Positions 1-64,000 of a stretch of DNA of 64,000 bases are shown here, piece by piece. The notes beneath the pieces are model-generated. The model was not told where the DNA came from. It saw only the letters and a program-made list of their open reading frames with translations, and searched no databases. How positions within the stretch are numbered: the first letter of the stretch is position 1; the number at the start of each line of letters is the position of its first letter. Source of the stretch: Candidatus Microgenomates bacterium (GTDB lineage Bacteria > Patescibacteriota > Microgenomatia > JACQLA01); NCBI GenBank assembly GCA_016204255.1, contig JACQLA010000003.1, forward strand, positions 184,088 through 248,087, in the 5' to 3' direction. A program made the translations under genes and the position numbers.

Positions 1-1707
<1,707 letters not shown>

Positions 1708-1737
1708 AATTCTAAAATTTAAAAGAAGGAGTATTTT

Positions 1738-3786
1738 ATGCCTAGTTTTGTTCCATATATCTTACCTTTTTCTTTAGGAGCTTCTGTTCTTGCGCTTATT
1801 TATGGAAGTTTTTTGATCTGGCGAATTATTGCGCTTCCCAAGGGCGATAAAAAGATGACCGACATCGCCGAAGCGATTGCCGAAGGCGGATCGGCCTACC
1901 TAAAGAGGCAGTATACAATTGTCGCCTGGATCGCTCTTTTAATTTTCGTCATTTTAAGCTGGTTTTTGGGATTTGCCACCGGTGTTGGCTTTCTTTTGGG
2001 CGCCGGATTTTCAGCTTTGGCTGGTTTTGTGGGAATGAATATTTCCGTTCGGGCCAATGTTCGGACAGCGGAAGCAGCCAAAAAGGGGATAAAGGCCGCC
2101 CTAAATGTTGCCTTTCAGGGAGGATCGGTTACCGGTCTTTTCGTGGTCGGGTTAGGACTACTTTTGGTTGCGGGCTATTGGCTATTCCTGACGCAATTTT
2201 TGCAAACAACTATCGAACACGCTTTACGCGCTTTAATTGCTTTAGGTTTTGGGGGATCGCTGATTTCAGTTTTTGCCCGGCTTGGAGGCGGTATCTACAC
2301 TAAAGGTGCTGACGTGGGAACTGATATGGTCGGGAAAATTGAAAAAGGAATTCCCGAGGATGATCCCAGAAATCCGGGAGTCATCGCCGATCAGGTAGGG
2401 GATAATGTTGGTGACTGTGCGGGGATGGCTGCTGATCTTTTTGAAACCTATGTTGTAACGGCCGTAGCCACCATGCTTTTAGGGCATCTTATTTTTGGTG
2501 AAAACTTAGGCGTTATTCTTTACCCTTTAGCCATCGGTGGAGTGGCAATTATTGCTTCTTTACTTGGGACATTCTTTGTTGGGACAAACAAAACATCGGG
2601 TATCATGACGGCGCTTTATAAAGGCTTGGGCGCAGCGGTAGTTTTGGCCGTTATCCTTTTTTATCCCATTACTATCAATTTAATGGGAGGCAATCCTTAT
2701 TTTCCGGTGATGAACCTTTATTATTCATCCCTTCTTGGCCTTTTGACAACAGTAGGAATGGTTGTTATCACCGAATACTATACGGCCAAAAAATTCGGGC
2801 CGGTTTTAGGAATTGCCAAGTCTTCGGAAACCGGACACGGAACCAATATAATTGCCGGTCTTGCAAATTCCATGAAGTCAACTCTTTTACCGGTTCTTTT
2901 AATCGCCGGAGTAACATTGGCCTCATTTTCTTTGGCCGGGCTTTATGGTGTAACGATTGCCGCTATGTCGATGCTTTCACTAACGGGAATAATTATCGCT
3001 ATTGATTCGTTCGGACCGATAACTGACAACGCCGGCGGGATTGCGGAGATGGCCAATTTGGACGAGTCTGTTCGAAAAATAACTGACCCGTTAGATGCGG
3101 TAGGCAATACCACAAAAGCTATTACCAAAGGCTACGCCATTGCCTCAGCAGGACTGGCGGCTTTGGTACTTTTTGCATCTTACACTCAGGAATTAGGGCA
3201 AAAGGGACAGGCCGTTGCTCAAAATTTTGGTCAATTCTCCCTGTCGGATCCTAAAGTCCTGATCGGACTTTTTATTGGAGGAGCTCTACCTTATTTCTTT
3301 GGGGCCTTGGCCATGGAGGCGGTGGGTAAAGCGGGGATGGCCGTGGTTAGCGAGGTTCGAAGACAATTTAAAGAAATTAAAGGCTTGATGGAGGGAAAAG
3401 CCAAGCCCGAGTATGGCAAATGTGTCGATATTGTTACCAAAGCCGCTTTAAGAGAAATGATCGTGCCGGCTTTGATTCCGGTCTTAACCCCCATTTTGGT
3501 GGGTTTCATATTGGGACCTCAGGCACTCGGTGGACTTTTAATCGGAATTATTATCACCGGCCTTTTTGTCGCCATCTCGATGACCACCGGTGGCGCAGCC
3601 TGGGATAATGCCAAAAAATACATTGAAGAGGGGCACCTAGGTGGAAAGGGGTCATTTGCTCACCAAGCCGCGGTTACCGGCGACACCGTTGGCGATCCCT
3701 ATAAAGACACAGCCGGCCCTGCTATCAATCCGATGATTAAAGTGGCCAACATCGTGGCCCTGCTCATCGCCGGATTCTTAGTGTAA
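1738..3786 (+). CDS. hppA: Membrane-bound proton/sodium-translocating pyrophosphatase (H+-PPase)
   Basis: 682-aa polytopic membrane protein with the H+-PPase signatures [20 protein letters not shown] and [17 protein letters not shown]. An RBS (aaggag) lies 8 nt upstream of the ATG. Confidence 0.9.
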
Positions 3787-3894
3787 GGAAATCCTAAACA
3801 AATCCAAATGACTAAAATCCAAAATAGTTTTGAGCATTTGATTCTTGAAATTATTTAGAATTTAGATATTAGAAGTTAGAAATTTATTTTTATT

Positions 3895-6426
3895 ATGAGC
3901 GATATTGGAAAAATACAAGCTGCTGAAATCACACAAGAAATGCAACGGTCCTATTTGGACTATGCAATGTCCGTTATTGTTTCTCGGGCCTTACCGGACG
4001 TTCGTGACGGTTTAAAACCCGTCCATCGCCGCATCCTTTATGCCATGCATCAGATGGGGCTTTCACACGCAGCAAAATACACCAAATCGGCTAAAATTGT
4101 CGGTGAGGTTTTAGGTAAGTATCATCCGCATGGCGATATGCCGGTTTATGATGCTTTAGTCCGGCTGGCTCAGGATTTTTCGATGCGCTACGCCTTAGTC
4201 GATGGACAGGGGAACTATGGATCGGTCGACGGCGATCCGCCGGCCGCCATGCGTTACACGGAAGCCCGCCTGACCGCGATTGCCCAGGAAATGCTTCTGG
4301 ATCTGGAAAAAGAAACCGTCGATTTTGTTCCCAATTTTGATTCAACTCTTAAAGAACCTGTCTTTTTGCCGGCCAAACTTCCGAATTTACTGCTTATGGG
4401 TTCGGAAGGTATCGCGGTTGGTATGGCCACCAAAATCCCTCCGCACAATTTAGGTGAGGTGATTGACGCCATTACCTTTATGATTGGGAAAGCCAACAAA
4501 AAAGCGGAAAACAAAATGGCGGATAAGACAGATCAACAAGCAAAAGAGAACAATGAAATTTCGGCTCAGTCATCCCTTAATTTTGATGTCTCGGTTGAAG
4601 ATCTGATGCAGTTTATAAAAGGCCCCGACTTTCCCACGGGAGCGGCAATTTATGACATCTCGGAAATTACCGCCGCCTACGCGACCGGTAAAGGAAAAAT
4701 TATTATGCGGGCCAAGGCCGAAATCGAGGATATCGGTCAGGGAAAATCAGCTATTATCGTTACGGAGTTACCCTATCAAGTCAATAAGGCTCAGCTTGTC
4801 GCCAAAATTGCAGAACTTGCCAAAGATAAAAAAGTTGAGGGTATTTCGGATTTAAGAGACGAATCAGACCGCCACGGAATCCGGGTGGTGGTTGAGTTAA
4901 AACGCGATACCCGACCGCGCACTGTTTTACAAAATCTTTTTAAACACACCGCAATGCAAACAACCTTTCCTGTCAACCTCGTGGCTTTGGTCGAAGGCAC
5001 GCCTCAAACTTTAACCTTGAAAATGGTTCTGGAAAAATATATCGATCACCGCCGCCAGGTGATTGTCAGGCGATCAGAATTTGAGCTAAAAGAGGCAAAA
5101 GCAAGGCTTCACATTCTTGAGGGATTAAAAATTGCGGTCGATCATATTGATGAGGTTATCGAAACTATTAAAAAATCCAAAGACGCCGATGAGGCCAAGG
5201 GAAAACTTATGGAGCGTTTTGGTTTGAGTGTTATTCAAGCCACGGCCATCCTAGATATGCAGCTTCGCCGCCTTGCGGCACTTGAAAGACAAAAAATTGA
5301 AGACGAGTATGAAATGGTCAAAGAGACCATCGCTTATCTTGAAGATTTATTGGCTCATCCGGAGAAAATTTTAGACTTAATAAAAAGCGAGCTTTTGAAA
5401 GTTAGGGAAAAGTATGTAGACGAGAGGAAAACTCGAGTTTATAAATCCAAACCAGGAGAATTTTCTGAAGAAGATTTAATCCCCAAAGAGAATGTGGTAA
5501 TCACTCTTAGTCAATCGGGATATATTAAGCGACAGTCCTTAAATACGTTTAATATCCAACAGCGGGGTGGCAAGGGGGTTATGGGAATGAAAACTAAAGA
5601 AGGGGATGAGATTGATCATATCCTTTCGGCGTCAACCCATGACAATATTTTGTTCTTTACTAATAAAGGTAAAGTCTATCAAATGCGGGTTTGGGACGTC
5701 CCAGAAGGAACAAGAATCTCTAAAGGACAGGCTATTGTTAATATTATAAACATCGAGCAGGGCGAAATGGTTAGCTCCATCTTAACTTATCCCTCAGACA
5801 CAAAAGGGGAGGGGAAATACATTTTTCTGACTACAGAAAAAGGAACGGTTAAGAAAACTGAACTTTCAGAATATACTAATATTCGTAGAACTGGACTTAT
5901 AACGATTAAGCTCGATAAAGATGATGAGCTTTGCTGGACGAAATTAACCTCCGGTAAAGACGACGTAATTCTGGTCACCCACGACGGTAAATCAATTAGA
6001 TTTAATGAGAACCAGGTACGACCGACTAAAAGAGATACGATGGGGGTACGCGGGATTCTCTGTGGTAAAGACGATTATGTAATCGGGATGGACATTGTTA
6101 AATCTGAAAAAGACGAACTTTTGGTTATTATGGAAAAGGGGTTAGGTAAAAAAACTACCCTTTCCGAATTTCCAAAACAAAGCAGAGGAGGCAAAGGCGT
6201 TAAAGCCTGTGAAACCACCCAAAGAACCGGTAAAGTTATCACCTCCCATATTATTGAACCCAATTGTGACTCCATTATTTTAACATCTGTTAACGGTCAG
6301 GTCGTTAAAATGCCCATAAGTTCTGTTCCCAAACTTTCCCGCGCTACCCAAGGCGTGATCCTGATGCGTTTTTCCGATCCGAAGGATTCATTGGCCGCGG
6401 CGACTTGCCTTACAAAAGAAAAGTAG
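3895..6426 (+). CDS. gyrA: DNA gyrase subunit A
   Basis: N-terminal [29 protein letters not shown] (catalytic Tyr region) and a C-terminal beta-pinwheel with repeated GxGKG motifs. 843 aa, with a short Lys/Asn-rich insertion near residue 200. Confidence 0.92.
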
Positions 6427-6564
6427 ATTGCGTCAACCCCATAGAAATTTGCTTCCCGCACGTTAAAATGAGAAAATAGATTTGTAAATTTAATTTAAAC
6501 AAGTCTGACAAGGACAGACCCTGTACAGGGACGGATCTTGCAGATCTCATAGATACTTACGGTT

Positions 6565-7437
6565 ATGAAATTTGATGGTCGTGCTTTAGCTCAGAGAATT
6601 TTTCACAAATTGAGCGGAAAAATTAAGAATCTTGAAATTAAGCCACACTTGGTAGTAATTTTAGTGGGGGAGAACCCTGTCTGGGAGGCTTATGTCCGGC
6701 AAAAAAAGAAAAGAGGCGAAGAGATTGGAGCCAAAGTAACCATTGATCAGCAGAAAGAATTTATAACAACCCCAGAGTTAATTAAAGTTATCGAAAAACA
6801 CAACAACGATAGGGGAGTCCACGGAATTATTATTCAGCGCCCATTGCCGCCGCAAATTGACGGACAAGCCATTGCTCTGGCTGTTGCGCCCGCAAAAGAT
6901 GTCGATGGGTTTCATCCAGACTCGCCACACCCGATGCCAGTGGCTGATGCAGTCATGAAAATTCTTAAAGAAATCCAAGGTAATAATCAAGAATTTAATA
7001 AGTGGCTAAATTCTAAAAACATTGTCGTTATCGGCAAAGGGGAAACCGCGGGTGGACCGATTATTTCGGCTTTAGAAAAATTAGGAAACACACCAAAAGT
7101 AATAGACAGTCAAACTAAAAATCCCGAACTTTTGACCAAAAATGCCGATATTTTAATCAGCTGTGTGGGTAAAGAATCTGTTGTTACCCAAGAGATGCTT
7201 AAAAAAGGCCTGCCTGCCAATAGGCAGGGAGCTATTCTCATCGGTGTCGGCCTTCACAAAGATAACCAAGGAAAACTTGCCGGCGATTATGATGAAAATG
7301 AGATAAAAGATATCGCTGCCTTTTATACGCCTGTCCCCGGGGGTGTTGGCCCCGTTAATGTGGCCTGCCTTCTTGAAAATCTTGTCGGTGCCTGCCTCGC
7401 CGAGTCAAGGCGGGCCTGCCTCAAACAACAAAAATAA
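6565..7437 (+). CDS. folD: Bifunctional methylene-THF dehydrogenase / methenyl-THF cyclohydrolase
   Basis: FolD N-terminus (KFDGRALAQRI..., VVILVGENPVWEAYVRQKKK) and C-terminal TPVPGGVGPVNVACLLENL motif. 290 aa. Confidence 0.85.
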   Translation: MKFDGRALAQRIFHKLSGKIKNLEIKPHLVVILVGENPVWEAYVRQKKKRGEEIGAKVTIDQQKEFITTPELIKVIEKHNNDRGVHGIIIQRPLPPQIDGQAIALAVAPAKDVDGFHPDSPHPMPVADAVMKILKEIQGNNQEFNKWLNSKNIVVIGKGETAGGPIISALEKLGNTPKVIDSQTKNPELLTKNADILISCVGKESVVTQEMLKKGLPANRQGAILIGVGLHKDNQGKLAGDYDENEIKDIAAFYTPVPGGVGPVNVACLLENLVGACLAESRRACLKQQK

Positions 7438-7454
7438 CCTATATTTCGGGTTTT

Positions 7455-7560
7455 CATTTTGGGGAGCCCGCATAGACCGCGGGCGACTCCAGAATCTGAT
7501 TCTGGACAAGCTCGCCTCGCTAAAGCCTCGACGGAGCGGGCCAGAATGACAAGGGTACGA
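7455..7560 (+). other. GC-rich structured island in the folD to LuxR-like intergenic region. Hairpins gagcccgc..gcgggc and ccagaat-ctg-attctgg, with short direct repeats ccagaat / gacaag.
   Basis: Local GC is far above the flanking sequence. Several perfect short stems are present. Only spurious overlapping ORFs cover it in three frames. Confidence 0.4.
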
Positions 7561-7598
7561 AACTTGCATCTATTCAACATTTCAACCTGCTTATTTTT

Positions 7599-8150
7599 AT
7601 GTCTATTAAACAGGAAAGATTTATTAATGGTTTTGAAAAACCGCGGGAGGAATTACTTTCTCCAGGAGAGTTAGAAATTTTAAAACTCATGGCGCGCGGA
7701 TTAAGTGAAGCGGAAATTCATAAGGAATCAGGGATTCCTATTCAGCTTTTAAGACACCTTCTTTACCGCGATCCCGCCCATTACAAAAGTCCAAATGTAA
7801 AACAAAAGGGAATTCTTCCAAAACTCGGGGCTCAAAGTCGTGAACAAGCTGTCTTGAAAGCGCTTGATTTGGGTTTTTTAGATCTTGGAGAAATAGAACG
7901 AAAGTCTGGCTTTAATCTGGAAAGATACGCAGAGTTAGACGATAAAGAAACACAATTATTGAATGTGCTTGATGATTCCTCTCATTCTGGACGAAATCAG
8001 ATTCTCGCTGAAAGATTAGGCGTGGTAAGAGATACCGTTAAAGATCAATTGAGCAGTATCTACAGAAAATTAGAAGTTTCAAATAAGATGCAAGTCGCCC
8101 TTTTTCATCGAATTGTCAAATCAAAACCACCACTTCAGTTGCCAAATTAA
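7599..8150 (+). CDS. LuxR/GerE-type transcription regulator with two tandem HTH_LuxR domains (paralogue 1 of 3)
   Basis: N-terminal LSPGELEILKLMARGLSEAEI and C-terminal ETQLLNVLDDSSHSGRNQILAERLGVVRDTVKDQLSSIYRKLEV each match the LuxR HTH pattern. No receiver or ligand domain. Confidence 0.6.
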   Translation: MSIKQERFINGFEKPREELLSPGELEILKLMARGLSEAEIHKESGIPIQLLRHLLYRDPAHYKSPNVKQKGILPKLGAQSREQAVLKALDLGFLDLGEIERKSGFNLERYAELDDKETQLLNVLDDSSHSGRNQILAERLGVVRDTVKDQLSSIYRKLEVSNKMQVALFHRIVKSKPPLQLPN

Positions 8151-8222
8151 TCAAAATGGCCTATAATTGAGCATCAATTAGACGAGCCGCGTAAGACGCG
8201 GCGAAGTATAATAGAAAACCTT

Positions 8223-8759
8223 ATGACCATAGAAAGATACATACCGACTACTGCAGTTGAAGGCGAACAAAGCAGCCTTTTAACCTCCCGACAAATCGAG
8301 ATCCTTAAATTAGTAACCTATGGTTTGACTTATAAGGAAATCGCTGCGAGACTATTAATTTCAGATCAGACCGTCAAAAACCATTTAACTCAACGTTCAG
8401 AATTTGGATCGATCCCTAAAGGAATCTTTGATCGACTTAATGTACAAACTAGAGAACAGGCTGTTTTAAAAGGACTCGAATTAGGTTATTTAGATTTAAA
8501 CGATATTGTCGAAAATTCCGGTTTACAACTCAACAAAATTGTGTTACTCACCCCCAGAGAAATTGATGTTATACACAAGCTTTCTGATCCCGAATGTGTA
8601 GGGAATAATAAAGTCACTGCTAAATCGCTAGGAATTTCTCCCGCCACATTGCATTATCATATGGAAAATATCTGCAAAAAATTAGAGGTCAAAAACCGAA
8701 TTCAGGCGATGGTTTTTCACCTGGCAGTTAAAAGAGAATTGGGGGTAGTAAATGAGTAG
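8223..8759 (+). CDS. LuxR/GerE-type double-HTH regulator (paralogue 2 of 3)
   Basis: SRQIEILKLVTYGLTYKEIAARLLISDQTVKNHL plus a second C-terminal HTH. Shares the TREQAVLKGLELGYLDL linker motif with its neighbours. Confidence 0.6.
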   Translation: MTIERYIPTTAVEGEQSSLLTSRQIEILKLVTYGLTYKEIAARLLISDQTVKNHLTQRSEFGSIPKGIFDRLNVQTREQAVLKGLELGYLDLNDIVENSGLQLNKIVLLTPREIDVIHKLSDPECVGNNKVTAKSLGISPATLHYHMENICKKLEVKNRIQAMVFHLAVKRELGVVNE

Positions 8760-9288
8760 AGAAAGAGTTATAGATTATCCCCGCCAGAGCGTGTTAAGCC
8801 CGCAGAAAAGAGAAATTCTTGAGCGTGTAGCCATTGGTCAAACCAATGCTGAAATCGCCAGGGCATTTGGTAATGCGCTCGCAACAGTTGTAAGTCATCT
8901 GCGCGGGGAAAATAACTCAATTCAGCATCGATTAGGAGCACGAAGGCAAGGCCAGGCAATCCTTAAGGCGTTTGAAATGGGGGAGCTGGATTTAATAACA
9001 ATAGTTGAAAAATGTAACTTTGACTTTGACCGCTATAAAAAACTGATGCCAAGAGAAATTCAAGTTTTAGACAAACTTACCAATCCTTCTCGTCGAATGG
9101 GAAACAAAGATATCGCAGATGTAATGCATATCGGCCGCGATGCCGTCCGACTTTCTTTATACAGCATCGGGAAAAAATTAGGAGTCAGTAAGAGGGAAGA
9201 GATGATAGTTTTTCATCTGGCGGCTACAACTTATCCTTTTGAAAAATCGGTAAGATACAATGGGGTAGTTGAAGAATCGGGTTTTTAG
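8752..9288 (+). CDS. LuxR/GerE-type double-HTH regulator (paralogue 3 of 3)
   Basis: Same architecture. Overlaps paralogue 2 by 8 nt (translational coupling). The stop abuts the convergent purD stop. Confidence 0.55.
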   Translation: MSRERVIDYPRQSVLSPQKREILERVAIGQTNAEIARAFGNALATVVSHLRGENNSIQHRLGARRQGQAILKAFEMGELDLITIVEKCNFDFDRYKKLMPREIQVLDKLTNPSRRMGNKDIADVMHIGRDAVRLSLYSIGKKLGVSKREEMIVFHLAATTYPFEKSVRYNGVVEESGF

Positions 9289-10620
9289 TTACCGGGATAC
9301 TCCTCGCTGGCCGATGTCGGTACGATAATGCATGGGGACGAAGAAAATTTTCCCTTCGGGAACCTCTCCCTTCCGCATTTCTACCGTGGTAGCAATAGAC
9401 CGATAAGCTCGATTGGCAGCGATTTTTGGAGTTGAGCCAAGACCGGCAACAAGGGCCACCCGTCCGCCTGAAGTTAGGATTTTTCCATCTTCATTTCTGG
9501 TTCCCGCTTGAAAAACGACAACATCTCTTTTTTTGGCAACTTCTTCAAGCCCAAAAATTTCTTTACCCGTTTCGTACTCTCCCGGATAACCGCTGGATGT
9601 TAAAACCACACCAACACAATACTCATTCGACCATCGTAAAGGAGTCTTATCTAATCTTCCATCAACCAAAGCATCAAAAGCTTGGATAAGGGGAGTTTGG
9701 AGTAGGGGCAAGGCTCCTTGAGTTTCCGGGTCCCCGCCGCGGCAGTTTATTTCCAAAACTTTGGGACCATCTTTTGTCATCATCAAACCGGCATAGATAA
9801 ATCCTTTGTAGGGGCCCGAGTTTGCTCCCGCTTTTTGAACAATTGGTCTTAGAATCTGTTCAGTCAAAGGCCTTAGATCTTCCGGACTAATCACTTCCCA
9901 GAAGGGAGCAACAACACCCATTCCGCCGGTATTTGGACCCCTATCACCATCAGAAACCTGTTTATAATCCTCCATGGGAATTAGCGGCTGGATTGTCTCT
10001 CCGTCGGTTAAAGCAATTAAGGAAACTTCCCTGCCTTCAAGTTTTTCTTCGATTACCACGCGGTCGCCGGCCGAACCAAATTCTCTGTCAACCATCAATC
10101 TTTTCAAGGAATTTTGAGCTTCTTCAAGGGTTTGGCAAACGAAAACACCTTTACCTCCGCATAAACCATCAGCTTTTATCACCACCCCATCCCGCTCCCA
10201 AGCGGCTAAAAAATCTCGAGCATTCTGATAAATACTAAAGGTAGCAAAATCCGGCCCGGGAATACCCCAGCTGGCTAAAGCGTGTCGGGCATCTGCTTTA
10301 CTTGTTTCAAGTCTTGCAGCTGATTGTGTAGGCCCGACAATTCTTTGACCTCTATCGTTAAATTCATTGACGATTCCTTTTGCCAAAGGTTCTTCCGGCC
10401 CGACCACTGTCAGATAAATATTATTTTCCCGTGCATAATCGGCTAACTTTCGCGGATCATCTATTCCAATCCCAGCGTTTGTGCCGCTTTGGGAAAGATC
10501 CGCATTGCCGGGTTCGGTGTAGTGGATTTTCACAGTTGGATCTTTTCCCAAAGACCAAGCATAAGCACTTTCCCGAGCGCCATTCCCAACTATCAAAATT
10601 TTTTTAAGAGTTTCCGGCAT
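9289..10620 (-). CDS. purD: Phosphoribosylamine--glycine ligase (GAR synthetase)
   Basis: 443-aa ATP-grasp protein. N-terminal KILIVGNGARESAYAWSL and the overall PurD layout. Last gene of the minus-strand pur operon. Confidence 0.85.
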   Translation of the reverse strand: MPETLKKILIVGNGARESAYAWSLGKDPTVKIHYTEPGNADLSQSGTNAGIGIDDPRKLADYARENNIYLTVVGPEEPLAKGIVNEFNDRGQRIVGPTQSAARLETSKADARHALASWGIPGPDFATFSIYQNARDFLAAWERDGVVIKADGLCGGKGVFVCQTLEEAQNSLKRLMVDREFGSAGDRVVIEEKLEGREVSLIALTDGETIQPLIPMEDYKQVSDGDRGPNTGGMGVVAPFWEVISPEDLRPLTEQILRPIVQKAGANSGPYKGFIYAGLMMTKDGPKVLEINCRGGDPETQGALPLLQTPLIQAFDALVDGRLDKTPLRWSNEYCVGVVLTSSGYPGEYETGKEIFGLEEVAKKRDVVVFQAGTRNEDGKILTSGGRVALVAGLGSTPKIAANRAYRSIATTVEMRKGEVPEGKIFFVPMHYRTDIGQRGVSR

Positions 10621-10626
10621 AAATTA

Positions 10627-11661
10627 TTATCCCAATTTCGCGGCTTCTTCGCGAACAATCCCACGGACTCGCCTGTGAACTTCGATTATAGGAGAAAGGT
10701 CTTCAACTCCTGCGATTAAATTATAATTCCCTCTATTGGAATCCGGTTCCCACCATGCGCCTCCTTCCTTTTGGGGCCTCATAGTACGATTTTCTTGTGA
10801 TGAGACAAATCTATGTACTTCTGTTAAACCGCCTTCCGAGTGTTTTATGCAAAGGGGTAGTAAATCACGGAAATCAGTGGTTGCCAAAGCCACGTTACCT
10901 TCATTTAAAGCGTATTCGTTGGCGTTAAAAGCAACCGCAGTTCCGCCTTCATTTCTTACCGCCCCCAGCATTACCATATCGGTAATACTGTCTCCAACAA
11001 CTACAATATCTCCCAAACCCACTTTATTTTCTTGGCATATAGCATGCAAAGCTTCCACTTTCCGATTCCCACCATTAACTCTGACTTCATTTAATGGTTC
11101 AAGCCCGCTTTCTGGTAAAATTTCCCAGAAAAATTCATCTAACATCTCCTTGATTTCTTTATCTTTTCCTTCAATCGGGTAAAGTTCCCGAAGCATTCTT
11201 GCCTGTGTTCGCCCAACAAAAGAGAGTAGAGTGGGACTAAATCTTTGACCCAGCTCGTCTAAAGCAAAACGAGTGCAGTGGACATGGCTTTCCTCAACGC
11301 CTACCCGCTGGGCGATATTAAGGGCATGTGGTCTATAACTTGTAGAGTTGATGTAAACCTCCCAATCACTACTTCTCAACCAAGTAATGGCCTCTGGAGC
11401 ACCATTAACTAACATTGCGGTGTCAGAAACGCTTTTTATATCCTTCTCTTTTATTCCGTTATAAATCAGGTAGGGAGCGATTAAGGCTAGAGTGTCGCCT
11501 GGTTCATAATTCTCCCTTCCTTCTAATGTTAAAAGATCGTCATAGCGTGAAATAGCTTCAAAAATTTTGCCCCCATCTGGAATAAGCTTCATGAGTTCAT
11601 AGGCATTATCTTGCGGTGAAAGAGGACCTTCTAAATCGAAAACACCAATCTTTCTTTTCAT
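10627..11661 (-). CDS. HAD-superfamily (phosphoserine-phosphatase-like, C1-capped) hydrolase of unknown role, embedded in the pur operon
   Basis: Motif I VFDLEGPL (DxE variant), a conserved Lys in GGNRKVEAL, and motif IV VVVGDSITDMVML. 344 aa with a roughly 70-aa C-terminal extension. 6-nt and 12-nt gaps to purD and purEC. Confidence 0.5.
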   Translation of the reverse strand: MKRKIGVFDLEGPLSPQDNAYELMKLIPDGGKIFEAISRYDDLLTLEGRENYEPGDTLALIAPYLIYNGIKEKDIKSVSDTAMLVNGAPEAITWLRSSDWEVYINSTSYRPHALNIAQRVGVEESHVHCTRFALDELGQRFSPTLLSFVGRTQARMLRELYPIEGKDKEIKEMLDEFFWEILPESGLEPLNEVRVNGGNRKVEALHAICQENKVGLGDIVVVGDSITDMVMLGAVRNEGGTAVAFNANEYALNEGNVALATTDFRDLLPLCIKHSEGGLTEVHRFVSSQENRTMRPQKEGGAWWEPDSNRGNYNLIAGVEDLSPIIEVHRRVRGIVREEAAKLG

Positions 11662-11673
11662 TTTATTTCCTTT

Positions 11674-13125
11674 CTAAGCAGTTTTATTAAAATAATCTAA
11701 AATTGATTGCTTTATAGCTGCGGGAGAGCTGTCAATTCTTGACAAATCCTGTCCGGTTAATCGCTGGTAGGGTTCGGTGTATAAAGCTGCCAGCTTCCCA
11801 GTGATTTCTTCGGGAACGTGCGGAATGCGGCCCTCGCCGGAAAACCCATGATCCACAAGCCAAAGTCGTAAAAATTCCTTATCCAGACTTTCCGGTTCCT
11901 CTCCGCGTTTTAGTTTTTCTTTATAACTTTCCAATCGCCAAAGTCTTGAAGAATCGGGAGTAAAAATTTCATCAATTAAAACCAGTTTGCCGTTTTTATC
12001 TTTTCCAAATTCAAATTTGGTGTCCACCAAAATCAGCCCGGCTTTTTTATAAATTCTGGCCGCTCTTTCAAATAAGGCTTGAGCAGCTTCTTCCATTTCC
12101 CGGTATGTCTTGCCAAAAAGTTTTGTGGCCTGGCTGGGCGAAATAATTTTGTCATGCTGACCCCCTTCGGCTTTGGTTGTCGGAGTAAAAACAAGTTTTG
12201 GCAGTTTTTGATTTTTTAAAAGTCCTTTGGGTAATTTTAGCCAATCATAAAGACCGGTTTTTTCGCTATAATTTTTCCATAAAGATGTCGAGGTTGAACC
12301 GGTAATATAGGCCCGGACAATCATTTCAATCGGGACCGATTTGCATTCTGTGCAAACTGTAACGTTGGGGTGGGGGATAGCAATCATGTGATTGGGAATA
12401 ATATCTTTAGTTTTTTCAAACCAGAATTTAGACAAAGTGTTTAAAAGGCGGCCTTTGCCGGGAGTTAAGCAAACGATGCGATCAAAAGCCGACTGCCGAT
12501 CGGTAGTAATCATCAATCGTTTGCCATCTTTCAAAACCCAATTATCCCGAACCTTACCCTGAATCTTCGGGCCGAAAGAACGGGGCAAATTAACTGTTTC
12601 CAAAGTTTGAAGAGTAGGGGAGTGATAGGAATTATTTTTTTCACTCAGGACGATATCCGCCTGAACAATTTTTTCGCGAAAACTTTTTTGATAATTTTCA
12701 AATTTTTCCGCAAGTTCCAAATTATCTAAAGCAAAAATTTTAACCGCCGCCAAAGCCGCCGTCTCCGGCTCTAAAACTACCGTAGCTGCAATCCCGGAAG
12801 GCATCCGCAACGAAGAAAAAATATCCGCCCCACCGTATTTTTCGCCATAAGGGGGACAGGAAATCACCGGATTTTTAGTCTGGGCGTCTATAAAACCGCC
12901 CAAAGCATTTGATCGCCCGGCCACAGCAATATAAATAATTTTTTTATTCTGACCATCATAATTTTTGATTAGTTCCAAAAGATGTGCGGGTGTTTTATGC
13001 GCCGAACCGATACGCAAAACAGATTCAACCGAGAATTTATCTAAAACTTGTTTTATTTTTTCAGCCTGCTCCTGATCGGTAGGGGAGCCCATCACAATTA
13101 CTACCAGTTCTTCTCGACTATTCAT
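11674..13125 (-). CDS. Fusion protein: N5-CAIR mutase / AIR carboxylase (PurE) N-terminal domain + SAICAR synthetase (PurC) C-terminal domain
   Basis: Residues 1-~160 match PurE (VVIVMGSPTD..., SAHKTP, GGADIFSSLRMPSGIAATVV). Residues ~190-483 match PurC (KVRDNWVL..ITTDRQSAFDRI, LVDTKFEFG). 4-nt overlap with purB. Confidence 0.8.
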   Translation of the reverse strand: MNSREELVVIVMGSPTDQEQAEKIKQVLDKFSVESVLRIGSAHKTPAHLLELIKNYDGQNKKIIYIAVAGRSNALGGFIDAQTKNPVISCPPYGEKYGGADIFSSLRMPSGIAATVVLEPETAALAAVKIFALDNLELAEKFENYQKSFREKIVQADIVLSEKNNSYHSPTLQTLETVNLPRSFGPKIQGKVRDNWVLKDGKRLMITTDRQSAFDRIVCLTPGKGRLLNTLSKFWFEKTKDIIPNHMIAIPHPNVTVCTECKSVPIEMIVRAYITGSTSTSLWKNYSEKTGLYDWLKLPKGLLKNQKLPKLVFTPTTKAEGGQHDKIISPSQATKLFGKTYREMEEAAQALFERAARIYKKAGLILVDTKFEFGKDKNGKLVLIDEIFTPDSSRLWRLESYKEKLKRGEEPESLDKEFLRLWLVDHGFSGEGRIPHVPEEITGKLAALYTEPYQRLTGQDLSRIDSSPAAIKQSILDYFNKTA

Positions 13126-14543
13126 AATTCCTCCTTTGCAGATTTTATTTCATTAATAGCATTTTCCGTGATTTTAACCGCCAAACCAATATAATTTTGG
13201 GGGGTCAGTTTTTGCAAAACTTTTTTATCGGCAGGGGAGACAGGTAAGCTCTTAATTAATTTCAACCATTCCGTCTTGCCGATATGGCGTCCGCGGGTTT
13301 TAGACAGGATTAAGGAATAGGGATCTTCGACACCTCGCCGACGCATCAAAGTCTGCGCCGCTTCGGAAAGAACTGTCCAGTCTTCATCTAAATCTTTACT
13401 AATCTTTCCGCTATTTGTTTTTAATCTTAAGAGACCATTTAATGTATTTTTGTAAGCTAAAAGAGACCATCCTAAAGGCACACCCATATCCCTCACGATT
13501 GTGCTGTCGGAAAGATCACGCTGAAGCCGTGAGGTCGCCAGCTCCCGGCAAAAATATTCGAGTAATGCGGTCGCTTTACCCAAATTACCCTCGCTATTTT
13601 CAAAACGCCAGGGATTTATTTTTTGCGGCATCGCCGAAGACCCAACCTCTCCTTTTTTATTTTCCTGAACAAACCAGTTGTCGCTCACATAACGCCAGAT
13701 GTCCTGATCAAAATCTATAAGTATCCCGTTAATTCGCTGATAATTTTGAAAAAAGGTAATCATATCCTCATAAGGATTAATTTGAGTTGTGACCAAATTT
13801 GGCTCAAAACCAAAAGAGCGGATAAATTTTTGAGCAAAGTTAATCCAATCGATTTCCGGATAGGTGATTTGCAAAGCATTTAAATTTCCCACCGCCCCGG
13901 TGAGTTTTCCAAAAAGCTGGCGGCCAGCCAAAGTTTTTACTTCCCTGTTTAATCGGCTGGCAAAAACCGCAAATTCCTTTCCCAGAGTTGTCGGCACCGC
14001 CCGCTGGCCGTGAGTCCGGGCCATCATAGGAGTATTTTTATCCCTTTCCGCCCGATTAATTAGTTCTTCGATTAGGCGATCCAAAGCGGGGATTAGAACC
14101 TGATCGGTTGCCCTTTTCAAAGCAAGCCGGTAAGCCAAATTATTAACATCTTCTGAGGTTAAACCGATATGAATTTTTTCAATCAGATCTTTCAGACTTC
14201 CTGTTAGCCGCAGCCGGAAGGATTTTTCCATAGCCTTAACGTCGTGATCGGTTTCAGTCTCGATCTTTTTGACTTTTTCTCCATCCTGAAGTGTCATACT
14301 TTGGCCGAAAGATTCAAGCTTTTGTCTTTCCGCCGCCGTCAACGGCCGAATAATTCCTTCATCTGATAGAGCAATCAAATATTTGGCTTCGACCTCAATT
14401 CTTAAGCGGATGAGATTGTATTCACAGACAAAAGGAGCAAGATCGACAACATCTTTTCGATTGCGGCCATCCAAAATGGAAATAGCAGTTAATTCCTGTA
14501 GAGGTAAAGTTTTTAAGTGAGTACCTTTGGTTTTTCCCGGCAT
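13122..14543 (-). CDS. purB: Adenylosuccinate lyase
   Basis: 473 aa with fumarate-lyase-family layout and the PurB-type N-terminus. First gene of the purB-purEC-HAD-purD operon, all tightly coupled. Confidence 0.8.
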   Translation of the reverse strand: MPGKTKGTHLKTLPLQELTAISILDGRNRKDVVDLAPFVCEYNLIRLRIEVEAKYLIALSDEGIIRPLTAAERQKLESFGQSMTLQDGEKVKKIETETDHDVKAMEKSFRLRLTGSLKDLIEKIHIGLTSEDVNNLAYRLALKRATDQVLIPALDRLIEELINRAERDKNTPMMARTHGQRAVPTTLGKEFAVFASRLNREVKTLAGRQLFGKLTGAVGNLNALQITYPEIDWINFAQKFIRSFGFEPNLVTTQINPYEDMITFFQNYQRINGILIDFDQDIWRYVSDNWFVQENKKGEVGSSAMPQKINPWRFENSEGNLGKATALLEYFCRELATSRLQRDLSDSTIVRDMGVPLGWSLLAYKNTLNGLLRLKTNSGKISKDLDEDWTVLSEAAQTLMRRRGVEDPYSLILSKTRGRHIGKTEWLKLIKSLPVSPADKKVLQKLTPQNYIGLAVKITENAINEIKSAKEEL

Positions 14544-14635
14544 AACTTGTTACGCGGATCTTGAGCTCTAAAATACTTTTTTACTTGGCAAAAGTCAAGT
14601 GAAAATTTACTTTACAATATGCTATAATTGGCTAG

Positions 14636-14902
14636 ATGGAAAAGAATACCTCTCAAACGACTGAAGTGGTTGTAAATGCTGATTTGGTTGTCGGCAGTAC
14701 GTATTCACAGTTCGTTGGCGTTACGGTAACAGACGTTGATATTACATTGGAATTTGTTTTTATAAGCCCACGAGAAAAAACAAAAGGACAAGTTGTTTCT
14801 AGAGTCACGTTACCACGTCCCTCGGGAGAAGATCTTGCTCGTACAATATTAAACACAATTAAATTACACGAAGAGAAGAAGAAAGGAAAAAAACATGAGT
14901 AA
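14636..14902 (+). CDS. Small conserved hypothetical protein (DUF3467-like pattern)
   Basis: 88 aa. The central YSQFVGVTVTDVDITLEFVFISPRE..VVSRVTLP segment resembles the DUF3467 family. It ends in a Lys-rich tail. Confidence 0.3.
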   Translation: MEKNTSQTTEVVVNADLVVGSTYSQFVGVTVTDVDITLEFVFISPREKTKGQVVSRVTLPRPSGEDLARTILNTIKLHEEKKKGKKHE

Positions 14903-15146
14903 TTCTTATACACTTCCAATTCCAAATACAAGTATTATAAGATCGACCTTTACGGAAGTAAATTATATGAAATTAATTAAAAATATTGTTTCAGAATTTA
15001 CAACCTTTGGGGCAGATAGTATTTTCAACGAATTAATTACAAATAAAACCTTTATTGCTGAGGCAAGGGAGGCGAGAAAACAAATTAAAAAACATCCCTC
15101 GAGCTTTACGAACTTTACTGAAAAATTCTCATCTCTAATTGATTAA
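14895..15146 (+). CDS. Small hypothetical protein, possible antitoxin partner of the downstream RelE-like gene
   Basis: 83 aa. Overlaps both neighbours (8 nt upstream, 1 nt downstream). No recognisable fold. Confidence 0.25.
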   Translation: MSNSYTLPIPNTSIIRSTFTEVNYMKLIKNIVSEFTTFGADSIFNELITNKTFIAEAREARKQIKKHPSSFTNFTEKFSSLID

Positions 15147-15451
15147 TGTATGCCATCTTCGCGAAAAATAAAAATATCGAAAGAGACTACGAACAATTAC
15201 TGCTTTCGTTAGATAAAATAGAGCAACGAAAGTTAATGACGACTCTTACTAAATATCCAAAGTCTACACCAAGAAATAAAAGAATTGAAACAATTGGTAG
15301 AGTTGAAAAGAAGGGTAAATTTTGGCAATATTATGCGCCGGATGGAAACAGAGTTATATACGACGTTAGAGACCGACCAAAACAAGTAATAGTTCAGTTT
15401 GCTGGCGACCACGAAGATACCGGAATTTGGCTCAGACGTAATGCCCAATGA
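15146..15451 (+). CDS. RelE/ParE-superfamily toxin-like protein
   Basis: 101 aa. C-terminal GNRVIYDVRDRPKQVIVQFAGDHED matches the RelE/ParE beta-sheet consensus (YRxIYxV..xxVxVLxxGHRxx). The start codon overlaps the stop of the upstream small ORF. Confidence 0.5.
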   Translation: MYAIFAKNKNIERDYEQLLLSLDKIEQRKLMTTLTKYPKSTPRNKRIETIGRVEKKGKFWQYYAPDGNRVIYDVRDRPKQVIVQFAGDHEDTGIWLRRNAQ

Positions 15452-15455
15452 ATTT

Positions 15456-16637
15456 CTAAGTAATAATTTTGGGGAGCTGATTTGTTTTTATTGCCTCTTT
15501 GATTTCCATGGCGACGCGTTCGCCCATACTAACCGGTCTTCCATATAAATAGGAGCTATAGGGAGTGGCCGCGATTCCTGGGGAGCCCGGCATGCGCAGG
15601 GCCACGTCAAAAACCGCGATTTCTTTTTTGGGTGGACCGGGCAAGATAACCGCTTGCAAGCCAAAAGGGCCGATAATTCCCGGCCCAAACATCTCTTTTG
15701 TCGCCTCGACAAACCGTTCTCCCATCTCGTAAGCCATCTCTAAAAATGATTCCAAAACAGTCACAGCAATGTGACCCGCCTCCTCATAGGTCGGGCGGAT
15801 TTTGGCTAAAATTTGCGCCTGTTGTGTCTGAGGTAAACGCAAGAGTCCGTCTAAATTTGTTTGTCTTCTTGTGTCAGTTCCCAAAAGCTCTAAGCGGCCG
15901 AGAGTAGGGGAGTAGAAAAAGTTGAAATTGACCTGGGCACCAAGTAGAAATTCTTCAATAATTACATTTTTTAGCCCGCTTTCGGTAATTTTTCCGATTT
16001 TAATTAATTTTTCTGATTCGGTTAAAAATTCTTTATAGGAATTTGCCAGAAAAAAGGCCCGCTCAAATGATCGTTCTTTTTCATTAACGCTGACTTTAAC
16101 AATTACCATCCGATCAATATCTTTGGGATTTTTGAAAATCTTCGGATACTTAATCCCGCCTTTTTCCAAAAGATCATACTGGTTGGGTTTTACCGATCTT
16201 TCTTCGGCCCGAAACAAAAAGCGGTTGCCAAAGACAGGGATTTTAAATTTTTTTTCAATTCCGTCATAATCCCCGAGATAAACTTCAAAGGAGCGGTGGG
16301 GGATAAAGATGCAGTTTTTGGCCCGCAGTTTTTTTTGAACATCCGCAGTTAATAAATCTTTTATTTTTTCAACATAAAAAATTTCATCCACGCAACCGAC
16401 CGAAGGTCGTCCTGAGCTTGCCTGCGGTGAGGACATTCGGCTGAGCTCAGTCGAAGCCCTTGTCGAATCTGCCGAAGGACCTCTTTTAAAATATTGATCA
16501 TAAACTTTTCCCCGGCCTTTTTCCGCGATCACCAGCGTCTTAAACCCCATTTTTTTGGCGCCAAAACAAACTTCCAAGGCACTGTGCCGGGCAAAAACAG
16601 CAATAATGGGATTTTTATAATCTTTAACTGAGGTCAT
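15456..16637 (-). CDS. Archaeal-type FAICAR synthetase (formate-dependent, ATP-grasp) PurP, paralogue B with a low-complexity insertion
   Basis: PurP N-terminus (IAVFARHSALEVCFGAKKMGF) and conserved blocks (PHRSFEVYLG, NRFLFRAEER, GPFGLQ, MSMGERVAMEIK). A roughly 40-aa Ser/Pro-rich insertion lies near residue 55. Confidence 0.75.
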   Translation of the reverse strand: MTSVKDYKNPIIAVFARHSALEVCFGAKKMGFKTLVIAEKGRGKVYDQYFKRGPSADSTRASTELSRMSSPQASSGRPSVGCVDEIFYVEKIKDLLTADVQKKLRAKNCIFIPHRSFEVYLGDYDGIEKKFKIPVFGNRFLFRAEERSVKPNQYDLLEKGGIKYPKIFKNPKDIDRMVIVKVSVNEKERSFERAFFLANSYKEFLTESEKLIKIGKITESGLKNVIIEEFLLGAQVNFNFFYSPTLGRLELLGTDTRRQTNLDGLLRLPQTQQAQILAKIRPTYEEAGHIAVTVLESFLEMAYEMGERFVEATKEMFGPGIIGPFGLQAVILPGPPKKEIAVFDVALRMPGSPGIAATPYSSYLYGRPVSMGERVAMEIKEAIKTNQLPKIIT

Positions 16638-16810
16638 TTTATCTTAAGTATTTCCTTGTCATTTCGAGCACATTCGTTACACTCAGCGTAAACTCCGCGA
16701 GAAATCTAGCGAACCCCGATTTTATCGGGGGAAGCGTAAAATGCGATACTTCTTGCCTAGATTTCTCACCCCCGATTTAATCGGGGGATTCGAAATGACA
16801 TTCAGCGTTA
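16638..16810. repeat. Nested imperfect palindrome of about 170 nt containing two copies of a 19-nt hairpin (cccccgatt(a/t)aaatcggggg), between the two purP genes
   Basis: Outer arms tgtcatttcga/tcgaaatgaca and inner arms gagaaatctag/ctagatttctc are reverse complements. One arm carries a 31-nt asymmetric insertion. Confidence 0.6.
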
Positions 16811-17815
16811 TTAATCCAAAACCAGATTTAATTTATTTTGGCCAATCGCGTTTTTTATCTCCCGGGCAATTCTTCGGCCGGTTGACATCGGCTCATCATA
16901 TAAAAATTGCGTGTAAGGCGATCCTTCGATAAAAAGATTAGTCCCCGCAACGATCCGACAGGAAATTTCAATTACAAAAAACTTTTGATCGGGAGTGATG
17001 ATCGTTTCCAAACAAAATGGGCCAAAGAGTCCTTTTTTCGGTATAATCTTTTGGGATGTTTTAACAACTTTCTCACCCATGGCAAAAGCTTCCGGTAAAA
17101 GCGATTCGCGCAGGGTCAAGGGACTGTTCCCCACAACAACGTATGATGGTTGAATGCCAAGACCTTCCTGGTTTTGGGAAGGGATACGGCCTAAGGAATC
17201 AACATTGGTTTCATACCGACGGTCAATGCTTAAAATTTCAAGTTTTCCAGTTAAGGGCGAGTAAAAGTAATGAATAAAAAGTGGTACCCCGATAATATAT
17301 TCCTGGATAACATAATCCCGAACGGTGAAATGGATAATTTTTTCGGCAAATTCCTTTTTATTGCGGGCAAAAAAGTAACCCCGGCCGCCGGCTGCGCCAT
17401 TGGATTTGACCATTACCGGTGCGTTAATTTGAGCAGGTAGATCAAATTGTCGCGGGATGTTTATACCCGCCTGCATTAACCAATCTCTTTGCCTTTTTCG
17501 ATCAGCTTCCCAATCTAAAACATCTTTGTTACCAAAATAAGAGGTTTTCATCTTTTTATTTTCATCCAAACCTAAATAAGCCACAAAAGAACCATGAGGA
17601 ATAATAATTACTCTTTTTTCCAGAAGTTTTTTTTCGATTTTGAAAAAATCTACATATTTTTTGATCGTTATCAATTCATCAATAAAGGGAAAGTTTTTAT
17701 AAAAAGATGAAAATTCCGGCGTGGTGATGGCAATTGTCGCAAAGCCCTCATCTTTGGCCCCCTTAAGAATTTGCAGACAGGAATGTGAGGCCAGGGTCGC
17801 AATTGTGTATTTCAT
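16811..17815 (-). CDS. purP: Archaeal-type FAICAR synthetase PurP, paralogue A
   Basis: 334 aa. Collinear with archaeal PurP throughout (TLASHSCLQILKGAKDEGF, IIPHGSFVAYLG, GGRGYF, FIHYFYSPL, GPFCLE, STGRRIAREIK). Confidence 0.8.
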   Translation of the reverse strand: MKYTIATLASHSCLQILKGAKDEGFATIAITTPEFSSFYKNFPFIDELITIKKYVDFFKIEKKLLEKRVIIIPHGSFVAYLGLDENKKMKTSYFGNKDVLDWEADRKRQRDWLMQAGINIPRQFDLPAQINAPVMVKSNGAAGGRGYFFARNKKEFAEKIIHFTVRDYVIQEYIIGVPLFIHYFYSPLTGKLEILSIDRRYETNVDSLGRIPSQNQEGLGIQPSYVVVGNSPLTLRESLLPEAFAMGEKVVKTSQKIIPKKGLFGPFCLETIITPDQKFFVIEISCRIVAGTNLFIEGSPYTQFLYDEPMSTGRRIAREIKNAIGQNKLNLVLD

Positions 17816-17911
17816 TGATGTATTGTATGGCAGAGGCTGAGAAAATGCAATTAGCAGCGCTTATTTTACTTCGAAGCCCTAAAGTATTAAAATATTCAGC
17901 ATTAAATTAAT

Positions 17912-19003
17912 ATGACAACCACCAAAGAAGGTTATAACCCTAATTCAGCAGGAAGTAGTTCTTCCCTGGCAGGCTTGACGCTCCATCCGGAAATTCCTGA
18001 GAAACCCTCAGATGATTTTTTAAATGGATGGCGGCGTTTTAAGACTAAACCGCCGGAAATCGATCTTTCCAAAGGCAATTTTTGGCAAACCGAGCTTGGC
18101 GCAGCAGCTAAAGAATTCGTTTTTGCGCAAACAGATCGTCCCAAAACAACTGTCCAGGTTGCCAAAAAATTACGGTTAAAAGGGGGTAAAGAATCATCTC
18201 ATTTTATAATGAAGCTCGTTCGAAGCGGAATAATTGTAGGCGCGGAAAAAGCCGGAGGCAGAGGATATCGACTCCCTAAACCTCAAATGATTATTTGCGC
18301 CCTTGTTCTCCGTGACTTAGAAGATGGCCTTTCACTTCCCGAAATCGTAAGTCATCTTTCTCAAAAACTGGAGGGGACCGATTTAAAGCAATTTGTGGGC
18401 GAGGCAAAGGAAAATTATGATGATTTAAAACCTGGGGTGGTTTTTTTCACCGAAACTTCTCCCTGGTATCAAAAAACCTTTGAGTGCATGACAGTAACTG
18501 ATTCCCAAGGGACATTAGGCGGTGAGGATAAGTCATTAATCTCCCAAAATGTTCAACCAGACACGGAAGAAATTGATGAGGAAGACTTACCCGAGTTTAA
18601 ACCAAAAAGCCCATTAGATAAGATCATAGAAATTGATGAGGAACAATTGGCAGAGTTGGAAAAAATTGATCCGGAACGACTTAAAAAGATTTACGGTCGC
18701 GCGCCTGACAACTCTCTAGAAACGTTTAACCTTCATCGCCTAAATGCGATTGCGAGCGAAAAACTACCATTCTCTGTGGTGAAAACATTGCTATTCATTC
18801 ATCTTGTTCGAAATAGACATCTCAGGCCTCTAGATGAGAAGTTAGATGATTTAACTTTCGCCGATTTTCGGCGTACGGCCCAAACTTGTCTTAGAATTTT
18901 TGACGACTATCCTCATCTCCAAAATCTTGCTCAGCTTTATAAATATCTCAGGCAAGCGGTTGAAGAAAATCCAACTCGATTTATGGAGCCCTCAAGATAT
19001 TAA
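17912..19003 (+). CDS. Hypothetical protein with a possible winged-helix segment and an acidic repeat region
   Basis: 363 aa. TTVQVAKKLRLKGGKESSHFIMKLVRSGIIVGAEKAGGRGYRL is wHTH-like. An acidic EEIDEEDLPEF / EIDEEQLAELEKID repeat follows. Confidence 0.3.
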   Translation: MTTTKEGYNPNSAGSSSSLAGLTLHPEIPEKPSDDFLNGWRRFKTKPPEIDLSKGNFWQTELGAAAKEFVFAQTDRPKTTVQVAKKLRLKGGKESSHFIMKLVRSGIIVGAEKAGGRGYRLPKPQMIICALVLRDLEDGLSLPEIVSHLSQKLEGTDLKQFVGEAKENYDDLKPGVVFFTETSPWYQKTFECMTVTDSQGTLGGEDKSLISQNVQPDTEEIDEEDLPEFKPKSPLDKIIEIDEEQLAELEKIDPERLKKIYGRAPDNSLETFNLHRLNAIASEKLPFSVVKTLLFIHLVRNRHLRPLDEKLDDLTFADFRRTAQTCLRIFDDYPHLQNLAQLYKYLRQAVEENPTRFMEPSRY

Positions 19004-19009
19004 AAACGT

Positions 19010-19747
19010 ATGCGACAAGAGAGAACAATTGGCAATATTCATGAACACCACCCCAGGAAGAATCCATATGGGGAATATTTAACTGGGGATGAAATCAAAT
19101 TTAGTCTTCAAACCCTACAATCAGATGGCTCTTTAAGGTCTTGTGATCAAAGAATAGTTATTCGAGATGTTCGCGGCGGAGGGTTTTTTGGGCGGGTTAT
19201 AATTCCTGAAGATGGAGGATACGTTATAAAAACTTCCTGCCCGGATTCATGGCATCATTTATGGCGGGAAGTTAACTGGGATTTCAAACCGTTTCCAGCT
19301 CGAGTCTTTGAAATTGACGCCCAACTCGAACATCTTTCCACAAGACTTATTCATCAAGTTTTACCAAGATTATCCGGCGGAAAATTCCGCAGTCCTGATT
19401 CATTTGGCTACACGGACTTGCCCAACGGATTTGCTCAAGTCGTAGAAAAAATGGAGGGAAGAGGGCCACGATTTGATTTGCCTAAAAACGAATTTTTGGA
19501 ATTTCGCCAGGCACAGGAAGAACTCACCGATTTGGCTTTGCGTCTAGGTCTTGAACAAGCAGGTCAGATACACCCGGAAAATCCTTTTGGAATGGCCAAT
19601 CTTTGGAAAGAAAAAGACGGCCATGGTTTTATTTGGCTCGATACCATTCCAGCTATTCCCCACAATGGCTGGATTAAACCTTTTTTCCACTTTAAATTTC
19701 ATAAAAAAAATGCGGCAGTGGTTTGCTCAGAAAAAAACTACTTTTAA
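19010..19747 (+). CDS. ABC1/UbiB-like atypical protein-kinase-fold protein, N-terminal part (probable frameshifted gene)
   Basis: Gly-rich VRGGGFFGRVII..YVIKT, and a catalytic-loop-like QIHPENP...GFIWLDT that matches the ABC1 HxDxHPGN...DFG arrangement. The ORF ends 37 nt after an A8 run. Confidence 0.4.
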   Translation: MRQERTIGNIHEHHPRKNPYGEYLTGDEIKFSLQTLQSDGSLRSCDQRIVIRDVRGGGFFGRVIIPEDGGYVIKTSCPDSWHHLWREVNWDFKPFPARVFEIDAQLEHLSTRLIHQVLPRLSGGKFRSPDSFGYTDLPNGFAQVVEKMEGRGPRFDLPKNEFLEFRQAQEELTDLALRLGLEQAGQIHPENPFGMANLWKEKDGHGFIWLDTIPAIPHNGWIKPFFHFKFHKKNAAVVCSEKNYF

Positions 19748-20627
19748 TCGTATCCATACAGGATACTTCCTGAATGAAATAGTCCAAAATAAACATCTTT
19801 TCCCGCCTGATCTTTACCAAGAATTAAAACAAGAGCTTTCCCTTTATGAAAAACTTTGGGAGAAAAGAGAAGAAATACATAAAAACGACAAACCGGATAT
19901 CGGTCCGGCGGCAAGAGCCCTGGGTGAAACCGCCAAAGATCTGCTTACTGAAAGAGCCATTTTTAAACTAATCGCCGATCCTGAATATAGGGCAAATAAG
20001 TTGGCTGATTTTATCTCTATCCTGACCGATCCTAAATATCGTGCTTTTTTACTCCAGAAAAATATTATTTTAAGAGGAGTAGAAAGAGCCCGGCAAGAAG
20101 GAATAATTGCTGACGATGAATGGAGTGCTGTCTGGGAAGCGATGGAAATTGCTCGGGCCCCTGAGAGAAAAACCCGTTTCGATCCGAAGGCAACTTTAAC
20201 AAGCTTGCAAATTTATTACCTTGTCTCAGGTCAAATCCTAAACATTCTTGAAGGTTCTGCATATATAAAAGCAGTCCTCGACGAAGATAAATTTAAGGCT
20301 GTAGCTTTAGGGATATTTGTTGGTCGAATACTACCATCTATCATAAGGCCGGTCTCAACCTTGATAACCGGAGCCGTTAGTAAAAACGATCTCAGAGTTG
20401 CTACAGTCTTCTCGGCTTTTCCCGGCGGAACCTGGGCCGCTATACCCATTCAATTCGGTGCCATGGCAGCAGGTAGAAATCGGTTAGTTTTACATTATGC
20501 TATTCGAGACATTATTGCTGGATTATCAAAGTTAAGTCCATCAGGCGGTTGGGGAACAGAATTAGAAGCTAAACTTTATGAAAAAGTTGGAGCACGTTTG
20601 GAAAAAATTGCCCAGCCAAAAGATTAA
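19710..20627 (+). CDS. Helical C-terminal part of the same UbiB-like gene, or a separate overlapping gene (ATG at 19710 directly after the A8 run)
   Basis: Frame 0 is open from 19551. The in-frame ATG at 19710 is inside the 3' end of the previous ORF. Combined length of about 540 aa equals a typical UbiB/ABC1 protein. Confidence 0.4.
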   Translation: MRQWFAQKKTTFNRIHTGYFLNEIVQNKHLFPPDLYQELKQELSLYEKLWEKREEIHKNDKPDIGPAARALGETAKDLLTERAIFKLIADPEYRANKLADFISILTDPKYRAFLLQKNIILRGVERARQEGIIADDEWSAVWEAMEIARAPERKTRFDPKATLTSLQIYYLVSGQILNILEGSAYIKAVLDEDKFKAVALGIFVGRILPSIIRPVSTLITGAVSKNDLRVATVFSAFPGGTWAAIPIQFGAMAAGRNRLVLHYAIRDIIAGLSKLSPSGGWGTELEAKLYEKVGARLEKIAQPKD

Positions 20628-20663
20628 CTCATTTATTCCCCGAGTGGAAGGCATCGTGGACTT
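20625..20663. repeat. Direct repeat copy 1 (39-bp perfect core, taactcatttattccccgagtggaaggcatcgtggactt). Orphan copy of the recombinase 3' end.
   Basis: Identical to 21358..21396. Imperfect similarity continues for about 20 more nt (…ttatttgtta…). Confidence 0.9.
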
Positions 20664-20739
20664 TTCGCAGTTATTTGTTAATAATACTAGATCTTCAGAT
20701 AATTTGCCTATACTCTATTTAAAATAGTAAAATACGCCT

Positions 20740-21360
20740 ATGGGTAGCAAGGAAGAAAGACAACAGAATCGAGGAGAAAAAAAGCCAATTGGAAAGTGGA
20801 CAACAGAATGGGAGCCAGGATTGGATGTGGAACTACCCATAAAGGGTGACGATATACAGGGTTTCTCCGGTTGGGCCTCGTGGGTTTGTTTCGGTGAGCA
20901 CCATCTGGGATTTGACTTTGCCGTCTATATTGATGAAAAAGGGAATCAGATTGAAGGTCTTCCAAAAGATACCCCTGTAAGAGCTATTGCGGACGGCACG
21001 GTAGTAATGGTTGATAACTGGGATAATTTCCTTGAGGATCCATATTATAACTTTATTAGTATCAGACACGGCCATAATGAGGCAGGACCATCTTCAGAAT
21101 ATATCCATATCATATCTTTAGTTAAGATGGGCCAACTTGTTAAAAAGGGAGAGGTCATAGGAAAAGTGTGGGAAGCTGAAGATCCGGAAGAAAGAAAAGA
21201 ACATCCGGCCCCACACCTACATCTTTCCTTAGCCAATGGTCGCGTGGAAACAGACGAACCATTAGATTTAGGAGAGGTGGATCCTGTTAAAGTCTTCCCA
21301 GAGTTGGGGAAGATTCCGCAATTTATTGAACCAGACGATGATGAGTTAACTGTAATCTAA
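20740..21360 (+). CDS. M23-family (LytM-type) zinc metallopeptidase, no signal peptide
   Basis: HHLGFDFA (HxxxD), VRAIADGTVV, IRHGHN and PHLHLSL (HxH) motifs. 206 aa. Flanked by the 39-bp direct repeats. Confidence 0.7.
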   Translation: MGSKEERQQNRGEKKPIGKWTTEWEPGLDVELPIKGDDIQGFSGWASWVCFGEHHLGFDFAVYIDEKGNQIEGLPKDTPVRAIADGTVVMVDNWDNFLEDPYYNFISIRHGHNEAGPSSEYIHIISLVKMGQLVKKGEVIGKVWEAEDPEERKEHPAPHLHLSLANGRVETDEPLDLGEVDPVKVFPELGKIPQFIEPDDDELTVI

Positions 21361-21396
21361 CTCATTTATTCCCCGAGTGGAAGGCATCGTGGACTT
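21358..21396. repeat. Direct repeat copy 2. Overlaps the last 11 codons plus stop of the recombinase gene on the minus strand.
   Basis: Reverse complement encodes [11 protein letters not shown], which is the C-terminus of the 21362..22282 ORF. Confidence 0.9.
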
Positions 21397-22282
21397 CTTT
21401 TAATTGTTTATTTGTTACATGGGTATAAATCTGGGTGGTGGAAATATTTTTATGCCCTAGCATCTCCTGAACCGAACGCAAATCAGCCCCTTGAATTAAA
21501 AGATCGGTCGCGAATGAATGGCGCAGGCCATGGGGCGTAATTTTTACCGGTAGGCGACATTTTTTCGCGTACTTTTCCACCATTCTTTCAACTGAACGAG
21601 CAGTCAACCTCATCTGTTCGCCATCTTTTTCCTGTTCAACCTTGCCTGAATAACGGATAAACAACGGCTTGAAATTGTCTTCTCTTTTTCCCAGATATCT
21701 TTTAAGCCAATCAACCGCCGAATGAGACAAGAAAACCACCCGGCTTCGTCCTCCCTTGCCGATCACCCCAAACTCCCGGCGTTCCAAATTAATATGATCG
21801 CGGTTTAGTTTTACAAGTTCGGAGACACGAAGACCGGTGGAAAAAAGTGTTTCCAAAATCGCCTTATCACGTAAACCTTGCGGGGTTGAGATTTCCGGTG
21901 AGTTTAAAAGCCTTCCTACTTGTTCATTATCTAAAAACTTAAGCGAACGACTCTCAGCTTTGGGCAAATCAATTTTTTCGGGTGATAAAACTTTATAATC
22001 TCGCTTTGCTAGATATCTTAAAAAAGCCCGCAGGGCAATGACATAATAATTTTGCGTAATTCGCTTTAAGGGTGCCGGCTCGGCAACGTGAGCTAAATAA
22101 AGCCGGTAACGGCGCACAAGCTCAAGATTTATTTCCTCCGGTTTTTCGATAGGGGAGTTGGCTTTAACCCAAGCAGCAAACCTTTCTAAATAGTGCCGAT
22201 AATCTCGAATCGTTAAAGGAGAGCAATTCTTTTCAATTTCTAAATATTCTAAAAATTCATTAATTAATTTTTCTAAATTCAT
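21362..22282 (-). CDS. Tyrosine site-specific recombinase, XerC/XerD-like
   Basis: N-terminal SAM-like domain ([26 protein letters not shown]). C-terminal catalytic [39 protein letters not shown] with the catalytic Tyr. Confidence 0.85.
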
Positions 22283-22465
22283 AGGGTAGGGTAGTAGAGT
22301 CGTAAAATTTAATCTCTTTTTTCATTTTACGACATCATAAGAAGTTGTCAATCCACAGATTCTTCAGTTTTCTCTAGATTGTGCGACATCAAATCATTTC
22401 TGGAGCCTCCTGTCAACATTTTGCTATTGACAATACCATTTAATTAAGATTTAATAATGTGAAGT

Positions 22466-22780
22466 ATGCCAAGTTTGAAAGAAAGCGTTAGAAATGTCTT
22501 AAACGCCATAAAGAAAAAAGAAGATCCAAAATCTTTACACGCTGACGAATCCGTCATGCCTCGCTATGAGGCCCATCGGGAAAAGATGCGGGAAGCCGCA
22601 AAAAATTTATTTTCGCGGACGGAACCACCACCAACATTAGGAGAGTTAAAAGAATATTTTAATTTGGCTCAGGGTTTACCTACTCCCACTTTTGATAACG
22701 CATACAAAGTTGCAAAAGAACGCAATGTCCCAGAATATCAGGAGGCCGTTGAAGAAACCCGTCGCTTATTAAACCGTTAA
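22466..22780 (+). CDS. Hypothetical protein
   Basis: 104-aa ORF, charged, no recognisable motif. Confidence 0.3.
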   Translation: MPSLKESVRNVLNAIKKKEDPKSLHADESVMPRYEAHREKMREAAKNLFSRTEPPPTLGELKEYFNLAQGLPTPTFDNAYKVAKERNVPEYQEAVEETRRLLNR

Positions 22781-22818
22781 AAATTCCGTTATGGTCGGCG
22801 CGAGATTCGATATAACTT

Positions 22819-23247
22819 ATGTATCCAAAAGAGTGCGCAGGTTGTCTTTTCCTTAGTAAAATTTTCAGATATGATGGCAACCCGCCCGAGGACGTCATCC
22901 TGAGTCTATCCCCAGAGGATCGCCGAGCATTCTTAAAAGATCTACGCGATGAAAACTCTTGGCGAGAGCTTGACTGTTGTGAAGCCATCCCACATCCTTT
23001 ACCACCACCTGAAATTGACCTAGCAGGAAAATCTGGAGAGATATTGTTTCCCCAAGCTTGCCCCAACGAAGGTCCAATTACCATTTTGCCAGTAAATAAT
23101 GCCGAATTGATGGATCTTGTTGATCATTTAAATGCGGCTCCGGCACGACAAAAAGGAAAAATAAGGATTGTGTTTGGAGTGAACGAGAAAACAGACAATG
23201 GCAATAGGCCCAGTGTTGAAGTTAAGGAAACCGTAGAAGTTTCCTAA
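22819..23247 (+). CDS. Hypothetical protein (Cys-containing)
   Basis: 142-aa ORF with no recognisable family. Confidence 0.3.
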   Translation: MYPKECAGCLFLSKIFRYDGNPPEDVILSLSPEDRRAFLKDLRDENSWRELDCCEAIPHPLPPPEIDLAGKSGEILFPQACPNEGPITILPVNNAELMDLVDHLNAAPARQKGKIRIVFGVNEKTDNGNRPSVEVKETVEVS

Positions 23248-23250
23248 TCC

Positions 23251-23718
23251 TTAATCAATCTCTCCTGTGGGAATGTCCATATCGGCTAAATAATATCCGG
23301 CGCCACGGACTGTGATTATAATCTGCGGCTCTTTTGGATCCGGTTCAATTTTTTTCCGGAGATAACTGACATAAGTCTTTGCATGCTTTGTGCTATATTC
23401 CGGACCGAAGACCCGATTTGTTAATGTCCGTGCCGATATAATCATATTGCGAAACTCCCAAAAAAGCAGCAGCATTTTATTTTCATTCGGCGATAGTTTT
23501 TTGTGCTTTCCGCCAACAAAAACTTGGGACTTATCGGCATCATAAGTAAATAGTTCATGTTTAAATGCTCGCGGCTGAGATCCTAACCTTGCTTCGACAT
23601 CATCAGGAAGTTTCTCCGGTAAATCGTGTCGTTGCGGAAGACCTCTTAAATCTTCGGCGGCTGCTTTATATCCTGCCTGATACAATCTTCGTGCTAGCCC
23701 TTCAACATCGTTTACCAT
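23251..23718 (-). CDS. Orphan OmpR/PhoB-type winged-helix DNA-binding protein (trans_reg_C domain only, no receiver domain)
   Basis: The C-terminal 90 aa (LSPNENKMLLLFWEF..RTLTNRVFG..YVSYLRKKIE..ITVRGAGYYL) match the OmpR effector domain. The N-terminal 65 aa are unrelated to REC. Confidence 0.6.
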   Translation of the reverse strand: MVNDVEGLARRLYQAGYKAAAEDLRGLPQRHDLPEKLPDDVEARLGSQPRAFKHELFTYDADKSQVFVGGKHKKLSPNENKMLLLFWEFRNMIISARTLTNRVFGPEYSTKHAKTYVSYLRKKIEPDPKEPQIIITVRGAGYYLADMDIPTGEID

Positions 23719-25179
23719 AAAATCGGCTTATTATACATCGTTAGTTATTAAAATTTTAGTTTTGGGCTTTAGAGCAAGCCGTATATTCTACGAGCTCGCT
23801 AAATGCCCTAGAAGGGCTTTTAAAAGACTGAAAGCACTAAGTAGTCGTCTTCTAGGCCTCTTTAAAGATCAAAAAAATCTTTTTTCGGAAAAATTTTATT
23901 AAAACCTATAGTAGAGAAGGGGAGTCGCAAATATAAACGGTGGCAACAGAAACCATCTCCCCTGGCATAAAAATAAACCGGAGAATCGAGCCTTTCCCCT
24001 ATAAGTTGCATTTATATTGGTTTTAGGCCAATGCAAGGCTCCAAATCTGATAGTTAACCATACGGAAACCATATTTTAAAAAGATTTCCTAAAATTTAGG
24101 CAGGATTGGGTAAAGAAAGGGAATTTAAGGCCTTTATATGGTTGGAATTTAGAAAAAAGCTGTAAACTTTATTAGAAGTTAAAAAATACACCCCTTCCCC
24201 AAGCGATACTGCTTGGCGTCGCAAAAGTATTATTGTGCGACATTATAGGAAACTCGCTCCTCCCGGGAAAGGAGCCCCAAAAACCTCTCTCTATGCGAGC
24301 TATAAAATCCGATCATTATTAAAAGACGTGTCCTGTTGCCTTGAGATTATCCCGGGGAGTATACTCTTCCATTTAGATAGACTAACAATCAAACTGAACC
24401 TACATATCTTAATTCAGAGTGCGTTAAAACCGTTAATGAATTGAGGCCGGCAAGAGCATCACCTGCTTCTGACCCCGTATTAAATAATAAATATCGCATT
24501 ACAACGCTCTAGAAGTCCAATTTCGAGGCCATTTCATCAACCATTTTTGGGTTTTTTATGGTTTATGTTCTACTTAGGTAACAAATTGGGGCATCACATA
24601 ATAGCGGGCCAAACTCTCAATTTAGAGCCTAAGAAATAGTGTGGACTTTATAACAAAAAAGCCCTTCTCCTCAAGGAAAAAGAAGCAAATCCCTTAAAAC
24701 GATGTCGCAATATATCAAACGATTTAAGGCTTTATGACGTTCTAAAGTCTTATTTTTGTGGCTAATTTTTGGAGAATTATCGACCTTGATAGAATTTGGG
24801 GCGTAGTAATGCGCTAAAGTTTTATTTTTGTGCGCAAATAATGTGTTCAATCAAGGGAGGCAGTAGAAGTGAGAAAAGCCATAAAAGCACTCTTCTTCCC
24901 AAGTCGCTAATCTATGGCGTGAAAAGACTTATAGTATTTGTGTGAAAACTTATCCACAGTATTTACTATAGGACTATTATAGGCTTTAGTATCAAACTGT
25001 ATCACCCCCTCCTCCTCCCCTTTTTACTCGTTTTATTTAAAAAAATTGCAGTCGACAATAAAAACATTTTTAAAACAAATCCGCAAATGGTGATTTTAAA
25101 AAGCGGAAGGAAATAAATTGTTAGAGGGAAAAAATGAGATACTCTTCTCTCCCCTGTTTTCCAATAAACGTAAGAAAAA
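23719..25179. other. 1.46-kb ORF-free AT-rich region (no ORF of 70 aa or more on either strand)
   Basis: Stops in all six frames. It contains a 20/22-nt direct repeat (ctaaagt(c/t)ttatttttgtg, 79 nt apart) and several short hairpins. Density elsewhere in the window exceeds 90% coding. Confidence 0.6.
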
Positions 25180-25989
25180 TTATGTTCCCCATTTTGTGCT
25201 AATAAGTAAGATAAGAAAAACAATTACAGGAACCACAAAAAATTCAAGAATTGTTTTTTTAAATAGCCGACCCGTTAGATACTGCTGCCCTACTCCAAGA
25301 AGAGCATAAAACATCCCAATTAAAAATAACGTATAAAGAGAAATATTTAGTGGCCAGAAAGAAAGCATTAGGGCTATTTCTGATAAAATTAGTGCAATCG
25401 AAAAACTATAAATAGCTACCGGCTCTGTAATCCCCTCCTCAAGCTTTACCGCCCATAGGGCCTGAAAAACTAAAGGCAGTGAAATTATAAAAACCCCAAA
25501 AAAAATTCCCCAATAAGCTAAATGAAAGGAAAAAAGAGATTGAAAAAGCAAGAAAGCGGTAACTAGGGTAATCAAAAATCCCACGGCATGAGCCGCCCTT
25601 AAAAGTTGGATTGTACGAATAGCCGCAACATTATAAATATTTTCGGTTAATAAAAGCGCGTACATCCCTATTGCATAAAGAGTGGCCACTGGAAGTCTTG
25701 TAATCCATCTTACGGGCAGTAAAAAATAAAACAGGCCAACCGCCAACGTATACATCGCGGGTAAAACCAGTAAGGTTATCCATTCAATTCCCGAAAGATC
25801 TTCCCGCAGGGCAAAGGCGGTAAGAAAATAAGCGGCAATGGCTAATATTCCAACGACTAAAAATCTTGATTCTGATTCTAAAACTTGCGTAACAATCAAG
25901 CCGGAAGTTAAAAAAGCAGTTACTAATACGAATATCTGCCGCTTGGAGATACTTATCTTTGGAAGTTTCCATTTTTTATTGGTTTTCAT
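25180..25989 (-). CDS. Polytopic integral membrane protein, unknown function
   Basis: 269 aa, about 8 hydrophobic segments. 4-nt overlap with ruvC. Confidence 0.5.
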   Translation of the reverse strand: MKTNKKWKLPKISISKRQIFVLVTAFLTSGLIVTQVLESESRFLVVGILAIAAYFLTAFALREDLSGIEWITLLVLPAMYTLAVGLFYFLLPVRWITRLPVATLYAIGMYALLLTENIYNVAAIRTIQLLRAAHAVGFLITLVTAFLLFQSLFSFHLAYWGIFFGVFIISLPLVFQALWAVKLEEGITEPVAIYSFSIALILSEIALMLSFWPLNISLYTLFLIGMFYALLGVGQQYLTGRLFKKTILEFFVVPVIVFLILLISTKWGT

Positions 25990-26489
25990 AAACTCCGGGC
26001 GTGATAAATGGCCATCGCTAGGGCATCGGCAGCATGTTGCGGTTTTGGAGAGTCTTTTAAATTTAACATTATTTTTACTTTCTCTTGGACAAGATTTTTC
26101 TCGGCTCGGCCATTACCTGTCAACCCAAGCTTAACTTTTAGGCCCTGGTATTCAAAAACAGGCATTTGGGCCTCAGCTATAGTTACAATTAGTACTCCCC
26201 TTGCCTGAGAAACCATCATCGCGGTTTTAGAATTTTGTCCAAAAAAAAGTTGCTCAACGGCTGCTTGATCGGGCTTGTGCTTTTTAATCACATCCCCCAG
26301 TTGTTCTTTTAAGAGCAGTAGTCGTTTGGGAATAGTGTGATCAACTAAAGTTTTGATACAACCGTAACTCACTAAAGTTAATTGATTGCCAAGTTTTTCT
26401 TTTTTACTTTTTGACGGTTTTTCCTCCTCAATACAAATAATTCCCCACCCGGTCTCCGCCATTCCTGGATCAATCCCCAAAATCAGCAT
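25986..26489 (-). CDS. ruvC: Holliday junction resolvase RuvC
   Basis: MLILGIDPGMAETGWGII N-terminus, RNase H-like fold, 167 aa. Confidence 0.85.
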   Translation of the reverse strand: MLILGIDPGMAETGWGIICIEEEKPSKSKKEKLGNQLTLVSYGCIKTLVDHTIPKRLLLLKEQLGDVIKKHKPDQAAVEQLFFGQNSKTAMMVSQARGVLIVTIAEAQMPVFEYQGLKVKLGLTGNGRAEKNLVQEKVKIMLNLKDSPKPQHAADALAMAIYHARSL

Positions 26490-26549
26490 TTTTCTATACT
26501 AACACGCTTTTTGCTTTTCTTCAATTCAGGGAACGATTTAATCTTAAGA

Positions 26550-27293
26550 CTAACTAAGGAGTTCGTCGGGGATGTCGAAGTTTGCAAAAACTCGCTGAAC
26601 ATCATCTAAATTTTCCAGTTTCTCAATAAATGCAAGAATTTTTTGCGCCATTTGAGGATCGGTTACAGCAACCGTTGTCTGCGGTTTCATCTCCAGCTCC
26701 GCTGAAGATACATCCAAACCCTTCTCTTTTACGGCTTCTTTAACCCTATTTAAATCCTCTGGTTTAGTATAAATTTCCACAGTTTCTGTCGTTTCTTCAA
26801 CGTCTTGTGCACCGGAGTCGATGGCCACAAGCATAATATCATCGGCATTCTTTTCTTTTTTGGGAACAGAAATTTGTCCTACTGATTCAAAAAGATAGGA
26901 GACGGAGCCCTTACTCCCCAAAACCCCGCCTTCCCGATCAAAAATATTCCTAATCTCGCCTGCGGTTCTTTGCTTGTTATCAGTGGCCACCTCAACCATC
27001 ACCGCGACTTTTCCCGGCCCGTATCCTTCATAAACTGCCTCCTCTAAGTCTCCTCCTTCTTTTCCCGATGCCCGACGTATCGCCCGCTCGATATTTTCCT
27101 TAGGCATATTTGACTGGCGTGCCTTCTCAATCGCCAGACGCAATCGAAAGTTAGCATCGGGGTCTGCTATTCCCCCGCCCTGACGCACTGCAATGGTAAT
27201 TGCGTTTGCAAGTTTTGTGAAGGCTTGTCCGCGTTTAATATCGGCTGTCCCTTTTTGTCTTTTAATTTGAGCCCACTTTGAATGTCCGGACAT
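26550..27293 (-). CDS. YebC/PmpR-family transcriptional regulator
   Basis: MSGHSKWAQIKRQKGTADIKRGQAFTKL signature. 247 aa. Confidence 0.9.
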   Translation of the reverse strand: MSGHSKWAQIKRQKGTADIKRGQAFTKLANAITIAVRQGGGIADPDANFRLRLAIEKARQSNMPKENIERAIRRASGKEGGDLEEAVYEGYGPGKVAVMVEVATDNKQRTAGEIRNIFDREGGVLGSKGSVSYLFESVGQISVPKKEKNADDIMLVAIDSGAQDVEETTETVEIYTKPEDLNRVKEAVKEKGLDVSSAELEMKPQTTVAVTDPQMAQKILAFIEKLENLDDVQRVFANFDIPDELLS

Positions 27294-27416
27294 AATATAT
27301 TATTTTATCAAAAATTCTCTTACATTTCATCTTCAGATAAATCAGCAGATGGAATTAGTTAATAATTTTTATCGCATTCTATCAATCTAAAACTTCCTAA
27401 AACCATCACCGGGTCT

Positions 27417-27445
27417 TGACAAATTTTGTGAAAGACTTATACTAA
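27417..27445 (+). promoter_or_regulatory. Sigma-70-like promoter (TTGACA-17-ATACTA) for the TPR gene
   Basis: Consensus -35 and a good -10, about 60 nt upstream of the 27504 start. Confidence 0.45.
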
Positions 27446-27503
27446 ATTTCGAGTTTTTGGCAAGAAAAATTTCCATGAGAAAAAGTTCCTTTTCATCAAA
27501 AAT

Positions 27504-28229
27504 ATGCCCAATTTAGCCTCCGAAGCCACGAAAGCTGCTCTAACCGGAGACTGGAAAAAGGCGATTGAAGTAAATACTGAAATCCTTTCTCAAAATCCCG
27601 AAGACATCAATGCTCTTAATCGATTAGCTCATGCCTATTTTTCTTGCGGTAAAAGATCTGAGGCCTGTAAAACTTATCGTAAGGTCTTAAGCATTGATCC
27701 CTATAATTTAATCGCCCAAAAGAATCTGCGCAAAGCAAGTCCTATGGCCGATGAGGAAACTCAAGCTTCTCAGTTATCGTCTACGCTTTGCTTGTTTATT
27801 GAGGAACCCGGAAAAACCAAGATTGCCGATTTAATCAATCCTGCCCCCCAGAAAATTCTTGCCACTCTTTCCCCTGGTCACCCCGTGGAATTGATCATCA
27901 AAAAACATTCCGTGGCAATTTTTCGCAATGGTGACTACTTAGGCGCATTACCGGACGATTTATCTCACCGCTTAATTAATCTCACAAGGGCAGGAAATAA
28001 ATACCAGGCTTTTGTTAAAGCAGTCAAAAAAAACAATCTGCAAGTTTTTTTACAGGAAGTCAGAAGCAGTAAGCGGCTTCGTGGTCAACCATCCTTCCCT
28101 CAAGGTATAAATGATGATTTTTACCCGTTTGTCCAAAGCAAAACGGTTTTAGGATTTAAGCGTGAGTCAACGGAAGATTTGGATCAAGAGGATAGTGAAG
28201 TTACAGACGAGGAAAGTGAAGAAAATTAA
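27504..28229 (+). CDS. TPR-repeat protein with acidic C-terminal tail
   Basis: N-terminal TPR-like helices (WKKAIEVNTEIL..NALNRLAHAYF..). C-terminal EDLDQEDSEVTDEESEEN. Confidence 0.5.
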   Translation: MPNLASEATKAALTGDWKKAIEVNTEILSQNPEDINALNRLAHAYFSCGKRSEACKTYRKVLSIDPYNLIAQKNLRKASPMADEETQASQLSSTLCLFIEEPGKTKIADLINPAPQKILATLSPGHPVELIIKKHSVAIFRNGDYLGALPDDLSHRLINLTRAGNKYQAFVKAVKKNNLQVFLQEVRSSKRLRGQPSFPQGINDDFYPFVQSKTVLGFKRESTEDLDQEDSEVTDEESEEN

Positions 28230-29230
28230 AAGTTTTGATTTAGTTTCTCCCAATAACCTCTACCTATTATAAAAACGATATCCGCACGGCTTTCCTCCAC
28301 CCCCTCGCCCACTTTTTGACAGGAAAAAATTTCTGCAAGTCTTTGAACAGTTGCGCTTCCCAAGTTATTTTTTTTAGATTTTATTTGACACTGACCAATT
28401 TCGTTTTCCGCATTATCAATATTAATTACCTCTCCCCCCAAATTGGTAACTAGTCGTAAGGCATGGTTTCCTAAACCAGTCTCTCCGGTTGAATTAAGAA
28501 TTTCTATTTTCAGATGTTCGTTTTCAATTTTTGAGTCAACAAAAAAACCGGCAGTTTGGACATCAAGTTTTTCTAAATCGGGCACTCTTGCAACCATCCC
28601 TTCCCCCAAAGTTTCATCCACCAAAATACCGGATTGAGAAAGATCTAAAAAGACTATCTTATTAAATCGCAGGTCACGTAAAACCCACCACAGTTTAAGC
28701 CGATCCAAAATGGGTAAGTTAGTTTTCTTTGCCGTCAAGCTTTGAAAAAAATTTGAAACAAGCTCTCGGGAGATCGACCGAATTTCTTTTTTGACTGCGT
28801 CCTTCTCTTCTGAAAAAGAAATTTGCCGATTTCTTTTATCATCAAGTTTTATCCATCCATCAACCGGAGTGGCAAAAAATTCCTGCATCGCTTCAACCAT
28901 CAACTCCGAACCCTCGCCCTCCAAATCTCCCAGTTTATAAATTCCCTCCACGGGATAAGATCCGAAACCACGCGGAACTTCGATATATGTTTTTTCAGGA
29001 ATTGAGATTAGATTAAGATTTTTTTCCTCAGGATCCAAAGACAAAAGAACTGGAGAATCTTGAATTAAAACCAGATTCAGACGACTGTTGCCATCCCACC
29101 CGGAATGACGAATGGCCCCAAAGAATTTCCACCCCAAAAAGATAAAAGACAACAGTCCTATGATTAACAGAATAAGCGGAACTATCTTAAAATTTGCTCT
29201 TTTTTTATGTTTTTTCTTTTTATAAGTCAT
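28226..29230 (-). CDS. LytR-CpsA-Psr (LCP) family protein with N-terminal TM anchor and LytR_C-like C-terminal domain
   Basis: Basic N-terminus plus TM helix. The LNLVLIQDSP..DGWIKLDD LCP core. C-terminal EILNSTGETGLGNHALRL. Confidence 0.6.
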   Translation of the reverse strand: MTYKKKKHKKRANFKIVPLILLIIGLLSFIFLGWKFFGAIRHSGWDGNSRLNLVLIQDSPVLLSLDPEEKNLNLISIPEKTYIEVPRGFGSYPVEGIYKLGDLEGEGSELMVEAMQEFFATPVDGWIKLDDKRNRQISFSEEKDAVKKEIRSISRELVSNFFQSLTAKKTNLPILDRLKLWWVLRDLRFNKIVFLDLSQSGILVDETLGEGMVARVPDLEKLDVQTAGFFVDSKIENEHLKIEILNSTGETGLGNHALRLVTNLGGEVINIDNAENEIGQCQIKSKKNNLGSATVQRLAEIFSCQKVGEGVEESRADIVFIIGRGYWEKLNQNF

Positions 29231-29251
29231 GGACGGCAGGAAAAAATTAAA

Positions 29252-30916
29252 TCAGCTTGAGTGATTTCTTTTTGCGTAAAGATACTCCTCTAAATTAGCG
29301 CTATGTTCAGAAAGCAAATGGGCCACATGTTTCCCTCCTAGCACATGCGGTAAGATAACATAATCGGCACCGGCCTTATAAAGCTCCTCTTCCTCCTCCG
29401 GATAAAGGGCGGTTACCAAAATTATGGCGGGAGAATTTTTTAATTTTGCTTTGGAAATCAGGGCCAAATTATCTTCGACATCCGGAACTGTAGAAATAAT
29501 AATTTGGGCTTTGCCTAAATTGAGATGATTTAGAATTTCTTCATCAGATACGTCCCCAAAAATACAAGGCACCTCCTGCGCCTCAAGCCAACGAATTGTC
29601 TCTGGATTAAAATCTAAAACAACAAAGTTCTGCTCCTTTTTCTTTAAGAACTCCAAAATATCGTTCCCGATACGATTACATCCAATTAAAATAACATGGT
29701 TTTCAAAAGGCTTTTCACTGCTGGGTCTTTTTTCGTGAGGTTTTTCCCGTTCAAAAAAATCAAGATATGGCTCAAATTTTTGGTAAAGTTTTTGACCCGA
29801 AAGAATCATATAGGTCGAAAGAGTTATAGTAACAATTCCCACAAGTGTTACCAGGGAGACCTCTGAAGAACCTACATGTCCGAGTCTTTGCCCCATAGCC
29901 ATCAGAATTAAAGAAAATTCCGATATCTGAGCAATGGTTATGGCAACTAAAAATGACGTTCTTTTACGAAAGCCCAAAAGTCCCATGATTAAAAGCATTA
30001 TCAATGGGTTCCCGATCAGAATGAAAATGGAGAGAATGATTGTGGGAATTAAAAGACTCAAGCTTTGATCAATCACCATCTGCATTCCCAGGCCCACAAA
30101 AAAGAGTGTGATGAAAAGGTCGCGCAGGGGTTTTATCCGACCGCTGATTTGAAAATGATAGGGCAGTCCGGAAAGGCTGATACCGGCTAAAAAGGCGCCG
30201 ATCTCAATTGAAAATCCAATTAAATAAGAAACTGAGGCCAAAAGAAAACACCAGGAAATTGCCGCCATAAATAAAAGCTCCTGGTTACGAGCAACCCCTT
30301 TAAAAAGGAGTGGCAAAATTCTTTTAGATAAAAATGAAAGTATCAGAAAAAAAATAACGACTTTAGCCAGAAGCAAGGGAATTGAAAAAATCGTCAGGCT
30401 TTTTGGATCGGCTAAACCTGCCAAAAATATCAGAATCAAAATTGCCACAAAGTCTTGAACCAATAAAAATCCAACCGTAATTTTTCCATAAAGGGAAGAA
30501 AGGTCGTGCTTCTCAGAAAGAAGTTTGACAATAATAATTGTGCTTGAAAAAGTCAGGGAGATACTGATATATGAACTTGCGGTCACCGAAAAACCTAAAA
30601 TAAAAGTCAAAATAAAACCAGCTATAAAGGTGAAAATAATCTGCCCAAAACCGGTAAAAAGCGCCGCCTTCCCCACTTGTTTTAAATCAGCAATTTTTAA
30701 CTCAAGCCCCACCATAAAAAGAAGGAAAGCAATCCCGAATTGAGAAAAAAGATCAATAGTCTCCTGGCTCAAGGTTTTGGTAAAACCCAAAAAACTTAAA
30801 AGAAGGCCGGCAAAAAGGTACGCCAGAATAAGAGGTTGGCGAAAAAGACGTACGCCGACGCCAAAAATTGTTGATAAAAGAAGAACCGCACCTATTTCAA
30901 GAAATGGGTTGGGCAT
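29252..30916 (-). CDS. Monovalent cation:proton antiporter (CPA2, KefB-like) with C-terminal RCK/TrkA-N domain
   Basis: About 12 TM helices, then VILIGCNRIGNDILEFL (Rossmann GxGxxG) of an RCK domain. Confidence 0.8.
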   Translation of the reverse strand: MPNPFLEIGAVLLLSTIFGVGVRLFRQPLILAYLFAGLLLSFLGFTKTLSQETIDLFSQFGIAFLLFMVGLELKIADLKQVGKAALFTGFGQIIFTFIAGFILTFILGFSVTASSYISISLTFSSTIIIVKLLSEKHDLSSLYGKITVGFLLVQDFVAILILIFLAGLADPKSLTIFSIPLLLAKVVIFFLILSFLSKRILPLLFKGVARNQELLFMAAISWCFLLASVSYLIGFSIEIGAFLAGISLSGLPYHFQISGRIKPLRDLFITLFFVGLGMQMVIDQSLSLLIPTIILSIFILIGNPLIMLLIMGLLGFRKRTSFLVAITIAQISEFSLILMAMGQRLGHVGSSEVSLVTLVGIVTITLSTYMILSGQKLYQKFEPYLDFFEREKPHEKRPSSEKPFENHVILIGCNRIGNDILEFLKKKEQNFVVLDFNPETIRWLEAQEVPCIFGDVSDEEILNHLNLGKAQIIISTVPDVEDNLALISKAKLKNSPAIILVTALYPEEEEELYKAGADYVILPHVLGGKHVAHLLSEHSANLEEYLYAKRNHSS

Positions 30917-31607
30917 GTTTTCTTAAAATTTCTTCAAGATCGTCCGGCAGACGACTTTCAAAGGTTTGTTCCTCACCGGTTTCCGGATGCATAAATTGTA
31001 AAAATGTAGCATGCAAAAACAGCCGCGGACACCATTTGCGATCTTCGCGGACCGTCTTCCGACCAGTGTAGGCTAGATCTCCTACTACCGGATGACCTAG
31101 ATATTTTAAGTGTATCCGAATTTGATGTGTTCGTCCAGTCTCAGGAAAAAGTTCAAGGAGAGTGTATGGTGCAGAATGTATTGTATAAAGCTCTAAAACC
31201 CTGAATCGTGTGGTAGCTTCTCTACCACCTGGTAGTACTCCAAATTTCTCCCGATTCCAAGGTAAACGTCCGACCGGCGCTTTAATTTCTCCTTCTCTCG
31301 CAGATACCCTGCCGTGAGCTAAAGATAAATATTTTTTCTTAACTACCCTCTCTTTGAATTGTTTTTGTAAATTTTCAAAAGCTTCTTGCGTTTTGGCCAC
31401 AAGCAAAATTCCGGAGGTTTCCTTATCTAAGCGGTGGACAATACCCGCCCTGCCCCCTACCCCGCCCTCAGGGGGTAATTTAAACTTCTCTTCCAACCAT
31501 TCCTGCAGAGTTTTTTCTTTTACACTTTCTGCCCGATTAACCACCATTCCGGCCGGCTTTTCAAGCACCAAAATATCATCATCTTCAAAAATAACCTTCG
31601 GCTCCAT
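30897..31607 (-). CDS. RluA-family pseudouridine synthase (no S4 domain)
   Basis: ILVLEKPAGMVV, the HRLDKETSGILLVAKT catalytic Asp motif, 236 aa. Confidence 0.8.
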   Translation of the reverse strand: MEPKVIFEDDDILVLEKPAGMVVNRAESVKEKTLQEWLEEKFKLPPEGGVGGRAGIVHRLDKETSGILLVAKTQEAFENLQKQFKERVVKKKYLSLAHGRVSAREGEIKAPVGRLPWNREKFGVLPGGREATTRFRVLELYTIHSAPYTLLELFPETGRTHQIRIHLKYLGHPVVGDLAYTGRKTVREDRKWCPRLFLHATFLQFMHPETGEEQTFESRLPDDLEEILRKHAQPIS

Positions 31608-31733
31608 ATCTATGTATTATACTCCTACAGTTTAGATTCTCGATTCAATGGAAGAATTAAAGAAACTTCGGCTAACAAAAATGCTTTTGAGACTATCGCT
31701 TGAAGTCACTAAAAACGGGGTTGTTTAACTTTT

Positions 31734-32102
31734 TTATTTATGTGTTTCTTCTTTTCGGGCGCACTCGATACAGAGTTCGGCAGTGGGAAGTGCCGAAAGC
31801 CTCTCCGTATCAATCATTTTTCCGCATTTCTCACAAACGCCGTACTTCCCGACTCCGATCTTTGTTAAAGTTTTTTTAACGCGGATCAAATCACGGTTTA
31901 ATTCATTTTTTACCGCTTCAATCCGAGCATGCCCCATCTGCTCTTTAACTTCGGTGTCTGAAGCCGCATTATCATTGGTTCGATCAGTATCGGAAAACGG
32001 ATCTTCCTTCTCCAGATCGGCCAATTTTTTCTCCGTATCCTTACGTCTTTCCTCAAGATATGTCTTTACAGGACGCAGCACTGCTGCTGGAAATTTAATC
32101 AT
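31734..32102 (-). CDS. DksA/TraR-family C4 zinc-finger protein
   Basis: C-terminal CEKCGKMIDTERLSALPTAELCIECA four-Cys finger with an N-terminal coiled coil. Confidence 0.75.
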   Translation of the reverse strand: MIKFPAAVLRPVKTYLEERRKDTEKKLADLEKEDPFSDTDRTNDNAASDTEVKEQMGHARIEAVKNELNRDLIRVKKTLTKIGVGKYGVCEKCGKMIDTERLSALPTAELCIECARKEETHK

Positions 32103-32106
32103 ATTT

Positions 32107-32934
32107 TTACCTCATAAATTTTTTCTTAAAGTTTAAGTTAGAAACAGCTTTTTGCAGAAAAAGGGTTAAATATGCACTATCCTGTTTTAGATTTCCATAT
32201 CTTAAATAAAGCAGGCTCCCGGAAAAGATGAAGGAAATCAGCGCAATCCACTGATTCAAACTTAGACGGTAAAAGTATACCGCATTTACCCGGAAAAATT
32301 CAAGCAAGAACGAGGAAAATCCTAAAAGCAAAAGAAAGTTTAAAAATACCATTCCTTCTCTTTTGTGTCGGTATCCTAAAGTTTTTTTATAGATAATTTT
32401 GGTAAGCAACAAAAATATTATAATGGCGACTATAAGCCCGTATAAAGATATGGGGTGTCTCTTTTCTAAAAAACCGAGTGGAGTAATCCCAAAAATAAAA
32501 TTTGTGGGTTTTCCCAAGATACAACCGTCTAAAAAACATCCCGCCTGACCCAAAAAAACGCTTAAAGAAGCACCCAAGGCTAAAAAATCTGCGACACGCC
32601 AGAAAGGAGTTTTGGTCAAACGCGTATAAAGAATTACCCCAAGAATTCCCCCGCCTATGGCACCCCAAAAAGAAAATCCGGGATAAAGATAAAAATGAAT
32701 CCAGCGTAAAATATTAAGATTAAAAACTTGAAAATGCCAAAAAATATAAAAAAGGCGGCCGCCCACGACACTGAATACGGTGGCCGCAATGACGGCATCA
32801 AGAATCTTTTCATCATCCAGCTCATCGCGCGCAAAACGCCAGACGCAGAAACTGCCAAAAACAAATGCGAGGGTTAGGAAAAAACCCAATGAGTAAATCG
32901 TAATTGGGCCAAAACTAAAAAGAATGGGATACAT
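32107..32934 (-). CDS. lgt: Prolipoprotein diacylglyceryl transferase
   Basis: The N-terminal FSFGPITIYSLGFFLTLAF matches the Lgt start. GGILGVILY and FLDGCILGKPT blocks. 7 TM segments. 275 aa. Confidence 0.6.
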   Translation of the reverse strand: MYPILFSFGPITIYSLGFFLTLAFVFGSFCVWRFARDELDDEKILDAVIAATVFSVVGGRLFYIFWHFQVFNLNILRWIHFYLYPGFSFWGAIGGGILGVILYTRLTKTPFWRVADFLALGASLSVFLGQAGCFLDGCILGKPTNFIFGITPLGFLEKRHPISLYGLIVAIIIFLLLTKIIYKKTLGYRHKREGMVFLNFLLLLGFSSFLLEFFRVNAVYFYRLSLNQWIALISFIFSGSLLYLRYGNLKQDSAYLTLFLQKAVSNLNFKKKFMR

Positions 32935-33050
32935 TTTTATCCTCTAGTGCAACTTGACAATTTTTGTTATACTGGCAGTATACTATAAATTTTCGGCAGT
33001 ATAATTGATTTATTATACTCGTACTCCCCTTTTAAGAAAAGGGCTTTTTT

Positions 33051-33524
33051 ATGCTAGCGACATTTCATGCTTTAAGCGGTGGAATAATTTTAAAAACAAT
33101 TCCCGATCCAAGAATTGCACTTCCTTTAGCTTTTTTGTCACATTTTATCCTGGATTCTGTTCCCCATTGGGACTTCACCACTAGTCTAAGTAAAGAAGAC
33201 AGTCCGCAAAAACCATTAACATTGGCCGGCAGAAAAGATCGCAAAAAGATATTTGTACTTGCGGCTTTTGATGTCATTTTGGGATTTGGCTTGACTTTTT
33301 GGCTTTTTCAAAACCTTAATCCCTATTGGCTTTTTGGAAGCATGATATTTGCCCAATTACCAGACTGGCTAGAGATTCCTTATTTTTTTGGCGGTTATAA
33401 AATCGCTCCGTCTATTTGGGTAAAAAGATTTCAACATCGGGTTCATTCAAGGCTTTACCTTCCCTGGGGACTCATCACTCAAATCGCAATTTTTGTTCCC
33501 TTACTTTGGTGGATTCTTGCGTGA
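33051..33524 (+). CDS. Small membrane protein, DUF457/YdjM-like (putative membrane-bound metal-dependent hydrolase)
   Basis: AFLSHFILDSVPHWDF His/Asp cluster within 4 TM helices. Confidence 0.35.
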   Translation: MLATFHALSGGIILKTIPDPRIALPLAFLSHFILDSVPHWDFTTSLSKEDSPQKPLTLAGRKDRKKIFVLAAFDVILGFGLTFWLFQNLNPYWLFGSMIFAQLPDWLEIPYFFGGYKIAPSIWVKRFQHRVHSRLYLPWGLITQIAIFVPLLWWILA

Positions 33525-33534
33525 TAATCTGCTG

Positions 33535-34095
33535 TTATTTTGCTCTCTCTACGTAGTCACCGGTTCGCGTATCAATTCGTACTTTTTCCCCTTCTTTAAT
33601 AAAAAGTGGCACCTTAACCTTCAACTCATTTTCCAAAACCGCATCCTTATAGACGTTTGAGACTGAGTCGCCGCGAAATTCCGAACCGGCTTCGGTAACA
33701 GTAAACTCCATTTTAAGGGGCAAATCTAAAGAAAGTGGTTCTTCACCGAAAGTCAGAATTGAAACATCCATTCCTTCTTTTAGAAATCGTGCCTGATCTT
33801 CGATTTTTTCTTTACTCAGACTGAACTGCTCAAAAGTTTGGCTATCCATAAAATAATAATCCGCGCTGTCGCTATAAAGATATTGAGTCTTTTTCCTTTC
33901 TAAAGAAATGTCTTTTACTCTGGCGCCGGAAATAAAAGAGCGTTGAACAGTTGAACCGGTACGCAGGTTTTTAACTTTGACTTTGATATTGGCCGTTCCC
34001 CGGCCCATCTTAATGTGCTCATAGGAAATAACCTGAAAAATTTGGCCTTCATCTTCAAAGGTGGTACCGGCACGAAGCTCTGTTACAGAAATCAT
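33535..34095 (-). CDS. efp: Elongation factor P
   Basis: ISVTELRAGTTFEDEGQIFQVISYEHIKMGRGTANIKVKVKNLRTG, with the conserved KMGRG loop. 186 aa. Confidence 0.9.
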   Translation of the reverse strand: MISVTELRAGTTFEDEGQIFQVISYEHIKMGRGTANIKVKVKNLRTGSTVQRSFISGARVKDISLERKKTQYLYSDSADYYFMDSQTFEQFSLSKEKIEDQARFLKEGMDVSILTFGEEPLSLDLPLKMEFTVTEAGSEFRGDSVSNVYKDAVLENELKVKVPLFIKEGEKVRIDTRTGDYVERAK

Positions 34096-35675
34096 AGTTT
34101 ATTTAAAAATGTTAAAAGGGTTCTGACGCCAAATCCCGAACCGCCCTGCGAAACAAGCGGGGTTTCTTTTTCTGCAAAAGCCGGACCGGCAATATCTAAA
34201 TGAATCCAGGGTGTTTTATCAACAAATTCCTGTAGAAATAAGGCGGCGGTTATGGCGCCACCATATCTTGATTTAGTCACGTTTCTCAAGTCCGCCACCT
34301 CCGATTTTAAAAGTTCTTTATAATCTTTTACCAGCGGCATCGGCCAGACCTGCTCTCCCACTTCTTGGGCTGCGTTCTGAATTTTTTCCGCCATTGGCTC
34401 ATCCGTGCTGAAGAGCCCGGCTAAATCATCGCCCAAGGCAACCATACAGGCTCCGGTCAAGGTGGCCAGATCCAAAAGTAGATTTGGTTTTTCTTCTGAA
34501 CCCAGAGCGAGAGTGTCGGCTAAAATAAGCCGGCCTTCGGCATCGGTATTGGCGACTTCAACAGTTTTACCCTTATAAATTTTCAGAACATCCCCGGGTT
34601 TCAAAGCTTTTCCTGAGGGCATATTTTCAGTTGCAGGAATTAAACCTATTACCCAAACCTTTGGATTAAGTTTGCTCAAAACGGAAAATATTCCCAAAAT
34701 TGCCGCGCCTCCCGCCATATCACACTTCATGGTTTCCATGGCTTCTGCCGACTTTAATGAAAGCCCACCGGTATCAAAAGTGATCGCCTTACCGGCCAAA
34801 ACTATCTTTTTTCGGAAATTTGCCGGTTTATATTCTAGACGAATTAATTTTGGAGCCTCATCTGATCCCTTAGCTACTCCCAATATTCCGCCCATACCCT
34901 TGGCTTCCATTTGCCGCCGATCTAAAACCTGACATTTAATCTTTTCGTTAGCAAGTTTTTTGGCTACCTGAGCTAAAAAAGTAGGTGTGGTTACCGAAGA
35001 TGGTTCATTGACCAAATCTCGAGCAAAAATGGTCCCCTCCGCAAAAATTTCGCCTATTGCAATTCCCTCTTTAATACGTAAAAGGTCCGGGGCATTATTG
35101 ATGGCAATTTGCACTTCTTCAATCTCTTTTTTCTCCGCTTTCTCCTTTTCCCCTTTATATTTCAAAAATTTATAATTTCCCAAGATCAAACCTTCGGCTG
35201 CTCCTTGAGCCAGCTCCTTTAGATCAATCTTTGTTCCCTTTCCGAAGGATAAACCTAAACCAAGCTGCTTAATTTTAAACTCCTTAGCTTTTTTACTTAA
35301 AATCGCGAATATTTTTCGCAATTCAGCCGAACCAAGCTCCTCTTTTTTACCCAAACCAACAATTAATATCCTGGAGGGAATTATTTTTCCATGAGTATGA
35401 AGGGATAATATTTGTCCCTGTTTGGCCTTAAATTCCTCTTCTTCAAGAATATTTTTCAGGAGGCCACCTAAAACTCTATCAAGCCAAAGGGCTTCTTTAG
35501 GCCATTCCCGTTCGTTTTCCCAAAGAAAAACGGCCAACACTTGTGTTTCCAGTTTCTCGATTGGGATGAGTTTAGCGCTTAATTTCATGCTTTTTATTGT
35601 ACCATAGCCTGGAATAACGAACAAGAGGAGGGGTTTAAGCCGAAGGTCGTTTTTAGTAACGGGCTGATCACGCAT
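34092..35675 (-). CDS. pepA: Leucyl aminopeptidase (M17)
   Basis: VANTDAEGRLILADTL and DIAGPA motifs. 527 aa with a longer N-terminal domain. 4-nt overlap with efp. Confidence 0.85.
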   Translation of the reverse strand: MRDQPVTKNDLRLKPLLLFVIPGYGTIKSMKLSAKLIPIEKLETQVLAVFLWENEREWPKEALWLDRVLGGLLKNILEEEEFKAKQGQILSLHTHGKIIPSRILIVGLGKKEELGSAELRKIFAILSKKAKEFKIKQLGLGLSFGKGTKIDLKELAQGAAEGLILGNYKFLKYKGEKEKAEKKEIEEVQIAINNAPDLLRIKEGIAIGEIFAEGTIFARDLVNEPSSVTTPTFLAQVAKKLANEKIKCQVLDRRQMEAKGMGGILGVAKGSDEAPKLIRLEYKPANFRKKIVLAGKAITFDTGGLSLKSAEAMETMKCDMAGGAAILGIFSVLSKLNPKVWVIGLIPATENMPSGKALKPGDVLKIYKGKTVEVANTDAEGRLILADTLALGSEEKPNLLLDLATLTGACMVALGDDLAGLFSTDEPMAEKIQNAAQEVGEQVWPMPLVKDYKELLKSEVADLRNVTKSRYGGAITAALFLQEFVDKTPWIHLDIAGPAFAEKETPLVSQGGSGFGVRTLLTFLNKL

Positions 35676-35704
35676 GGCAACTTTTTAATCGTTATTAGTT
35701 TTAA

Positions 35705-35734
35705 TTGTCAATAAGTGAAAAGTTGTGCTAAAAT
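35705..35734 (+). promoter_or_regulatory. Strong sigma-70-like promoter for tRNA-Leu (TTGTCA-18-tgcTAAAAT)
   Basis: Extended -10 (TGc TAAAAT). Shares the 14-mer tgctaaaatagcct with the promoter at 44492..44519. Confidence 0.5.
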
Positions 35735-35823
35735 AGCCTTACGCCGAAGTGGCGGAATTGACAGACGCGCACGCTCCCTTTTCTAACGAGCAAAGTACAG
35801 AGAAAAAACTAGCGATCTAATTT

Positions 35824-35906
35824 GCCGCGGTGCTGGAATGGTAGACAGGCTGGTCTCAAAAACCAGTGATGGAAACATCGTGAGAGTTCGAGTCTCTCCC
35901 GCGGCA
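35824..35906 (+). tRNA. tRNA-Leu (anticodon CAA), type II with long variable arm, no encoded CCA
   Basis: Acceptor gccgcgg/ccgcggc, anticodon stem ctggt/accag with loop cTCAAaa, variable arm tgatggaaacatcgtga, T arm gagag-ttcgagt-ctctc. Confidence 0.85.
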
Positions 35907-35920
35907 CACTCGGAAAATTT

Positions 35921-36562
35921 ATGATCAAGGCTGTTATTTTTGACATTGACGGCGTTTTGCTCGATTCGTTTGAGGCAAATCTTAAGTTCTATCAAGACTT
36001 AATGATTAAGGCTGGTTACCCTCCTCCTACGCGTGAAGAATACCCCTCGTTTTTCCATTTTTCCATGTTTGACGTCATAAAGACTCTAACCCGTTTAAAA
36101 TCAAAAGAGAAAATTCAAAGAATCTGGGATATGGGAAAGAATCGCGAGGTAAAATATCCCGTTGAGCTCCTTAATACACCGAAAGGCGCGGAAAAGGTAA
36201 TAAAGGAATTAAGTAAAAACTATCGTCTCGGTATTGTTACCAGCCGAATCCGAAACGGTATTTATGAATCTCCGCATCTGCAAAAATTAAAAAAATATTT
36301 TAAAGTATCTGTCTCTTACGAGGATACGGTAAATCATAAACCTCATCCCGAACCTCTTCTTTTGGCCGCTCAAAAATTAGGGGTAAAACCTATGGAGTCT
36401 GTTTATGTTGGCGACACAGAAACTGACATTCGCGCGGCAAAAGCGGCAGGAATGAAAGTCGTTATTTATTCTCAAAATCAACCTCCCGGCGCGGATGCCT
36501 ATATCTTCTCATTTAAAGATTTGCCGCAACAAATAGCTAAATTATTCCCCCTTATAAATTAA
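35921..36562 (+). CDS. HAD-IA family hydrolase (phosphoglycolate-phosphatase-like)
   Basis: Motif I VIFDIDGVL, motif III K, motif IV VGDTETDIRAAKAAG. 213 aa. Confidence 0.75.
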   Translation: MIKAVIFDIDGVLLDSFEANLKFYQDLMIKAGYPPPTREEYPSFFHFSMFDVIKTLTRLKSKEKIQRIWDMGKNREVKYPVELLNTPKGAEKVIKELSKNYRLGIVTSRIRNGIYESPHLQKLKKYFKVSVSYEDTVNHKPHPEPLLLAAQKLGVKPMESVYVGDTETDIRAAKAAGMKVVIYSQNQPPGADAYIFSFKDLPQQIAKLFPLIN

Positions 36563-36584
36563 GCAAAAACATTAAGTCCAAAAA

Positions 36585-36616
36585 GCCAGAAGAAATCGCT
36601 TCTTTCTGGCTTTTAT
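36585..36616. terminator. Bidirectional intrinsic terminator between convergent genes
   Basis: Hairpin gccagaagaa-atcgc-ttctttctggc flanked by A5 upstream and T4 downstream. Confidence 0.5.
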
Positions 36617-36636
36617 CTTCTGTAAAAATTAATTAA

Positions 36637-36909
36637 TTAAATGGCAGGTGGAACACTGGGTCCGCCCATTCCTCCGCCGGCCTGACCCTCATTTGGATCG
36701 GCCGCAGGAGCGGCTGGTTCTGGCGCTGCGGGAGCTTCGGCTCCGGGCATTCCGCCAACTTCGCCACTTGGCGCAGCAGGAGCGGGCGCTTCAGGAGCCG
36801 CAGGTGGCGGTGGTGGTGTCCAGGCTGCTGGTTCCTGATTGGCTGGTTGAGCAGGTGGTATACCACCTCCCATTGGCTGTCCGGGCTGTTGTGTTGGATC
36901 ATCAAACAT
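36637..36909 (-). CDS. Small Pro/Ala/Gly-rich low-complexity protein in a GC-rich island (frame choice uncertain)
   Basis: ATG preceded by ggggtgaaag. 90 aa, PPPPPAAPEAPAPAAP. The same island is open in two other frames, so the true coding frame is uncertain. Confidence 0.3.
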   Translation of the reverse strand: MFDDPTQQPGQPMGGGIPPAQPANQEPAAWTPPPPPAAPEAPAPAAPSGEVGGMPGAEAPAAPEPAAPAADPNEGQAGGGMGGPSVPPAI

Positions 36910-37261
36910 TATCTTTCACCCCCCATCTTTTTCTGGATTATTTTTTTAATTTTAAACTAAAACATAACAATTATACAAGCCCTCAGAATCAAAAGGGAAA
37001 ATAGAAAATAATGCCATTGTCAGTTTGCAAAAAAAGTTAAAACTTTTTTTAGCCTCAAATCTGCAAAATTTGCAAACTCCCGAGGCTAGAAATGTTTACC
37101 ATTTCGTGCAAACTGACAGACCAGATTCTAACCAATCTAGAGTTGACTTCCTCCGACTAATCAGCCTTCTTGCTATTAGGTGGCACTTTATCGTTTCTCG
37201 ACAACATTTTTTAAAAGCAGATTTTAACCGCAAGTCTATTAATATCGATATCACTTGTCAA

Positions 37262-38158
37262 TCAAATTCGATCCATTATCAGTTCATCCCGGTATTTTTT
37301 AACCACCGGCCATTCCGTATAATAAGGATTTTCTAAAAAGAAATGCAATCGGTTACCTGACAAGACCTTCGGATTTACAAGCATCAAGCCGGCCGAAACC
37401 GCCATATCTTCCCAGGGGAAAATATCAGCATCCGCCTCATGAATTAAACTTTCCGGGTCTGTATTCTTCCATCTCTCTTGCGGCTCTTTTTTCCCGATAT
37501 CTTCCACCCAGCCCATTTTGGCAACCCACTCCGAATCAAGTTTATTAAAATATTCAACAAATGTATGGGTCCATTCGTGTACGGTTATCGCTTTTAGATG
37601 ATCTCCTTGAGATTCATACAATTTCCCTAAGTACCCGCCCATCTGCCTCTTTGGAGAAAATCTCTCTGCGGTGTACAAAATCACCCTTCCCTCACCGTTA
37701 AGGCCACCCGCACCTTCAGAGCCGGCTGAACCAGGTGTTCTAGTCAAAATTATTTTCTTTGGGCCTTCGGGGTTAACCAAATAAAAAGGGGGTAGTTGAG
37801 CAATAGTTTCTGTCACAATCAGAATATCTTCTTCCCGCCATGGCAGATTATTTTTATTTTCGCCATTTTCCTCAAAAGAAACCGGTGAGACAATATCAAT
37901 ATTATATTCATCTTTAACCTGTTGAATCGTTTCAGCCGTTTTTCCATAATAAATTATATTTTCAGGGGAAAATTTAAGATTCGGCAGGGGCTTTTCTCCA
38001 CGATGTCTTCCCCCAAAAAAATAACCAATACCTCTAATAAATAATTGGCCTACGGTTTCCGGCCCGACAACAAAACGACCGCCGACCACCAAACCAGCGC
38101 CGGCCCCTCCAAACTTTAAAAAATCTCTTCTTGTTAACCCCTGGCCTTCTTTTCCCAC
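37262..38158 (-). CDS. Tat-signal-bearing putative zinc metallopeptidase (HExxH)
   Basis: Twin-arginine motif RRDFLKFGGAGAGLVVG at the N-terminus. HEWTH (HExxH) at about residue 205. 298 aa. Confidence 0.45.
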   Translation of the reverse strand: MGKEGQGLTRRDFLKFGGAGAGLVVGGRFVVGPETVGQLFIRGIGYFFGGRHRGEKPLPNLKFSPENIIYYGKTAETIQQVKDEYNIDIVSPVSFEENGENKNNLPWREEDILIVTETIAQLPPFYLVNPEGPKKIILTRTPGSAGSEGAGGLNGEGRVILYTAERFSPKRQMGGYLGKLYESQGDHLKAITVHEWTHTFVEYFNKLDSEWVAKMGWVEDIGKKEPQERWKNTDPESLIHEADADIFPWEDMAVSAGLMLVNPKVLSGNRLHFFLENPYYTEWPVVKKYRDELIMDRI

Positions 38159-38204
38159 AAATTCTATACTAATAGATTTTAAAAATTAAAGGGGGTCTGG
38201 GTTT

Positions 38205-38534
38205 TTAATAAATTTTACTTCCAAGAGGGGTTTCTTTACGAGGTTGAATCAGAATACATTTACCGTCTCCATCTGAGGCACCAAGAGTTAAAAATTCCGA
38301 TAAATACGGCCCAATTTGTCGTGGCGGAAAATTGACTACTCCCAAGATCTGCCGTCCTAAAAGCTCCTCTTTTATGTAATGGGTAACGCCGGCGAGCGAT
38401 TTTTTAATCCCGATTTCCGGACCGAAATCAACCGTCAGCTTATAAACCGGCTTGCGGGCTTGGGGACAGTCTTCAACTTCCAGGACTTTCCCCACTCGAA
38501 TGTCTATTTTTTGAAAATCGTCAATTGTTGCCAT
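38205..38534 (-). CDS. tRNA-binding (CsaA/EMAP/MetG C-terminal-like) domain protein
   Basis: ATIDDFQKIDIRVGKVLEVE...KLTVDFG OB-fold tRNA-binding signature. 109 aa. Confidence 0.7.
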   Translation of the reverse strand: MATIDDFQKIDIRVGKVLEVEDCPQARKPVYKLTVDFGPEIGIKKSLAGVTHYIKEELLGRQILGVVNFPPRQIGPYLSEFLTLGASDGDGKCILIQPRKETPLGSKIY

Positions 38535-38536
38535 TT

Positions 38537-39874
38537 TTAAGCCGCCGCACTTTCCCGCTGTCGATCAACACCATAGAATCTAATCCTATCACCGCGAAAA
38601 ATTAAGTCAACTTCGCCGGTAGGCCCGTTGCGGTGCTTAGCGATCAAGAGTTTAACGGGAAATTGATCGATTCGCGCTCCCTCATCTTCCTCCCGATATA
38701 AAAACATTACAACATCCGCATCCTGCTCAATCGCTCCGGATTCGCGCAAGTCCGCAAGTTGCGGCACTTTCGTCCCCCGGCTTTCAACGGCCCGGGAAAG
38801 CTGAGAAATAGCCAAAACCGGCACCCGCAACTCTCTGGCCAGATTTTTCATTGATTGGGAAACCATCGAAACTTCCTGGACCCGACTATCAAAACGCCGG
38901 CCGCAATCAACCAATTGTAAGTAGTCAACGATCAACAGGCGGACTTTGGCCTCAACCTGAAGCTTGCGGGCTTTCGTCCTTATTTCCAAAATACTAATTC
39001 CCGGCGTATCATCAATATAAATTGGTGCATCCGCCAACTCTCCCATTGCCCTTTGCAGCCGGGACCAGTCTTCATCTTTAAGTCGCCCCGTTTTGAGCCT
39101 CCAGGCATCGATTTCGCCTTGAGAAACCAGTAAACGATCCACCAATTCTTCTTTAGACATTTCCAAAGAAAAAACGCCAACGGGAATCTTGCGTTCTACT
39201 GCCACATGTTGAGCGATGTTTATTGCCAAAGATGTTTTTCCCAAACCAGGACGGGCGGCCAAAATTAAAAGGTTTGAATCTTGCAGACCAGCCAGTTTAT
39301 TATCTAGATCTTTAAAACCGGTTGACACTCCACGTATTCCACCAGCCTGTTTATGTAATTCATCCAAGCGATCAAATGACTCAGTTAGAACATCTTTTAT
39401 CGGAATGAAGTTTTGGCGCGAATGGACCGAAGAAATTCCGAAAACTGCCTGCTCGGCCTGATCTAAGAGCTTCTTAGCCTCGACACCTTCATCAAAAGCA
39501 ATTTCGGTCAGCTTGGCCGCGGCAGAGATCAACTCTCGTTTAGTGTAATGATCCTGAATAATCCGGCCATACTGCTCGATATGGGCGGCGGTGGGAACAA
39601 TATTGGCAAGATCCGAAAGATAACCCGCTCCCCCAATTTCTTTATAAAATTTTTTCTTTTTTAATTTCTCCGTCAACGTGACTAAATCAACCGGTTCATG
39701 GGCTTCATAAAGCTCCAAAATCGCATCGAAAATTTGGCCATGTTTCTCGTTATAAAAATGCTCGGGACGCAAAAAATCAACGATTTCAACAATCGCATCT
39801 TTATCGATCAGAAGTGCGCCTAAAACGGATTGCTCAGCCTCTTCATTGTGAGGGGGAACCTTGAGGTTAGACAT
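38537..39874 (-). CDS. dnaB: Replicative DNA helicase DnaB
   Basis: N-terminal PHNEEAEQSVLGALL, Walker A ARPGLGKTS, RecA-like C-terminus. 445 aa. Confidence 0.9.
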   Translation of the reverse strand: MSNLKVPPHNEEAEQSVLGALLIDKDAIVEIVDFLRPEHFYNEKHGQIFDAILELYEAHEPVDLVTLTEKLKKKKFYKEIGGAGYLSDLANIVPTAAHIEQYGRIIQDHYTKRELISAAAKLTEIAFDEGVEAKKLLDQAEQAVFGISSVHSRQNFIPIKDVLTESFDRLDELHKQAGGIRGVSTGFKDLDNKLAGLQDSNLLILAARPGLGKTSLAINIAQHVAVERKIPVGVFSLEMSKEELVDRLLVSQGEIDAWRLKTGRLKDEDWSRLQRAMGELADAPIYIDDTPGISILEIRTKARKLQVEAKVRLLIVDYLQLVDCGRRFDSRVQEVSMVSQSMKNLARELRVPVLAISQLSRAVESRGTKVPQLADLRESGAIEQDADVVMFLYREEDEGARIDQFPVKLLIAKHRNGPTGEVDLIFRGDRIRFYGVDRQRESAAA

Positions 39875-39906
39875 AAATTAAAAAACCGGTCCAGGATTTA
39901 GAATTT

Positions 39907-40572
39907 TTATTCCAGGACAACTACTTCCGGCTCACCAGGCAATTTATCTTTATTAACAACCAGTTTGGGTTGCGGCTTAACATTCTCTTTGCCCATCGCC
40001 TTTAAAAAGTTATTCACTGGTTCAAGAGCAAGCTTCAAATTATCCACTTTGTAATGCATGGGAATAATAATTTTTGGTTCAAGCTGCGCCGCAACTTCGG
40101 CAGCCTCACTTGAGCTAATTGTAAAAAGACCTCCGGTTGGCACCATTAAAATATCAATGTCATTAAGTTCCTCTACCTGATCGCTTGTGAGTTTTGTTCC
40201 CAAATCTCCAAGATGAACCAAAGATAAACCATCCATTTTAATTTGAAAGCAGGTAACTTTTCCCCGCTCCGATCCTTTTGAGGCGTCATGAAAAGCGGAA
40301 ACACCCAAAATTTGAGCGCCCCCCACTTCATACTCACCGGGTTTTTCGATTACCACCCGATAGCCCTCGACTCGCGAAAGGTCGTGATGATCTGGATGGG
40401 CATGAGTACAAAGAACCGCATCTGCCGTAACTTTGGGCATCTTTAACCCGATACTATCGTCAAACGGATCAATCAATAAAGTTATATTTTTACCGCGAAG
40501 TTTAAAACAAGCATGTCCGAGGTGGGAAATTTCCATAGCATAGTTTATATCACAACTCACCTTTTTTGACAA
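39907..40572 (-). CDS. MBL-fold metallo-hydrolase
   Basis: HAHPDHH motif and the overall beta-lactamase-fold pattern. 221 aa. Confidence 0.7.
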   Translation of the reverse strand: MSKKVSCDINYAMEISHLGHACFKLRGKNITLLIDPFDDSIGLKMPKVTADAVLCTHAHPDHHDLSRVEGYRVVIEKPGEYEVGGAQILGVSAFHDASKGSERGKVTCFQIKMDGLSLVHLGDLGTKLTSDQVEELNDIDILMVPTGGLFTISSSEAAEVAAQLEPKIIIPMHYKVDNLKLALEPVNNFLKAMGKENVKPQPKLVVNKDKLPGEPEVVVLE

Positions 40573-40636
40573 TCATAATGGTAATTAGTTAGTCCCGACT
40601 TGACAATTTTTAAAAAATCTTTATGATAAGGAAACG

Positions 40637-41059
40637 ATGAAGAAAGAGTCGATTATTGTCGGCATTTTTGGCTTATCCCTTGGCCTTTTAGTTGCCTGGG
40701 GAATTTGGAATTTTAAAAGCGGGCCGACCGAGACCGAAGAAATTCCTACTCCTGAAGTCGCTACCGATATCTCTCCTACTCTGACCCCTCCCACCTCACT
40801 TTTGACGCTTGACTTACCAATTGATGGACAACTTGCCACTTCAAGTTCAATGCTGGTTTCGGGAAAAACAAAAGCGGGCGCAACTGTAGTTATCTCCAGC
40901 CCCGCAGAAGATAAGGCTTTAGTAGTTCCGACCAACGGCGTCTTTTCGCAAGATTTAAAACTTGAAGAAGGAGAAAACACAGTTACAGTAACCGTTTATC
41001 CTCAGGAAGGCCAAAAAGAAGAAACGATTGAAAGAACAGTTATTTACAGCACCGATTAA
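40637..41059 (+). CDS. Secreted/anchored hypothetical protein with Thr/Pro linker and Ig-like beta domain
   Basis: N-terminal TM/signal anchor, a PTPEVATDISPTLTPPT linker and a beta-rich C-terminal domain. Confidence 0.4.
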   Translation: MKKESIIVGIFGLSLGLLVAWGIWNFKSGPTETEEIPTPEVATDISPTLTPPTSLLTLDLPIDGQLATSSSMLVSGKTKAGATVVISSPAEDKALVVPTNGVFSQDLKLEEGENTVTVTVYPQEGQKEETIERTVIYSTD

Positions 41060-41061
41060 AT

Positions 41062-41787
41062 ATGATTTATTTTAATTTATTACTATTTTCTTTTCTTTTA
41101 ATATTCTCCCCACTGGCCGTCAACGCGCAGGAAAACCAAACTACCGCAACACCCACGCCCACCCCGCAGGCGGCTGTGAAATCAAGCCAAGATCTTATAC
41201 AGGAAAAGGTTCAAGATCTTAAAGAAAGAGTGGCAACTAAAGTCGCCCAAATCAGACAACTCCAATCTCCTAAAGCCATCGTTGGAGAAATCCGGTCAAA
41301 CAAAAGTGGCAATCTAACTCTTGCGACAAAAGCCGGCGACCGAACAGTTTTTGTTTTTGATGAAACAAAAATTTATCAAATTGAAGCCGGCCGAAAAAAA
41401 ACACTGTCCGTTTCTAACTTAAAAGAGGGTCAGCGGGCTTCTATTGTGGGTATTGGAGATGCTCAAGGTGAATTCCTTGCCAAAACTGTTTTTGTAAAAA
41501 CCCCGCCACCAAATATCGTCGGCACAGTGGAAAAGAAAGATGAGCAAAAAAACACTCTAACCGTTAAAAACGGTAAAGAAACCGTAACATATCTTATTGA
41601 GATTGAAAACAAAACGAAAACTGCTAGATGGGCCCAAGGCACGGGGGCGGTAAAATCCGGCTTTTCTGATATAAAAGTCGGTGATATCGTTCATGTCAAT
41701 GGCCCGCTTCTGGATGATGCGGCAAATCATGTTAGTGCCAATCGCATTTTTATTCTTGCCCTAAAGACACCCCAGCCGACTCAATGA
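41062..41787 (+). CDS. Secreted hypothetical protein with signal peptide and two tandem beta-domain repeats
   Basis: Signal peptide ...SPLAVNA/QEN, a TPTPTPQ linker, and an internal duplication (TVFVFDE..IVGIG and TVTYLIE..IVHVNG). Confidence 0.4.
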   Translation: MIYFNLLLFSFLLIFSPLAVNAQENQTTATPTPTPQAAVKSSQDLIQEKVQDLKERVATKVAQIRQLQSPKAIVGEIRSNKSGNLTLATKAGDRTVFVFDETKIYQIEAGRKKTLSVSNLKEGQRASIVGIGDAQGEFLAKTVFVKTPPPNIVGTVEKKDEQKNTLTVKNGKETVTYLIEIENKTKTARWAQGTGAVKSGFSDIKVGDIVHVNGPLLDDAANHVSANRIFILALKTPQPTQ

Positions 41788-42902
41788 CCCGTTTGAAAAA
41801 AATTCAACAAACACTCGGCGCTAAGAAAATCGGCGCCCTTTTAGTTAGCGATTTTTATAATCTTGCCTATCTTTCTCAATTTTTTCCTCTTTCTCCCCAG
41901 GAAAGAGAAGCCTTCCTGCTCATCACTCCTCATCGGGGTTTTTTACTAACTGACGGCCGCTACATTGAACAAGCCCGAATTTTAAAAAATGATTTTAATT
42001 GTCTGGAAATAACCCCCCGACAAAATCTTGTCCAGATTATAGCCAATCTTGTTCGGGAAGAAAAAGTTAAATGCCTGGGTTTTGAGAAAACAAATCTGAC
42101 TTTCGGAGAATATGAAAAACTAAAAGCCGAAGTGGGGATAAAACTTATTCCAACATATAATATTGTCGAGGAATCCCGGGCGATAAAGGATCCCAAGGAA
42201 ATTACTTCAATAAAACGCGCGTGCCAGATTGCCGATTTGGCTTTTGCCCATCTTTTGAAATTTTTAAAACCAGGTCTGACCGAAAAAGAGATAGCAGATG
42301 AAATCGAATGGTTTATCAGAAAGAAAGGTGTGGTGGATTTATCTTTTGACCCGATCGTTGCCTCCGGCCCTAATTCGGCTTATCCTCATCACCGCTCCGG
42401 CGACAGAAAAATTAAAAAACAGGATATCGTTTTACTGGATTTTGGAGCGAAGGCGGAAAATTATTGCTCAGATATGACGCGGGTGGTTTTTTTGGGAAAA
42501 GCAACCGAAGAGCAAAAGAAGGTTTATAACGTTGTTTTAGAAGCACAGAAAAAAGCGATTGAATTTCTTAAGCATTATTGTCATTCTAAACGAAGCGAAG
42601 AATCTGGAAACTATGGAATAAAGCCTTCGGAAGTTGATAAAGCTTCTCGAGACTATATCACCTCCCAAGGTTATCCCGCCATCCCCCATGGACTAGGTCA
42701 CGGGGTGGGACTTTGCGAACATGAATCCCCTCGCCTTTCTTTTAAAAGCAAGGATACATTAAAACCGGGGATGGTTTTTTCTATTGAACCGGGAATTTAT
42801 TTGCAAAACCAATTTGGGGTGCGAATCGAAGATTTAGTGGTTCTGACCGAAACCGGCCCTCAGGTTTCAACCAAATCTTCTAAAGAAATTATTGAGTTGT
42901 AA
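41784..42902 (+). CDS. M24-family Xaa-Pro aminopeptidase
   Basis: The HGLGHGVGLCEHESP metal-binding block with an N-terminal creatinase-like domain. ATGA overlap with the upstream gene. Confidence 0.8.
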   Translation: MTRLKKIQQTLGAKKIGALLVSDFYNLAYLSQFFPLSPQEREAFLLITPHRGFLLTDGRYIEQARILKNDFNCLEITPRQNLVQIIANLVREEKVKCLGFEKTNLTFGEYEKLKAEVGIKLIPTYNIVEESRAIKDPKEITSIKRACQIADLAFAHLLKFLKPGLTEKEIADEIEWFIRKKGVVDLSFDPIVASGPNSAYPHHRSGDRKIKKQDIVLLDFGAKAENYCSDMTRVVFLGKATEEQKKVYNVVLEAQKKAIEFLKHYCHSKRSEESGNYGIKPSEVDKASRDYITSQGYPAIPHGLGHGVGLCEHESPRLSFKSKDTLKPGMVFSIEPGIYLQNQFGVRIEDLVVLTETGPQVSTKSSKEIIEL

Positions 42903-42912
42903 AAATTTTGAT

Positions 42913-43782
42913 TTAGCTATTATTCGAGCTAAAAAATAATTTCAGTAGCTCTTGGTCATTCCTTAAGGCCGCGAGCGCTCGATGTTGCAATGCTTTAATC
43001 GCACCTTCACTCTTGCCTAATATCCTACCTATTTCTCCATTTGATAACTCTTCAACAAATCTAAAATAAATAACTTGCGCTTGAGTTGGTAATAATCTCG
43101 ATACTGCTTTTCTCACCATCACTACTCTTTCATCTAATTCTACTTCAGACTCAGGATTACCGAAATGACTTGCAAAATCCATTAAAACTTCGTCTTTAGG
43201 TTTATCTCCCCCATATTGATGATTTCTATGCCTGCTGCTATCTCGATGAAAATTAGCCATTAAATTGTGAGCAATTCTAAAAAGCCAGCTCGAAACGAGC
43301 CCCTCGCCTTTTGGCACAAAATTTCCACAATTCACAAAGGCATTTAAAAATACAGTCTGTGTTAATTCCTCGGTATCTGGGTGGCTTCCGGTACGATAAT
43401 AAAGGTAGCTATAAATTCTATTCACATGTCGTTCATAAATAGTGCCGAATGCTTCATTTTTGCCCTTTTTGGCTCTCTCGATCAACTCTAAATCTGATAT
43501 TTCCGATTCCCGGTTAGGCGTAGGTGGGAGAAATTTGTATATAACTATTCCATTTGATCGTTCGCCTTTATCGGATCGTTTTAACGACGTCTTCCCCACC
43601 CATGGAATGGTGGGATCGGCACTTTCTGATAAAGGGTAAACGCCCTTATCGCCATTATCTAAAGATGTATCCGGAGCTACTGATTCATCATCTTCCGAGA
43701 TGGGGTCGTCCGGCGGCGGGGATAGTGATTTTTCATGGATTATCCAGTGTCCATTTTCTCGGGTTTCTTTTATCGTTCTCAT
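42913..43782 (-). CDS. ECF-type sigma-70 factor with about 95-aa N-terminal extension
   Basis: Region 2 (LIERAKKGKNEAFGTIYERHVNRIYSYLYYRTG, WLFRIAHNLMANF). Region 4 (LPTQAQVIYFRFVEELSNGEIGRILGKSEGAIKALQHRA). Confidence 0.75.
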   Translation of the reverse strand: MRTIKETRENGHWIIHEKSLSPPPDDPISEDDESVAPDTSLDNGDKGVYPLSESADPTIPWVGKTSLKRSDKGERSNGIVIYKFLPPTPNRESEISDLELIERAKKGKNEAFGTIYERHVNRIYSYLYYRTGSHPDTEELTQTVFLNAFVNCGNFVPKGEGLVSSWLFRIAHNLMANFHRDSSRHRNHQYGGDKPKDEVLMDFASHFGNPESEVELDERVVMVRKAVSRLLPTQAQVIYFRFVEELSNGEIGRILGKSEGAIKALQHRALAALRNDQELLKLFFSSNNS

Positions 43783-43801
43783 TTTTCGAGGTTTAAATTA
43801 G

Positions 43802-44413
43802 TTGCTGTATCTTATCACATGTCGCCAAAAATTGACAAAAAAACAAGAGATTGATATCGTTTGCTTTAAAGTGTCTTTACAAGAACGCGGTCTCCCTATT
43901 GAGTCTTCAGTAGAAGAAAAAAGAAATATTTCCGGGTATATTAATTTTGTTCGGACACTTTGTTCCTTACATTCGGATGAGGAAATAGTAAGACGATCCT
44001 TATTTAGAAAGCATCTAACCTACAGCCAGCGAAAACGCCACTTACCCAATTTACCTCTTCTACCCGACCCAACTTCTGAGGAAATTCTTACTCAATTTTA
44101 CCGTAAACATCCGCATCATGCTGAAAGAAGAAATCGCCTAGATGAAATTGCTAATGACCCATTTTTAATGGTATCCCTGATGAATACGGTTGATCAGATA
44201 CTCGAAACATTAACTCCTCGACAATGTCTAACTCTTCAACAAATATTTGGTTTAGGTCCTGTGAGCCAAGGTCATACTTTAAAAGAAGTTGGTAATCTAT
44301 TGGGGAAAAGCGTTAATCGTATATGGCAGCTTGGAAATAAGGGAGTGTTGAGATTGCACTCCCATAAGCGCCACCAGCCCGTCATTGAACTTTTGGATGG
44401 CAAAAAAAGTTGA
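43802..44413 (+). CDS. Protein with a C-terminal sigma-70 region-4-type HTH only (no region 2)
   Basis: LTPRQCLTLQQIFGLGPVSQGHTLKEVGNLLGKSVNRIWQLGNKGVLRL resembles RpoD region 4.2. The start is uncertain, with an internal Met at about residue 133. Confidence 0.4.
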   Translation: MLYLITCRQKLTKKQEIDIVCFKVSLQERGLPIESSVEEKRNISGYINFVRTLCSLHSDEEIVRRSLFRKHLTYSQRKRHLPNLPLLPDPTSEEILTQFYRKHPHHAERRNRLDEIANDPFLMVSLMNTVDQILETLTPRQCLTLQQIFGLGPVSQGHTLKEVGNLLGKSVNRIWQLGNKGVLRLHSHKRHQPVIELLDGKKS

Positions 44414-44491
44414 CTACTTCCTGATGATCTTTAGCAAGATTTACCAGAAATAAGGCGCGCAGGCTCCAGATTTTAAGAGTCCGGGTTAAAA

Positions 44492-44519
44492 TTTGACAAA
44501 CAGCAATATTTTGCTAAAA
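44492..44519 (+). promoter_or_regulatory. Strong sigma-70-like promoter (TTGACA-16-tgcTAAAAT), near-identical -10 region to the tRNA-Leu promoter
   Basis: The 14-mer tgctaaaatagcct is shared with 35726..35739. Confidence 0.5.
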
Positions 44520-44525
44520 TAGCCT

Positions 44526-44666
44526 GTATGACAAACTTATCCTTTTCAGTTTGGCATCATCAACCGCAGTAGCTGTTGGTTGGTTTTTGTTGCCTAAAAG
44601 GATAACTCAGATTTAAAACTTTAAAATATTTGTACAACTTAACCAGCCAGCAGGGGCTGGTTTTTT
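44526..44666 (+). ncRNA. Candidate small RNA, leader or attenuator transcript of about 140 nt, ending in an intrinsic terminator just before the hisC-like start
   Basis: Bounded by the promoter at 44492..44519 and the terminator hairpin ccagcc-agcagg-ggctgg+T6 (44643..44666). It contains a 9-bp internal hairpin and a 14-codon mini-ORF, MTNLSFSVWHHQPQ*. Confidence 0.35.
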
Positions 44667-44679
44667 CGTGGGAAAAAAT

Positions 44680-45771
44680 ATGAAATTACCAAAATTATAT
44701 GCACTGGGAAAAAAATTACCGATTGACCTAAGTTTAAGTGAAAATCCACTGGGATGTTCGCCTCGGATTTTTGCGGCTTTAAAAAGTGATTTAAAACTTA
44801 TCACTAATTACCCCGATCCACGTTCTCAAAAACTAAAAACCGCCTTGGCTCAAAACTTTGCCCTTTCCAAAGAAAATATAACTTTTGGCAATGGTTCGGA
44901 AACTCTCATTGATCTGGTTTGTAGAGTTCTTCTCAAACCCGGTGATAATGTTCTCATTCCGGAAGTAACTTTCCCCCTTTTTGAAACAGCAACCATTTTG
45001 GCAGGCGCACAACCAAGTTTCACCAAAATGAATAGAAATCTTGATATCGACTTAAAAATGATGATCGCAAATATCAATAAAAAAACAAAATTAATTTTTC
45101 TTTGTAACCCCAATAATCCTACGGGAAAGATTTTAAAAGATAAGGAAATCATTAACTTTGTCAAAAAAGTTTCGCCTTTATCTATGATAGTTGATGAGGC
45201 CAATATTGAATTTGGCGGGAAATCTGTAGTACCTGCCCTGAATCAATTAAATAACTTAATAGTTTTGCGCACTTTCTCCAAAGCCTTTGGGCTTGCCGGC
45301 CTACGAATCGGTGTTTTAATCGCCAGGGAAAAATTAATAAAGGCGGTTGATCAGATCAGACAGCCATTTCCTCTTAATGCCTTTGCCGAAAACGCAGCGA
45401 TTATAGCCTTAAATGACCAGAAATTTATTAAAAAAAGCCGGCGACTTATGATTCAGGAAAAAGAATTCTTAACTCGGGAATTAAAAAAGCGCGGATTTAC
45501 AGTTTATGATTCACAGGCAAATAATATTTTAGTTAAGGTTAATCGCGTTTCCCCTGTTTCAAAATTATTTATTCAGGCATTGAGTAAAAATGGCGTATCT
45601 GTAGTTAATGGTAGCTTATTCCGTGGCCTAGATGATCGATTCTTTCGTCTCTCCCCCCGCCTACCAAAAACTAACAGAAGATTCTTAAAAATCACCGATA
45701 AAATTTTAGAAGGAGGTGAATTTGTGTGTGTGAAAAGAAGCTCTCATGGCAAGAAATTGCTAATAAAATAA
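44680..45771 (+). CDS. Class-II PLP-dependent aminotransferase, histidinol-phosphate aminotransferase (HisC) family
   Basis: LSENPLGCSP, NYPDP, the FSKAFGLAGLRIG pyridoxal-Lys block. Immediately upstream of hisS. The ORF track begins at the GTG at 44668, but the ATG at 44680 is the likelier start. Confidence 0.7.
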   Translation: MKLPKLYALGKKLPIDLSLSENPLGCSPRIFAALKSDLKLITNYPDPRSQKLKTALAQNFALSKENITFGNGSETLIDLVCRVLLKPGDNVLIPEVTFPLFETATILAGAQPSFTKMNRNLDIDLKMMIANINKKTKLIFLCNPNNPTGKILKDKEIINFVKKVSPLSMIVDEANIEFGGKSVVPALNQLNNLIVLRTFSKAFGLAGLRIGVLIAREKLIKAVDQIRQPFPLNAFAENAAIIALNDQKFIKKSRRLMIQEKEFLTRELKKRGFTVYDSQANNILVKVNRVSPVSKLFIQALSKNGVSVVNGSLFRGLDDRFFRLSPRLPKTNRRFLKITDKILEGGEFVCVKRSSHGKKLLIK

Positions 45772-46004
45772 AATGTCCATTTAGTGCTGAAGAATGCAAG
45801 AGGAATGAAGGTATTAATCAAAAAGAGAAAAGGATCGAAAACGATACCGTATTATACGTGGCAGAATGTAAATACTGTGGCCGAAAAGCCGTCGAATGGG
45901 GTTATGACCAGTTTGCAAGTAGTAATGGCTGGACACCACGTTAAAATTTTGCATTTACCTTGTATTTTGATACTAAAATCTTTATGATTAGAGGAGTAAA
46001 AAAT

Positions 46005-47240
46005 ATGATTGAGCCACGAACACTGAAGGGCTTCCGGGATTTTTTACCTAAGGAAGCCAAAAAAAGGCAGTATGTAATAAACATCTTGAGAAAGGTGTTT
46101 GAATCCTATGGCTTTGAGCCGCTTGAGACGCCGGCGCTTGAATATGAGGATATTCTGCTGGGAAAATATGGCGAAGAAGGCGATAAACTGATGTACCGTT
46201 TCACCGACCGCGGTGGCCGAAAAGTAGCTTTGCGCTACGATCAAACCGTACCCTTGGCACGCGTGGTGGCGCAATATGGCAACCAGTTACCCACTCCATT
46301 TAAGCGCTATCAAATCCAACCGGTTTGGCGGGCCGAAAACCCTCAAAAAGGAAGATTCAGAGAATTTTTGCAGTGTGATATTGACATAGTGGACACCAAC
46401 TCCCCTCTTGCCGATGCCGAAGTCATTGCCTGTGTAGCCAAAGGGTTGGAAAGTTTAGGCTTTAAAAATTTTAAGATTCTAATCAATGATAGATTTATAT
46501 TTAACAGCGGAGAATTCCTCACTCTTGGAGAAAGTGAATTAGGTCCTTTCATGAGGTCATTAGATAAAATAAAAAAAATAGGCGCTGACCAAGCCTTAGA
46601 GGAAATGGTTAGTTTTAATATTCCTAGAGAACAAGCAGAAAAAATTATTAATTCTGTGGAAAATCAAAAAATAACCCCAAATCTTCAAAAAATAATGGAC
46701 TTATTAAATAAGTACAACATAACAAATATCGAATTCGACCCCATGCTTGTAAGAGGACTCGATTATTACACAGGTCTGATCTTTGAGGTGGTAATTCCCG
46801 AGTATGGAGAAGATAAATCTATTGGTGGTGGTGGTAGATATGACAGTCTAATTGGTATGTTTGCCGGAAAACAGATCTCGGCCGTTGGATTTGCCTTTGG
46901 CTTTGACAGGATCATTGAGTCCATGGACCAGCTGAACTTATTTCCCAAAGATCTAATTACTACCAAAGTTTTGGTAACGATATTCTCCCAAGATTTGGCA
47001 GAAAAATCTCTGGCTATAACCGAAAAGCTGCGTTCCCAAGGTATAAACACCGACCTTTGGCCAGATCCTGAAAGTAAACTCGAAAAACAGTTAAAATATG
47101 CTGATCAAAAAGGAATCCCTTTTGTGGTTATCGCCGGTCCGGATGAAATTAGCCAGAATAAAATAACAATCAAAGATATGTCACAGAAGACCCAAAAAAC
47201 GGTTTCTGTCGACGACCTGCCCGATGCCTTCAAATTCTAA
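46005..47240 (+). CDS. hisS: Histidyl-tRNA synthetase
   Basis: MIEPRTLKGFRDFLP start with GGAGG RBS. Class II motifs and a C-terminal anticodon-binding domain. The ORF track's earlier ATG at 45960 is probably not used. Confidence 0.9.
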   Translation: MIEPRTLKGFRDFLPKEAKKRQYVINILRKVFESYGFEPLETPALEYEDILLGKYGEEGDKLMYRFTDRGGRKVALRYDQTVPLARVVAQYGNQLPTPFKRYQIQPVWRAENPQKGRFREFLQCDIDIVDTNSPLADAEVIACVAKGLESLGFKNFKILINDRFIFNSGEFLTLGESELGPFMRSLDKIKKIGADQALEEMVSFNIPREQAEKIINSVENQKITPNLQKIMDLLNKYNITNIEFDPMLVRGLDYYTGLIFEVVIPEYGEDKSIGGGGRYDSLIGMFAGKQISAVGFAFGFDRIIESMDQLNLFPKDLITTKVLVTIFSQDLAEKSLAITEKLRSQGINTDLWPDPESKLEKQLKYADQKGIPFVVIAGPDEISQNKITIKDMSQKTQKTVSVDDLPDAFKF

Positions 47241-48135
47241 AAAAAGAGCAATTATTGCCTTAGTGATTGCTGCCCTGATCTGGGGCGCGGCTGTTCCAAT
47301 TTTTAAATGGTCGCTTGGCAATATTCCCCCATTTTCTTTAGCTTTTTTGCGATTTTTTCTGGCTGCCTTTTTAATTTTTCCCCTGGCCAAAAACCATCTT
47401 AAAATCTCTAGTAAAGATATCGATCGTATTGTGCTGATAAGTCTTTTAGGAATCACCTTAAATATTTCTTTTTTCTTCCAGGCACTAAGATATACCACCG
47501 CTTTAAACGCCGCCGTTCTTTTAACCACCGCCCCCATCCTTACCCTTTTTACCGCTCATATTTTTTTGAAAGAGAGGTTGAGACCAATTTTAATCCTGAG
47601 CTTATCTCTGGCAGTTTTAGGAATGATTGTTTTAATTATCAATCCCATTCGCGAAAACGGCATTGACTCCCATCTTCTGGGTAACTTCTTAATGCTTTTA
47701 GCAGTTTTATCCTGGGTGGGCTACGAAATTACCGCTAAAAAACTTTTCGTCTCGTATCCGGCCATTACCATCGTTTTTTATTCATTCTTAATTGGCGCTT
47801 TTTCTTTTTTCCCCGGATTTTACGCGGAGTACATCATGTCTCCCGAGTGGGTTTTAGATTTAGATATTAAGGGTATCGTCGGTATTGCCTATGGCGCATT
47901 TTTTTCCTCAACCATAGCTTATCTTGCCTGGGATTTCGGCCTTTCCAAACTGCCGGCATCAGAAGTTAGCCTCTTCAGCTCGTTACAACCCCTAGCTGCG
48001 GCAGTTATCGCCTTGCCCCTTCTTGGTGAGAAAATCACCTTTCCCTTTCTGATCGGTGCCTTTCTTATCCTGACCGGAGTCTTTTTGTTGGAGAAAAAAC
48101 GCCTCTTGACCCATTCTCGCCTTCAAAACAGTTGA
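47224..48135 (+). CDS. EamA/DMT-superfamily transporter
   Basis: Ten TM helices in two EamA repeats. 303 aa. Confidence 0.75.
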   Translation: MPSNSKKRAIIALVIAALIWGAAVPIFKWSLGNIPPFSLAFLRFFLAAFLIFPLAKNHLKISSKDIDRIVLISLLGITLNISFFFQALRYTTALNAAVLLTTAPILTLFTAHIFLKERLRPILILSLSLAVLGMIVLIINPIRENGIDSHLLGNFLMLLAVLSWVGYEITAKKLFVSYPAITIVFYSFLIGAFSFFPGFYAEYIMSPEWVLDLDIKGIVGIAYGAFFSSTIAYLAWDFGLSKLPASEVSLFSSLQPLAAAVIALPLLGEKITFPFLIGAFLILTGVFLLEKKRLLTHSRLQNS

Positions 48136-49349
48136 CTTCAGCAAGTCAGAAAAGTAAAATATCCTATAAAAATTGTGCGATGAGAAAAGAACAAGTTCTA
48201 GCATACAAACCAAATAAACGATTTAATCCTGTATTTCAGTCCGCAGAAGACCCAAGAGTTGCCTTTGTCGACAAAAATACGGGAGCATCATACAGAAGCG
48301 TACGAAAGGAATTGCTTACTAGAGAGCAGGAAATAGAAATTGCGCAAAATATTGAACGCGGTATTGTTGCCTACCACCTCCTAAGAAAACACGACCCGAT
48401 AAATATTAATCAATCAATAGAAGGAGTGATTCTGGATCGTGTAGCCGCAGAAAGTGAGGATACAAAAACTCCCGAATTTAGAAATAAAGTTGATGGGAAT
48501 CTTTCAGATCTGCGGAAAAATTTAGTCATCGAAGACCTTTTCCCAGAGATCAATGAGAATGAGCTTTCTGAAAAGGATTTAGAAGAATTAAAAAAAATGG
48601 TCGCTAGAGCTAAAGAATCCCGCGATCAGGCAGTCGAACATAATCATGGACTGGTTGTGGAAACCGCTAAATTTTATTATAGAAAAAAAGGTTCTTTAAC
48701 AATGGATGACCTCATCCAGATAGGTAAACTTGGATTTTTAAAAGGTCTGGCAAGATTTGATTGGCGCTCAGGCAATAAATTTTCAACCTACATTCCTCAC
48801 TGGGTAAAACATATGATTACTGAAGCAATAGGTAAAGATGGCTCAATAATTGCTCTGCCGAGTCATCGCATAGACTGGGAAAGGGTATATGAAAAGGCCT
48901 ACGATTTCCTTCTCGACAAAATGGGACAACCTCCTACTGATAGCGAAACTGCTCAATTTCTAGAGTGGCCACTCTCAAGAATCGAGTTAATAAAAAGCGC
49001 GCCAAAAGCGAATATTTCATTGGAGGCACCCAAATACGTAAAGGGCAAAGAACCGGTTGCAATTGGAAGCATGATCGAAGACCCAAACGACAACGATAAT
49101 CCTATATTATATGCGAATCATGCAGGTTTAGTTAGAGATTTAGAAATAGCTTTAAAATCTTTAAACCCAAGATGGAGAAAGATTTTAATGATGCGCAGTG
49201 GCATCGGCTACGATCACGAATATACTCTTGAAGAGGTTGGTAAAGAATTCGGTGTTACTCGCGAACGTATTCGTCAAATTGAAGCCCAAGCTCAGGAAAA
49301 AATATCCAAGAAATTTTCCCATTTACAGAATCATCTCTGGAACGATTAA
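48132..49349 (+). CDS. RpoD-like sigma-70 factor, paralogue 1 (alternative start ATG 48180)
   Basis: Region 2 (HNHGLVVETAKFYY..DLIQIGKLGFLKGLARFDWRSGNKFSTYIPHWVKHMI). Region 4 (YTLEEVGKEFGVTRERIRQIEAQA). Confidence 0.75.
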   Translation: MTSASQKSKISYKNCAMRKEQVLAYKPNKRFNPVFQSAEDPRVAFVDKNTGASYRSVRKELLTREQEIEIAQNIERGIVAYHLLRKHDPININQSIEGVILDRVAAESEDTKTPEFRNKVDGNLSDLRKNLVIEDLFPEINENELSEKDLEELKKMVARAKESRDQAVEHNHGLVVETAKFYYRKKGSLTMDDLIQIGKLGFLKGLARFDWRSGNKFSTYIPHWVKHMITEAIGKDGSIIALPSHRIDWERVYEKAYDFLLDKMGQPPTDSETAQFLEWPLSRIELIKSAPKANISLEAPKYVKGKEPVAIGSMIEDPNDNDNPILYANHAGLVRDLEIALKSLNPRWRKILMMRSGIGYDHEYTLEEVGKEFGVTRERIRQIEAQAQEKISKKFSHLQNHLWND

Positions 49350-49393
49350 AGTCTTGACATTGGTCACCTGAAGTATTAAAATAACCTATAATT

Positions 49394-49417
49394 CTCCAGT
49401 TCCGACTGGAGTTTTTT
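49394..49417 (+). terminator. Intrinsic terminator between the two sigma-factor genes
   Basis: ctccagt-tccg-actggag followed by T6. Preceded by a promoter-like TTGACA-17-TAAAAT at 49354..49382. Confidence 0.5.
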
Positions 49418-49434
49418 GTTTTTAATTTATACTT

Positions 49435-50601
49435 ATGGCCGTACAACACGAACAATTTAATAGAAGCAAAACGATAATTCATCCGGATTCTTCCGAGGTT
49501 CTTCCGTATAGTTCTTTGGTCAACCCGGATGAGCGGGAATCTAATAATGGAGATCTTCTTAGTTTTGAAGAAGAACAGACCACCTTTAGTGAAATTGAAA
49601 AGGGATTAGTCAGCTGCGATGATCTTCGCAAAAAGGGATTTAAAATTGAAGCTAACATGCTTGATTATATCCTTCACTTTAAAGCTGGCGGCGATGGGGC
49701 TAAAAAAAGAAATCCTGAAGAAGTAGTCGCGGAGATTAAAAATCAAATAATGGACGAGGAAGCTCCTTTTATCTCTATTATGGAATTATTTTCCGATGGT
49801 CAAGTAATTAAAGCAAAAACTGAGCAGATTAAAAAAGCGACTGCGGCTGTTAATAGACTTATTGAAGCCAATATAGGGCTGGTTAAAAAGATTGCTGGGC
49901 AAGAATATGAAAAAAACGAGGGCTCAAATAGAGGAATTGATTTTAGGGATGTAGTCCAGGCTGGACTATTTAAAGGCATCCCTCAGGCTATTGGTGTTTT
50001 TAGATGGCGTGACGGATTAAAATTTTCTACTTGCGCGACATGGTGGATCCGATCAGCAGCTCAGAGGGAAATGGCTGGATCCCGAACAATCCATATCCCT
50101 TTTGGCGTTCAAGAGAAAGTTACTGGAGTTGACCACGCTAAATCAGATTTCCAAATGACTCATGGTCGGGAACCTTCAACTGAAGAACTCCAGACATACG
50201 GGTTCTCTAAAGAAGAAGTTGAGCGAGTTGATAGAGCTCGCAGAATGGATCCGGGTTCTTTTGATCAACCGATAAATTCTCCCGAGGCAGATAAGGAATT
50301 AAGTCGCGCCTATTTCATCGCCGATGATGATCCAGAAACACAACCAGAAACTGCAGTCGAGCAAACCGTTGGCGAAGAAAAAGTGGAAGAACTATTGAGC
50401 CTTCTTACTAACCGGGAAAGAATGGTTGTGGAATTCCATCTAGGATTAAATAATCAAAAAAAACATACACTGGAGGAAATCGGAATTATACTCGGAATTA
50501 CTAGAGAACGCGCCCGACAAATAGAAGCAAAGGCTTTTAAAAAGATGGTCACCTCTGAAAAGGCTGCGGAGCTTAGAGATCTAGTAGATTTTCAAGACTA
50601 A
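49435..50601 (+). CDS. RpoD-like sigma-70 factor, paralogue 2
   Basis: Region 2 (NIGLVKKIAGQEY..DVVQAGLFKGIPQAIGVFRWRDGLKFSTCATWWIRSAA). Region 4 (HTLEEIGIILGITRERARQIEAKA). Confidence 0.75.
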   Translation: MAVQHEQFNRSKTIIHPDSSEVLPYSSLVNPDERESNNGDLLSFEEEQTTFSEIEKGLVSCDDLRKKGFKIEANMLDYILHFKAGGDGAKKRNPEEVVAEIKNQIMDEEAPFISIMELFSDGQVIKAKTEQIKKATAAVNRLIEANIGLVKKIAGQEYEKNEGSNRGIDFRDVVQAGLFKGIPQAIGVFRWRDGLKFSTCATWWIRSAAQREMAGSRTIHIPFGVQEKVTGVDHAKSDFQMTHGREPSTEELQTYGFSKEEVERVDRARRMDPGSFDQPINSPEADKELSRAYFIADDDPETQPETAVEQTVGEEKVEELLSLLTNRERMVVEFHLGLNNQKKHTLEEIGIILGITRERARQIEAKAFKKMVTSEKAAELRDLVDFQD

Positions 50602-50605
50602 TCTC

Positions 50606-50634
50606 TTGCAATTCAAACCTATTATAAGTATAAT
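50606..50634 (+). promoter_or_regulatory. Sigma-70 promoter (TTGCAA-17-TATAAT) for rpmE-prfA
   Basis: Near-consensus hexamers, 40 nt upstream of the rpmE start. Confidence 0.5.
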
Positions 50635-50675
50635 AATCTGGCGAATCCTTTTGAGTTTCGCGATTTTTTAAGATC

Positions 50676-50996
50676 ATGAAAAAGAATATTCATCCACAAT
50701 GGTATCCAAATGCACAAGTAATTTGTGCGTGCGGTAATGTTTTTACAATCGGTTCAACCACGCCGGAAATTCATACCGAGGTGTGTTCCCGTTGCCACCC
50801 CTTTTATACGGGCCAGCAAAGATTTATCGACACTTTGGGTCGCGTTGAAAAATTCCAGCAGAAGGTAAAGTTTGCTCAAGAACACGCTCCTGAGATTTCG
50901 GCCAAAAAAGCCAAGAAAGAACGACTGAAAAAAGAAGAAGCCCCTAAATCCTTCAGAGATTTCAAAGCAATGCTCTCGCAACAAAAACAAGGATAA
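50676..50996 (+). CDS. rpmE: Ribosomal protein L31 with Lys-rich C-terminal extension
   Basis: [10 protein letters not shown].., the CxCG....C..CHPFYTG zinc-ribbon pattern, and an extra roughly 40-aa basic tail. Confidence 0.85.
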
Positions 50997-51004
50997 AACT
51001 TTTT

Positions 51005-51709
51005 ATGGCTTCCAATATTTCTGCGATTATTTTGGAAATCAGGCCGGCTGCCGGAGGTTCGGAGGCCAAAATTTGGGCCCAAGACCTTTTACGCATGTAT
51101 CTTCGTTTTGCTCAAAACCAGGGATACAAAACCCAGCTTTTAGATGAAGGGGTTTTAAAAATTGCAGGATCGGATGCTTTTGAAAAACTGAAATTTGAGT
51201 CCGGCGTGCATCGCGTCCAAAGAATTCCGGAGACGGAAAAAAGGGGCCGGATTCATACTTCAACGGCTACCGTGGCCGTTTTGCCGGAAATCCCGGAAAC
51301 CGAAATTCATGTCCGTCCAGAAGATTGTGAATGGGAGTTTTACCGTGCTTCTTCTCAAGGCGGACAAAATGTCCAAAAGGTTTCCTCGGCTGTCAGACTT
51401 CATCATAAACCGACAGGGGTTGTTGTAACTTGTCAAACTGAACGCGATCAATGGCAAAACAGACAAAGCGCTCTTTCACTTTTAAGATCTAAGCTTTGGG
51501 AAAAACAGGAAGAGGAAAAAGAAAAAACTGTCGCTGGCTATCGATCATTAATCGGGCGGGGTATGAGAGCGGAAAAAATCCGGACATTCAATTTTCCTCA
51601 AAACCGCGTTACAGATCACCGTATTAACAAGTCATGGCACAATCTTGAGCAGATTGTAGACGGACGTTTGGAACCGGTGGTTAGTACCGTCACCGCCACT
51701 CTTTCTTAA
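51005..51709 (+). CDS. Class-I peptide chain release factor, RF1-like, lacking N-terminal domain 1
   Basis: Begins at the RF domain-2 block (AIILEIRPAAGGSEAKIWAQDLLRMY). P-x-T-type tripeptide region HRVQRIPETEKRGRIHTSTATVAV, GGQ motif SSQGGQNVQK, 234 aa. RF1 homologues are about 360 aa. Confidence 0.75.
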   Translation: MASNISAIILEIRPAAGGSEAKIWAQDLLRMYLRFAQNQGYKTQLLDEGVLKIAGSDAFEKLKFESGVHRVQRIPETEKRGRIHTSTATVAVLPEIPETEIHVRPEDCEWEFYRASSQGGQNVQKVSSAVRLHHKPTGVVVTCQTERDQWQNRQSALSLLRSKLWEKQEEEKEKTVAGYRSLIGRGMRAEKIRTFNFPQNRVTDHRINKSWHNLEQIVDGRLEPVVSTVTATLS

Positions 51710-52872
51710 GGCGCCTCCCCTAAAGTAACTGACAATTTTGATTCTACGCCATTTCGCCAACTGGTTAATTCAACCCGATCCCCCACCTTTTTTTTGGAAA
51801 TAATTTGGGCTAAATCCCCCTCATTTTCTCGAATGTTTTTACCATCAATTTTGGTAATAATATCTTTCTCTTTAATTCCCGATTTATCTGCCGGCGAATC
51901 TTGCGTAACTTCTACTACATATGCTCCTTCAGGCACGTCGTTTAAAAGAGCGGTATTCCGACTAATCATTTTGTAACTTACTCCCAAATAGGCGCGGGAG
52001 AACTTACCGGTTTGTTCAAAATTTACCAATGAGTCTTTAATTAAATTTATGGGCAAAGCAAAACCGATATTTTGTCCTTCGGCAGCCACTGCGACGTTAA
52101 TGCCTACCACCTGTCCGGCGGAGTTTAAAAGTGGACCGCCGGAATTTCCGGGATTTATGGCGGCATCTGTTTGAATTACATCATCCAGTCTTTCTGCCGC
52201 CCCTTCAAAAGGTGAGCCGGCCGTAATCCCCCGCCCAAGTCCTGAAACAACTCCTGTTGTTACGGTATTGCGAAATTCGCCTAAAGCAGTTCCAATAGCA
52301 ATCACGAATTGACCAACCTCAAGTTTGGAAGAATCACCCAATTCAACCGGCTTAAGATTCGAGGCATCGATTTTTAAAATTGCCAAATCATTGGCTGTAT
52401 CCCGATAAATTTTCTGAACCTGATAAACCTTTTCGTCGGAAGTAACAACCTTATACTTACCAGTGGTGTCGGAAACTACATGCTTATTAGTAACAATCAT
52501 TCCGTCAGAAGAAATAATAAAACCCGAGCCGATGTCCTGTTCAATTTTCTTTTCCTGAAGTTGTGGCTGCTGTGGCCGAAGAATACCAAATGGGTCAAAC
52601 GGGTTAATTTCAAAAGGTTGGCTCACCTGTTGTTTTTCCATTCCAATTGTTACCACCGATGGCCCCACCTTTTTCACAACATCTATTACTACCGATTCCT
52701 CAGTTACAATCTTCACCTTTTCCTGGCCAGGGAGAAACTGATTTTCTGTTTTTGGAATTTCAAGTCGAGGAAGACGCTGGCTCAAAGTGTCCCAACCACC
52801 AAAAAGTCCGGAAGAAATACCAATAGCCACAAGTACAACAAGTATTGAAACGAGAATAAAATTTTTTTTCAT
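51706..52872 (-). CDS. HtrA/DegP-family serine endoprotease with PDZ domain
   Basis: Catalytic GNSGGPLLN, trypsin-like His/Asp blocks and a C-terminal PDZ. N-terminal TM anchor. Confidence 0.85.
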   Translation of the reverse strand: MKKNFILVSILVVLVAIGISSGLFGGWDTLSQRLPRLEIPKTENQFLPGQEKVKIVTEESVVIDVVKKVGPSVVTIGMEKQQVSQPFEINPFDPFGILRPQQPQLQEKKIEQDIGSGFIISSDGMIVTNKHVVSDTTGKYKVVTSDEKVYQVQKIYRDTANDLAILKIDASNLKPVELGDSSKLEVGQFVIAIGTALGEFRNTVTTGVVSGLGRGITAGSPFEGAAERLDDVIQTDAAINPGNSGGPLLNSAGQVVGINVAVAAEGQNIGFALPINLIKDSLVNFEQTGKFSRAYLGVSYKMISRNTALLNDVPEGAYVVEVTQDSPADKSGIKEKDIITKIDGKNIRENEGDLAQIISKKKVGDRVELTSWRNGVESKLSVTLGEAP

Positions 52873-54119
52873 CTCACCAACGTTTCAATCGCCTTTTGAA
52901 GCTGAGGGTCTTTCGTGGGATCATCCGAGGCAGTTATTTCAATATCTGGGACTAGGCCACTTTCAACGCCCTTACCCGAGGGTAATAACCATTTAGCGGT
53001 GGTGATGTGCAAACCCGCACCCTGACCGACATCTTCTGCCTCCTGGATACTGCCCTTACCAAAAGACTTCTCGCCTAAAAGCTCGGCGCGATTATTTTCT
53101 TTCAAGGCTCCGGCAACAATTTCTGAAGCCGAGGCCGAACCCTTGTTAATTATAACAATCATCGGAATTGTCGTCAATTTCCCGGGTTTTTCAACAACAT
53201 AGGGCCGCTTTTGTCCTCCGGCATTTTCCTGTTGGACAACCGTTCCTTCTTTCAAAAATTCTGAAGCCACCAAAACGGCACCGGATAAATATCCGCCGGG
53301 ATTATTTCTTAGATCAAAAACCAACCCCTTAATTGAACTTCCCGCCGAACCTGAAAGCTGAGTTCTAATTTCGTCTATAGCTCTATTCCACTCACCCACT
53401 TCATCCCCGAATCTTGATAGCTTTAGATAGACAACTTTGCAATTCTTCTCTCCTCCTTTACAATCCTCGCTTTCTTTTATGCTCCATTCCACACTTTTAA
53501 CAATAATCGTATCCCGAATAATTTCTATATCTTTCGGTTTTGTTTCATTTTCGCGCAAAATTGTTAAAACAATTTTTGTTCCTTTGGGTCCTCGAATTTT
53601 AGCAACTACCTCAGGAACGGTCCAGCCGATTGTTTCTTCTGAACCAACTTTTAAAATGACATCGCCAGCTTTAATGCCCGCACTTTCAGCCGGAGAACCC
53701 TTTAAGGGAGCAACGATTAGAATGGAGCTGTCTTTTGCCCCAAGCTGAGCCCCGATTCCTTCGAATTTTGTATCACCCAAATCCGCCTTGAAGGCTTTAT
53801 TCTCTTCCGGAGGCAAAAATACGGTATAGGGATCGCCAACTGCCTTGGTCATTCCGGTGATTGCACCGTAAACCATTTGTTGTGGGTCAAGTTTACTTTT
53901 ATCAATATAATTTTTGGAAAGACTATCCCAAACATCCCAAAAGAGTTCAAAGTCGACGTCGCGCTGGGACGGGGGTTGGCGATTGATAACAGAGTATTGC
54001 GGACGCCAGTTTTGCCAAGCCAGTTTTACTTCATATTTACCCAAATTGTATCCGATCTCACCAGAGAGAATGATGAGCGCTAATATTAAAATATATTTTC
54101 TTGCGTTTGTGATTTTCAT
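52869..54119 (-). CDS. C-terminal processing peptidase (S41, CtpA-like) with PDZ domain
   Basis: GLVFDLRNNPGGYL and the S41 Ser/Lys dyad region. N-terminal anchor. 4-nt overlap with htrA. Confidence 0.85.
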   Translation of the reverse strand: MKITNARKYILILALIILSGEIGYNLGKYEVKLAWQNWRPQYSVINRQPPSQRDVDFELFWDVWDSLSKNYIDKSKLDPQQMVYGAITGMTKAVGDPYTVFLPPEENKAFKADLGDTKFEGIGAQLGAKDSSILIVAPLKGSPAESAGIKAGDVILKVGSEETIGWTVPEVVAKIRGPKGTKIVLTILRENETKPKDIEIIRDTIIVKSVEWSIKESEDCKGGEKNCKVVYLKLSRFGDEVGEWNRAIDEIRTQLSGSAGSSIKGLVFDLRNNPGGYLSGAVLVASEFLKEGTVVQQENAGGQKRPYVVEKPGKLTTIPMIVIINKGSASASEIVAGALKENNRAELLGEKSFGKGSIQEAEDVGQGAGLHITTAKWLLPSGKGVESGLVPDIEITASDDPTKDPQLQKAIETLVR

Positions 54120-54850
54120 GACTTGCTAATAACGACTAAATTTTTTTCCTCACCAAAAACAATCACCTGGTGATCAACATATTTTAACACTTTTTTAAAA
54201 TTATCGGGAGTCAAAGCAAGAAAAGTCAGGGGGCAAACATCCATTTCGCCTCTAAAATCTGTACCTAAAATGGCCTTGATTTGCAAACTTTTTGCTTTAA
54301 TTAACGCCTCTTTTGTCCAAATTTCCGCCGCAACAATCTTTTCTTCCAATTCGGATGTTAAATCATAAAGACCGACTGTTGGATTTTTTAAGCTGACTAA
54401 TTCTCCCGTAACTTCGATTCCTCCGCCTTTTTCGGCCGGTATTACGGTCCCGGCACAATCAATAACTATCTCATCATTTTTAATTTCGACTATCTTCCCC
54501 GCAGCCGGAGCTTTTAAAATTGTTTTTTCGCCTTTTATGCCAACTGTTAAAACTCCAGTATCTTCCTCAAGTTTTTCCAGCGTTCCGGAAATAGGACTTT
54601 TGATTTTTTTCTCTCCCAAAAGGCCTTTTTTCCGGGCGATTATTTCACCCTCTATAACTTCGTCGCCAATTTTTTTAACCAATACGGTTATGACTTTGTT
54701 GGGTCTAAGACCGGAGGCTTTTGCCAGATTGAGATAAACTTCGTCTAATTTATTTTCTATTTCGGCCAGAGAATCACCACGGGAAACTTTTTGTCCCTCT
54801 GAAACTAAAATTTTTCCTTTTTGGGGAAGGCGGACAGTTAAATGACTCAT
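54116..54850 (-). CDS. Hypothetical protein with N-terminal biotin/lipoyl-like (barrel-sandwich hybrid) segment
   Basis: VSEGQKVSRGDSLAEIE motif. 244 aa. 4-nt overlap with ctpA. Confidence 0.3.
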   Translation of the reverse strand: MSHLTVRLPQKGKILVSEGQKVSRGDSLAEIENKLDEVYLNLAKASGLRPNKVITVLVKKIGDEVIEGEIIARKKGLLGEKKIKSPISGTLEKLEEDTGVLTVGIKGEKTILKAPAAGKIVEIKNDEIVIDCAGTVIPAEKGGGIEVTGELVSLKNPTVGLYDLTSELEEKIVAAEIWTKEALIKAKSLQIKAILGTDFRGEMDVCPLTFLALTPDNFKKVLKYVDHQVIVFGEEKNLVVISKS

Positions 54851-54857
54851 GAAGATG

Positions 54858-55091
54858 TTAAATTCTTGCGACGAAAGGCAAGAGGCTCAAATGGCGAGCA
54901 CGCTTCACCGCGATCGTTAGTCTTCGCTGATGTTTTGCGCAAGTTCCGGTTTTTGAGCGATCTAAAATCTTGCCTCGTTCTGAAATAAAACGGCGTAAAA
55001 CCTCGTCGGCCTTAAAATCCGGCAACGTTTTATTTTCACAAAAATAACAAACTTGGCGTATGGGACGCTTTTTAAAAACTTTTTTATACAT
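54858..55091 (-). CDS. rpsR: Ribosomal protein S18
   Basis: [28 protein letters not shown] signature. 77 aa. Confidence 0.9.
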
Positions 55092-55097
55092 TGGTTA

Positions 55098-55643
55098 TTA
55101 AAATGGGATATCGTCAGGATCGATTTTTTCTTCGCCGCCTTCTTCTTTCTCTGCTTCTTCAGCATTCTTTTTACCTTTGCTCCCTTTTCCCTGGGACTTA
55201 CTTGAACCTAAATTTGAAGGCGTGTTACTTGCTAAAGAATCAGTTTCCCCGACTTCTTCGCCTACGCTCGCTGTCTCAACTTGAGGCGCTGCTTCCTCAA
55301 CCGGACGGCGGGAATCCAAAAGAATCATGTCGTCAATTACGACTTCTGTAGTTGTTCGCTGACCGCCATCTTGCCCCGTCCAGGAACGGGTGGAAAGTCG
55401 GCCTTCAACATAAATTTTTCTTCCTTTAGTCAAAAGTTGGGAACAAAGTTCGGCTAATTTGTTCCAGGCTACAATGCGGTGAAACTCGGTTTCTTCCTTT
55501 TTCTCTCCGCCATCAGTTGTCCAAGAACGGTTTGTTGCCAAACCAAAAGTACAAACAGCCGTTCCCTGAGGAGTATAACGCAATTCAGGATCCCTTGTTA
55601 AATTACCAATCAATTGAACTCTATTTAACGAACGTGAAGCCAT
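55098..55643 (-). CDS. ssb: Single-stranded DNA-binding protein
   Basis: NRVQLIGNLTRDPELRYTPQGTAVCTF OB fold, an acidic C-terminal tail ending DDIPF. Confidence 0.9.
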   Translation of the reverse strand: MASRSLNRVQLIGNLTRDPELRYTPQGTAVCTFGLATNRSWTTDGGEKKEETEFHRIVAWNKLAELCSQLLTKGRKIYVEGRLSTRSWTGQDGGQRTTTEVVIDDMILLDSRRPVEEAAPQVETASVGEEVGETDSLASNTPSNLGSSKSQGKGSKGKKNAEEAEKEEGGEEKIDPDDIPF

Positions 55644-55673
55644 TTTTACCTCCTTGCAAAGTTACAAGTCTAA

Positions 55674-55958
55674 TTACTCTTTCCTCACAAGTAAATGCCT
55701 TAAAACTTCTCCTTTCATTTTTATCTTCTTCTCAAGTGAGGCAGTTTTTCCTTGCGGAAGATCTAAAGCATAATAAACATAAAACCCTTCTTTTTCTCTC
55801 TTAAGGGGATAGACCAAATTTTTCTTTCCCCAAAGATTTTCGGTTTCAACCTTACCTTTTGCTTCTTCAACCAGCTTCTTAATTTCCGCCAAAAAATCCG
55901 CGCGAACCTTTTCGCTCAAATCAGATTTCAAAACTAAAACCAGTTCATAATTACGCAT
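55674..55958 (-). CDS. rpsF: Ribosomal protein S6
   Basis: MRNYELVLVLKSDLSE.. N-terminus. The ORF track's earlier start at 56009 is probably unused. Confidence 0.85.
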   Translation of the reverse strand: MRNYELVLVLKSDLSEKVRADFLAEIKKLVEEAKGKVETENLWGKKNLVYPLKREKEGFYVYYALDLPQGKTASLEKKIKMKGEVLRHLLVRKE

Positions 55959-55971
55959 GGGGAAAAGTATA

Positions 55972-56919
55972 TCAAACTGGATTTCCTTTGGCAAGAGGTA
56001 CGTTCCCAACCGGAGAGCTGGCGTGATTTTCGTTTTGAAATGAGACTATATCTCCATCCTGGATTAGATAATCATCTTCAACCTTTTGTACCTTCCCTAC
56101 CTCTTTTGCTTTCTGCCAGTTTCCTAAGCTTAAAATTTCTGCGGTTCCAATTACCTCGACTTGGGGAAAATTTTGATTTGAATCAGCTTGTGTTTCCTTG
56201 ATCGCTTCTAAAATGGTCTTTCCCTCTTTAATTGACCACGCATGAAGCACTCCCCGATTAAGAGTGTAAAAAATGATAAGGTTTAGAAGTTTAAAACAGT
56301 GATCAATAATCGTATTTATATTGCCATCTTCATTTTCTCCATTTTTTACACAGGAAAAAATTACCTTATCTATCTTCATTTCAAACTGAAGTTTTTGCCG
56401 TAATTTCTCAATTGTAACTTTGTCATTTGCAACTGTTTTATCGATATTTATCAAATACAGAGTCGGTTTTTTAATGCCCGCCAGCCGTAACTCTTCTTTG
56501 ACAACTTCAATATCTCTAGTTGGGTTTATAGACCCCATAACATGAGGAACGCTTTTAGTGGCATATTCGGAGGTCATGTGAAGCCTGACATGATCAAAAA
56601 ACCGCACAACATGCAAAATAGCATCGGCTTCTCGAATATGGGCCAAAAAATCATTACCCAACCCTTGTCCATGATGAGAGCCTTTAACTAAACCGGCGAT
56701 GTCAAGAAATTGTATTGTCGCGGGGAAGATCTTTTCGGCTCCGAGCATCGAGGCCAGATTTTTAACCCGCTCATCCGGAACCTCAATCACCCCGGTATGG
56801 GAATCGGTAGTGGTGAATGGATAATCAGCGACTTTGGAGAATTGACGTTTAAGAAGCAGGTTAAATAATGTTGATCTTCCCGTATTTGGCAAACCCACAA
56901 TTCCGATTTTTAAAGACAT
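55972..56919 (-). CDS. Divergent YchF/Obg-family GTPase paralogue with Walker-A Lys to Arg (GLPNTGRST)
   Basis: Collinear with YchF ([11 protein letters not shown], a TGS-like C-terminus) but with GxxxxGRS in place of GKS. Shortened central region. 315 aa. Confidence 0.65.
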   Translation of the reverse strand: MSLKIGIVGLPNTGRSTLFNLLLKRQFSKVADYPFTTTDSHTGVIEVPDERVKNLASMLGAEKIFPATIQFLDIAGLVKGSHHGQGLGNDFLAHIREADAILHVVRFFDHVRLHMTSEYATKSVPHVMGSINPTRDIEVVKEELRLAGIKKPTLYLINIDKTVANDKVTIEKLRQKLQFEMKIDKVIFSCVKNGENEDGNINTIIDHCFKLLNLIIFYTLNRGVLHAWSIKEGKTILEAIKETQADSNQNFPQVEVIGTAEILSLGNWQKAKEVGKVQKVEDDYLIQDGDIVSFQNENHASSPVGNVPLAKGNPV

Positions 56920-57000
56920 TATAAGTTATTATTCAAGATAAACAATTCCTAAAGACTACCCTATTAACAGATAAACATATTGTAATAATTTGTGTCAACT

Positions 57001-58359
57001 TTACAAATTCCGCCGAAGGAAATCCTTGAGTGCTAACTCATCGGGTATTGGAAGATCGGGATTATTGTAAAGAATCACCCGATGATCAGTGAGTTGCCCA
57101 AGTAGCTCCAAAACCCTTGCTGATGCAAGCATCATCAAGCTCTCCCGAATCGCCGTAAGCGGGGATTTACCGGTTAACTCTGCCACTTCGCGGGCATTAG
57201 CAATTATTTTTTCAAGCTGAGGATCTCTAATATTCTGTCTCCACCAAACTAAGAAACTTTCTAGGGTGTTTAGGCGGCTTGAAGCTGCGTATACAAGTTT
57301 AATTGAGGTCGGAAGACGTAAAAAATCATAAGTTAAATTACGAAAATCTTCCATCTGCCCAACAATATCTATTGGCCCAGATTTTGCCCTTTCAACTTGT
57401 GCAACACTTCCTCCCACAGGAAACTTCCAGAGATCCTCCCAGGAAGAAAACCTATCTAGGCCAAAAAGATAGGTTATCCTGTTAGCCGCAGTAAGAGCTT
57501 CTTGTTTGTTTTTTTTAAGTCTGGCTTCTTGGATTAAGTGTCGGGCAATAACTAAAAGATCAATCATCGGACCCGGCACAACACTAACATGACCCATTCG
57601 TAATCTCTTTCCTTTTATTCCTTTGAAAAAATCTTCCCCTAAATATAAATCCCAAAAAAATCCGGCCCCGTAGTCTCTTGCTGATGCAGGATCCTGATGA
57701 CCACTGGCGGGTAAGTATGTTCCACCTGGCTTATCAACGATAATTAAATGTCGCGGTCCAGATTTTTTGATCAAATCTGCCATTCGCATTCTCATTAAAA
57801 CATTGGTGGAAAAAAGAAATTCCTGGGAATAAGGTTCTCCGTGTATTATTCTTAATGAAAGTAAATTTACGGCCTCCTGTTCAAAATTTTCTTTAAAACT
57901 TTTATGGCCTGGGGTCAGTTCGGGATGTCGAGCCTTGACCATACCAGCAACTAAGCGCTTAAATCCCCAGGAATAAGGCTTACCCTCTTGCATGGCAACA
58001 TGTGTTTTTTCAAGCATTGCTACGAGATTTTTTTCTTGAGTGTCCCAGTGAAGAATGGATATTTTATCAACCGCATCTTCCAATTTTTCAGTAAGGTAAG
58101 GGCGGATTATGCTGTTCGCAAGATAGCTCTTCCCCGATCCCGGGATTCCTTCAACCATGATTATCTGGGGAGAGAAAACTCCGGCGGTCTCCCGAAAATC
58201 TTTGGCGAATTCATCTAAAAAAACCCTTAAATTAGGACTTCCTATATTTCGATAATCTTGATCATGATAATCTTGATAATAATAAACTTGCTTGATGGCT
58301 TCGGCTTTTTGTCCCAACGACTCATGATTACGAGGAATAGGTTTTTCTTTAAATGTCAT
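57001..58359 (-). CDS. P-loop NTPase domain protein of unknown function
   Basis: Walker A VEGIPGSGKSYL at about residue 70. 452 aa. 4-nt overlap with the upstream histidine kinase gene. Confidence 0.4.
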   Translation of the reverse strand: MTFKEKPIPRNHESLGQKAEAIKQVYYYQDYHDQDYRNIGSPNLRVFLDEFAKDFRETAGVFSPQIIMVEGIPGSGKSYLANSIIRPYLTEKLEDAVDKISILHWDTQEKNLVAMLEKTHVAMQEGKPYSWGFKRLVAGMVKARHPELTPGHKSFKENFEQEAVNLLSLRIIHGEPYSQEFLFSTNVLMRMRMADLIKKSGPRHLIIVDKPGGTYLPASGHQDPASARDYGAGFFWDLYLGEDFFKGIKGKRLRMGHVSVVPGPMIDLLVIARHLIQEARLKKNKQEALTAANRITYLFGLDRFSSWEDLWKFPVGGSVAQVERAKSGPIDIVGQMEDFRNLTYDFLRLPTSIKLVYAASSRLNTLESFLVWWRQNIRDPQLEKIIANAREVAELTGKSPLTAIRESLMMLASARVLELLGQLTDHRVILYNNPDLPIPDELALKDFLRRNL

Positions 58360-59552
58360 CGCTGGGATTTTTTCAAGGATCTATGCAATCCGTACTGAGG
58401 TAATTTAATCGTTGCGGTTGTACCTTTTCCGAATTCAGATTGGATCTCAATTTTCCCTTTATGCTCATGAATAATATATTTTGATAAATACAGCCCCAGG
58501 CCCATTCCGGTTTTTTGTCTTCCATGAGCTCCCTGATAAAATTTATCGAAAATATTCGGCAGGTCCTCGCTGGGGATGCCCTGCCCCTGATCTTTGACCG
58601 AAAAAATAAAATAGCCATCGTGGAACTTTAAGGTAGAAATAATTTTTGTTCCATGCGGGGAAAATTTGACGCTATTATTTATTAAGTTAACAATTACCTG
58701 TGTTAACTTATCAGAATCACCTAAAACCCATGCGTTTTTTTTGTCGAGCCGGTCATAAAATTTTACAACATGATTAGTGAATGTCTTCTGATTGCTTACC
58801 AAGGAAGATTTTATAACCTCTTTTAAATCACACTTGGAAAAATCGAATCGCAGTTTTCCGGTACGGATTTGGTGCACCTGTAAAAGCTCGCCGATTAATT
58901 TAGTAAGTCTTTTCTCTTCCCCCAATAAAGTTTTAATATACTCAAGTTTTGGTAATTTTCCTTTCAGAGTTGAGTCTTCTATCAACTGTGAATAAAGGAT
59001 AATTGACGTTAAAGGAGTTTTTAATTCGTGCGCGGCGAGGGAAATAAAAAAGTCCTGATTCTCAATTGATTTTTTCAATTCTTCCGTCAAAATAGCCTTG
59101 TGGATAGCCAATGTGGCTAACGGTTGAAATAGCTTAATAAGTTCAAGCTCTTCTTTGCCAAAGATTTTATCTTTAAAAGACATCAAGGACAAAACGCCGA
59201 TTTTCAACTCATTATAAACAAGGGCAATACTCAAATCGTTTCCAACCCCCAAAGCTCTTAATTGAGGATGGAATTGTTCTAAACTCCTGAGATTTATAAT
59301 GGAAAAATTCCCACCTCGAAAAACTTTAGCGGTGCTTCCATTTTTGCGTGGGATTATTTTGTAAAGAATCGGCGAGGATGTATAAATCCTTTTAAATCCA
59401 TCCCCCTCGGGAATAAAAATGGAGCCATATTTGGCCCCGGAAATCTTCATCGCCTGATGAATAACCTCTTTATATGTTTCCTTAAGACTTAATGGATATA
59501 AAAAGCTTAAAGTAGCTGAATAAATCTTTTCAAACCCGGTTTGAAGCATCAA
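58356..59552 (-). CDS. Cytoplasmic sensor histidine kinase (GAF-like N-terminal domain, HisKA, HATPase_c)
   Basis: H-box LAAHELKTPLTSI. N, G1 and G2 boxes (NLINNSVKFSP, DQGQGIP, GMGLGLYLSK). No TM segments. Confidence 0.8.
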   Translation of the reverse strand: MMLQTGFEKIYSATLSFLYPLSLKETYKEVIHQAMKISGAKYGSIFIPEGDGFKRIYTSSPILYKIIPRKNGSTAKVFRGGNFSIINLRSLEQFHPQLRALGVGNDLSIALVYNELKIGVLSLMSFKDKIFGKEELELIKLFQPLATLAIHKAILTEELKKSIENQDFFISLAAHELKTPLTSIILYSQLIEDSTLKGKLPKLEYIKTLLGEEKRLTKLIGELLQVHQIRTGKLRFDFSKCDLKEVIKSSLVSNQKTFTNHVVKFYDRLDKKNAWVLGDSDKLTQVIVNLINNSVKFSPHGTKIISTLKFHDGYFIFSVKDQGQGIPSEDLPNIFDKFYQGAHGRQKTGMGLGLYLSKYIIHEHKGKIEIQSEFGKGTTATIKLPQYGLHRSLKKSQR

Positions 59553-59659
59553 TATAAAAATTAAACACGAAACTAAGGTGTTTCACCTAAAAATTTTGCT
59601 TTATAAATTGTAACATAGATTGGCGCTTATTTAAACTCATAAAAACTAATAAAAAACGC

Positions 59660-59688
59660 TTGAAAAATTAGCACTCCTGATGTATAAT
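59660..59688 (+). promoter_or_regulatory. Consensus sigma-70 promoter (TTGAAA-17-TATAAT) heading a roughly 270-nt structured leader before hsp20
   Basis: Perfect -10, good -35. The downstream leader contains a long-range helix ggaattaccggccac / gtggccggtaacc. Confidence 0.5.
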
Positions 59689-59962
59689 TGCTAGCGTAGT
59701 CAGGGAATTACCGGCCACGCCTTGCCTTCGATAGCAGCTTTGCTACTAAAGTAGGAAAGGAGAGGTCCAACTTTTCGCCTTAGGAAATGGTTTTTCCTGA
59801 ACCTGAGGATTGTTTTCTTCTTCTTTGTGTGGCCGGTAACCTGGCTACAGTAAATCTTCACTAAATTAAACCACCTCCTTTTTTTGTAACATGGGTTACT
59901 GCTTTTCCGATTATTAACTTCTATATTTAAAGAAAATACTTATTTTAAAAGGAGGTGAAAAA

Positions 59963-60373
59963 ATGGCTTTTGAACTTACTCCCTGGAGATTTCCGGCGAT
60001 TTCTTTTCCTTCCATTTGGGAAGATTTTGAAGAATGGCTCACGCCTCAGGCCGCAAGCGGTCTTTCGGTTTCGGAGGATGAAAAAAATATTTATGTCGAG
60101 GCAGCACTTCCTGGTATTGATCCCAAAGATATTGATATTACCTTTGATAAAGGGGTACTTACCATTAAAGGCGAAGCCAAAGAGGAGGAAAAAAAGAAAA
60201 AATACTATCGCAAAGCCGCACGTTCTTTTTATTACCGGGTTCCGATTCCAAAAGAAATCGATCCCAACGCCGAACCTGAGGCAAATTATAAAAATGGGGT
60301 GATGATGGTAACATTCGCTAAATCAATGTCTCAACCCAAAAAGATTACAGTCAAAACGGAAGGTGGTAAATAA
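59963..60373 (+). CDS. Hsp20/alpha-crystallin small heat-shock protein
   Basis: Alpha-crystallin domain (EDEKNIYVEAALPGIDPKDIDITFDKGVLTIKGE). Strong RBS aaggaggtg. Confidence 0.85.
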   Translation: MAFELTPWRFPAISFPSIWEDFEEWLTPQAASGLSVSEDEKNIYVEAALPGIDPKDIDITFDKGVLTIKGEAKEEEKKKKYYRKAARSFYYRVPIPKEIDPNAEPEANYKNGVMMVTFAKSMSQPKKITVKTEGGK

Positions 60374-60438
60374 ATACGTCTAAAAAACTGATTATCAAGA
60401 CCGGTAAAGCAAGAGAGATTATCGATATCACGGATAAA

Positions 60439-60783
60439 GTGAATGCTTTACTTAAAACACATCCTACAAAAAATGGTTTGTGCCATTTGTTTTTAACTCA
60501 TACCACCGCTGGACTTACAACCGCCTATCTAAATCCCGAATCTGAACTAGATCTGATTGGTGCTTTTGATGTGCCGGTACCAAGATTTAATGAGGTTCAA
60601 TCAAAACACGAGCATACCCATTTTATAAGCCACCTTCCCGACCATATTATTGCCTCTTTCCTTGGAGCATCTTTGGCGATACCGATTAAGCGAGGGAAAC
60701 TTTTACTTGGGGATTTACAAAGAGTTGTTTTGGTGGAGTTAAACGGACCTAAGGAACGCGAAATTATCATGCATTGCTCTTAG
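60439..60783 (+). CDS. YjbQ/UPF0047-family protein (secondary thiamine-phosphate synthase-like). True start probably upstream, near 60376.
   Basis: GLCHLFLTHTTAGLT core. The in-frame upstream sequence SKKLIIKTGKAREIIDITDKVNALL also matches the family N-terminus but has no ATG/GTG/TTG. Confidence 0.65.
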   Translation: MNALLKTHPTKNGLCHLFLTHTTAGLTTAYLNPESELDLIGAFDVPVPRFNEVQSKHEHTHFISHLPDHIIASFLGASLAIPIKRGKLLLGDLQRVVLVELNGPKEREIIMHCS

Positions 60784-60827
60784 ACTAAGAGAATCTTTGA
60801 GGCTTTCCAGCAATTTTTTTAAAAAAA

Positions 60828-61973
60828 TCATGTTCCAATCAAGAATTCAACCACATCCCCGTCTTTCATTTCATAATCCCGGCCTTCGGAGCGCAACCAA
60901 CCTTTTTGCTTAGCCAAAGCAAAAGACCCTGTCTCGATTATTTTTCCATATTCAATCACCTGTGCCCGGATGAACTTTTTCTCAAAATCGGTGTGAATCA
61001 CTCCGGCCGCTTGCGGCGCCAAAGTTCCCTTTTTGATTGTCCAAGCCCGCACCTCTTTTTTACCCGCCGTAAGATAGGAAATCAGACCCAATAAATTGTA
61101 GGCTTTAACGATTAACCGTTCCAAACCGGTTTTCTCTCCGCCAGCTGGCGGACCTAATGATTTTAGATACTCCGATCTTTCCTCATCCGAATAATCCGCC
61201 AGCTCCTCTTCCAACTTCGCGCAAATGGCAACAACGTTGTCATCCTGAGCGAGCGAAGCGAGTCGAAGGATCTCCTCAGCATATTCCTTTTCACCAACAT
61301 TAAAAACATAAAGAATAGGCTTGATACTCAATAGCGGTAAATGTTCAAACCAGTCTTTTAATCGTTCGTCTCGAAGACTCTGAGTAGAATCGAAGGGCTC
61401 GACTTTAAATTTTCCCAAACTTCCGCCGCTATCCAAAGTTTTTTTCAACTCATTTAAAACATCTACTTTTTTAAATTCCAGCGGATCTTTACTGGTTTTG
61501 GCATTTTTTTTCTGACCCGCAATCATTTTTTCCAGAGTCTGCAAATCCGCCAAACCCAATTCTGTTTCAATTGTTTCCCTATCGGCTTTTGGATTCTCAC
61601 TGCCCTCGCGGATCACATTCGGGTCTTCAAAATCGCGCAAAACATGGACAATTGCGTCAACCTCACGGATGTGAGACAAAAACTGATTACCTAAACCCGC
61701 TCCTTTATGTGCCCCTTTAACCAAACCGGCAATATCGACAAACTCAACAACCGCCGGCACAAGCGGCGGTAAACTCTCCATCTTTTCTTCATTTTTAACC
61801 AAACCGGCTAGTTTGTTTAGCCGCTCATCCGGCACGGCGACCACGCCAACATTTGGCTCAACGGTCGCAAAAGGATAATTGGCCGAAAGAGCCACACGCT
61901 TTTTCAAAAGCGCATTAAACAGGGTCGATTTCCCCACATTGGGAAGACCGATAATTCCAACTGATAAACTCAT
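60828..61973 (-). CDS. ychF: Ribosome-binding ATPase YchF (canonical)
   Basis: [38 protein letters not shown], and the TGS domain ..GDVVEFL. 381 aa. Confidence 0.9.
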
Positions 61974-62016
61974 ATTTCACTATATATTATCGCAAATAGG
62001 GTCAGGCAAAGTAAAT

Positions 62017-62050
62017 TAAAAACCTCACCGGGCTTGCGCACTAGGTGAGG
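62017..62050 (-). terminator. Putative intrinsic terminator downstream of the 62112..62702 gene
   Basis: On the minus strand: cctcacc-(14 nt)-ggtgagg followed by TTTTTA. Confidence 0.35.
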
Positions 62051-62111
62051 CGTTTATATTATTATAGACTAACAAATTTCTAAAATCAAATTAGCGTTAC
62101 GTAAGAAAAGC

Positions 62112-62702
62112 CTAGAGAAGCATTAAGAAACCCCCGAATTTCCCTATAAGTAAAAGTATAAAGCTATAATCAAAAAAAGATAGTATTATCAACACCAATG
62201 ATATTCCGAGTAGAGTTCTCAATCTATCCAAACTTTTATCCGGCTTCTCCTCCGCCTTTATAGTATCTAGCTTATTTTTCACCTGTTCCTCGTCTACCTC
62301 TAATAAATGATTTATATTCCCATCTTCAAACGTTTTATTAATCCTGCTAATATTTTCTATCACAATCTCAGAATATACCTTCAACTGTTGATCGAGAGAA
62401 TTTACCTCTTTAGGAATAATCTCTGACAAATGATAAACAGCGTATAATATTGTCAAAAATAGAAAAAATAGGGCTGTATAAGCGAGTGGTTTTGTTTGAA
62501 TAAGGCTGGTATTTAATGTTGGTATTGTAAACGAAGCAATCGCTCCAGCAATTATTGTTATATCTCTTGTCAAACCTCTTATCTGTTTTATTCCCTCTGC
62601 AAGCAAAGGAACAATATCAGAATAAATTTGCCTGTGCAATCCCCAAGTCTCATCCTTATATTCTTTTAGCGTTCTAAATTGTTTATCTGATAAATTAAGC
62701 AT
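62112..62702 (-). CDS. Hypothetical membrane protein (3 TM segments)
   Basis: 196-aa ORF with no recognisable motif. Confidence 0.35.
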   Translation of the reverse strand: MLNLSDKQFRTLKEYKDETWGLHRQIYSDIVPLLAEGIKQIRGLTRDITIIAGAIASFTIPTLNTSLIQTKPLAYTALFFLFLTILYAVYHLSEIIPKEVNSLDQQLKVYSEIVIENISRINKTFEDGNINHLLEVDEEQVKNKLDTIKAEEKPDKSLDRLRTLLGISLVLIILSFFDYSFILLLIGKFGGFLMLL

Positions 62703-62726
62703 AGTCAGACTATTTTCAAGCTAATT

Positions 62727-63233
62727 TTAGGACTTTTGGGAATCATAGTTCTCAAAGATCTCCTTTATGATTTCTTCTATATCTCTGTGTGCCTTATTCA
62801 CCTCATCAAATGTGTTTATGTTGAAGGGTTTAAAAATACCCTTAATATTATGATTGTTGATCCTTTCAATCTGTTTATCAAAAAGTTCGTCAGGAATTCG
62901 GGCTGTTCTATTTCTCCATGCTTCTTTAGCTAAATTTCGATCTCCATCTAGCCAAAACATTTTTGCGCCAAGATGCTGTAATCTTAATAAAAGAAAATCG
63001 TGTGCGATAGGATAAAATCCCCACGTTATTACCGCATCTTTTCCATGGATGTTAATTTCTTGCATTAACTGATCTGGATTAAGACTGGTTTGATGAAACT
63101 GAATAAACTCAGGAGAAGAATTTATTCCTGGATCCTCAAGGTCTATGTGGTAAAAATCATGGGTATCTTTTAGGTGGTTGCCAATTCTTGTTTTACCAGT
63201 TCCTGGAACTCCCGTCAGAAGAATAATTTTCAT
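62727..63233 (-). CDS. Small P-loop NTPase (nucleotide-kinase-like)
   Basis: Walker A LLTGVPGTGKTRIGN at the N-terminus. 168 aa. Confidence 0.5.
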   Translation of the reverse strand: MKIILLTGVPGTGKTRIGNHLKDTHDFYHIDLEDPGINSSPEFIQFHQTSLNPDQLMQEINIHGKDAVITWGFYPIAHDFLLLRLQHLGAKMFWLDGDRNLAKEAWRNRTARIPDELFDKQIERINNHNIKGIFKPFNINTFDEVNKAHRDIEEIIKEIFENYDSQKS

Positions 63234-63316
63234 AGTGCAAATTTTACACTTCAGTTACACTGAATGCAATTACTACAATGGGGGATCAGTAAAGACACAG
63301 CTTTGGGAAATTTCGG

Positions 63317-64000
63317 CTAGTTTTCGAGGAAATTTTTGATAACTTTTACCATGTTTTCAAATTGAATAAAGGGCGTGAGATGGCCTGTTTCATGGAAAAT
63401 ATAAACTTTGGCTTGAGGGTATAATTTTTTAAGCATCCCTTCATCCTTTGCTAGCGGATCATTGTCGGTTTTAAGAATTAATATTTTCCCTCGCCAATTT
63501 TTAAAATCATCCGCGGAAAAGTTTTTTTCTGCTTCCCTCAGGTCCATCCCAATTTTGTAGAAGGATTCCAAGAACTCCCTATTCCAGAAACTGTAGGAAA
63601 GCTCTTTTAAATATTCCCGGCGTCTTTCTAAATTTTCCGGCGTGGAATATTTTTGGTATAGAGATAAAATATTTGCTTTACCTACTTGGAATCGACCTAC
63701 AAATTTCACGGAGAGATACTGTAGTAAATTAAGCGGTAAGATAGGAAGAAAAAAATGTAAAATCTTACCTGGGATGATTACCTTTTTAATAATAGTTGGA
63801 GATTTTGTGCTACCAGAATGAGAAATAATTACCCGGGAAATTAAATCACGATGACGTCTAAGGTAATGCTGGGTCAAAAGGCCACCTAAAGACAAACCAT
63901 AGATAATGATGTTTTTAACTTTTTCTTTTTTAAGAATTTGATCTACATACTCAAAAAATTCTTCTAAACCAGCTAAACCAGAAATATTAATAGCAACTAC
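63317..64000 (-). CDS. Alpha/beta-hydrolase fold protein, 5'-partial (continues beyond window end)
   Basis: The reading frame stays open upstream of the listed TTG start and reads ..KNIIIYGLSLGGLLTQHY (GxSxG nucleophile elbow). The catalytic His region HETGHL lies near the C-terminus. Confidence 0.6.
   Translation of the reverse strand, partial: VVAINISGLAGLEEFFEYVDQILKKEKVKNIIIYGLSLGGLLTQHYLRRHRDLISRVIISHSGSTKSPTIIKKVIIPGKILHFFLPILPLNLLQYLSVKFVGRFQVGKANILSLYQKYSTPENLERRREYLKELSYSFWNREFLESFYKIGMDLREAEKNFSADDFKNWRGKILILKTDNDPLAKDEGMLKKLYPQAKVYIFHETGHLTPFIQFENMVKVIKNFLEN

Follow-up and report, generated by a model that had tools for sequence, protein, structure and literature searches.

Within the 64,000-nt stretch of DNA analysed here (the window), the region that extends from a tyrosine recombinase gene to the end of a long ORF-free stretch is probably a resident, single-recombinase xer/dif-like module of the Gottesmanbacteria chromosome, with an insertion hot spot inside it. 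For the analysis, the locus was compared with 59 species genomes (and the corresponding loci) of Gottesmanbacteria (Microgenomates, Candidate Phyla Radiation, CPR), and with metagenome contigs. For a large CPR lineage, a candidate dif site would provide both a marker for the replication terminus and a completeness check for genomes that are mostly metagenome-derived. The slot inside the module shows where streamlined genomes of about 1 Mb repeatedly gain and lose genes, and bears on strain-level variation in uncultivated bacteria, and the conserved repeat array beside the candidate site is a concrete, testable object. A literature search joining dif site, Xer and Candidate Phyla Radiation found nothing.

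The recombinase and its variable slot

The recombinase gene (xer, 21362..22282, minus strand) encodes a 306-aa protein of the Xer family, with matches to Pfam Phage_integrase (8.4e-44) and to an N-terminal SAM-like domain. XerA_Arch was the sole NCBIfam Xer model that it passed (234.8 bits; cut-off, 220), the scores for XerD (256.8 bits) and XerC (253.8 bits) being both under the cut-off. Among solved structures, E. coli XerD (7e-42) and archaeal XerA matched best, and their R-K-H-R-H-Y residues align with those of the protein; the match to the XerH structure was weak (4.9e-12). The catalytic set is complete, the alignment to XerD showing LRVSEL, GKGgR, HgLRHsFAT, LGHkn and QIYTHV. When the loci were searched by tblastn, the gene order hyp334-TPR-YebC-DUF5656-xer, with non-coding DNA between the last two genes, was found to be kept in 52 of the 59 species genomes, where the Xer orthologues downstream of DUF5656 are 51–70% identical. 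Metagenome contigs keep the order too, and in both sets DUF5656 and xer are 0.5–4.4 kb apart. As gene order is kept in relatives, the recombinase is a resident, conserved Xer and not the integrase of an island. The first-pass annotation had made it part of an integrated-element remnant, and this synteny speaks against that assignment.

The same annotation had described, next to the recombinase, two hypothetical ORFs, a receiver-less OmpR-type winged helix and a 1.46-kb ORF-free stretch, in a window otherwise more than 90% coding. We recovered all these features at the same positions, and, when non-overlapping ORFs of 90 aa or more are counted, the remaining window is 91.7% coding. Three small genes occupy the slot between xer and the candidate site (site C, see below): orf104 (22466..22780, plus strand, 104 aa), orf142 (22819..23247, plus strand, 142 aa) and the gene for the OmpR/PhoB-type winged-helix protein (23251..23718, minus strand, 155 aa), within an insert with boundaries at about 22390–24215. 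None of them has a counterpart in the 59 related loci by tblastn. The codon score of orf104 is gene-like (0.195) and that of orf142 is weak but positive (0.075). Both hypothetical proteins lack matches in Pfam, NCBIfam, PHROGs and PADLOC. Among 5.8 billion proteins, orf142 matched only itself, and the winged-helix protein, self aside, matched only the effector domains of full response regulators (33–37% identity); for these two proteins, which were the ones searched database-wide, no homologous proteins were found elsewhere. In Pfam the latter protein has Trans_reg_C alone (3.6e-14, residues 71–144) and no receiver domain.

The content of the slot varies widely. Across 113 loci it comprises 125 ORFs in 63 families, 48 of them singletons, and in 24 of these loci the slot is empty of ORFs. 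The lack of counterparts in related loci, together with the change of content from genome to genome, indicates that a lineage-specific insert exists, and the three small genes are, as judged from such comparisons, a small insert of this kind in a slot that differs between relatives. The islet of unknown cargo proposed earlier thus stands as regards these three genes, and does not extend to the recombinase or the ORF-free stretch, which are conserved.

That the region is what remains of an integrated element, with an integrase of its own, unknown cargo and non-coding DNA in decay, is highly improbable. The lineage-specific character of the three genes would fit it, as would a repeat-flanked M23 peptidase gene that adjoins xer on the side away from the slot. 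However, the recombinase and the non-coding stretch are kept in place across the phylum, no pseudogene remnants were found, and both xer and the cargo (GC 0.416) are host-like in composition, tetranucleotide usage of the cargo included. A composition profile had been proposed as a check; it gave no foreign composition for the cargo, and showed the ORF-free stretch to be AT-rich (3rd percentile). Nor did the cargo give an informative match in phage or defence libraries: there was none in PADLOC, and in PHROGs only the winged-helix protein matched, to phrog_731, of unknown function. Conserved synteny with host-like composition, the pattern opposed to a remnant, is what we find for the recombinase and the ORF-free stretch, the cargo genes being without counterpart in the 59 loci. 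The host-like composition of the cargo also counts against the xer/dif-like module.

The candidate site C and its half-sites

Site C (24216..24243, minus strand) is a candidate dif-like Xer site with the structure ATGTCGCACAA-TAATAC-TTTTGCGACGC (11-6-11). It is an AT-rich, non-coding, imperfect palindrome of 28 bp, and its arms agree at 8 of 11 positions. Of 60 sequences, comprising the 59 species loci and the window, 51 have the 24-nt core with at most four mismatches, and in the window it is exact. Among the matches listed, at least 120 metagenome contigs, some of them of 0.5–0.9 Mb, have the exact core once per contig and always between DUF5656 and xer. Block C is 93–100% identical, compared with 34–56% for the neighbouring DUF5656. 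Site C lies upstream of xer, at a distance of 226–5,483 nt in 113 loci.

In 111 of 115 loci, the 200 nt upstream of the xer start contain a half-site, GTCGYACAAT. In the window, the exact 12-mer ATGTCGCACAAT occurs twice on the same strand, at 24232–24243, in the left arm of site C, and at 22378..22389 (copy D, minus strand), 96 nt upstream of the xer ATG. Another copy with one mismatch, ATGTCGTAAAAT (22324–22335, minus strand), is overlapped by a promoter-like site of xer, TTGACA-16-TAAAAT (22324..22351, minus strand; promoter scan, 11/12). By the relaxed half-site pattern, 0.86 matches are expected in the window. The xer-proximal half-site is found in loci with or without cargo, so that the direct repeats around the three window genes represent a conserved architecture and do not prove any one integration event. 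In a single locus (L033), an internal half-site separates two cargo genes.

We compared nine closely related pairs of loci for a break of homology at site C. Only one pair was informative (L035/L038, with xer 89% identical). Its identity values are 0.92 and 0.77 on the left side of the site, 1.00 within it and 0.53 on the right side. Six contig ends fall less than 30 nt from site C, where 1.4 are expected; this excess of assembly breaks at the site is suggestive only. In five loci, a second Xer-like recombinase has its own palindrome, which abuts its ATG, at the position of site C. In the four full-length loci that bear it the canonical site C is absent although the main xer is present, a point against the module.

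From these features of the sequence we infer that recombination takes place at site C. The site would be the DNA target of Xer, with one monomer bound per 11-bp arm and the strands exchanged over the TAATAC spacer of 6 bp. Its role, judged from the analogous XerS/difSL, XerH/difH and XerA/dif, would be chromosome-dimer resolution, and it may double as an entry point for incoming DNA, in which case cargo would build up between C and the xer-proximal half-site, as in IMEX elements.

Site C and the half-site could otherwise be operators of a conserved transcription factor encoded elsewhere that regulates xer, the slot being the product of ordinary intergenic turnover, with no action of the recombinase there. 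The half-site does overlap or precede promoter-like sequences of xer, and dimeric repressors, too, typically have palindromic sites that are AT-rich in the middle. We nonetheless consider this reading quite unlikely: an invariance of 24 nt is unusual for an operator where the neighbouring proteins are 35–50% identical, the second recombinase carries its own palindrome at the same position, and 63 gene families in one slot far exceed ordinary turnover.

The ORF-free stretch

The ORF-free stretch (23719..25179, 1,461 nt, assigned to neither strand) far exceeds every other gap between ORFs in the window, the next largest being of 547 nt. In none of the frames does an ORF exceed 73 aa, and the codon-usage scores of the ORFs inside it are all negative. 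It had been described as AT-rich, which is true but modestly so (GC 0.366, compared with 0.410 ± 0.024 for stretches of equal length; 3rd percentile). By nhmmer it is colinear with relatives over x = 150–1000, with E-values down to 7e-21, and about 850 nt can be aligned where the flanking proteins are only about 50% identical. When all slot proteins of the relatives were searched by tblastn against 22283–25179 for pseudogene remnants, only chance matches were obtained (E ≥ 0.047). Given the colinear alignment, the invariant blocks and the absence of pseudogene remnants, the stretch is a conserved element and not the decayed DNA that had been supposed.

Two blocks, both on the minus strand, can be distinguished in it besides site C. 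Block B (24380..24850) consists of degenerate tandem 41-nt units, tAGCCTCAAAA-N8-TTTAGAGCGTAATAATGCGCTAAAt, such as the one at 24723–24763; a repeat pair was detected at 24722–24760 and 24794–24832. We counted 163 units in 59 sequences (1–7 per sequence, at least two in 53 of the 59), on a single strand throughout, and spaced by 78–106 nt in the seven-copy array of L044. No counterpart of this repeat array was found in the libraries and papers that we searched. As three units of L044 are in frame, a tandem repeat protein was considered, and rejected: the frame is lost at unit spacings of 103 and 106 nt, and the arrays are not spanned by any ORF of 70 aa or more. A CRISPR array was also rejected, the units being non-identical and cas genes absent. 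Block A (24915..25025) includes a purine G-run, GATAYAGTTTGATA, CTATAG, the perfect DnaA-box sequence TGTGGATAA (24950–24958) and two direct TTTTCAC repeats, and its column conservation reaches 0.99 in 51 sequences. When the 1.6 kb upstream of C were inspected in 144 loci, 134 had TTTYCACR, 121 a GATA repeat and 111 TGTGGATAA.

A replication cis site was considered, either an origin, to which the DnaA box, AT-rich direct repeats and iteron-like units would belong, or a one-way, Ter-like fork-trap array. In addition to the frequency of the perfect DnaA box, it is favoured by the alignment, in which tandem GATATAGTTTGATA repeats stand before TGTGGATAA, an arrangement that recalls the 13-mers and box R1 of E. 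coli, by the tandem, same-oriented units and by the convergence of genes on the locus, which was seen in about 40–50 relatives. This convergence is, however, the opposite of an origin pattern. Moreover, the gap contains just two DnaA-like boxes with at most one mismatch (one perfect, one with a single mismatch), no dnaA, parB or ftsK signature motif is present in the window or the 59 loci, and in the compact elements of distant lineages the DnaA box and the units are often both absent. In 37 relatives GC skew keeps its sign across the locus, being positive on both flanks (+0.092 and +0.027), and a terminus at the locus is unsupported within 5–9 kb, which also counts against the xer/dif-like module. 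A replication cis site is thus very unlikely, and oriC was rejected because the DnaA boxes form no cluster, genes are convergent and skew does not switch. The cumulative GC-skew maximum of the window lies about 15 kb from C, inside the range of 89 bp–79 kb reported for the dif site of Legionella (PMC9765430); this and the convergence of genes speak for the module.

As an RNA, the stretch would be a modular ncRNA of about 0.85 kb read from the minus strand of the window, in which the 41-nt units would be protein-binding modules of a CsrB/RsmZ-type sponge and site C a hairpin. All blocks and units are indeed on one strand and in fixed order, the number of modules differs by species (1–7), TGATATAGT in block A resembles an extended −10 element in our reading of the alignment, and some loci have an inverted copy after block C in which the variant bases match. 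Nevertheless, Rfam finds no such RNA in the window (in the gap, also at E ≤ 10) or, at the gathering threshold, in the loci of eight relatives. There is no covariation in 149 distinct units, where Watson–Crick pairs equal independence at 10 of 12 tested pairs and are fewer at two. GNRA/UNCG hairpins are not in excess on either strand (6 vs 7 in 41 kb), and UUCG/GNRA-capped inserts with compensatory stems, seen by eye, were gone once counted. Folding z-scores average about −0.9 on both strands, compared with −0.5 and 0 for coding controls, and the element of the window itself has z = −1.18, with 3 of 20 shuffles folding as well. We therefore hold such an RNA to be unlikely. The sole tRNA of the window is 10 kb away from the gap.

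Blocks A and B behave like arrays of protein-binding DNA motifs more than like folded RNA, as far as can be told from sequence. They find no explanation under a xer/dif-like model, a point against the module. Our preferred guess, weakly held, is by analogy with cer/psi that they may assist recombination at the site as accessory or architectural DNA. Alternatively, a promoter or leader may read through the region.

Comparison with known systems

Integrons (intI-attI-cassette array) resemble the locus in having a tyrosine recombinase beside a hypervariable slot of unrelated, mostly single genes. In contrast to them, the recombinase here is not divergent from the slot, it reaches 114.9 bits on the integron-integrase model TIGR02249 (cut-off, 265), and attC-like sites bounding the cargo genes were not seen, with the one exception of the internal half-site of L033. 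An integron was rejected on both the IntI-type integrase and the attC sites. It is conceivable, though we find it rather doubtful, that the locus is an Xer-driven gene-capture platform in Gottesmanbacteria and related Microgenomates. The invariant dif-like site of a housekeeping-type recombinase would then double as an integron-like pad for single genes, and the conserved region of 41-nt units (1–7 copies) would control synapsis or directionality, replacing or adding to FtsK.

The plasmid sites cer/psi, which combine an Xer core with a few hundred bp of accessory sequence on one side and with architectural proteins (PMC5357621), share with site C, purely by analogy, conserved non-coding DNA on one side of the core. 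The locus described here differs from them in being chromosomal, in having a flank of up to about 0.8 kb of tandem 41-nt units, and in that no ArgR, ArcA or PepA sites were recognised.

In XerL/dif of Legionellales with LME-1, and in IMEX (CTXphi, GGI), integration of foreign DNA results in an intact site at one end and a partial or modified one at the other (PMC9765430, PMC5357621). Here too the site is a conserved palindrome of about 30 bp in non-coding DNA, the genes beside it vary, and an intact and a partial site in direct repeat bound the insert, the partial copy being also present in cargo-free loci. Unlike in those systems, no mobile element is recognisable: the cargo has neither recognisable phage, replication or transfer genes nor foreign composition, and amounts to 0–5 kb of unrelated single genes. 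The second copy is here a conserved half-site at the xer promoter, which is there even without cargo.

The xer/dif-like module that we favour is closest in outline to single-recombinase Xer systems, of which a dif site adjoining the recombinase gene is a hallmark (PMC5357621). In archaeal XerA/dif, the 28-bp site, of 11-6-11 layout, is served by one recombinase, and some species have xerA and dif together in a module (PMC5357621). XerA is the only Xer model passed above cut-off by the protein studied here, and the candidate site is also 11-6-11; the host is however bacterial (CPR), and the site sequence differs. Compared with XerS/difSL (streptococci, lactococci) and XerH/difH (Helicobacter, Campylobacter), the protein, of 306 aa, has the size of XerD/XerA and resembles these two most, the candidate site is unrelated in sequence, and the full site is 0.2–5.5 kb away, with variable genes in between and a half-site alone at the gene. 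What these systems have in common with the present locus is one Xer linked to an imperfect palindrome of about 28–31 bp, non-coding and near the gene.

The recombinase and its genomic context

Every component that the first-pass annotation had read as the remnant of an integrated element was recovered by ORF calls and HMM searches. These are a tyrosine recombinase gene, xer (21362..22282, minus strand, 306 aa), two hypothetical ORFs of 104 and 142 aa (orf104 and orf142) without a match in Pfam, NCBIfam, PHROGs or PADLOC, a 155-aa protein with an OmpR/PhoB-type winged helix lacking a receiver domain, and an ORF-free stretch of 1,461 nt (23719..25179) in which the longest ORF is of at most 73 aa. 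This stretch is about 2.7 times longer than any other gap in the window, has a GC content of 0.366 (0.410 for the window), and every ORF within it has a negative codon-usage score. Coding-like scores were obtained for the winged-helix gene (0.207) and orf104 (0.195), that of orf142 being weaker (0.075). The observation is confirmed; its interpretation is supported in part.

The product of xer scores about 255 bits with each of the XerD and XerC models, and passes the XerA model. Its closest solved structures are E. coli XerD (7e-42), followed by archaeal XerA, and alignment with solved structures shows that the catalytic R-K-H-R-H-Y residues are all retained. The relatives of the window are Candidatus Gottesmanbacteria (Microgenomates, CPR), of which 59 species-level genomes were retrieved by means of the neighbouring DUF5656 protein. 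The order hyp334-TPR-YebC-DUF5656-[0.5-4.4 kb]-xer is conserved in 52 of the 59, with the relatives' Xer encoded on the same strand and 51-70% identical. GC content and tetranucleotide usage of xer and of the three small genes are host-like. Conserved synteny with host-like composition had been named beforehand as speaking against an imported island, and both are found for xer: the recombinase is a resident Xer and not an island integrase.

A RuvC gene (25986-26489) lies between YebC and DUF5656 in the window and in five related loci (L065, L070, L088, L091 and L121), YebC directly abutting DUF5656 in the majority of relatives. In L065, the most divergent relative, 5S and 23S rRNA genes (5477-9388) lie a few kb away from xer, and the 23S gene contains a group I intron. 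Among loci L009-L066, many relatives' MAGs are titled 'uncultured Gammaproteobacteria bacterium' in their records; these titles look wrong, as gene order and protein identities point to Gottesmanbacteria/Microgenomates.

The non-coding DNA between DUF5656 and xer

The ORF-free DNA had been attributed to decay. The window gap aligns colinearly with those of the relatives over about 850 nt (nhmmer E down to 7e-21), with DUF5656 itself only about 50% identical; relatives are likewise ORF-poor over the first 0.7-1.3 kb past DUF5656, and pseudogene remnants of the relatives' genes, sought in the gap, were not detectable. The ORF-free stretch is a conserved element.

Alignment of 51 sequences allowed us to describe the element as three blocks, all on the minus strand, with x being the minus-strand distance from the DUF5656 stop (window coordinate = 25180 - x). 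Block A (x about 155-265) comprises a purine G-run, GATATAGTTTGATA in one to three direct copies, CTATAGG, TGTGGATAA, which is a perfect DnaA-box sequence, and a direct pair of TTTTCACG motifs separated by about 20 nt. In block B (x about 330-800), a 41-nt unit, tAGCCTCAAAA-N8-TTTAGAGCGTAATAATGCGCTAAAt, is arrayed in tandem on the same strand. There are 163 such units in 59 sequences (1-7 each, at least two in 53 of the 59), spaced by 78-106 nt in the 7-copy array of locus L044; those of the window are degenerate, and two of them form repeat D7. Block C (x = 937-964, window 24216-24243) is almost invariant. AGCCTYRA boxes are directed at C on both flanks (forward from -800 to -200, reverse from 0 to +400). 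In distant lineages a compact element of about 300 nt retains the G-run, the TTTTCACG pair, GATATAGTT and C; since it often lacks the 41-nt units, as well as the DnaA box, the unit array is a lineage-specific expansion.

Several readings of blocks A and B were considered. An Rfam search with the element gave no match. The apparent hairpin of the 41-nt unit shows no covariation among 149 distinct units: of the 12 positions tested, 10 have as many Watson-Crick pairs as expected under independence, and two (26-33 and 28-31) have fewer. Neither strand has an excess of GNRA/UNCG hairpins, and both fold with z-scores of about -0.9, the element of the window itself scoring -1.18. An origin of replication is unlikely, there being only two DnaA-like boxes, no dnaA nearby and convergent genes. 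The properties of both blocks fit arrays of DNA protein-binding motifs.

Site C and the adjoining gene slot

Site C, 28 bp long, reads ATGTCGCACAA-TAATAC-TTTTGCGACGC (layout 11-6-11), its arms matching at 8 of 11 positions. Its 24-nt core, with two degenerate positions, is found exactly in at least 120 metagenome contigs, once per contig among the matches listed, contigs of 506-906 kb included. Wherever flanks are available, C has DUF5656 upstream and xer downstream, even at 34-40% DUF5656 identity. Of 115 loci, 111 have a further same-strand copy of the left arm, GTCGYACAAT, no more than 200 nt upstream of the xer start, and in closer relatives this xer-proximal copy belongs to a second palindrome, GTCGTACAAT-N-ATTGTAGAGAC. 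The window contains the exact 12-mer ATGTCGCACAAT twice (24232-24243 and 22378-22389), and a copy with one mismatch (22324-22335) overlaps the -10 of a good predicted xer promoter. Genetic linkage of dif to the recombinase gene has been described as a hallmark of single-recombinase Xer systems (PMC5357621), and dif of Legionella was recognised as a sequence of about 30 bp that is low in GC, palindromic and non-coding, with neighbours that vary (PMC9765430). Site C has all five of these properties and looks like a candidate recombinase target.

A second Xer-like recombinase of 330-339 aa, about 30% identical to the main Xer, occupies the position of C in five loci (L009, L016, L017, L046 and L062). 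Its own palindrome, TATCGAGTATAATATCCCTTAYACTCGAT, ends at its start codon, so that the two form a parallel 'site plus recombinase' module; a conserved 176-178-aa ORF follows in L017 and L046. In locus L035, the roughly 200 nt upstream of xer (about 11950-12190) contain a tandem series of four different dif-like palindromes, GATGTCGCACATCATTGGTTGTAAGGACGTC and GACGTCGCAATAATTGCTTTGTGCCGACGT among them, which may be scars of successive events. Loci L025, L028, L040, L043, L045, L054 and L061 have an extra conserved half-site copy, GACGTCGCACAAT-N-CTTTTCGAAATA, on the downstream side of xer, at about +3.5 to +3.8 kb from its start and close to the flip in gene orientation.

In 113 loci, the distance from C to xer ranges from 226 to 5,483 nt (median 1,136). 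A total of 125 ORFs with 90 aa or more lie in this interval, forming 63 families, of which 48 are singletons; 24 of the 113 loci have no such ORF there. The commonest slot genes in the 59 species genomes, one of about 305 aa (22 loci) and one of 232 aa (18 loci), are both missing from the window, where the winged-helix gene, orf142 and orf104 are found. None of these three has a counterpart in any of the 59 related loci, and a search of 5.8 billion proteins gave no close homologue of the winged-helix protein or orf142 other than their own entries. The one closely related pair with differing cargo, L035 and L038 (xer 89% identical), is fully identical at C itself (1.00); identity is 0.92 and 0.77 on the left side and a random 0.53 on the right. 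Six contig ends fall within 30 nt of C, a mild excess over the 1.4 expected. The C-xer interval is a hot spot. The islet proposed in the first-pass annotation is therefore real and confined to about 22390-24215; it is situated within a conserved host module and was not imported by the recombinase. For this module, the data establish conservation and synteny, the architecture of the site, its linkage to xer and the variability of the slot.

The other side of xer and a possible terminus

A 55-nt direct repeat (20625-20679 and 21358-21412), with copies 87% identical and the first 39 nt the same in both, brackets an M23 peptidase gene (20740..21360). The second copy coincides with the end of xer, covering its final 17 codons and stop codon, which makes the first copy a duplicate of the gene's 3' end. 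None of the 59 related loci has counterparts of the four genes at 17912-21360 beside xer, and hence this other side may also be an insertion point. Three independent assemblies of the same organism (Logan contigs L002, L005 and L006) hold 305 of the 306 xer codons and stop exactly at the xer 3' end, coinciding with the 55-nt repeat; this suggests that the assembly graph forks there, as an effect of the repeat or at the population level. Two ORFs on the same strand, 19010-19747 (245 aa) and 19551-20627 (358 aa), overlap by 197 nt; the annotated call in L001, of 305 aa, has a later start, which makes a wrong long start or a frameshift probable.

Genes converge on the locus in about 40-50 relatives: over the 10 kb before the element, the strand of DUF5656 carries 87-99% of coding bases in most bins of 1 kb, the share being lower in the two bins with the TPR gene, and 77-90% lie on the opposite strand from 5 kb past it. 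Cumulative GC skew of the window peaks at about 9 kb (about 9288/9289, where convergent genes meet), a possible replication terminus 15 kb from C; this distance falls inside the range of 89 bp-79 kb reported in Legionella (PMC9765430). In 37 relatives GC skew stays positive across the locus, at +0.092 ahead of it and +0.027 beyond it, and a simple two-component reading of these values does not fit a terminus exactly at the locus.

On balance, we lean towards reading the locus as a xer/dif-like module of the single-recombinase type in Gottesmanbacteria, next to which lies a hypervariable gene slot. For its Xer we would predict binding and recombination at site C, resolution of dimers and capture of the cargo. 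A literature search on dif in CPR bacteria found no paper. The arrangement of blocks A and B beside C can be likened to cer and psi, where an accessory region is present at the recombination site, and by this analogy we would guess, tentatively, that both blocks serve as the accessory region of site C.

Follow-up and report, generated by a model that had tools for sequence, protein, structure and literature searches.

What is the short, terminator-ended transcript that precedes a hisC-like aminotransferase gene and hisS in a Candidatus Microgenomates genome, and which genes and amino acids does it serve? A preliminary description of this locus had offered two readings, a leader that attenuates transcription in response to His-tRNA charging or a stable small RNA, and the promoter, mini-ORF, hairpin, terminator and downstream genes on which it was built are all present in the sequence of the window, the 64-kb stretch of DNA that was analyzed. 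All evidence presented here is computational and favors, with a probability of about 0.8, a ribosome-mediated transcription attenuator of the trp/his-leader type that governs an aminotransferase-(small ORF)-hisS-eamA operon. The anatomy of this leader, its conservation, its covariation, the conservation of its reading frame and its thermodynamic consistency with attenuation are established. Its elements are the following.

44493–44498, + strand: -35 hexamer TTGACA, read from the sequence, with a 16-nt spacer to the -10 box
44512–44520, + strand: extended -10 box TGcTAAAAT, inside a 14-mer common to the promoter of a tRNA-Leu gene
44528–44572, + strand: leader ORF MTNLSFSVWHHQPQ and stop, 14 codons plus UAG (ATG at 44528, UAG at 44570–44572)
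44537–44546, + strand: 5' strand of the outer stem P0, UUAUCCUUUU, leader codons 4–7, predicted to pair with 44596–44605
44552–44560, + strand: putative regulatory codons UGG CAU CAU (Trp-His-His), from codon conservation and constrained folding
44559–44569, + strand: region 1, AUCAACCGCAG, overlapping the His-Gln-Pro-Gln codons and paired with 44573–44584 in the minimum free energy (MFE) structure
44573–44588, + strand: region 2 (CUGUUGGUUGGU) followed by a U-run, from the 1:2 hairpin and U5
44577–44585, + strand: 5' strand of the predicted antiterminator, within region 2, pairing with the terminator 5' arm at 44641–44649
44596–44605, + strand: 3' strand of P0, AAAAGGAUAA, predicted to pair with 44537–44546
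44641–44666, + strand: intrinsic terminator, regions 3 and 4, AACCAGCC-agcagg-GGCUGGUU and T6 run, from sequence and covariance model (CM) alignment
44670–44673, + strand: probable Shine-Dalgarno GGGA of the aminotransferase gene, read from the sequence

Relatives of this leader were found by searching an alignment of N-terminal aminotransferase fragments against metagenome contigs; a full-length aminotransferase alignment searched against genome contigs returned, among the matches listed, only distant HisC proteins of other phyla through the generic CNPNNPTG motif. More distant loci of the same scan had no terminator upstream of the gene. The same leader layout is present in 42 further distinct leaders upstream of orthologous aminotransferase genes from Microgenomates genomes and metagenomes, the products of which are about 40–64% identical to that of the window over the parts compared. 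In this layout, a -10 box next to an ATG introduces a mini-ORF in which His/Tyr codons surround a single Trp codon; a 1:2 hairpin and its U-run come next, and then a terminator with a 5' arm that complements region 2. The mini-ORF, the alternative antiterminator pairing and the terminator, for which a comparison with relatives had been proposed as a check, are thus conserved in the orthologous leaders. The genes that follow the leader in the window are listed below.

44680–45771, + strand: aminotransferase of the HisC family (subfamily I-beta), conserved regulated gene, from TIGR01141 and gene order
45726–45944, + strand: small ORF of 72 amino acids with 4 Cys within the operon; a similar ORF of 66 amino acids is called in locus L085
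46005–47240, + strand: hisS, histidyl-tRNA synthetase (TIGR00442, 420.6 bits), with no terminator between the aminotransferase gene and hisS
47224–48135, + strand: EamA/DMT transporter, last gene of the apparent operon, also downstream of hisS in L086, L088, L135, L136 and L138

The profile matches bear out the assignment of both enzymes in the preliminary description, and the class I/II aminotransferase of the window scores 292.8 bits with the hisC profile TIGR01141, above the cut-off of 276.55. The leader is followed by an aminotransferase gene in each of the 44 loci that were compared, but hisS or a shorter hisS-like gene is found downstream in only 14 of them, the window included. Judged by gene order, the conserved target is the aminotransferase gene and not hisS, so that the first half of the proposed hisC-like plus hisS target stands and the second does not.

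Within the window the promoter at 44493–44520 has a score of 11/12 and is the sole 11/12 site with a TG extension between 40 and 50 kb. The 14-mer TGCTAAAATAGCCT occurs in exactly two copies in the window, at 35726, which is 82 nt upstream of tRNA-Leu (35824–35907), and at 44512, confirming the reported sharing with the tRNA-Leu promoter. The interpretation as a strong promoter of tRNA type rests on this 14-mer, which was not conserved when the leader promoters of the relatives were compared, and this interpretation is not upheld. In 39 of 45 leaders examined, a -10 hexamer with at least 5 of 6 matches is located 4–12 nt (mostly 6–12 nt) upstream of the start of the mini-ORF, and 29 of these 39 boxes carry the TG extension; in the remaining six, the leader is truncated at a contig end or the -10 box is weaker. 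From this comparison, the conserved promoter trait appears to be an extended -10 box 6–12 nt before the ATG rather than the shared 14-mer. In the window the ATG of the mini-ORF lies 7 nt downstream of the extended -10 box. As the -10 box abuts the ATG, there is no room for a Shine-Dalgarno sequence, which implies that the mini-ORF of the window is leaderless or nearly so, given the predicted position of the transcription start, a point absent from the preliminary description.

At the other end of the leader, the terminator hairpin AACCAGCC-agcagg-GGCTGGTT spans 44641–44662 and its T6 run ends at 44666, which leaves 13 nt to the ATG at 44680, exactly the distance first reported. Because of these 13 nt, every transcript that enters the aminotransferase gene has to cross the terminator. 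Among 49 hits aligned with the CM, pairing in the core terminator helix reaches 98% and 5 of its 6 pairs have compensatory changes; the terminator-state structure (1:2 helices plus terminator) has a covariation score of 0.334 compared with 0.179 in shuffled alignments (reached in 0 of 500 shuffles). RNAalifold applied to a MAFFT alignment recovered the terminator alone. The probable Shine-Dalgarno sequence lies outside the terminator stem, suggesting that the output element is the intrinsic terminator itself; relatives have a GTGG/GGAG-like motif at the equivalent position. A strong promoter, a clean terminator and a structured body would also suit an RNA of about 140 nt that acts primarily in trans as a small RNA or has a dual function, its place before the aminotransferase gene being secondary, and rnTrpL, an attenuator-derived small RNA of Sinorhizobium (PMC6614838), provides a precedent. 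We consider this improbable: in 43 of 43 cases the element stands in cis, immediately before a gene of the same family, its terminator ends so close to the ATG that expression of the gene requires read-through, the frame of the mini-ORF is conserved, and its stems change wholly among clades so that no conserved single-stranded seed is visible. The small RNA alternative of the preliminary description is thus unsupported as a primary function, since the element always occurs in cis to the same gene, and by analogy with rnTrpL a secondary role in trans is possible.

The mini-ORF was found in 43 of 43 leaders. Its frame was evaluated by setting the ATG from the promoter alone and by defining the motif only as the nucleotides TGG followed by YAY, and under these definitions the ATG and the motif are in frame in 38 of 38 relatives, across five spacings (24–39 nt) and with no in-frame stop between them. 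From this conservation the mini-ORF looks coding and is presumably translated. The Trp codon is invariant (43/43), and the first and second positions after it encode His or Tyr in 98% and 91% of the leaders, respectively. One leader (L128, YYTAWYY) is devoid of any His codon. Since that leader has no His codon and the leader of the window has no Tyr codon, a pure sensor of His-tRNA is not what is conserved. According to codon conservation, the codons sensed would be Trp plus His/Tyr and not His alone, and the amino acids sensed would be the corresponding ones. Of the His-charging attenuator suggested at first, the attenuator with its mini-ORF and terminator is retained, but sensing of His alone is not. 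The RNA context around the Trp/His/Tyr codons varies among clades; in the clade of the window, the UGGCA of the Trp and His codons pairs weakly with a downstream U(G/U)(U/C)C and part of the codon conservation could therefore act at the RNA level. The window has two His codons and one Trp codon, well below the seven His codons of the enterobacterial his leader. Sensing of queuosine through NAY codons, considered for the stretch rich in His/Tyr/Asn, was dropped because no supporting link was available.

In related genomes, a leader of similar construction that folds in the same manner and has tandem Trp codons (NNWW) is located upstream of trpB2 in L127 and of trpB2-trpS in L177. This sister leader bears on another reading of the mini-ORF, namely that it encodes a nascent arrest peptide like TnaC, in which a free ligand and not tRNA charging makes W-[H/Y]-[H/Y] stall the ribosome, upstream of the same antitermination switch. 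TnaC has an essential Trp, which the invariant Trp in a short conserved motif recalls, and the presence of just one or two codons of each kind would also agree with an arrest peptide. The order and composition of residues near the Trp vary among leaders (WHH, WYHY, HYW, YYWHY, YHHAWYY, HYVWY), however, a variation more in keeping with a set of codons than with an arrest peptide of fixed sequence; the Trp-to-stop distance ranges from 3 to more than 15 codons, and the WW leader before trpB2-trpS carries the classical signature of a starvation sensor. We therefore give the arrest-peptide explanation little chance of being correct.

An attenuator further requires mutually exclusive RNA structures. 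The 1:2 hairpin of the window (44559–44569/44573–44584) has 11 pairs and one bulge and is followed by U5, and a U-run 3' of region 2 is visible in most relatives; hairpin and U5 together look like a pause site. The outer stem P0 is predicted with different sequences in the closest leader clade (L105, L111, L129). The best duplex of the predicted antiterminator in the window has -10.8 kcal/mol (z = -2.7), and in 42 of 42 leaders the best complement of the terminator 5' arm lies 12–30 nt 3' of the Trp codon, with a median z of -3.9. Although stem sequences are wholly different among clades, the complementarity between regions 2 and 3 is retained: cognate pairs are stronger, at -13.9 kcal/mol versus -9.9 kcal/mol for non-cognate pairs (p = 1.8e-8, for sequences that are phylogenetically related), with a block structure over four stem classes, CCAGCC, CCGCC, CCUCCC and CCCGC. 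Covariation of the antiterminator in fixed alignment columns is weak (65% of cells paired, 10 of 500 shuffles reaching the score, and a slide by +1 equaling it) because the pairing register moves by 1–2 nt among clades, and support for the 2:3 pairing thus rests on the alignment-free tests. The complete transcript folds modestly better than shuffles (z = -2.1).

Folding with the ribosome placed at defined positions, an equilibrium model that ignores kinetics, gave a terminator probability of at least 0.9 in 43 of 43 leaders when the ribosome was at the stop codon and of less than 0.5 in 41 of 43 when it was stalled on an aromatic or His codon. For the window these probabilities were 0.96 at the stop codon, 0.00 at the Trp codon and at each of the two His codons, and 0.96 when no ribosome was present. 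The boundary of the switch among the simulated ribosome positions is at W+3. With no ribosome, equilibrium folding predicted a terminator probability below 0.5 in 14 of 43 leaders.

These elements can be combined into a model in which we infer the transcription start, the translation of the ORF, the pausing and the identity of the amino acids sensed. Transcription would begin about 7 nt past the extended -10 box, at or beside the AUG of the leaderless 14-codon ORF. After synthesis of the 1:2 hairpin (44559–69/44573–84) and the U-run, RNA polymerase would pause and allow the ribosome to catch up. When charged tRNA-Trp and tRNA-His (and in most relatives tRNA-Tyr) are plentiful, the ribosome would reach the UAG in the hairpin loop and cover region 2, or in most relatives translate right through it, so that regions 3 and 4 would form the terminator (44641–66) and a transcript of about 140 nt would result. 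A ribosome stalled on UGG-CAU-CAU would cover region 1 and the outer stems and leave region 2 free, and the free region 2 (44577–85) would pair with the terminator 5' arm (44641–49), preventing the terminator and permitting transcription of the operon. If no translation occurs, the 1:2 hairpin and P0 would form and termination would follow.

The same RNA might instead be a leader that binds a protein or a ligand, through autoregulation by HisRS, a TRAP-like protein or a riboswitch, with the ORF being incidental. RNA-binding mechanisms such as the T-box and the ThrRS operator are frequent in aminoacyl-tRNA synthetase operons, and the structure is conserved and covaries. An Rfam scan, which the preliminary description had suggested, yielded no matching family in Rfam 15: neither His_leader (RF00514) nor any other curated leader family matched the whole window at the gathering threshold, and no T-box (RF00230), riboswitch or leader family matched positions 44380–44720 at E ≤ 10 or the 20 related loci at the gathering threshold. 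Matches to rseX and CyaR were rejected as chance hits to small RNA models, driven by the terminator. There is also no conserved core resembling a ligand pocket, as stem sequences are freely exchanged, hisS is missing from the operon in most loci that bear the leader, and a non-coding model leaves the 38/38 frame conservation and the promoter-abutting ATG unaccounted for, all of which makes a binding leader very improbable. A chance juxtaposition, in which a site resembling a promoter, a short ORF of random origin and a hairpin resembling a terminator play no part in regulation, is effectively refuted by the comparative data. Single promoter-like sites (24 versus 22.3 in shuffles) and terminator-like hairpins (14 versus 10.4) are not enriched in the window, but the combination of a -10 box, an ATG 5–12 nt on, an ORF of 8–40 codons and a terminator within 200 nt was found a single time when both strands of the window were scanned, and 42 relatives conserve it with covariation. 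Across 440 kb of related loci this pattern detected only the homologous leaders plus one spurious overlap, and an unfiltered CM search revealed no further copy of the leader anywhere in the window. The weight of the evidence for the leader is comparative.

Having arrived at an attenuator as the preferred reading, we considered what its codons indicate about the regulated enzyme. Compared with solved structures, the aminotransferase scores 144.6 bits with histidinol-phosphate aminotransferases and 141.1 bits with the aromatic aminotransferase of M. tuberculosis. Its pocket residues, compared with those taken from PMC4703992, are mixed: F98-x-L100 resembles F110-x-L112 of the aromatic enzyme, and the polar E74 resembles D/N of the histidinol-phosphate enzymes. 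The His codons of the leader fit hisC and hisS, but the invariant Trp and the frequent Tyr codons are unaccounted for by the hisC score unless the enzyme also takes aromatic substrates. The leader codons suggest that the HisC-like aminotransferase is tied to the supply of His and also of Trp/Tyr. Codon content appears to track the regulated genes, and the tandem Trp codons before trpB2-trpS fit this rule. By extension, and tentatively, Microgenomates of the Candidate Phyla Radiation (CPR) might possess a small "ribulon" of leaderless, codon-matched attenuators before operons of an enzyme and its cognate aminoacyl-tRNA synthetase, with WW leaders before trpB2-trpS and W+H/Y leaders before hisC-like genes (with or without hisS and EamA) and a HAD phosphatase. 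The leader codon set would then report the role of the enzyme, and the "HisC" of these reduced genomes would be an aminotransferase of broad Trp/Tyr/His range, with induction following poor charging of any one of the three tRNAs; this is possible rather than probable.

Leaders of mixed specificity exist, as thr senses Thr and Ile and ilv senses Ile/Leu/Val, and pheST is an aminoacyl-tRNA synthetase operon under leader-peptide attenuation. The predicted leader resembles the classical attenuators of E. coli/Salmonella (trpL, hisL, pheL, thrL, ilvL) and pheST in its short upstream ORF with codons for the sensed amino acid(s), in its 1:2 hairpin, 2:3 antiterminator and 3:4 intrinsic terminator, and in a stop codon placed so that the terminating ribosome blocks region 2 (general knowledge and PMC2965389). 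It differs from them in that there is no sequence homology and no match to Rfam His_leader or another family, that its ORF is predicted to be leaderless whereas classical ones are preceded by a Shine-Dalgarno sequence, that the regulatory set of the family is Trp plus His/Tyr with only 3–6 codons, that the 1:2 hairpin lies within an additional outer stem, that in most relatives the ORF extends through region 2, and that its host is a CPR/Microgenomates bacterium. Outside Proteobacteria, attenuators before hisS-family genes have been predicted in Bacillus, where His leader peptides lie upstream of a hisS paralogue and hisZ (Naville and Gautheret, 2010; PMC2965389); those ORFs have a stretch of His codons directly before hisS*/hisZ, whereas the window has two His codons and a Trp codon with the aminotransferase as conserved first gene. 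The leaderless polycysteine short ORFs of the mycobacterial "Cys ribulon" (Canestrari et al., bioRxiv 10.1101/834739) likewise place a leaderless sensory short ORF as first cistron at several loci per lineage and use codon-specific ribosome stalling to remodel downstream RNA, both of which are predicted here. The mycobacterial ORFs act on translation by sequestration of the ribosome-binding site, whereas in the window an intrinsic terminator lies 13 nt before the gene with the Shine-Dalgarno sequence outside the hairpin, and the codon sets differ. Firmicutes T-box leaders of hisS and other aminoacyl-tRNA synthetase genes share the tRNA-charging logic and the kind of target operon, but the leader of the window has no T-box sequence or structure, is too short at about 140 nt and contains a conserved, putatively translated ORF.

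Our literature search found no earlier description of a family of ribosome-mediated attenuators in the CPR, nor any work combining Patescibacteria with leader peptide and attenuation. The leader most likely belongs to a new family that uses a known mechanism, transcription attenuation mediated by the ribosome, and that is predicted in about 40 related uncultured Microgenomates. Because the mechanism is a textbook one, the advance lies in distribution and annotation and not in principle. So far as we found, this would be the first ribosome-mediated attenuator family described in the Candidate Phyla Radiation, and such an attenuator would imply that in these organisms transcription is coupled to translation and initiation can be leaderless. 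The succession of a -10 box, an adjoining ATG, a short ORF and a terminator would provide a simple computable signature for further switches, and the codon content of such leaders may give independent information on what poorly understood CPR enzymes do.

The leader directly ahead of the hisC-like aminotransferase gene combines the following elements with a short operon, and computational evidence throughout supports reading it as a predicted ribosome-sensing attenuator with Trp and His/Tyr codons.

Leader and downstream genes in the window
44493–44498, forward strand: -35 box TTGACA, 16 nt from the -10
44512–44520, forward strand: extended -10 TGcTAAAAT
ATG 44528, stop 44570–44572, forward strand: mini-ORF MTNLSFSVWHHQPQ plus stop, 14 codons, ATG 7 nt past the -10
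44641–44662, forward strand: intrinsic terminator AACCAGCC-agcagg-GGCTGGTT, T6 run to 44666, ending 13 nt ahead of the aminotransferase ATG
ATG 44680, forward strand: class I/II aminotransferase, above the TIGR01141 hisC cut-off (292.8 vs 276.55 bits)
45726–45944, forward strand: 72-aa ORF with four Cys, overlapping the aminotransferase gene end, ahead of hisS
Downstream of the 72-aa ORF: hisS (TIGR00442, 420.6 bits)
Last gene of the operon: EamA (DMT) transporter, weakly similar to the aromatic exporter YddG

The promoter, mini-ORF, terminator, aminotransferase and hisS of the preliminary description are thus all present, as is its 14-mer TGCTAAAATAGCCT, of which the window has exactly two copies, the other one 82 nt ahead of tRNA-Leu(CAA). 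Single promoter-like or terminator-like matches are no commoner in the window than in shuffled sequence; unlike these, the combination of a -10 box, an abutting ATG, an ORF of 8–40 codons and a terminator is rare, being found only once in the window when both strands were scanned. No terminators were found between the aminotransferase, 72-aa ORF, hisS and transporter genes in the window. A transcript from the tRNA-Leu promoter (-10 at 35729–35734) would start with GCCGAAGTGGCGGAATTGACAGACGCGCACGC (35743–35775), which has the look of a class II tRNA 5' half, comprising acceptor and D arm, and lies some 50 nt upstream of tRNA-Leu(CAA) (35824–35907). Neither ARAGORN, with introns allowed, nor an Rfam E-value scan found a second tRNA beside it, and the segment may be what is left of a former tRNA within the precursor leader.

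The window aminotransferase is identical to a protein assigned to a Candidatus Microgenomates bacterium. The closest other aminotransferase homologues (57–64% identity) are from Daviesbacteria, Beckwithbacteria and other Microgenomates, and the identical leader is present in four further assemblies of the window strain. Further loci were gathered by exact protein look-ups and by a metagenome scan with N-terminal fragment alignment, giving 43 distinct leaders, window included, each immediately 5' of the orthologous aminotransferase gene; in the more distant loci of the same scan (L144 onwards) the upstream terminator was absent. A -10 hexamer with at least 5/6 matches lies 4–12 nt, mostly 6–12, ahead of the mini-ORF start in 39 of 45 leaders examined, with a TG extension in 29 of these 39, the remaining six being cut by contig ends or having weaker -10 boxes. 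Because this distance leaves no room for a Shine-Dalgarno sequence, the mini-ORF is predicted to be leaderless or nearly so. Among the relatives neither the discriminator sequence nor, therefore, the 14-mer common to the tRNA promoter is kept, so that the feature that matters is the promoter abutting the ATG rather than the likeness to a tRNA promoter stressed earlier. A second promoter in the window, TTGACA-16-TATGAT (11/12 matches, 40600–40637), stands 9 nt ahead of the ATG of a 140-aa ORF (40637–41059), and such proximity is a sign that this genome may produce many leaderless mRNAs. In the Daviesbacteria-type clade, the region around the leader promoter contains a conserved AACCGATAGTAA-like motif (core CCGATAG), whose distance to the -10 varies (L086, about 2811–2822; also L088, L089, L091 and L095); it is absent from the window and could be a transcription-factor site.

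Leader peptides of the relatives include MEKSFTINAWYHYASYLGGVIFSG, MKKLNLTKNIWYHHTSLSGGVVFDA, MITKITNAYYWHYTSLREVGNFVV, MLVVNAYHHAWYYALKGGVCF and MKTSVKSVASHYWTS. Trp is present in 43/43; His or Tyr takes the first position after it in 98% and the second in 91%, and Tyr is frequent at the two preceding positions. One leader (L128, YYTAWYY) is without His, and those of the window and L091 are without Tyr. The codons predicted to be sensed are therefore Trp with His/Tyr, rather than His alone as first proposed. When the ATG was set by promoter distance alone and the motif by nucleotides alone (TGG flanked by YAY), the two were in frame in 38/38 leaders, at five spacings (24, 27, 30, 33 and 39 nt) and with no stops between them, which would be hard to explain unless the mini-ORF were read by ribosomes.

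By minimum free energy the window leader folds into a three-tier hairpin followed by the terminator; all of the hairpin's 5' strand falls within the mini-ORF. The outer stem P0 pairs 44537–44546 with 44596–44605, a weak middle helix takes in UGGCA from the Trp and His codons, and region 1 (44559–44569) pairs with region 2 (44573–44584); the loop between them contains the UAG stop, and region 2 is followed by a U5 run. Alternatively, region 2 (44577–44585) is complementary to the terminator 5' arm (44641–44649). Across the family the stems are swapped wholesale among four terminator classes (CCAGCC/GGCUGG, CCGCC/GGCGG, CCUCCC/GGGAGG and CCCGC/GCGGG), and region 2 changes in step. In A5, the alignment of the covariance model R1, the core terminator helix is 98% paired with compensatory changes in 5/6 pairs, and covariation of the whole terminator-state structure is 0.334 vs 0.179 in shuffles (reached in 0/500), peaking at slide 0. 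For the antiterminator, whose pairing register varies between clades, alignment-free tests are clearer than the fixed-column test, which is weak (65% of cells paired, score reached by 10/500 shuffles, +1 slide equally good). The best complement of the terminator 5' arm lies 12–30 nt past the Trp codon in 42/42 leaders tested (median z = -3.9), and arms pair better with their own upstream region than with those of different-arm leaders (-13.9 kcal/mol against -9.9, Wilcoxon p = 1.8e-8), the energies falling into clear blocks. In one leader (L140, 320–433 and about 2900–2960; compare its close relative L139, 2825–2950) the terminator loop is the exact site of an insertion of ~2.5 kb, which splits the element. 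Three reverse-strand ORFs (603–2462) lie in the insertion, and a hairpin ahead of the T-run is re-formed with a new 5' arm supplied by the right end of the insertion.

In order to mimic a ribosome, leaders were folded in an equilibrium model with no base pairing allowed upstream of a point 12 nt beyond the A-site codon. With the ribosome at the stop codon, the terminator probability was at least 0.9 in 43/43 leaders, and with it on a Trp, His or Tyr codon it was below 0.5 in 41/43. For the window, the values were 0.96 without a ribosome, 0.00 at each of W, H and H, and 0.96 at the stop. Family-wide, the switch from antitermination to termination falls three codons past Trp, directly behind the aromatic/His cluster; without a ribosome, 14/43 leaders are predicted in this equilibrium model not to terminate. 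This modelling is a consistency check and not proof. Together with the kept frame, the covarying terminator and the cognate antiterminator pairing, the simulated switch supports the attenuator put forward in the preliminary description.

The aminotransferase lies directly 3' of the leader in 44/44 loci compared and hisS or a shorter hisS-like gene downstream in only 14/44, window counted, so the conserved target of the predicted regulation is the aminotransferase rather than hisS. The loci with either gene fall in three clades, one of them that of the window; the shorter gene is without the anticodon-binding domain, hisZ-like, and adjoins hisG in L089. Subfamily I-beta includes histidinol-phosphate and aromatic aminotransferases (PMC4703992). 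The window enzyme scores nearly alike against solved members of the two groups (144.6 vs 141.1 bits) and is mixed between them at pocket positions. It is reasonable to infer a putative broad aromatic/His aminotransferase, which would bear on the Trp/Tyr codons ahead of a hisC-scoring gene. The 72-aa ORF (CPFSAEEC...CKYCG) is zinc-ribbon-like with a strong Shine-Dalgarno sequence AGGAGGTGA and had no NCBIfam match; a 66-aa ORF is called at the equivalent position in L085. Three sigma-70-family genes flank the operon within 7 kb (42913–43782, reverse; 43802–44413, forward; 48132–49349, forward), one 203-aa product matching region 4 only.

Searching with R1 revealed a second, nearly identical W-H-Y leader in L122 (5438–5567), 2.6 kb downstream of the first and directly before a HAD-IA hydrolase gene, suggesting a small regulon. 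A weaker match in L127 (1151–1267) has a terminator of its own and a tandem-Trp mini-ORF (..NNWW..), MEMMIFRNNWWQKVYPRSGWCF plus stop; the gene immediately 3' of it encodes a tryptophan synthase beta-like protein of the TrpB2 type (NF009057, 690 bits). The closest TrpB2 relative, L177 (about 1270–1385), has the mini-ORF MEIMIFENNWWRKVYPRSEWRF plus stop, covarying stems and its own terminator ahead of trpB2 and then trpS (TIGR00233, 300.9 bits). Both WW leaders switch under the simulated ribosome as the W+H/Y leaders do. Because WW leaders precede trpB2 or trpB2-trpS, whereas the layout ahead of trpB2 differs in other Microgenomates lineages, leader codon content appears to track the downstream pathway in the window's lineage. 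Operons that join an enzyme and the cognate aminoacyl-tRNA synthetase likewise recur (trpB2-trpS; hisC-like-hisS). In L179 and L182 a mini-ORF ..YFYLKWR.. precedes trpB2 with no obvious terminator, and a TrpR/YerC-like gene adjoins trpB2 in several loci.

The mechanism would be that of a classical leader-peptide attenuator, and no homology of the leader to any curated RNA family was found when the window and related loci were compared with Rfam. Terminated attenuator RNAs can have roles in trans (PMC6614838), and this one may too, although the attenuator reading does not need it. In Bacillus, histidine leader peptides are predicted before hisS paralogues and hisZ (PMC2965389). Leaderless sensory ORFs are known from mycobacteria (bioRxiv 10.1101/834739), where they act on translation, whereas the predicted output of the window leader is termination. 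Our literature search found no paper tying Patescibacteria/CPR to leader-peptide attenuation. The leaders would thus form a well-populated new group within a familiar type of regulator, one that, as far as we found, had no earlier description from this lineage.

What the first reader, a model, noticed from the sequence alone, without database searches (positions are those of the whole stretch)
51005..51709. Class-I release factor lacking domain 1, encoded directly after rpmE
The ORF starts at the equivalent of E. coli RF1 residue ~108 (..RAGTGGDEA.., here AIILEIRPAAGGSEA). It keeps the codon-recognition P-x-T-like tripeptide (PET) and the GGQ loop. The upstream 8 nt belong to the rpmE-prfA spacer, so no domain-1 coding sequence exists in any frame. 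Domain 1 contacts the L7/L12 stalk and RF3. Its loss suggests an altered termination cycle. It is reminiscent of, but not identical to, PrfH, because the codon-recognition motif is retained.
Basis: partly seen in the sequence, partly recalled or inferred. Interest (0 to 1): 0.55.

Follow-up and report, generated by a model that had tools for sequence, protein, structure and literature searches.

The report
Release factor 1 without domain 1
This gene is the organism's normal stop-codon-reading release factor RF1, but it naturally lacks the whole N-terminal domain, a trait shared by at least two major branches of the ultrasmall "candidate phyla radiation" bacteria, while the one lineage checked (Microgenomates) keeps that domain in its sister factor RF2.

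Summary
ORF 51005..51709 (+) encodes a 234-aa class-I release factor made of domains 2, 3 and 4 only. It scores as RF1, well above RF2 and PrfH. It keeps the RF1 decoding residues (GGSEA tip, Q72, P75-E76-T77, H84-T85) and GGQ. It starts 8 nt after rpmE, and no frame upstream can encode domain 1.

It is neither a misassembly nor a one-off.
- Four independent assemblies carry the same locus.
- All 120 nearest homologues are 223-246 aa.
- All 80 GTDB species loci recovered have a shortened RF1, and 77 have rpmE within 600 nt upstream.
- Levy-/Daviesbacteria keep only the last helix of domain 1, which looks like an intermediate state.
- A second search found the same architecture throughout Parcubacteria.

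RF2 of Microgenomates is full length (330-345 aa) and retains domain 1. TGA is a used stop codon in this window.

Best reading: this is the orthologous housekeeping RF1. It terminates at UAA/UAG without the contact that domain 1 makes with the L11 stalk and RF3, consistent with reports that domain-1-deleted E. coli RF1 works. RF3, L11 and PrmC status could not be tested.

I found no description of this in the searchable literature. It is a new natural variant of a known protein, of moderate interest.

The parts
50606..50634 (+). Promoter-like site (TTGCAA, 17 nt spacer, TATAAT; 10 of 12 matches), 42 nt upstream of rpmE. Candidate promoter of an rpmE-prfA operon.
   Evidence: This is a consensus match only: 3 sites were found in the region against 2.2 expected from shuffles.
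50676..50996 (+). rpmE, ribosomal protein L31, 106 aa, with a C-terminal extension of about 40 aa
   Evidence: Pfam Ribosomal_L31 E = 5.6e-29 over residues 1-63. rpmE lies within 600 nt upstream of prfA in 77 of the 80 GTDB species loci; the extension is present in nearly all of them (median about 100 aa, range 73-117).
50997..51004 (+). 8-nt rpmE-prfA spacer (AACTTTTT)
51005..51709 (+). prfA, release factor 1 lacking domain 1 (234 aa; domains 2, 3 and 4 only)
   Evidence: The AlphaFold2 model (pLDDT 78) matches ribosome-bound open RF1 with TM-score 0.81.
51053..51067 (+). GGSEA (residues 17-21): the tip of helix alpha5, which reads U1 of the stop codon in canonical RF1
   Evidence: G17, G18, E20 and A21 are invariant in 50 homologues. 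The role is taken from established RF1-ribosome structures (my own knowledge).
51146..51151 (+). Site of the 10-residue deletion of the domain-2 beta-hairpin, between E48 and G49
   Evidence: The hairpin is deleted in 118 of 118 Microgenomates RF1s scored, present in nearly all (about 71 of 75) full-length RF1 representatives scored, and present in about 100 of 120 Parcubacteria-type short RF1s.
51209..51265 (+). Decoding segment HRVQRIPETEKRGRIHTST, including Q72, P75-E76-T77 (the PxT 'anticodon'), I83, H84 and T85
   Evidence: H69, R70, V71, Q72, R73, P75, T77, E78, R82, H84, T85, S86 and T87 are invariant.
51359..51367 (+). GGQ peptidyl-tRNA hydrolysis motif (residues 119-121)
   Evidence: Present in all 80 species loci and in all 120 hits of the Parcubacteria-type search.
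51554..51601 (+). Switch-loop region GRGMRAEKIRTFNFPQ (residues 184-199). It is RF1-type; RF2 has a shorter WGSQIRSYV here.
   Evidence: pLDDT is below 50 in the free model. My own interpretation is that this fits a segment that becomes ordered only on the ribosome.
51706..52872 (-). Convergent HtrA-like serine protease (Trypsin_2 + PDZ). Its 3' end overlaps the prfA stop by 4 nt. It marks the end of the operon. No prmC follows prfA.

Best explanation
This is the orthologous, housekeeping release factor 1 (prfA) of a Microgenomates (Patescibacteria/CPR) bacterium. Evolution has reduced it to the three domains that do the chemistry.

Shown:
- Domains 2 and 4 carry the complete RF1 decoding set: the alpha5 tip GG-x-E, Q72, PxT, and I83-H84-T85.
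- Domain 3 carries GGQ.
- The predicted fold superposes on the open, ribosome-bound form of RF1.

Inferred:
- The protein enters the A site at UAA and UAG, opens, and places GGQ in the peptidyl-transferase centre, as canonical RF1 does.
- It lacks domain 1. In canonical factors that domain reaches the L11/GTPase-associated region and is needed to stimulate nucleotide exchange on RF3. The protein therefore cannot use that contact, and must leave the post-termination ribosome spontaneously or through subunit rotation and recycling factors.

Evolutionary picture:
- Domain 1 appears to have been lost stepwise. Levy-/Daviesbacteria keep only its last helix.
- The short form is fixed across Microgenomates and Parcubacteria.
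- RF2 of Microgenomates keeps domain 1. This lineage has therefore dispensed with domain 1 for RF1 only.
For: RF1 identity:
- NCBIfam scores: RF1 316 bits, RF2 215, PrfH 68, ArfB 48.
- PDB best hits are RF1s, E = 3e-75.
- RF1-type HRVQR-PxT-E...RIHTST and IRT(Y/F)NFPQNRVTDHR, against RF2's HRLVR-SPF and IRSYV.
- 66 invariant columns in 50 homologues, including every decoding and catalytic residue.
- The AlphaFold2 model gives TM 0.81 to ribosome-bound T. thermophilus and E. coli RF1, and about 0.53 to the compact crystal forms.

Real and conserved:
- The identical locus occurs in 4 independent assemblies.
- The 120 nearest homologues are all 223-246 aa at 67-100% identity, named Microgenomates, Roizman- and Shapirobacteria.
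- All 80 GTDB species loci carry a shortened RF1; rpmE lies within 600 nt upstream in 77 of them. In 71 the conserved motif starts at residue 8-27. In 8 Levy-/Daviesbacteria-type loci 56-78 residues precede it. In one locus (L045) the longer call overlaps rpmE and is probably an artefact.
- In Levy-/Daviesbacteria those residues align to the last helix of domain 1.
- Parcubacteria-type hits: 120 of 120 are 230-255 aa. In three loci examined, in-frame stops lie 2-34 codons upstream.

Orthology:
- The reduced and the fully truncated forms sit at the same rpmE-linked locus.
- There is only one RF gene per locus.

RF2:
- TGA ends 17 of 65 ORFs in the window and ends 13 of the 80 GTDB-locus prfA genes themselves.
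- Microgenomates RF2s (120 hits) have a median length of 336 aa, all with SPF and GGQ and an intact hairpin. They score 416 bits on TIGR00020 against a cutoff of 370.
- Domain 3 of RF1 and RF2 within Microgenomates is 56% identical. That is more than either shares with its orthologues elsewhere (41-47%). This implies that the two genes co-reside and exchange sequence.

Function without domain 1 has precedent. Domain 1 does not affect codon specificity and is not needed for in vitro release. Truncated E. coli RF1 functions in vivo, but domain 1 is needed to stimulate RF3 (PMC1586002, citing Mora et al. 2003). RF3 is absent from 72 of 191 bacterial genomes (PMC1780047).
Against: - No biochemical data exist for this protein.
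- I could not show, for a single genome, that no second, full-length prfA exists. I also could not show that the short RF1 and the full-length RF2 lie in the same genome. The evidence is at the level of candidate phylum (Roizmanbacteria) plus the gene-conversion signature.
'RF3-independent' is therefore inference.
- The protein falls below the curated RF1 cutoffs (316 against 400, and 312 against 423). NCBI names these proteins 'PCRF domain-containing protein' or 'release factor-like protein'.
- A reviewer comment in PMC1586002 recalls that E. coli RF1 is inactive on L11-less ribosomes. How a factor that cannot reach L11 copes is unexplained.
Confidence: 0.85

Rival explanations
1. It is a specialised paralogue, such as a PrfH-like or rescue-type factor acting on unusual signals or damaged ribosomes. 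It would work beside a normal full-length RF1 encoded elsewhere in the genome.
For: - Like PrfH and ArfB, it lacks domain 1.
- It fails the curated RF1 cutoffs.
- Whole genomes could not be scanned for a second prfA.
Against: - It scores 316 bits on RF1 and only 68 on PrfH and 48 on ArfB.
- It keeps the full stop-codon decoding set, which is invariant across the clade.
- It sits next to rpmE, not rtcB.
- Levy-/Daviesbacteria have a partly reduced RF1 at the same locus, which indicates continuity with canonical prfA.
- The nearest full-length RF1 representatives are only about 50% identical. I regard that as ordinary inter-phylum distance, although these representatives carry no taxonomic labels.
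- No second RF gene lies within +-10 kb in the 84 prfA loci scanned (80 GTDB species plus 4 assemblies of the window locus).
Confidence: 0.05
2. Domain 1 is not lost but split off. It would be encoded as a separate small protein, or its role taken over by another protein such as the C-terminal extension of L31 encoded just upstream, and it would work in trans.
For: - L31 here has an unusual, conserved extension of about 40 aa, and the two genes are only 8 nt apart.
- Domain 1 is a loosely attached helical bundle.
- The genome outside the window was not searched.
Against: - An HMM built from 66 canonical domain-1 sequences detects the residual helix in all 8 Levy-/Daviesbacteria loci (E = 3e-6 to 0.025). 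It finds nothing in the window, in 8 kb further upstream, or in the other 76 prfA loci held (72 GTDB species loci plus 4 assemblies of the window locus) (best E = 0.33). It also finds nothing in 5 Parcubacteria-type loci.
- The L31 extension is equally present in lineages that still have part of domain 1. It is absent from the Parcubacteria-type L31s (72 and 82 aa) that precede short RF1s.
- L31 sits far from the L11 stalk on the ribosome (my own knowledge).
Confidence: 0.04
3. It is an artefact or a decaying gene, arising from a mis-called start, a frameshift, a chimeric assembly or a pseudogene.
For: It comes from metagenome-assembled genomes. Many odd-length RF entries in the databases are contig-edge fragments or read-through fusions.
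Against: - The same sequence occurs in four assemblies from different runs.
- Upstream stops are present in all frames.
- More than 240 distinct short homologues occur in two CPR classes, with catalytic and decoding residues invariant.
- The gene is intact in 80 species genomes.
Confidence: 0.01

Closest known systems
Canonical bacterial RF1 (PrfA; NCBIfam NF001859 / TIGR00019; e.g. T. thermophilus RF1 on the 70S, PDB 4V63)
   Same: - Domains 2, 3 and 4.
- PxT, the GG-x-E tip, and Q/I/H/T decoding residues.
- GGQ and an RF1-type switch loop.
- 46-49% identity to Thermus and Thermotoga RF1 in the structure-based alignments, and fold TM-score 0.81.
   Different: - It lacks the whole N-terminal three-helix domain 1 (about 105 aa).
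- It lacks a 10-residue hairpin of domain 2.
- It falls below the curated family cutoffs.
- prmC is not adjacent.
Engineered E. coli RF1 lacking domain 1 (Mora, Zavialov, Ehrenberg & Buckingham 2003, as summarised in PMC1586002)
   Same: The architecture is the same. That construct keeps codon specificity and in vitro release activity and functions in vivo, but cannot stimulate RF3.
   Different: - That protein is a laboratory deletion, whereas this one is a natural form fixed in whole classes of bacteria.
- The original paper could not be read here, so the summary is second-hand.
PrfH / RFH (TIGR03072; PDB 7SA4, 9MOR)
   Same: A natural class-I RF homologue without domain 1 that has a GGQ domain.
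   Different: - PrfH has its own altered decoding region rather than PxT.
- It is always paired with an upstream rtcB-type gene.
- It is about 200 aa long.
- The window protein scores 68 bits against the PrfH cutoff of 167 and has neither of the first two features.
ArfB / ICT1 / C12orf65 rescue hydrolases
   Same: They have a GGQ domain and no domain 1.
   Different: [quoted passage not shown] The window protein has intact decoding domains.
RF2 of the same lineage (Microgenomates prfB, e.g. L153:3704-4711, P0271-P0390)
   Same: The fold is the same. Domain 3 is unusually similar (56% identity), which suggests RF1-RF2 gene conversion of the kind described by Ishikawa et al. 2015.
   Different: RF2 keeps domain 1 and the domain-2 hairpin, has SPF, passes its curated cutoff, and lies in a dnaG | LytR_C - prfB - ftsE - ftsX neighbourhood.

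Membership tests
RF1 (PrfA) | RF-1 (GGQ) domain plus the codon-recognition part of the PCRF domain | tested here: met
   Pfam RF-1 at 120.5 bits over residues 98-206. PCRF at 122 bits, matching model positions 101-194 only.
RF1 (PrfA) | N-terminal helical domain 1 (PCRF model positions 1 to about 100) | tested here: not met
   There is no match to the first 100 PCRF positions, no upstream coding capacity, and no hit by the domain-1 HMM.
RF1 (PrfA) | P-x-T tripeptide and associated RF1 decoding residues | tested here: met
   P75-E76-T77, Q72, I83-H84-T85 and G17-G18-x-E20 are present and invariant in the clade. One species in 80 has PQS.
RF1 (PrfA) | GGQ motif | tested here: met
   Residues 119-121. 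Present in all homologues examined.
RF1 (PrfA) | Score above the curated equivalog cutoff (NF001859 400 bits; TIGR00019 423 bits) | tested here: not met
   Scores are 316.4 and 311.8 bits. The shortfall corresponds to the missing domain. RF1 is still the best-scoring family by 100 bits.
RF1 (PrfA) | Orthologous position and descent from canonical prfA | tested here: met
   rpmE lies within 600 nt upstream of prfA in 77 of 80 species loci. Forms with a partly reduced domain 1 occupy the same locus.
RF1 (PrfA) | Peptide release specifically at UAA and UAG | not testable with these tools
   This needs a biochemical assay.
PrfH (RFH) | Score above the TIGR03072 cutoff (166.65 bits) | tested here: not met
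   68 bits, covering the GGQ domain only.
PrfH (RFH) | Operon with an upstream rtcB-type gene | tested here: not met
   The neighbours are two sigma-70 genes, rpmE, and a convergent htrA-like gene.
PrfH (RFH) | Absence of domain 1 | tested here: met
RF2 (PrfB) | SP(F/Y) tripeptide and score above the TIGR00020 cutoff (370 bits) | tested here: not met
   The protein has PET, not SPF, and scores 215 bits.
ArfB / ICT1 | GGQ domain alone with a basic C-terminal tail and no decoding domain | tested here: not met
   Decoding domains 2 and 4 are present. The ArfB model matches only residues 99-134.

The most novel reading that the evidence does not exclude
In CPR/Patescibacteria, termination is stop-codon-asymmetric. 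UAA/UAG stops would be read by a three-domain RF1 that cannot touch the L11 stalk or RF3. UGA (and UAA) stops would be read by an RF2 that still carries domain 1. This would imply one of two things. Either there is an RF3- and stalk-independent release and recycling pathway dedicated to RF1. Or there is an unrecognised CPR-specific partner or ribosomal feature that replaces domain 1. Either way, domain 1 would have an RF2-specific function that is independent of what RF1 needs.
Probability: 0.15. Interest if true: 0.75.

Novelty: new variant of a known kind. Interest (0 to 1): 0.5.

Why it matters
Domain 1 of class-I release factors is present in virtually all textbook bacteria. It is the handle by which RF3 and the L11 stalk act on the factor. 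Its dispensability was known only from E. coli deletion constructs.

Here, lineages making up a large share of bacterial diversity appear to have run that experiment naturally, at least for RF1. In Microgenomates, RF2 was left intact. This has three consequences:
- It offers a natural system for asking what domain 1 is for, and why RF1 and RF2 differ in their need for it.
- It explains why annotation pipelines label these essential genes 'PCRF domain-containing protein'. Completeness and metabolic surveys may therefore wrongly score CPR genomes as lacking prfA.
- It adds a translation-factor reduction to the known ribosome reductions of CPR bacteria: no uL30, frequent loss of bL9, and a missing 23S helix 78 in Microgenomates (PMC9297842).

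Tried and rejected
- **Second RF gene.** I looked in the window and in +-10 kb of 84 prfA loci. None was found.
- **PrmC and RF3 in the window.** I searched for the NPPY motif and the translational-GTPase G1 motif. Neither is present.
- **IMG/VR scan for any class-I RF.** It returned 52 loci. All complete ORFs are full length, mostly RF2 on low-GC contigs longer than 100 kb, and none looked like a short CPR-type RF. This gave no route to a Microgenomates RF2.
- **secA-prfB synteny.** There is no secA in any held locus.
- **Extending the window.** I looked up edge genes. 8 kb further upstream holds type IV pilus genes and gyrB, with no RF. The downstream look-up found no record.
- **Odd-length RF1 representatives (260-640 aa).** Most carry no added domain and are probably truncated or mis-called gene predictions; three show a PrmC_N segment and one an ABC-transporter segment after the RF1 part. 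None was informative here.
- **Route that worked for RF2.** I built an artificial query, the window RF1 backbone with RF2 motifs, aligned with real RF2s. RF2-specific patterns then selected the candidates in the metagenome scan. Two divergent low-GC hits (L153, L160) turned out to be Roizmanbacteria-type RF2. The chimera was used only as bait. All conclusions rest on the real sequences.
- **Same-genome link.** I tried to tie the short RF1 and the full-length RF2 to one contig by matching contig lengths between hit lists. No match was found.
- **L11, L10, L12, L1 and RF3.** tblastn with the E. coli proteins against 1.49 Mb of held Microgenomates DNA gave no hits, so their status is unknown.
- **Literature.** Eight full-text searches found no paper describing a domain-1-less RF1 in CPR, Patescibacteria, Microgenomates or Parcubacteria. 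Neither the release-factor survey of Burroughs & Aravind 2019 nor the CPR ribosome study of Tsurumaki 2022 mentions it in the passages retrieved. Mora et al. 2003 is not held.
- **Idea rejected.** I considered whether the L31 extension is a remnant of, or replacement for, domain 1. It has no HMM similarity, and its presence does not correlate with the state of domain 1.
Full report
**What is there**

The window has 41% G+C and is densely coding. Its genes include gyrB, an H+-pyrophosphatase, gyrA, folD, purine-synthesis genes, and a ribosomal protein S18-like ORF at 54858-55091(-) (identified by eye).

The ORF 51005..51709 (+) runs from ATG to TAA and encodes 234 aa.
- Pfam finds an RF-1 (GGQ) domain at residues 98-206. 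Only the C-terminal half of the PCRF domain is matched (model positions 101-194 of 194, at residues 7-90).
- NCBIfam ranks RF1 first: NF001859 at 316 bits and TIGR00019 at 312 bits. RF2 scores 215, PrfH 68 and ArfB 48. The RF1 alignment covers model positions 105-340 of 347. The score stays below the curated cutoffs of 400 and 423 because about 105 positions have no counterpart.
- Against solved structures, residues 8-228 align to T. maritima RF1 residues 88-319 (E = 3e-75), and residues 9-228 align to E. coli RF1 residues 112-343. Each alignment has a single 10-residue gap in domain 2.

Immediately upstream is rpmE (L31, 50676..50996), followed by an 8-nt spacer. The prfA reading frame is closed 19 codons upstream, inside rpmE, and no frame can encode a domain 1. 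A promoter-like site precedes rpmE. A convergent htrA-like gene overlaps the prfA stop codon by 4 nt. The unit therefore looks like a bicistronic rpmE-prfA operon, and no prmC follows it.

**Is it real?**

Yes. The same protein in the same gene order is found in four independent assemblies from different sequencing runs. NCBI holds it as 'PCRF domain-containing protein [Candidatus Microgenomates bacterium]'.
- The 120 best database homologues (67-100% identity) are all 223-246 aa. Those that carry names come from Microgenomates, Roizmanbacteria, Shapirobacteria or 'Patescibacteria group'.
- In a scan of one genome per GTDB species, 80 loci were recovered from Gottesman-, Woese-, Levy- and Daviesbacteria and other Microgenomates.
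- rpmE lies within 600 nt upstream in 77 of the 80.
- In 71 of them the conserved E-(I/V)-R-x-G-x-GG-x-E-A motif begins at residue 8-27 of the longest possible ORF.

**An evolutionary series**

Eight loci, all Levy- or Daviesbacteria-type, encode RF1s of 281-310 aa with 56-78 residues before that motif. One further long call (L045, 295 aa) starts at a GTG inside rpmE and is probably an artefact.
- Aligned with canonical RF1s, these residues correspond to the last long helix of domain 1. The first two helices are gone.
- An HMM built from 66 canonical domain-1 sequences detects this remnant in all eight (E = 3e-6 to 0.025). It finds nothing in the window, in 8 kb further upstream, or in the other 76 prfA loci held (best E = 0.33).
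- The 10-residue domain-2 hairpin is missing from every Microgenomates RF1, of both types. It is present in nearly all full-length RF1 representatives scored (about 71 of 75).

A third protein search started from P0128, a 232-aa RF1 only 49% identical to the window protein.
- It returned 120 proteins of 230-255 aa, named Zambryski-, Lipton- and Colwellbacteria, Paceibacterota and Minisyncoccia. These are Parcubacteria.
- Their motif starts at residue 4-19. All have PxT and GGQ, and most keep the hairpin.
- In three such loci the in-frame stop lies 2-34 codons upstream, and no domain 1 is detectable.

Domain-1-less RF1 is therefore a widespread trait of Patescibacteria, not a curiosity of this genome. 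The hairpin deletion is a separate, Microgenomates-wide event.

**Is the protein competent?**

All residues that canonical RF1 uses are present, and they are invariant among 50 clade members: G17, G18, E20 (alpha5 tip), Q72, P75, T77, E78, R82, H84, T85, and G119-G120-Q121. The middle residue of PxT varies freely, as it does in other bacteria. One species in 80 has PQS.

An AlphaFold2 model (mean pLDDT 78) matches ribosome-bound, open RF1 with TM-score 0.81. It matches the compact crystal forms with only about 0.53.

**What about RF2, RF3 and PrmC?**

TGA terminates 17 of 65 long ORFs in the window, and 13 of the 80 GTDB-locus prfA genes themselves. An RF2 activity is therefore required. No RF2 lies in the window or near any prfA locus.

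I retrieved Microgenomates RF2 with a bait alignment whose patterns were RF2-specific.
- Locus L153 carries a 335-aa RF2. Its 120 nearest homologues are named 'peptide chain release factor 2' of Roizmanbacteria or Microgenomates, and nearly all are 330-345 aa.
- They pass the curated RF2 cutoff (416 bits against 370). They carry SPF and GGQ, have about 105 residues before the GG-x-E motif, and keep the domain-2 hairpin.
- They lie in a conserved dnaG | LytR_C - prfB - ftsE - ftsX neighbourhood.

So RF2 keeps domain 1 in a lineage (Roizmanbacteria) whose RF1 is 225 aa (P0033). I could not place both genes on one contig.

There is indirect evidence that they co-reside. In domain 3, Microgenomates RF1 and RF2 are 56% identical to each other. 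They are only 41-47% identical to their orthologues elsewhere. In domains 2 and 4 the orthologues are the closer pair. This is the signature of RF1-RF2 gene conversion confined to domain 3, as described for Bacteroidia and Chloroflexi (PMC4530459).

RF3, PrmC and L11 were not found in any DNA I could reach, so their status is unknown.

**Mechanism**

Shown by sequence and model: an intact decoding superdomain and an intact catalytic domain of RF1 type.

Taken from the literature (PMC1586002 summarising Mora et al. 2003):
- Domain 1 does not influence codon specificity and is not needed for in vitro peptide release.
- Truncated RF1 functions in vivo.
- Domain 1 is required to stimulate nucleotide exchange on RF3.

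RF3 itself is missing from 72 of 191 bacterial genomes, including most small ones (PMC1780047).

Inferred: the Microgenomates factor terminates at UAA/UAG like any RF1, but it neither contacts the L11 region nor is recycled through RF3. The natural pattern, with RF1 truncated and RF2 intact, mirrors the E. coli result that RF1 tolerates the deletion better.

One point remains unexplained. E. coli RF1 is reported to depend on L11 (reviewer comment), yet this factor cannot reach L11.

**Rivals**

- A specialised paralogue of the PrfH or ArfB type is contradicted by the family scores, the intact decoding motifs, the rpmE synteny and the intermediate forms at the same locus.
- A split gene is not supported by the domain-1 HMM search near the locus.
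- The L31 extension does not track the state of domain 1.
- An artefact is excluded.

The remaining uncertainty is genome-wide: a second prfA or a distant domain-1 gene. Resolving it needs complete-genome scans.

**Novelty and verdict**

Eight full-text searches found no description of this truncation. Targeted reading also found none: a release-factor evolution survey (PMC6514570), a CPR ribosome study (PMC9297842) and a Patescibacteria perspective (PMC11665869) do not mention it in the passages retrieved. The sequences are public, but the annotation pipelines do not recognise most of them as RF1.

I rate it a new natural variant of a known protein family. The protein itself is well understood, the mechanism is unsurprising given the E. 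coli deletion work, and the interest is moderate. What gives it interest is its breadth across at least two major CPR classes and the RF1/RF2 asymmetry.

Noticed in passing
window 50676-50996 (rpmE); also L005-L084: L31 is 106 aa instead of the usual ~70. It carries a lysine-rich C-terminal extension that ends in a conserved PK(T/S)L(R/K)EML-like motif. The extension is present in nearly all Microgenomates loci (median about 100 aa), whatever the RF1 type. It is absent from the 72- and 82-aa L31s next to short RF1s of Parcubacteria type.
   Followed up: partly
window 51296-51538 (RF1 domain 3) compared with L153:3704-4711 and P0271-P0390: Domain 3 of RF1 and RF2 within Microgenomates is more similar (56%) than either is to its orthologues in other bacteria (41-47%). 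Domains 2 and 4 behave as ordinary orthologues. This suggests RF1-RF2 gene conversion or concerted evolution, a third case beside those of Ishikawa et al. 2015.
   Followed up: partly
L153:3704-4711, L219:6001-7020: Microgenomates prfB is a single uninterrupted ORF of about 336 aa, so it appears to lack the programmed +1 frameshift found in many bacteria. It sits in a conserved rpoD-dnaG | LytR_C - prfB - 146 aa - ftsE - ftsX - M23-like cluster.
   Followed up: no
window 48132-49349 and 49435-50601: Two tandem sigma-70-family genes (405 and 388 aa) lie directly upstream of rpmE. Both have long N-terminal regions with no domain match. The second one gives only a region-4 hit.
   Followed up: no
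window 7599-9288: Three consecutive small LuxR/GerE-type HTH proteins (183, 178 and 178 aa). Two of them give two separate GerE matches each.
   Followed up: no
window 1738-3786: A membrane H+-pyrophosphatase gene (682 aa, Pfam 876 bits) is inserted between gyrB and gyrA.
   Followed up: no
L057 (JADHUT010000001.1), RF1 residues about 75-77: One Microgenomates species has P-Q-S instead of the otherwise universal P-x-T decoding tripeptide.
   Followed up: no
L099, L104, L106 and related IMG/VR loci: On very AT-rich viral contigs of 145-550 kb, RF2-like genes carry SPY instead of SPF. They also have an insertion of about 10 residues in domain 3 after the GGQ helix (...YMYTDPDTxxxE...).
   Followed up: no
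L138:4961-5329 (8 kb upstream of the window start): A gene with the '23S_rRNA_IVP' domain sits between two type IV pilus ATPase genes in the same organism.
   Followed up: no
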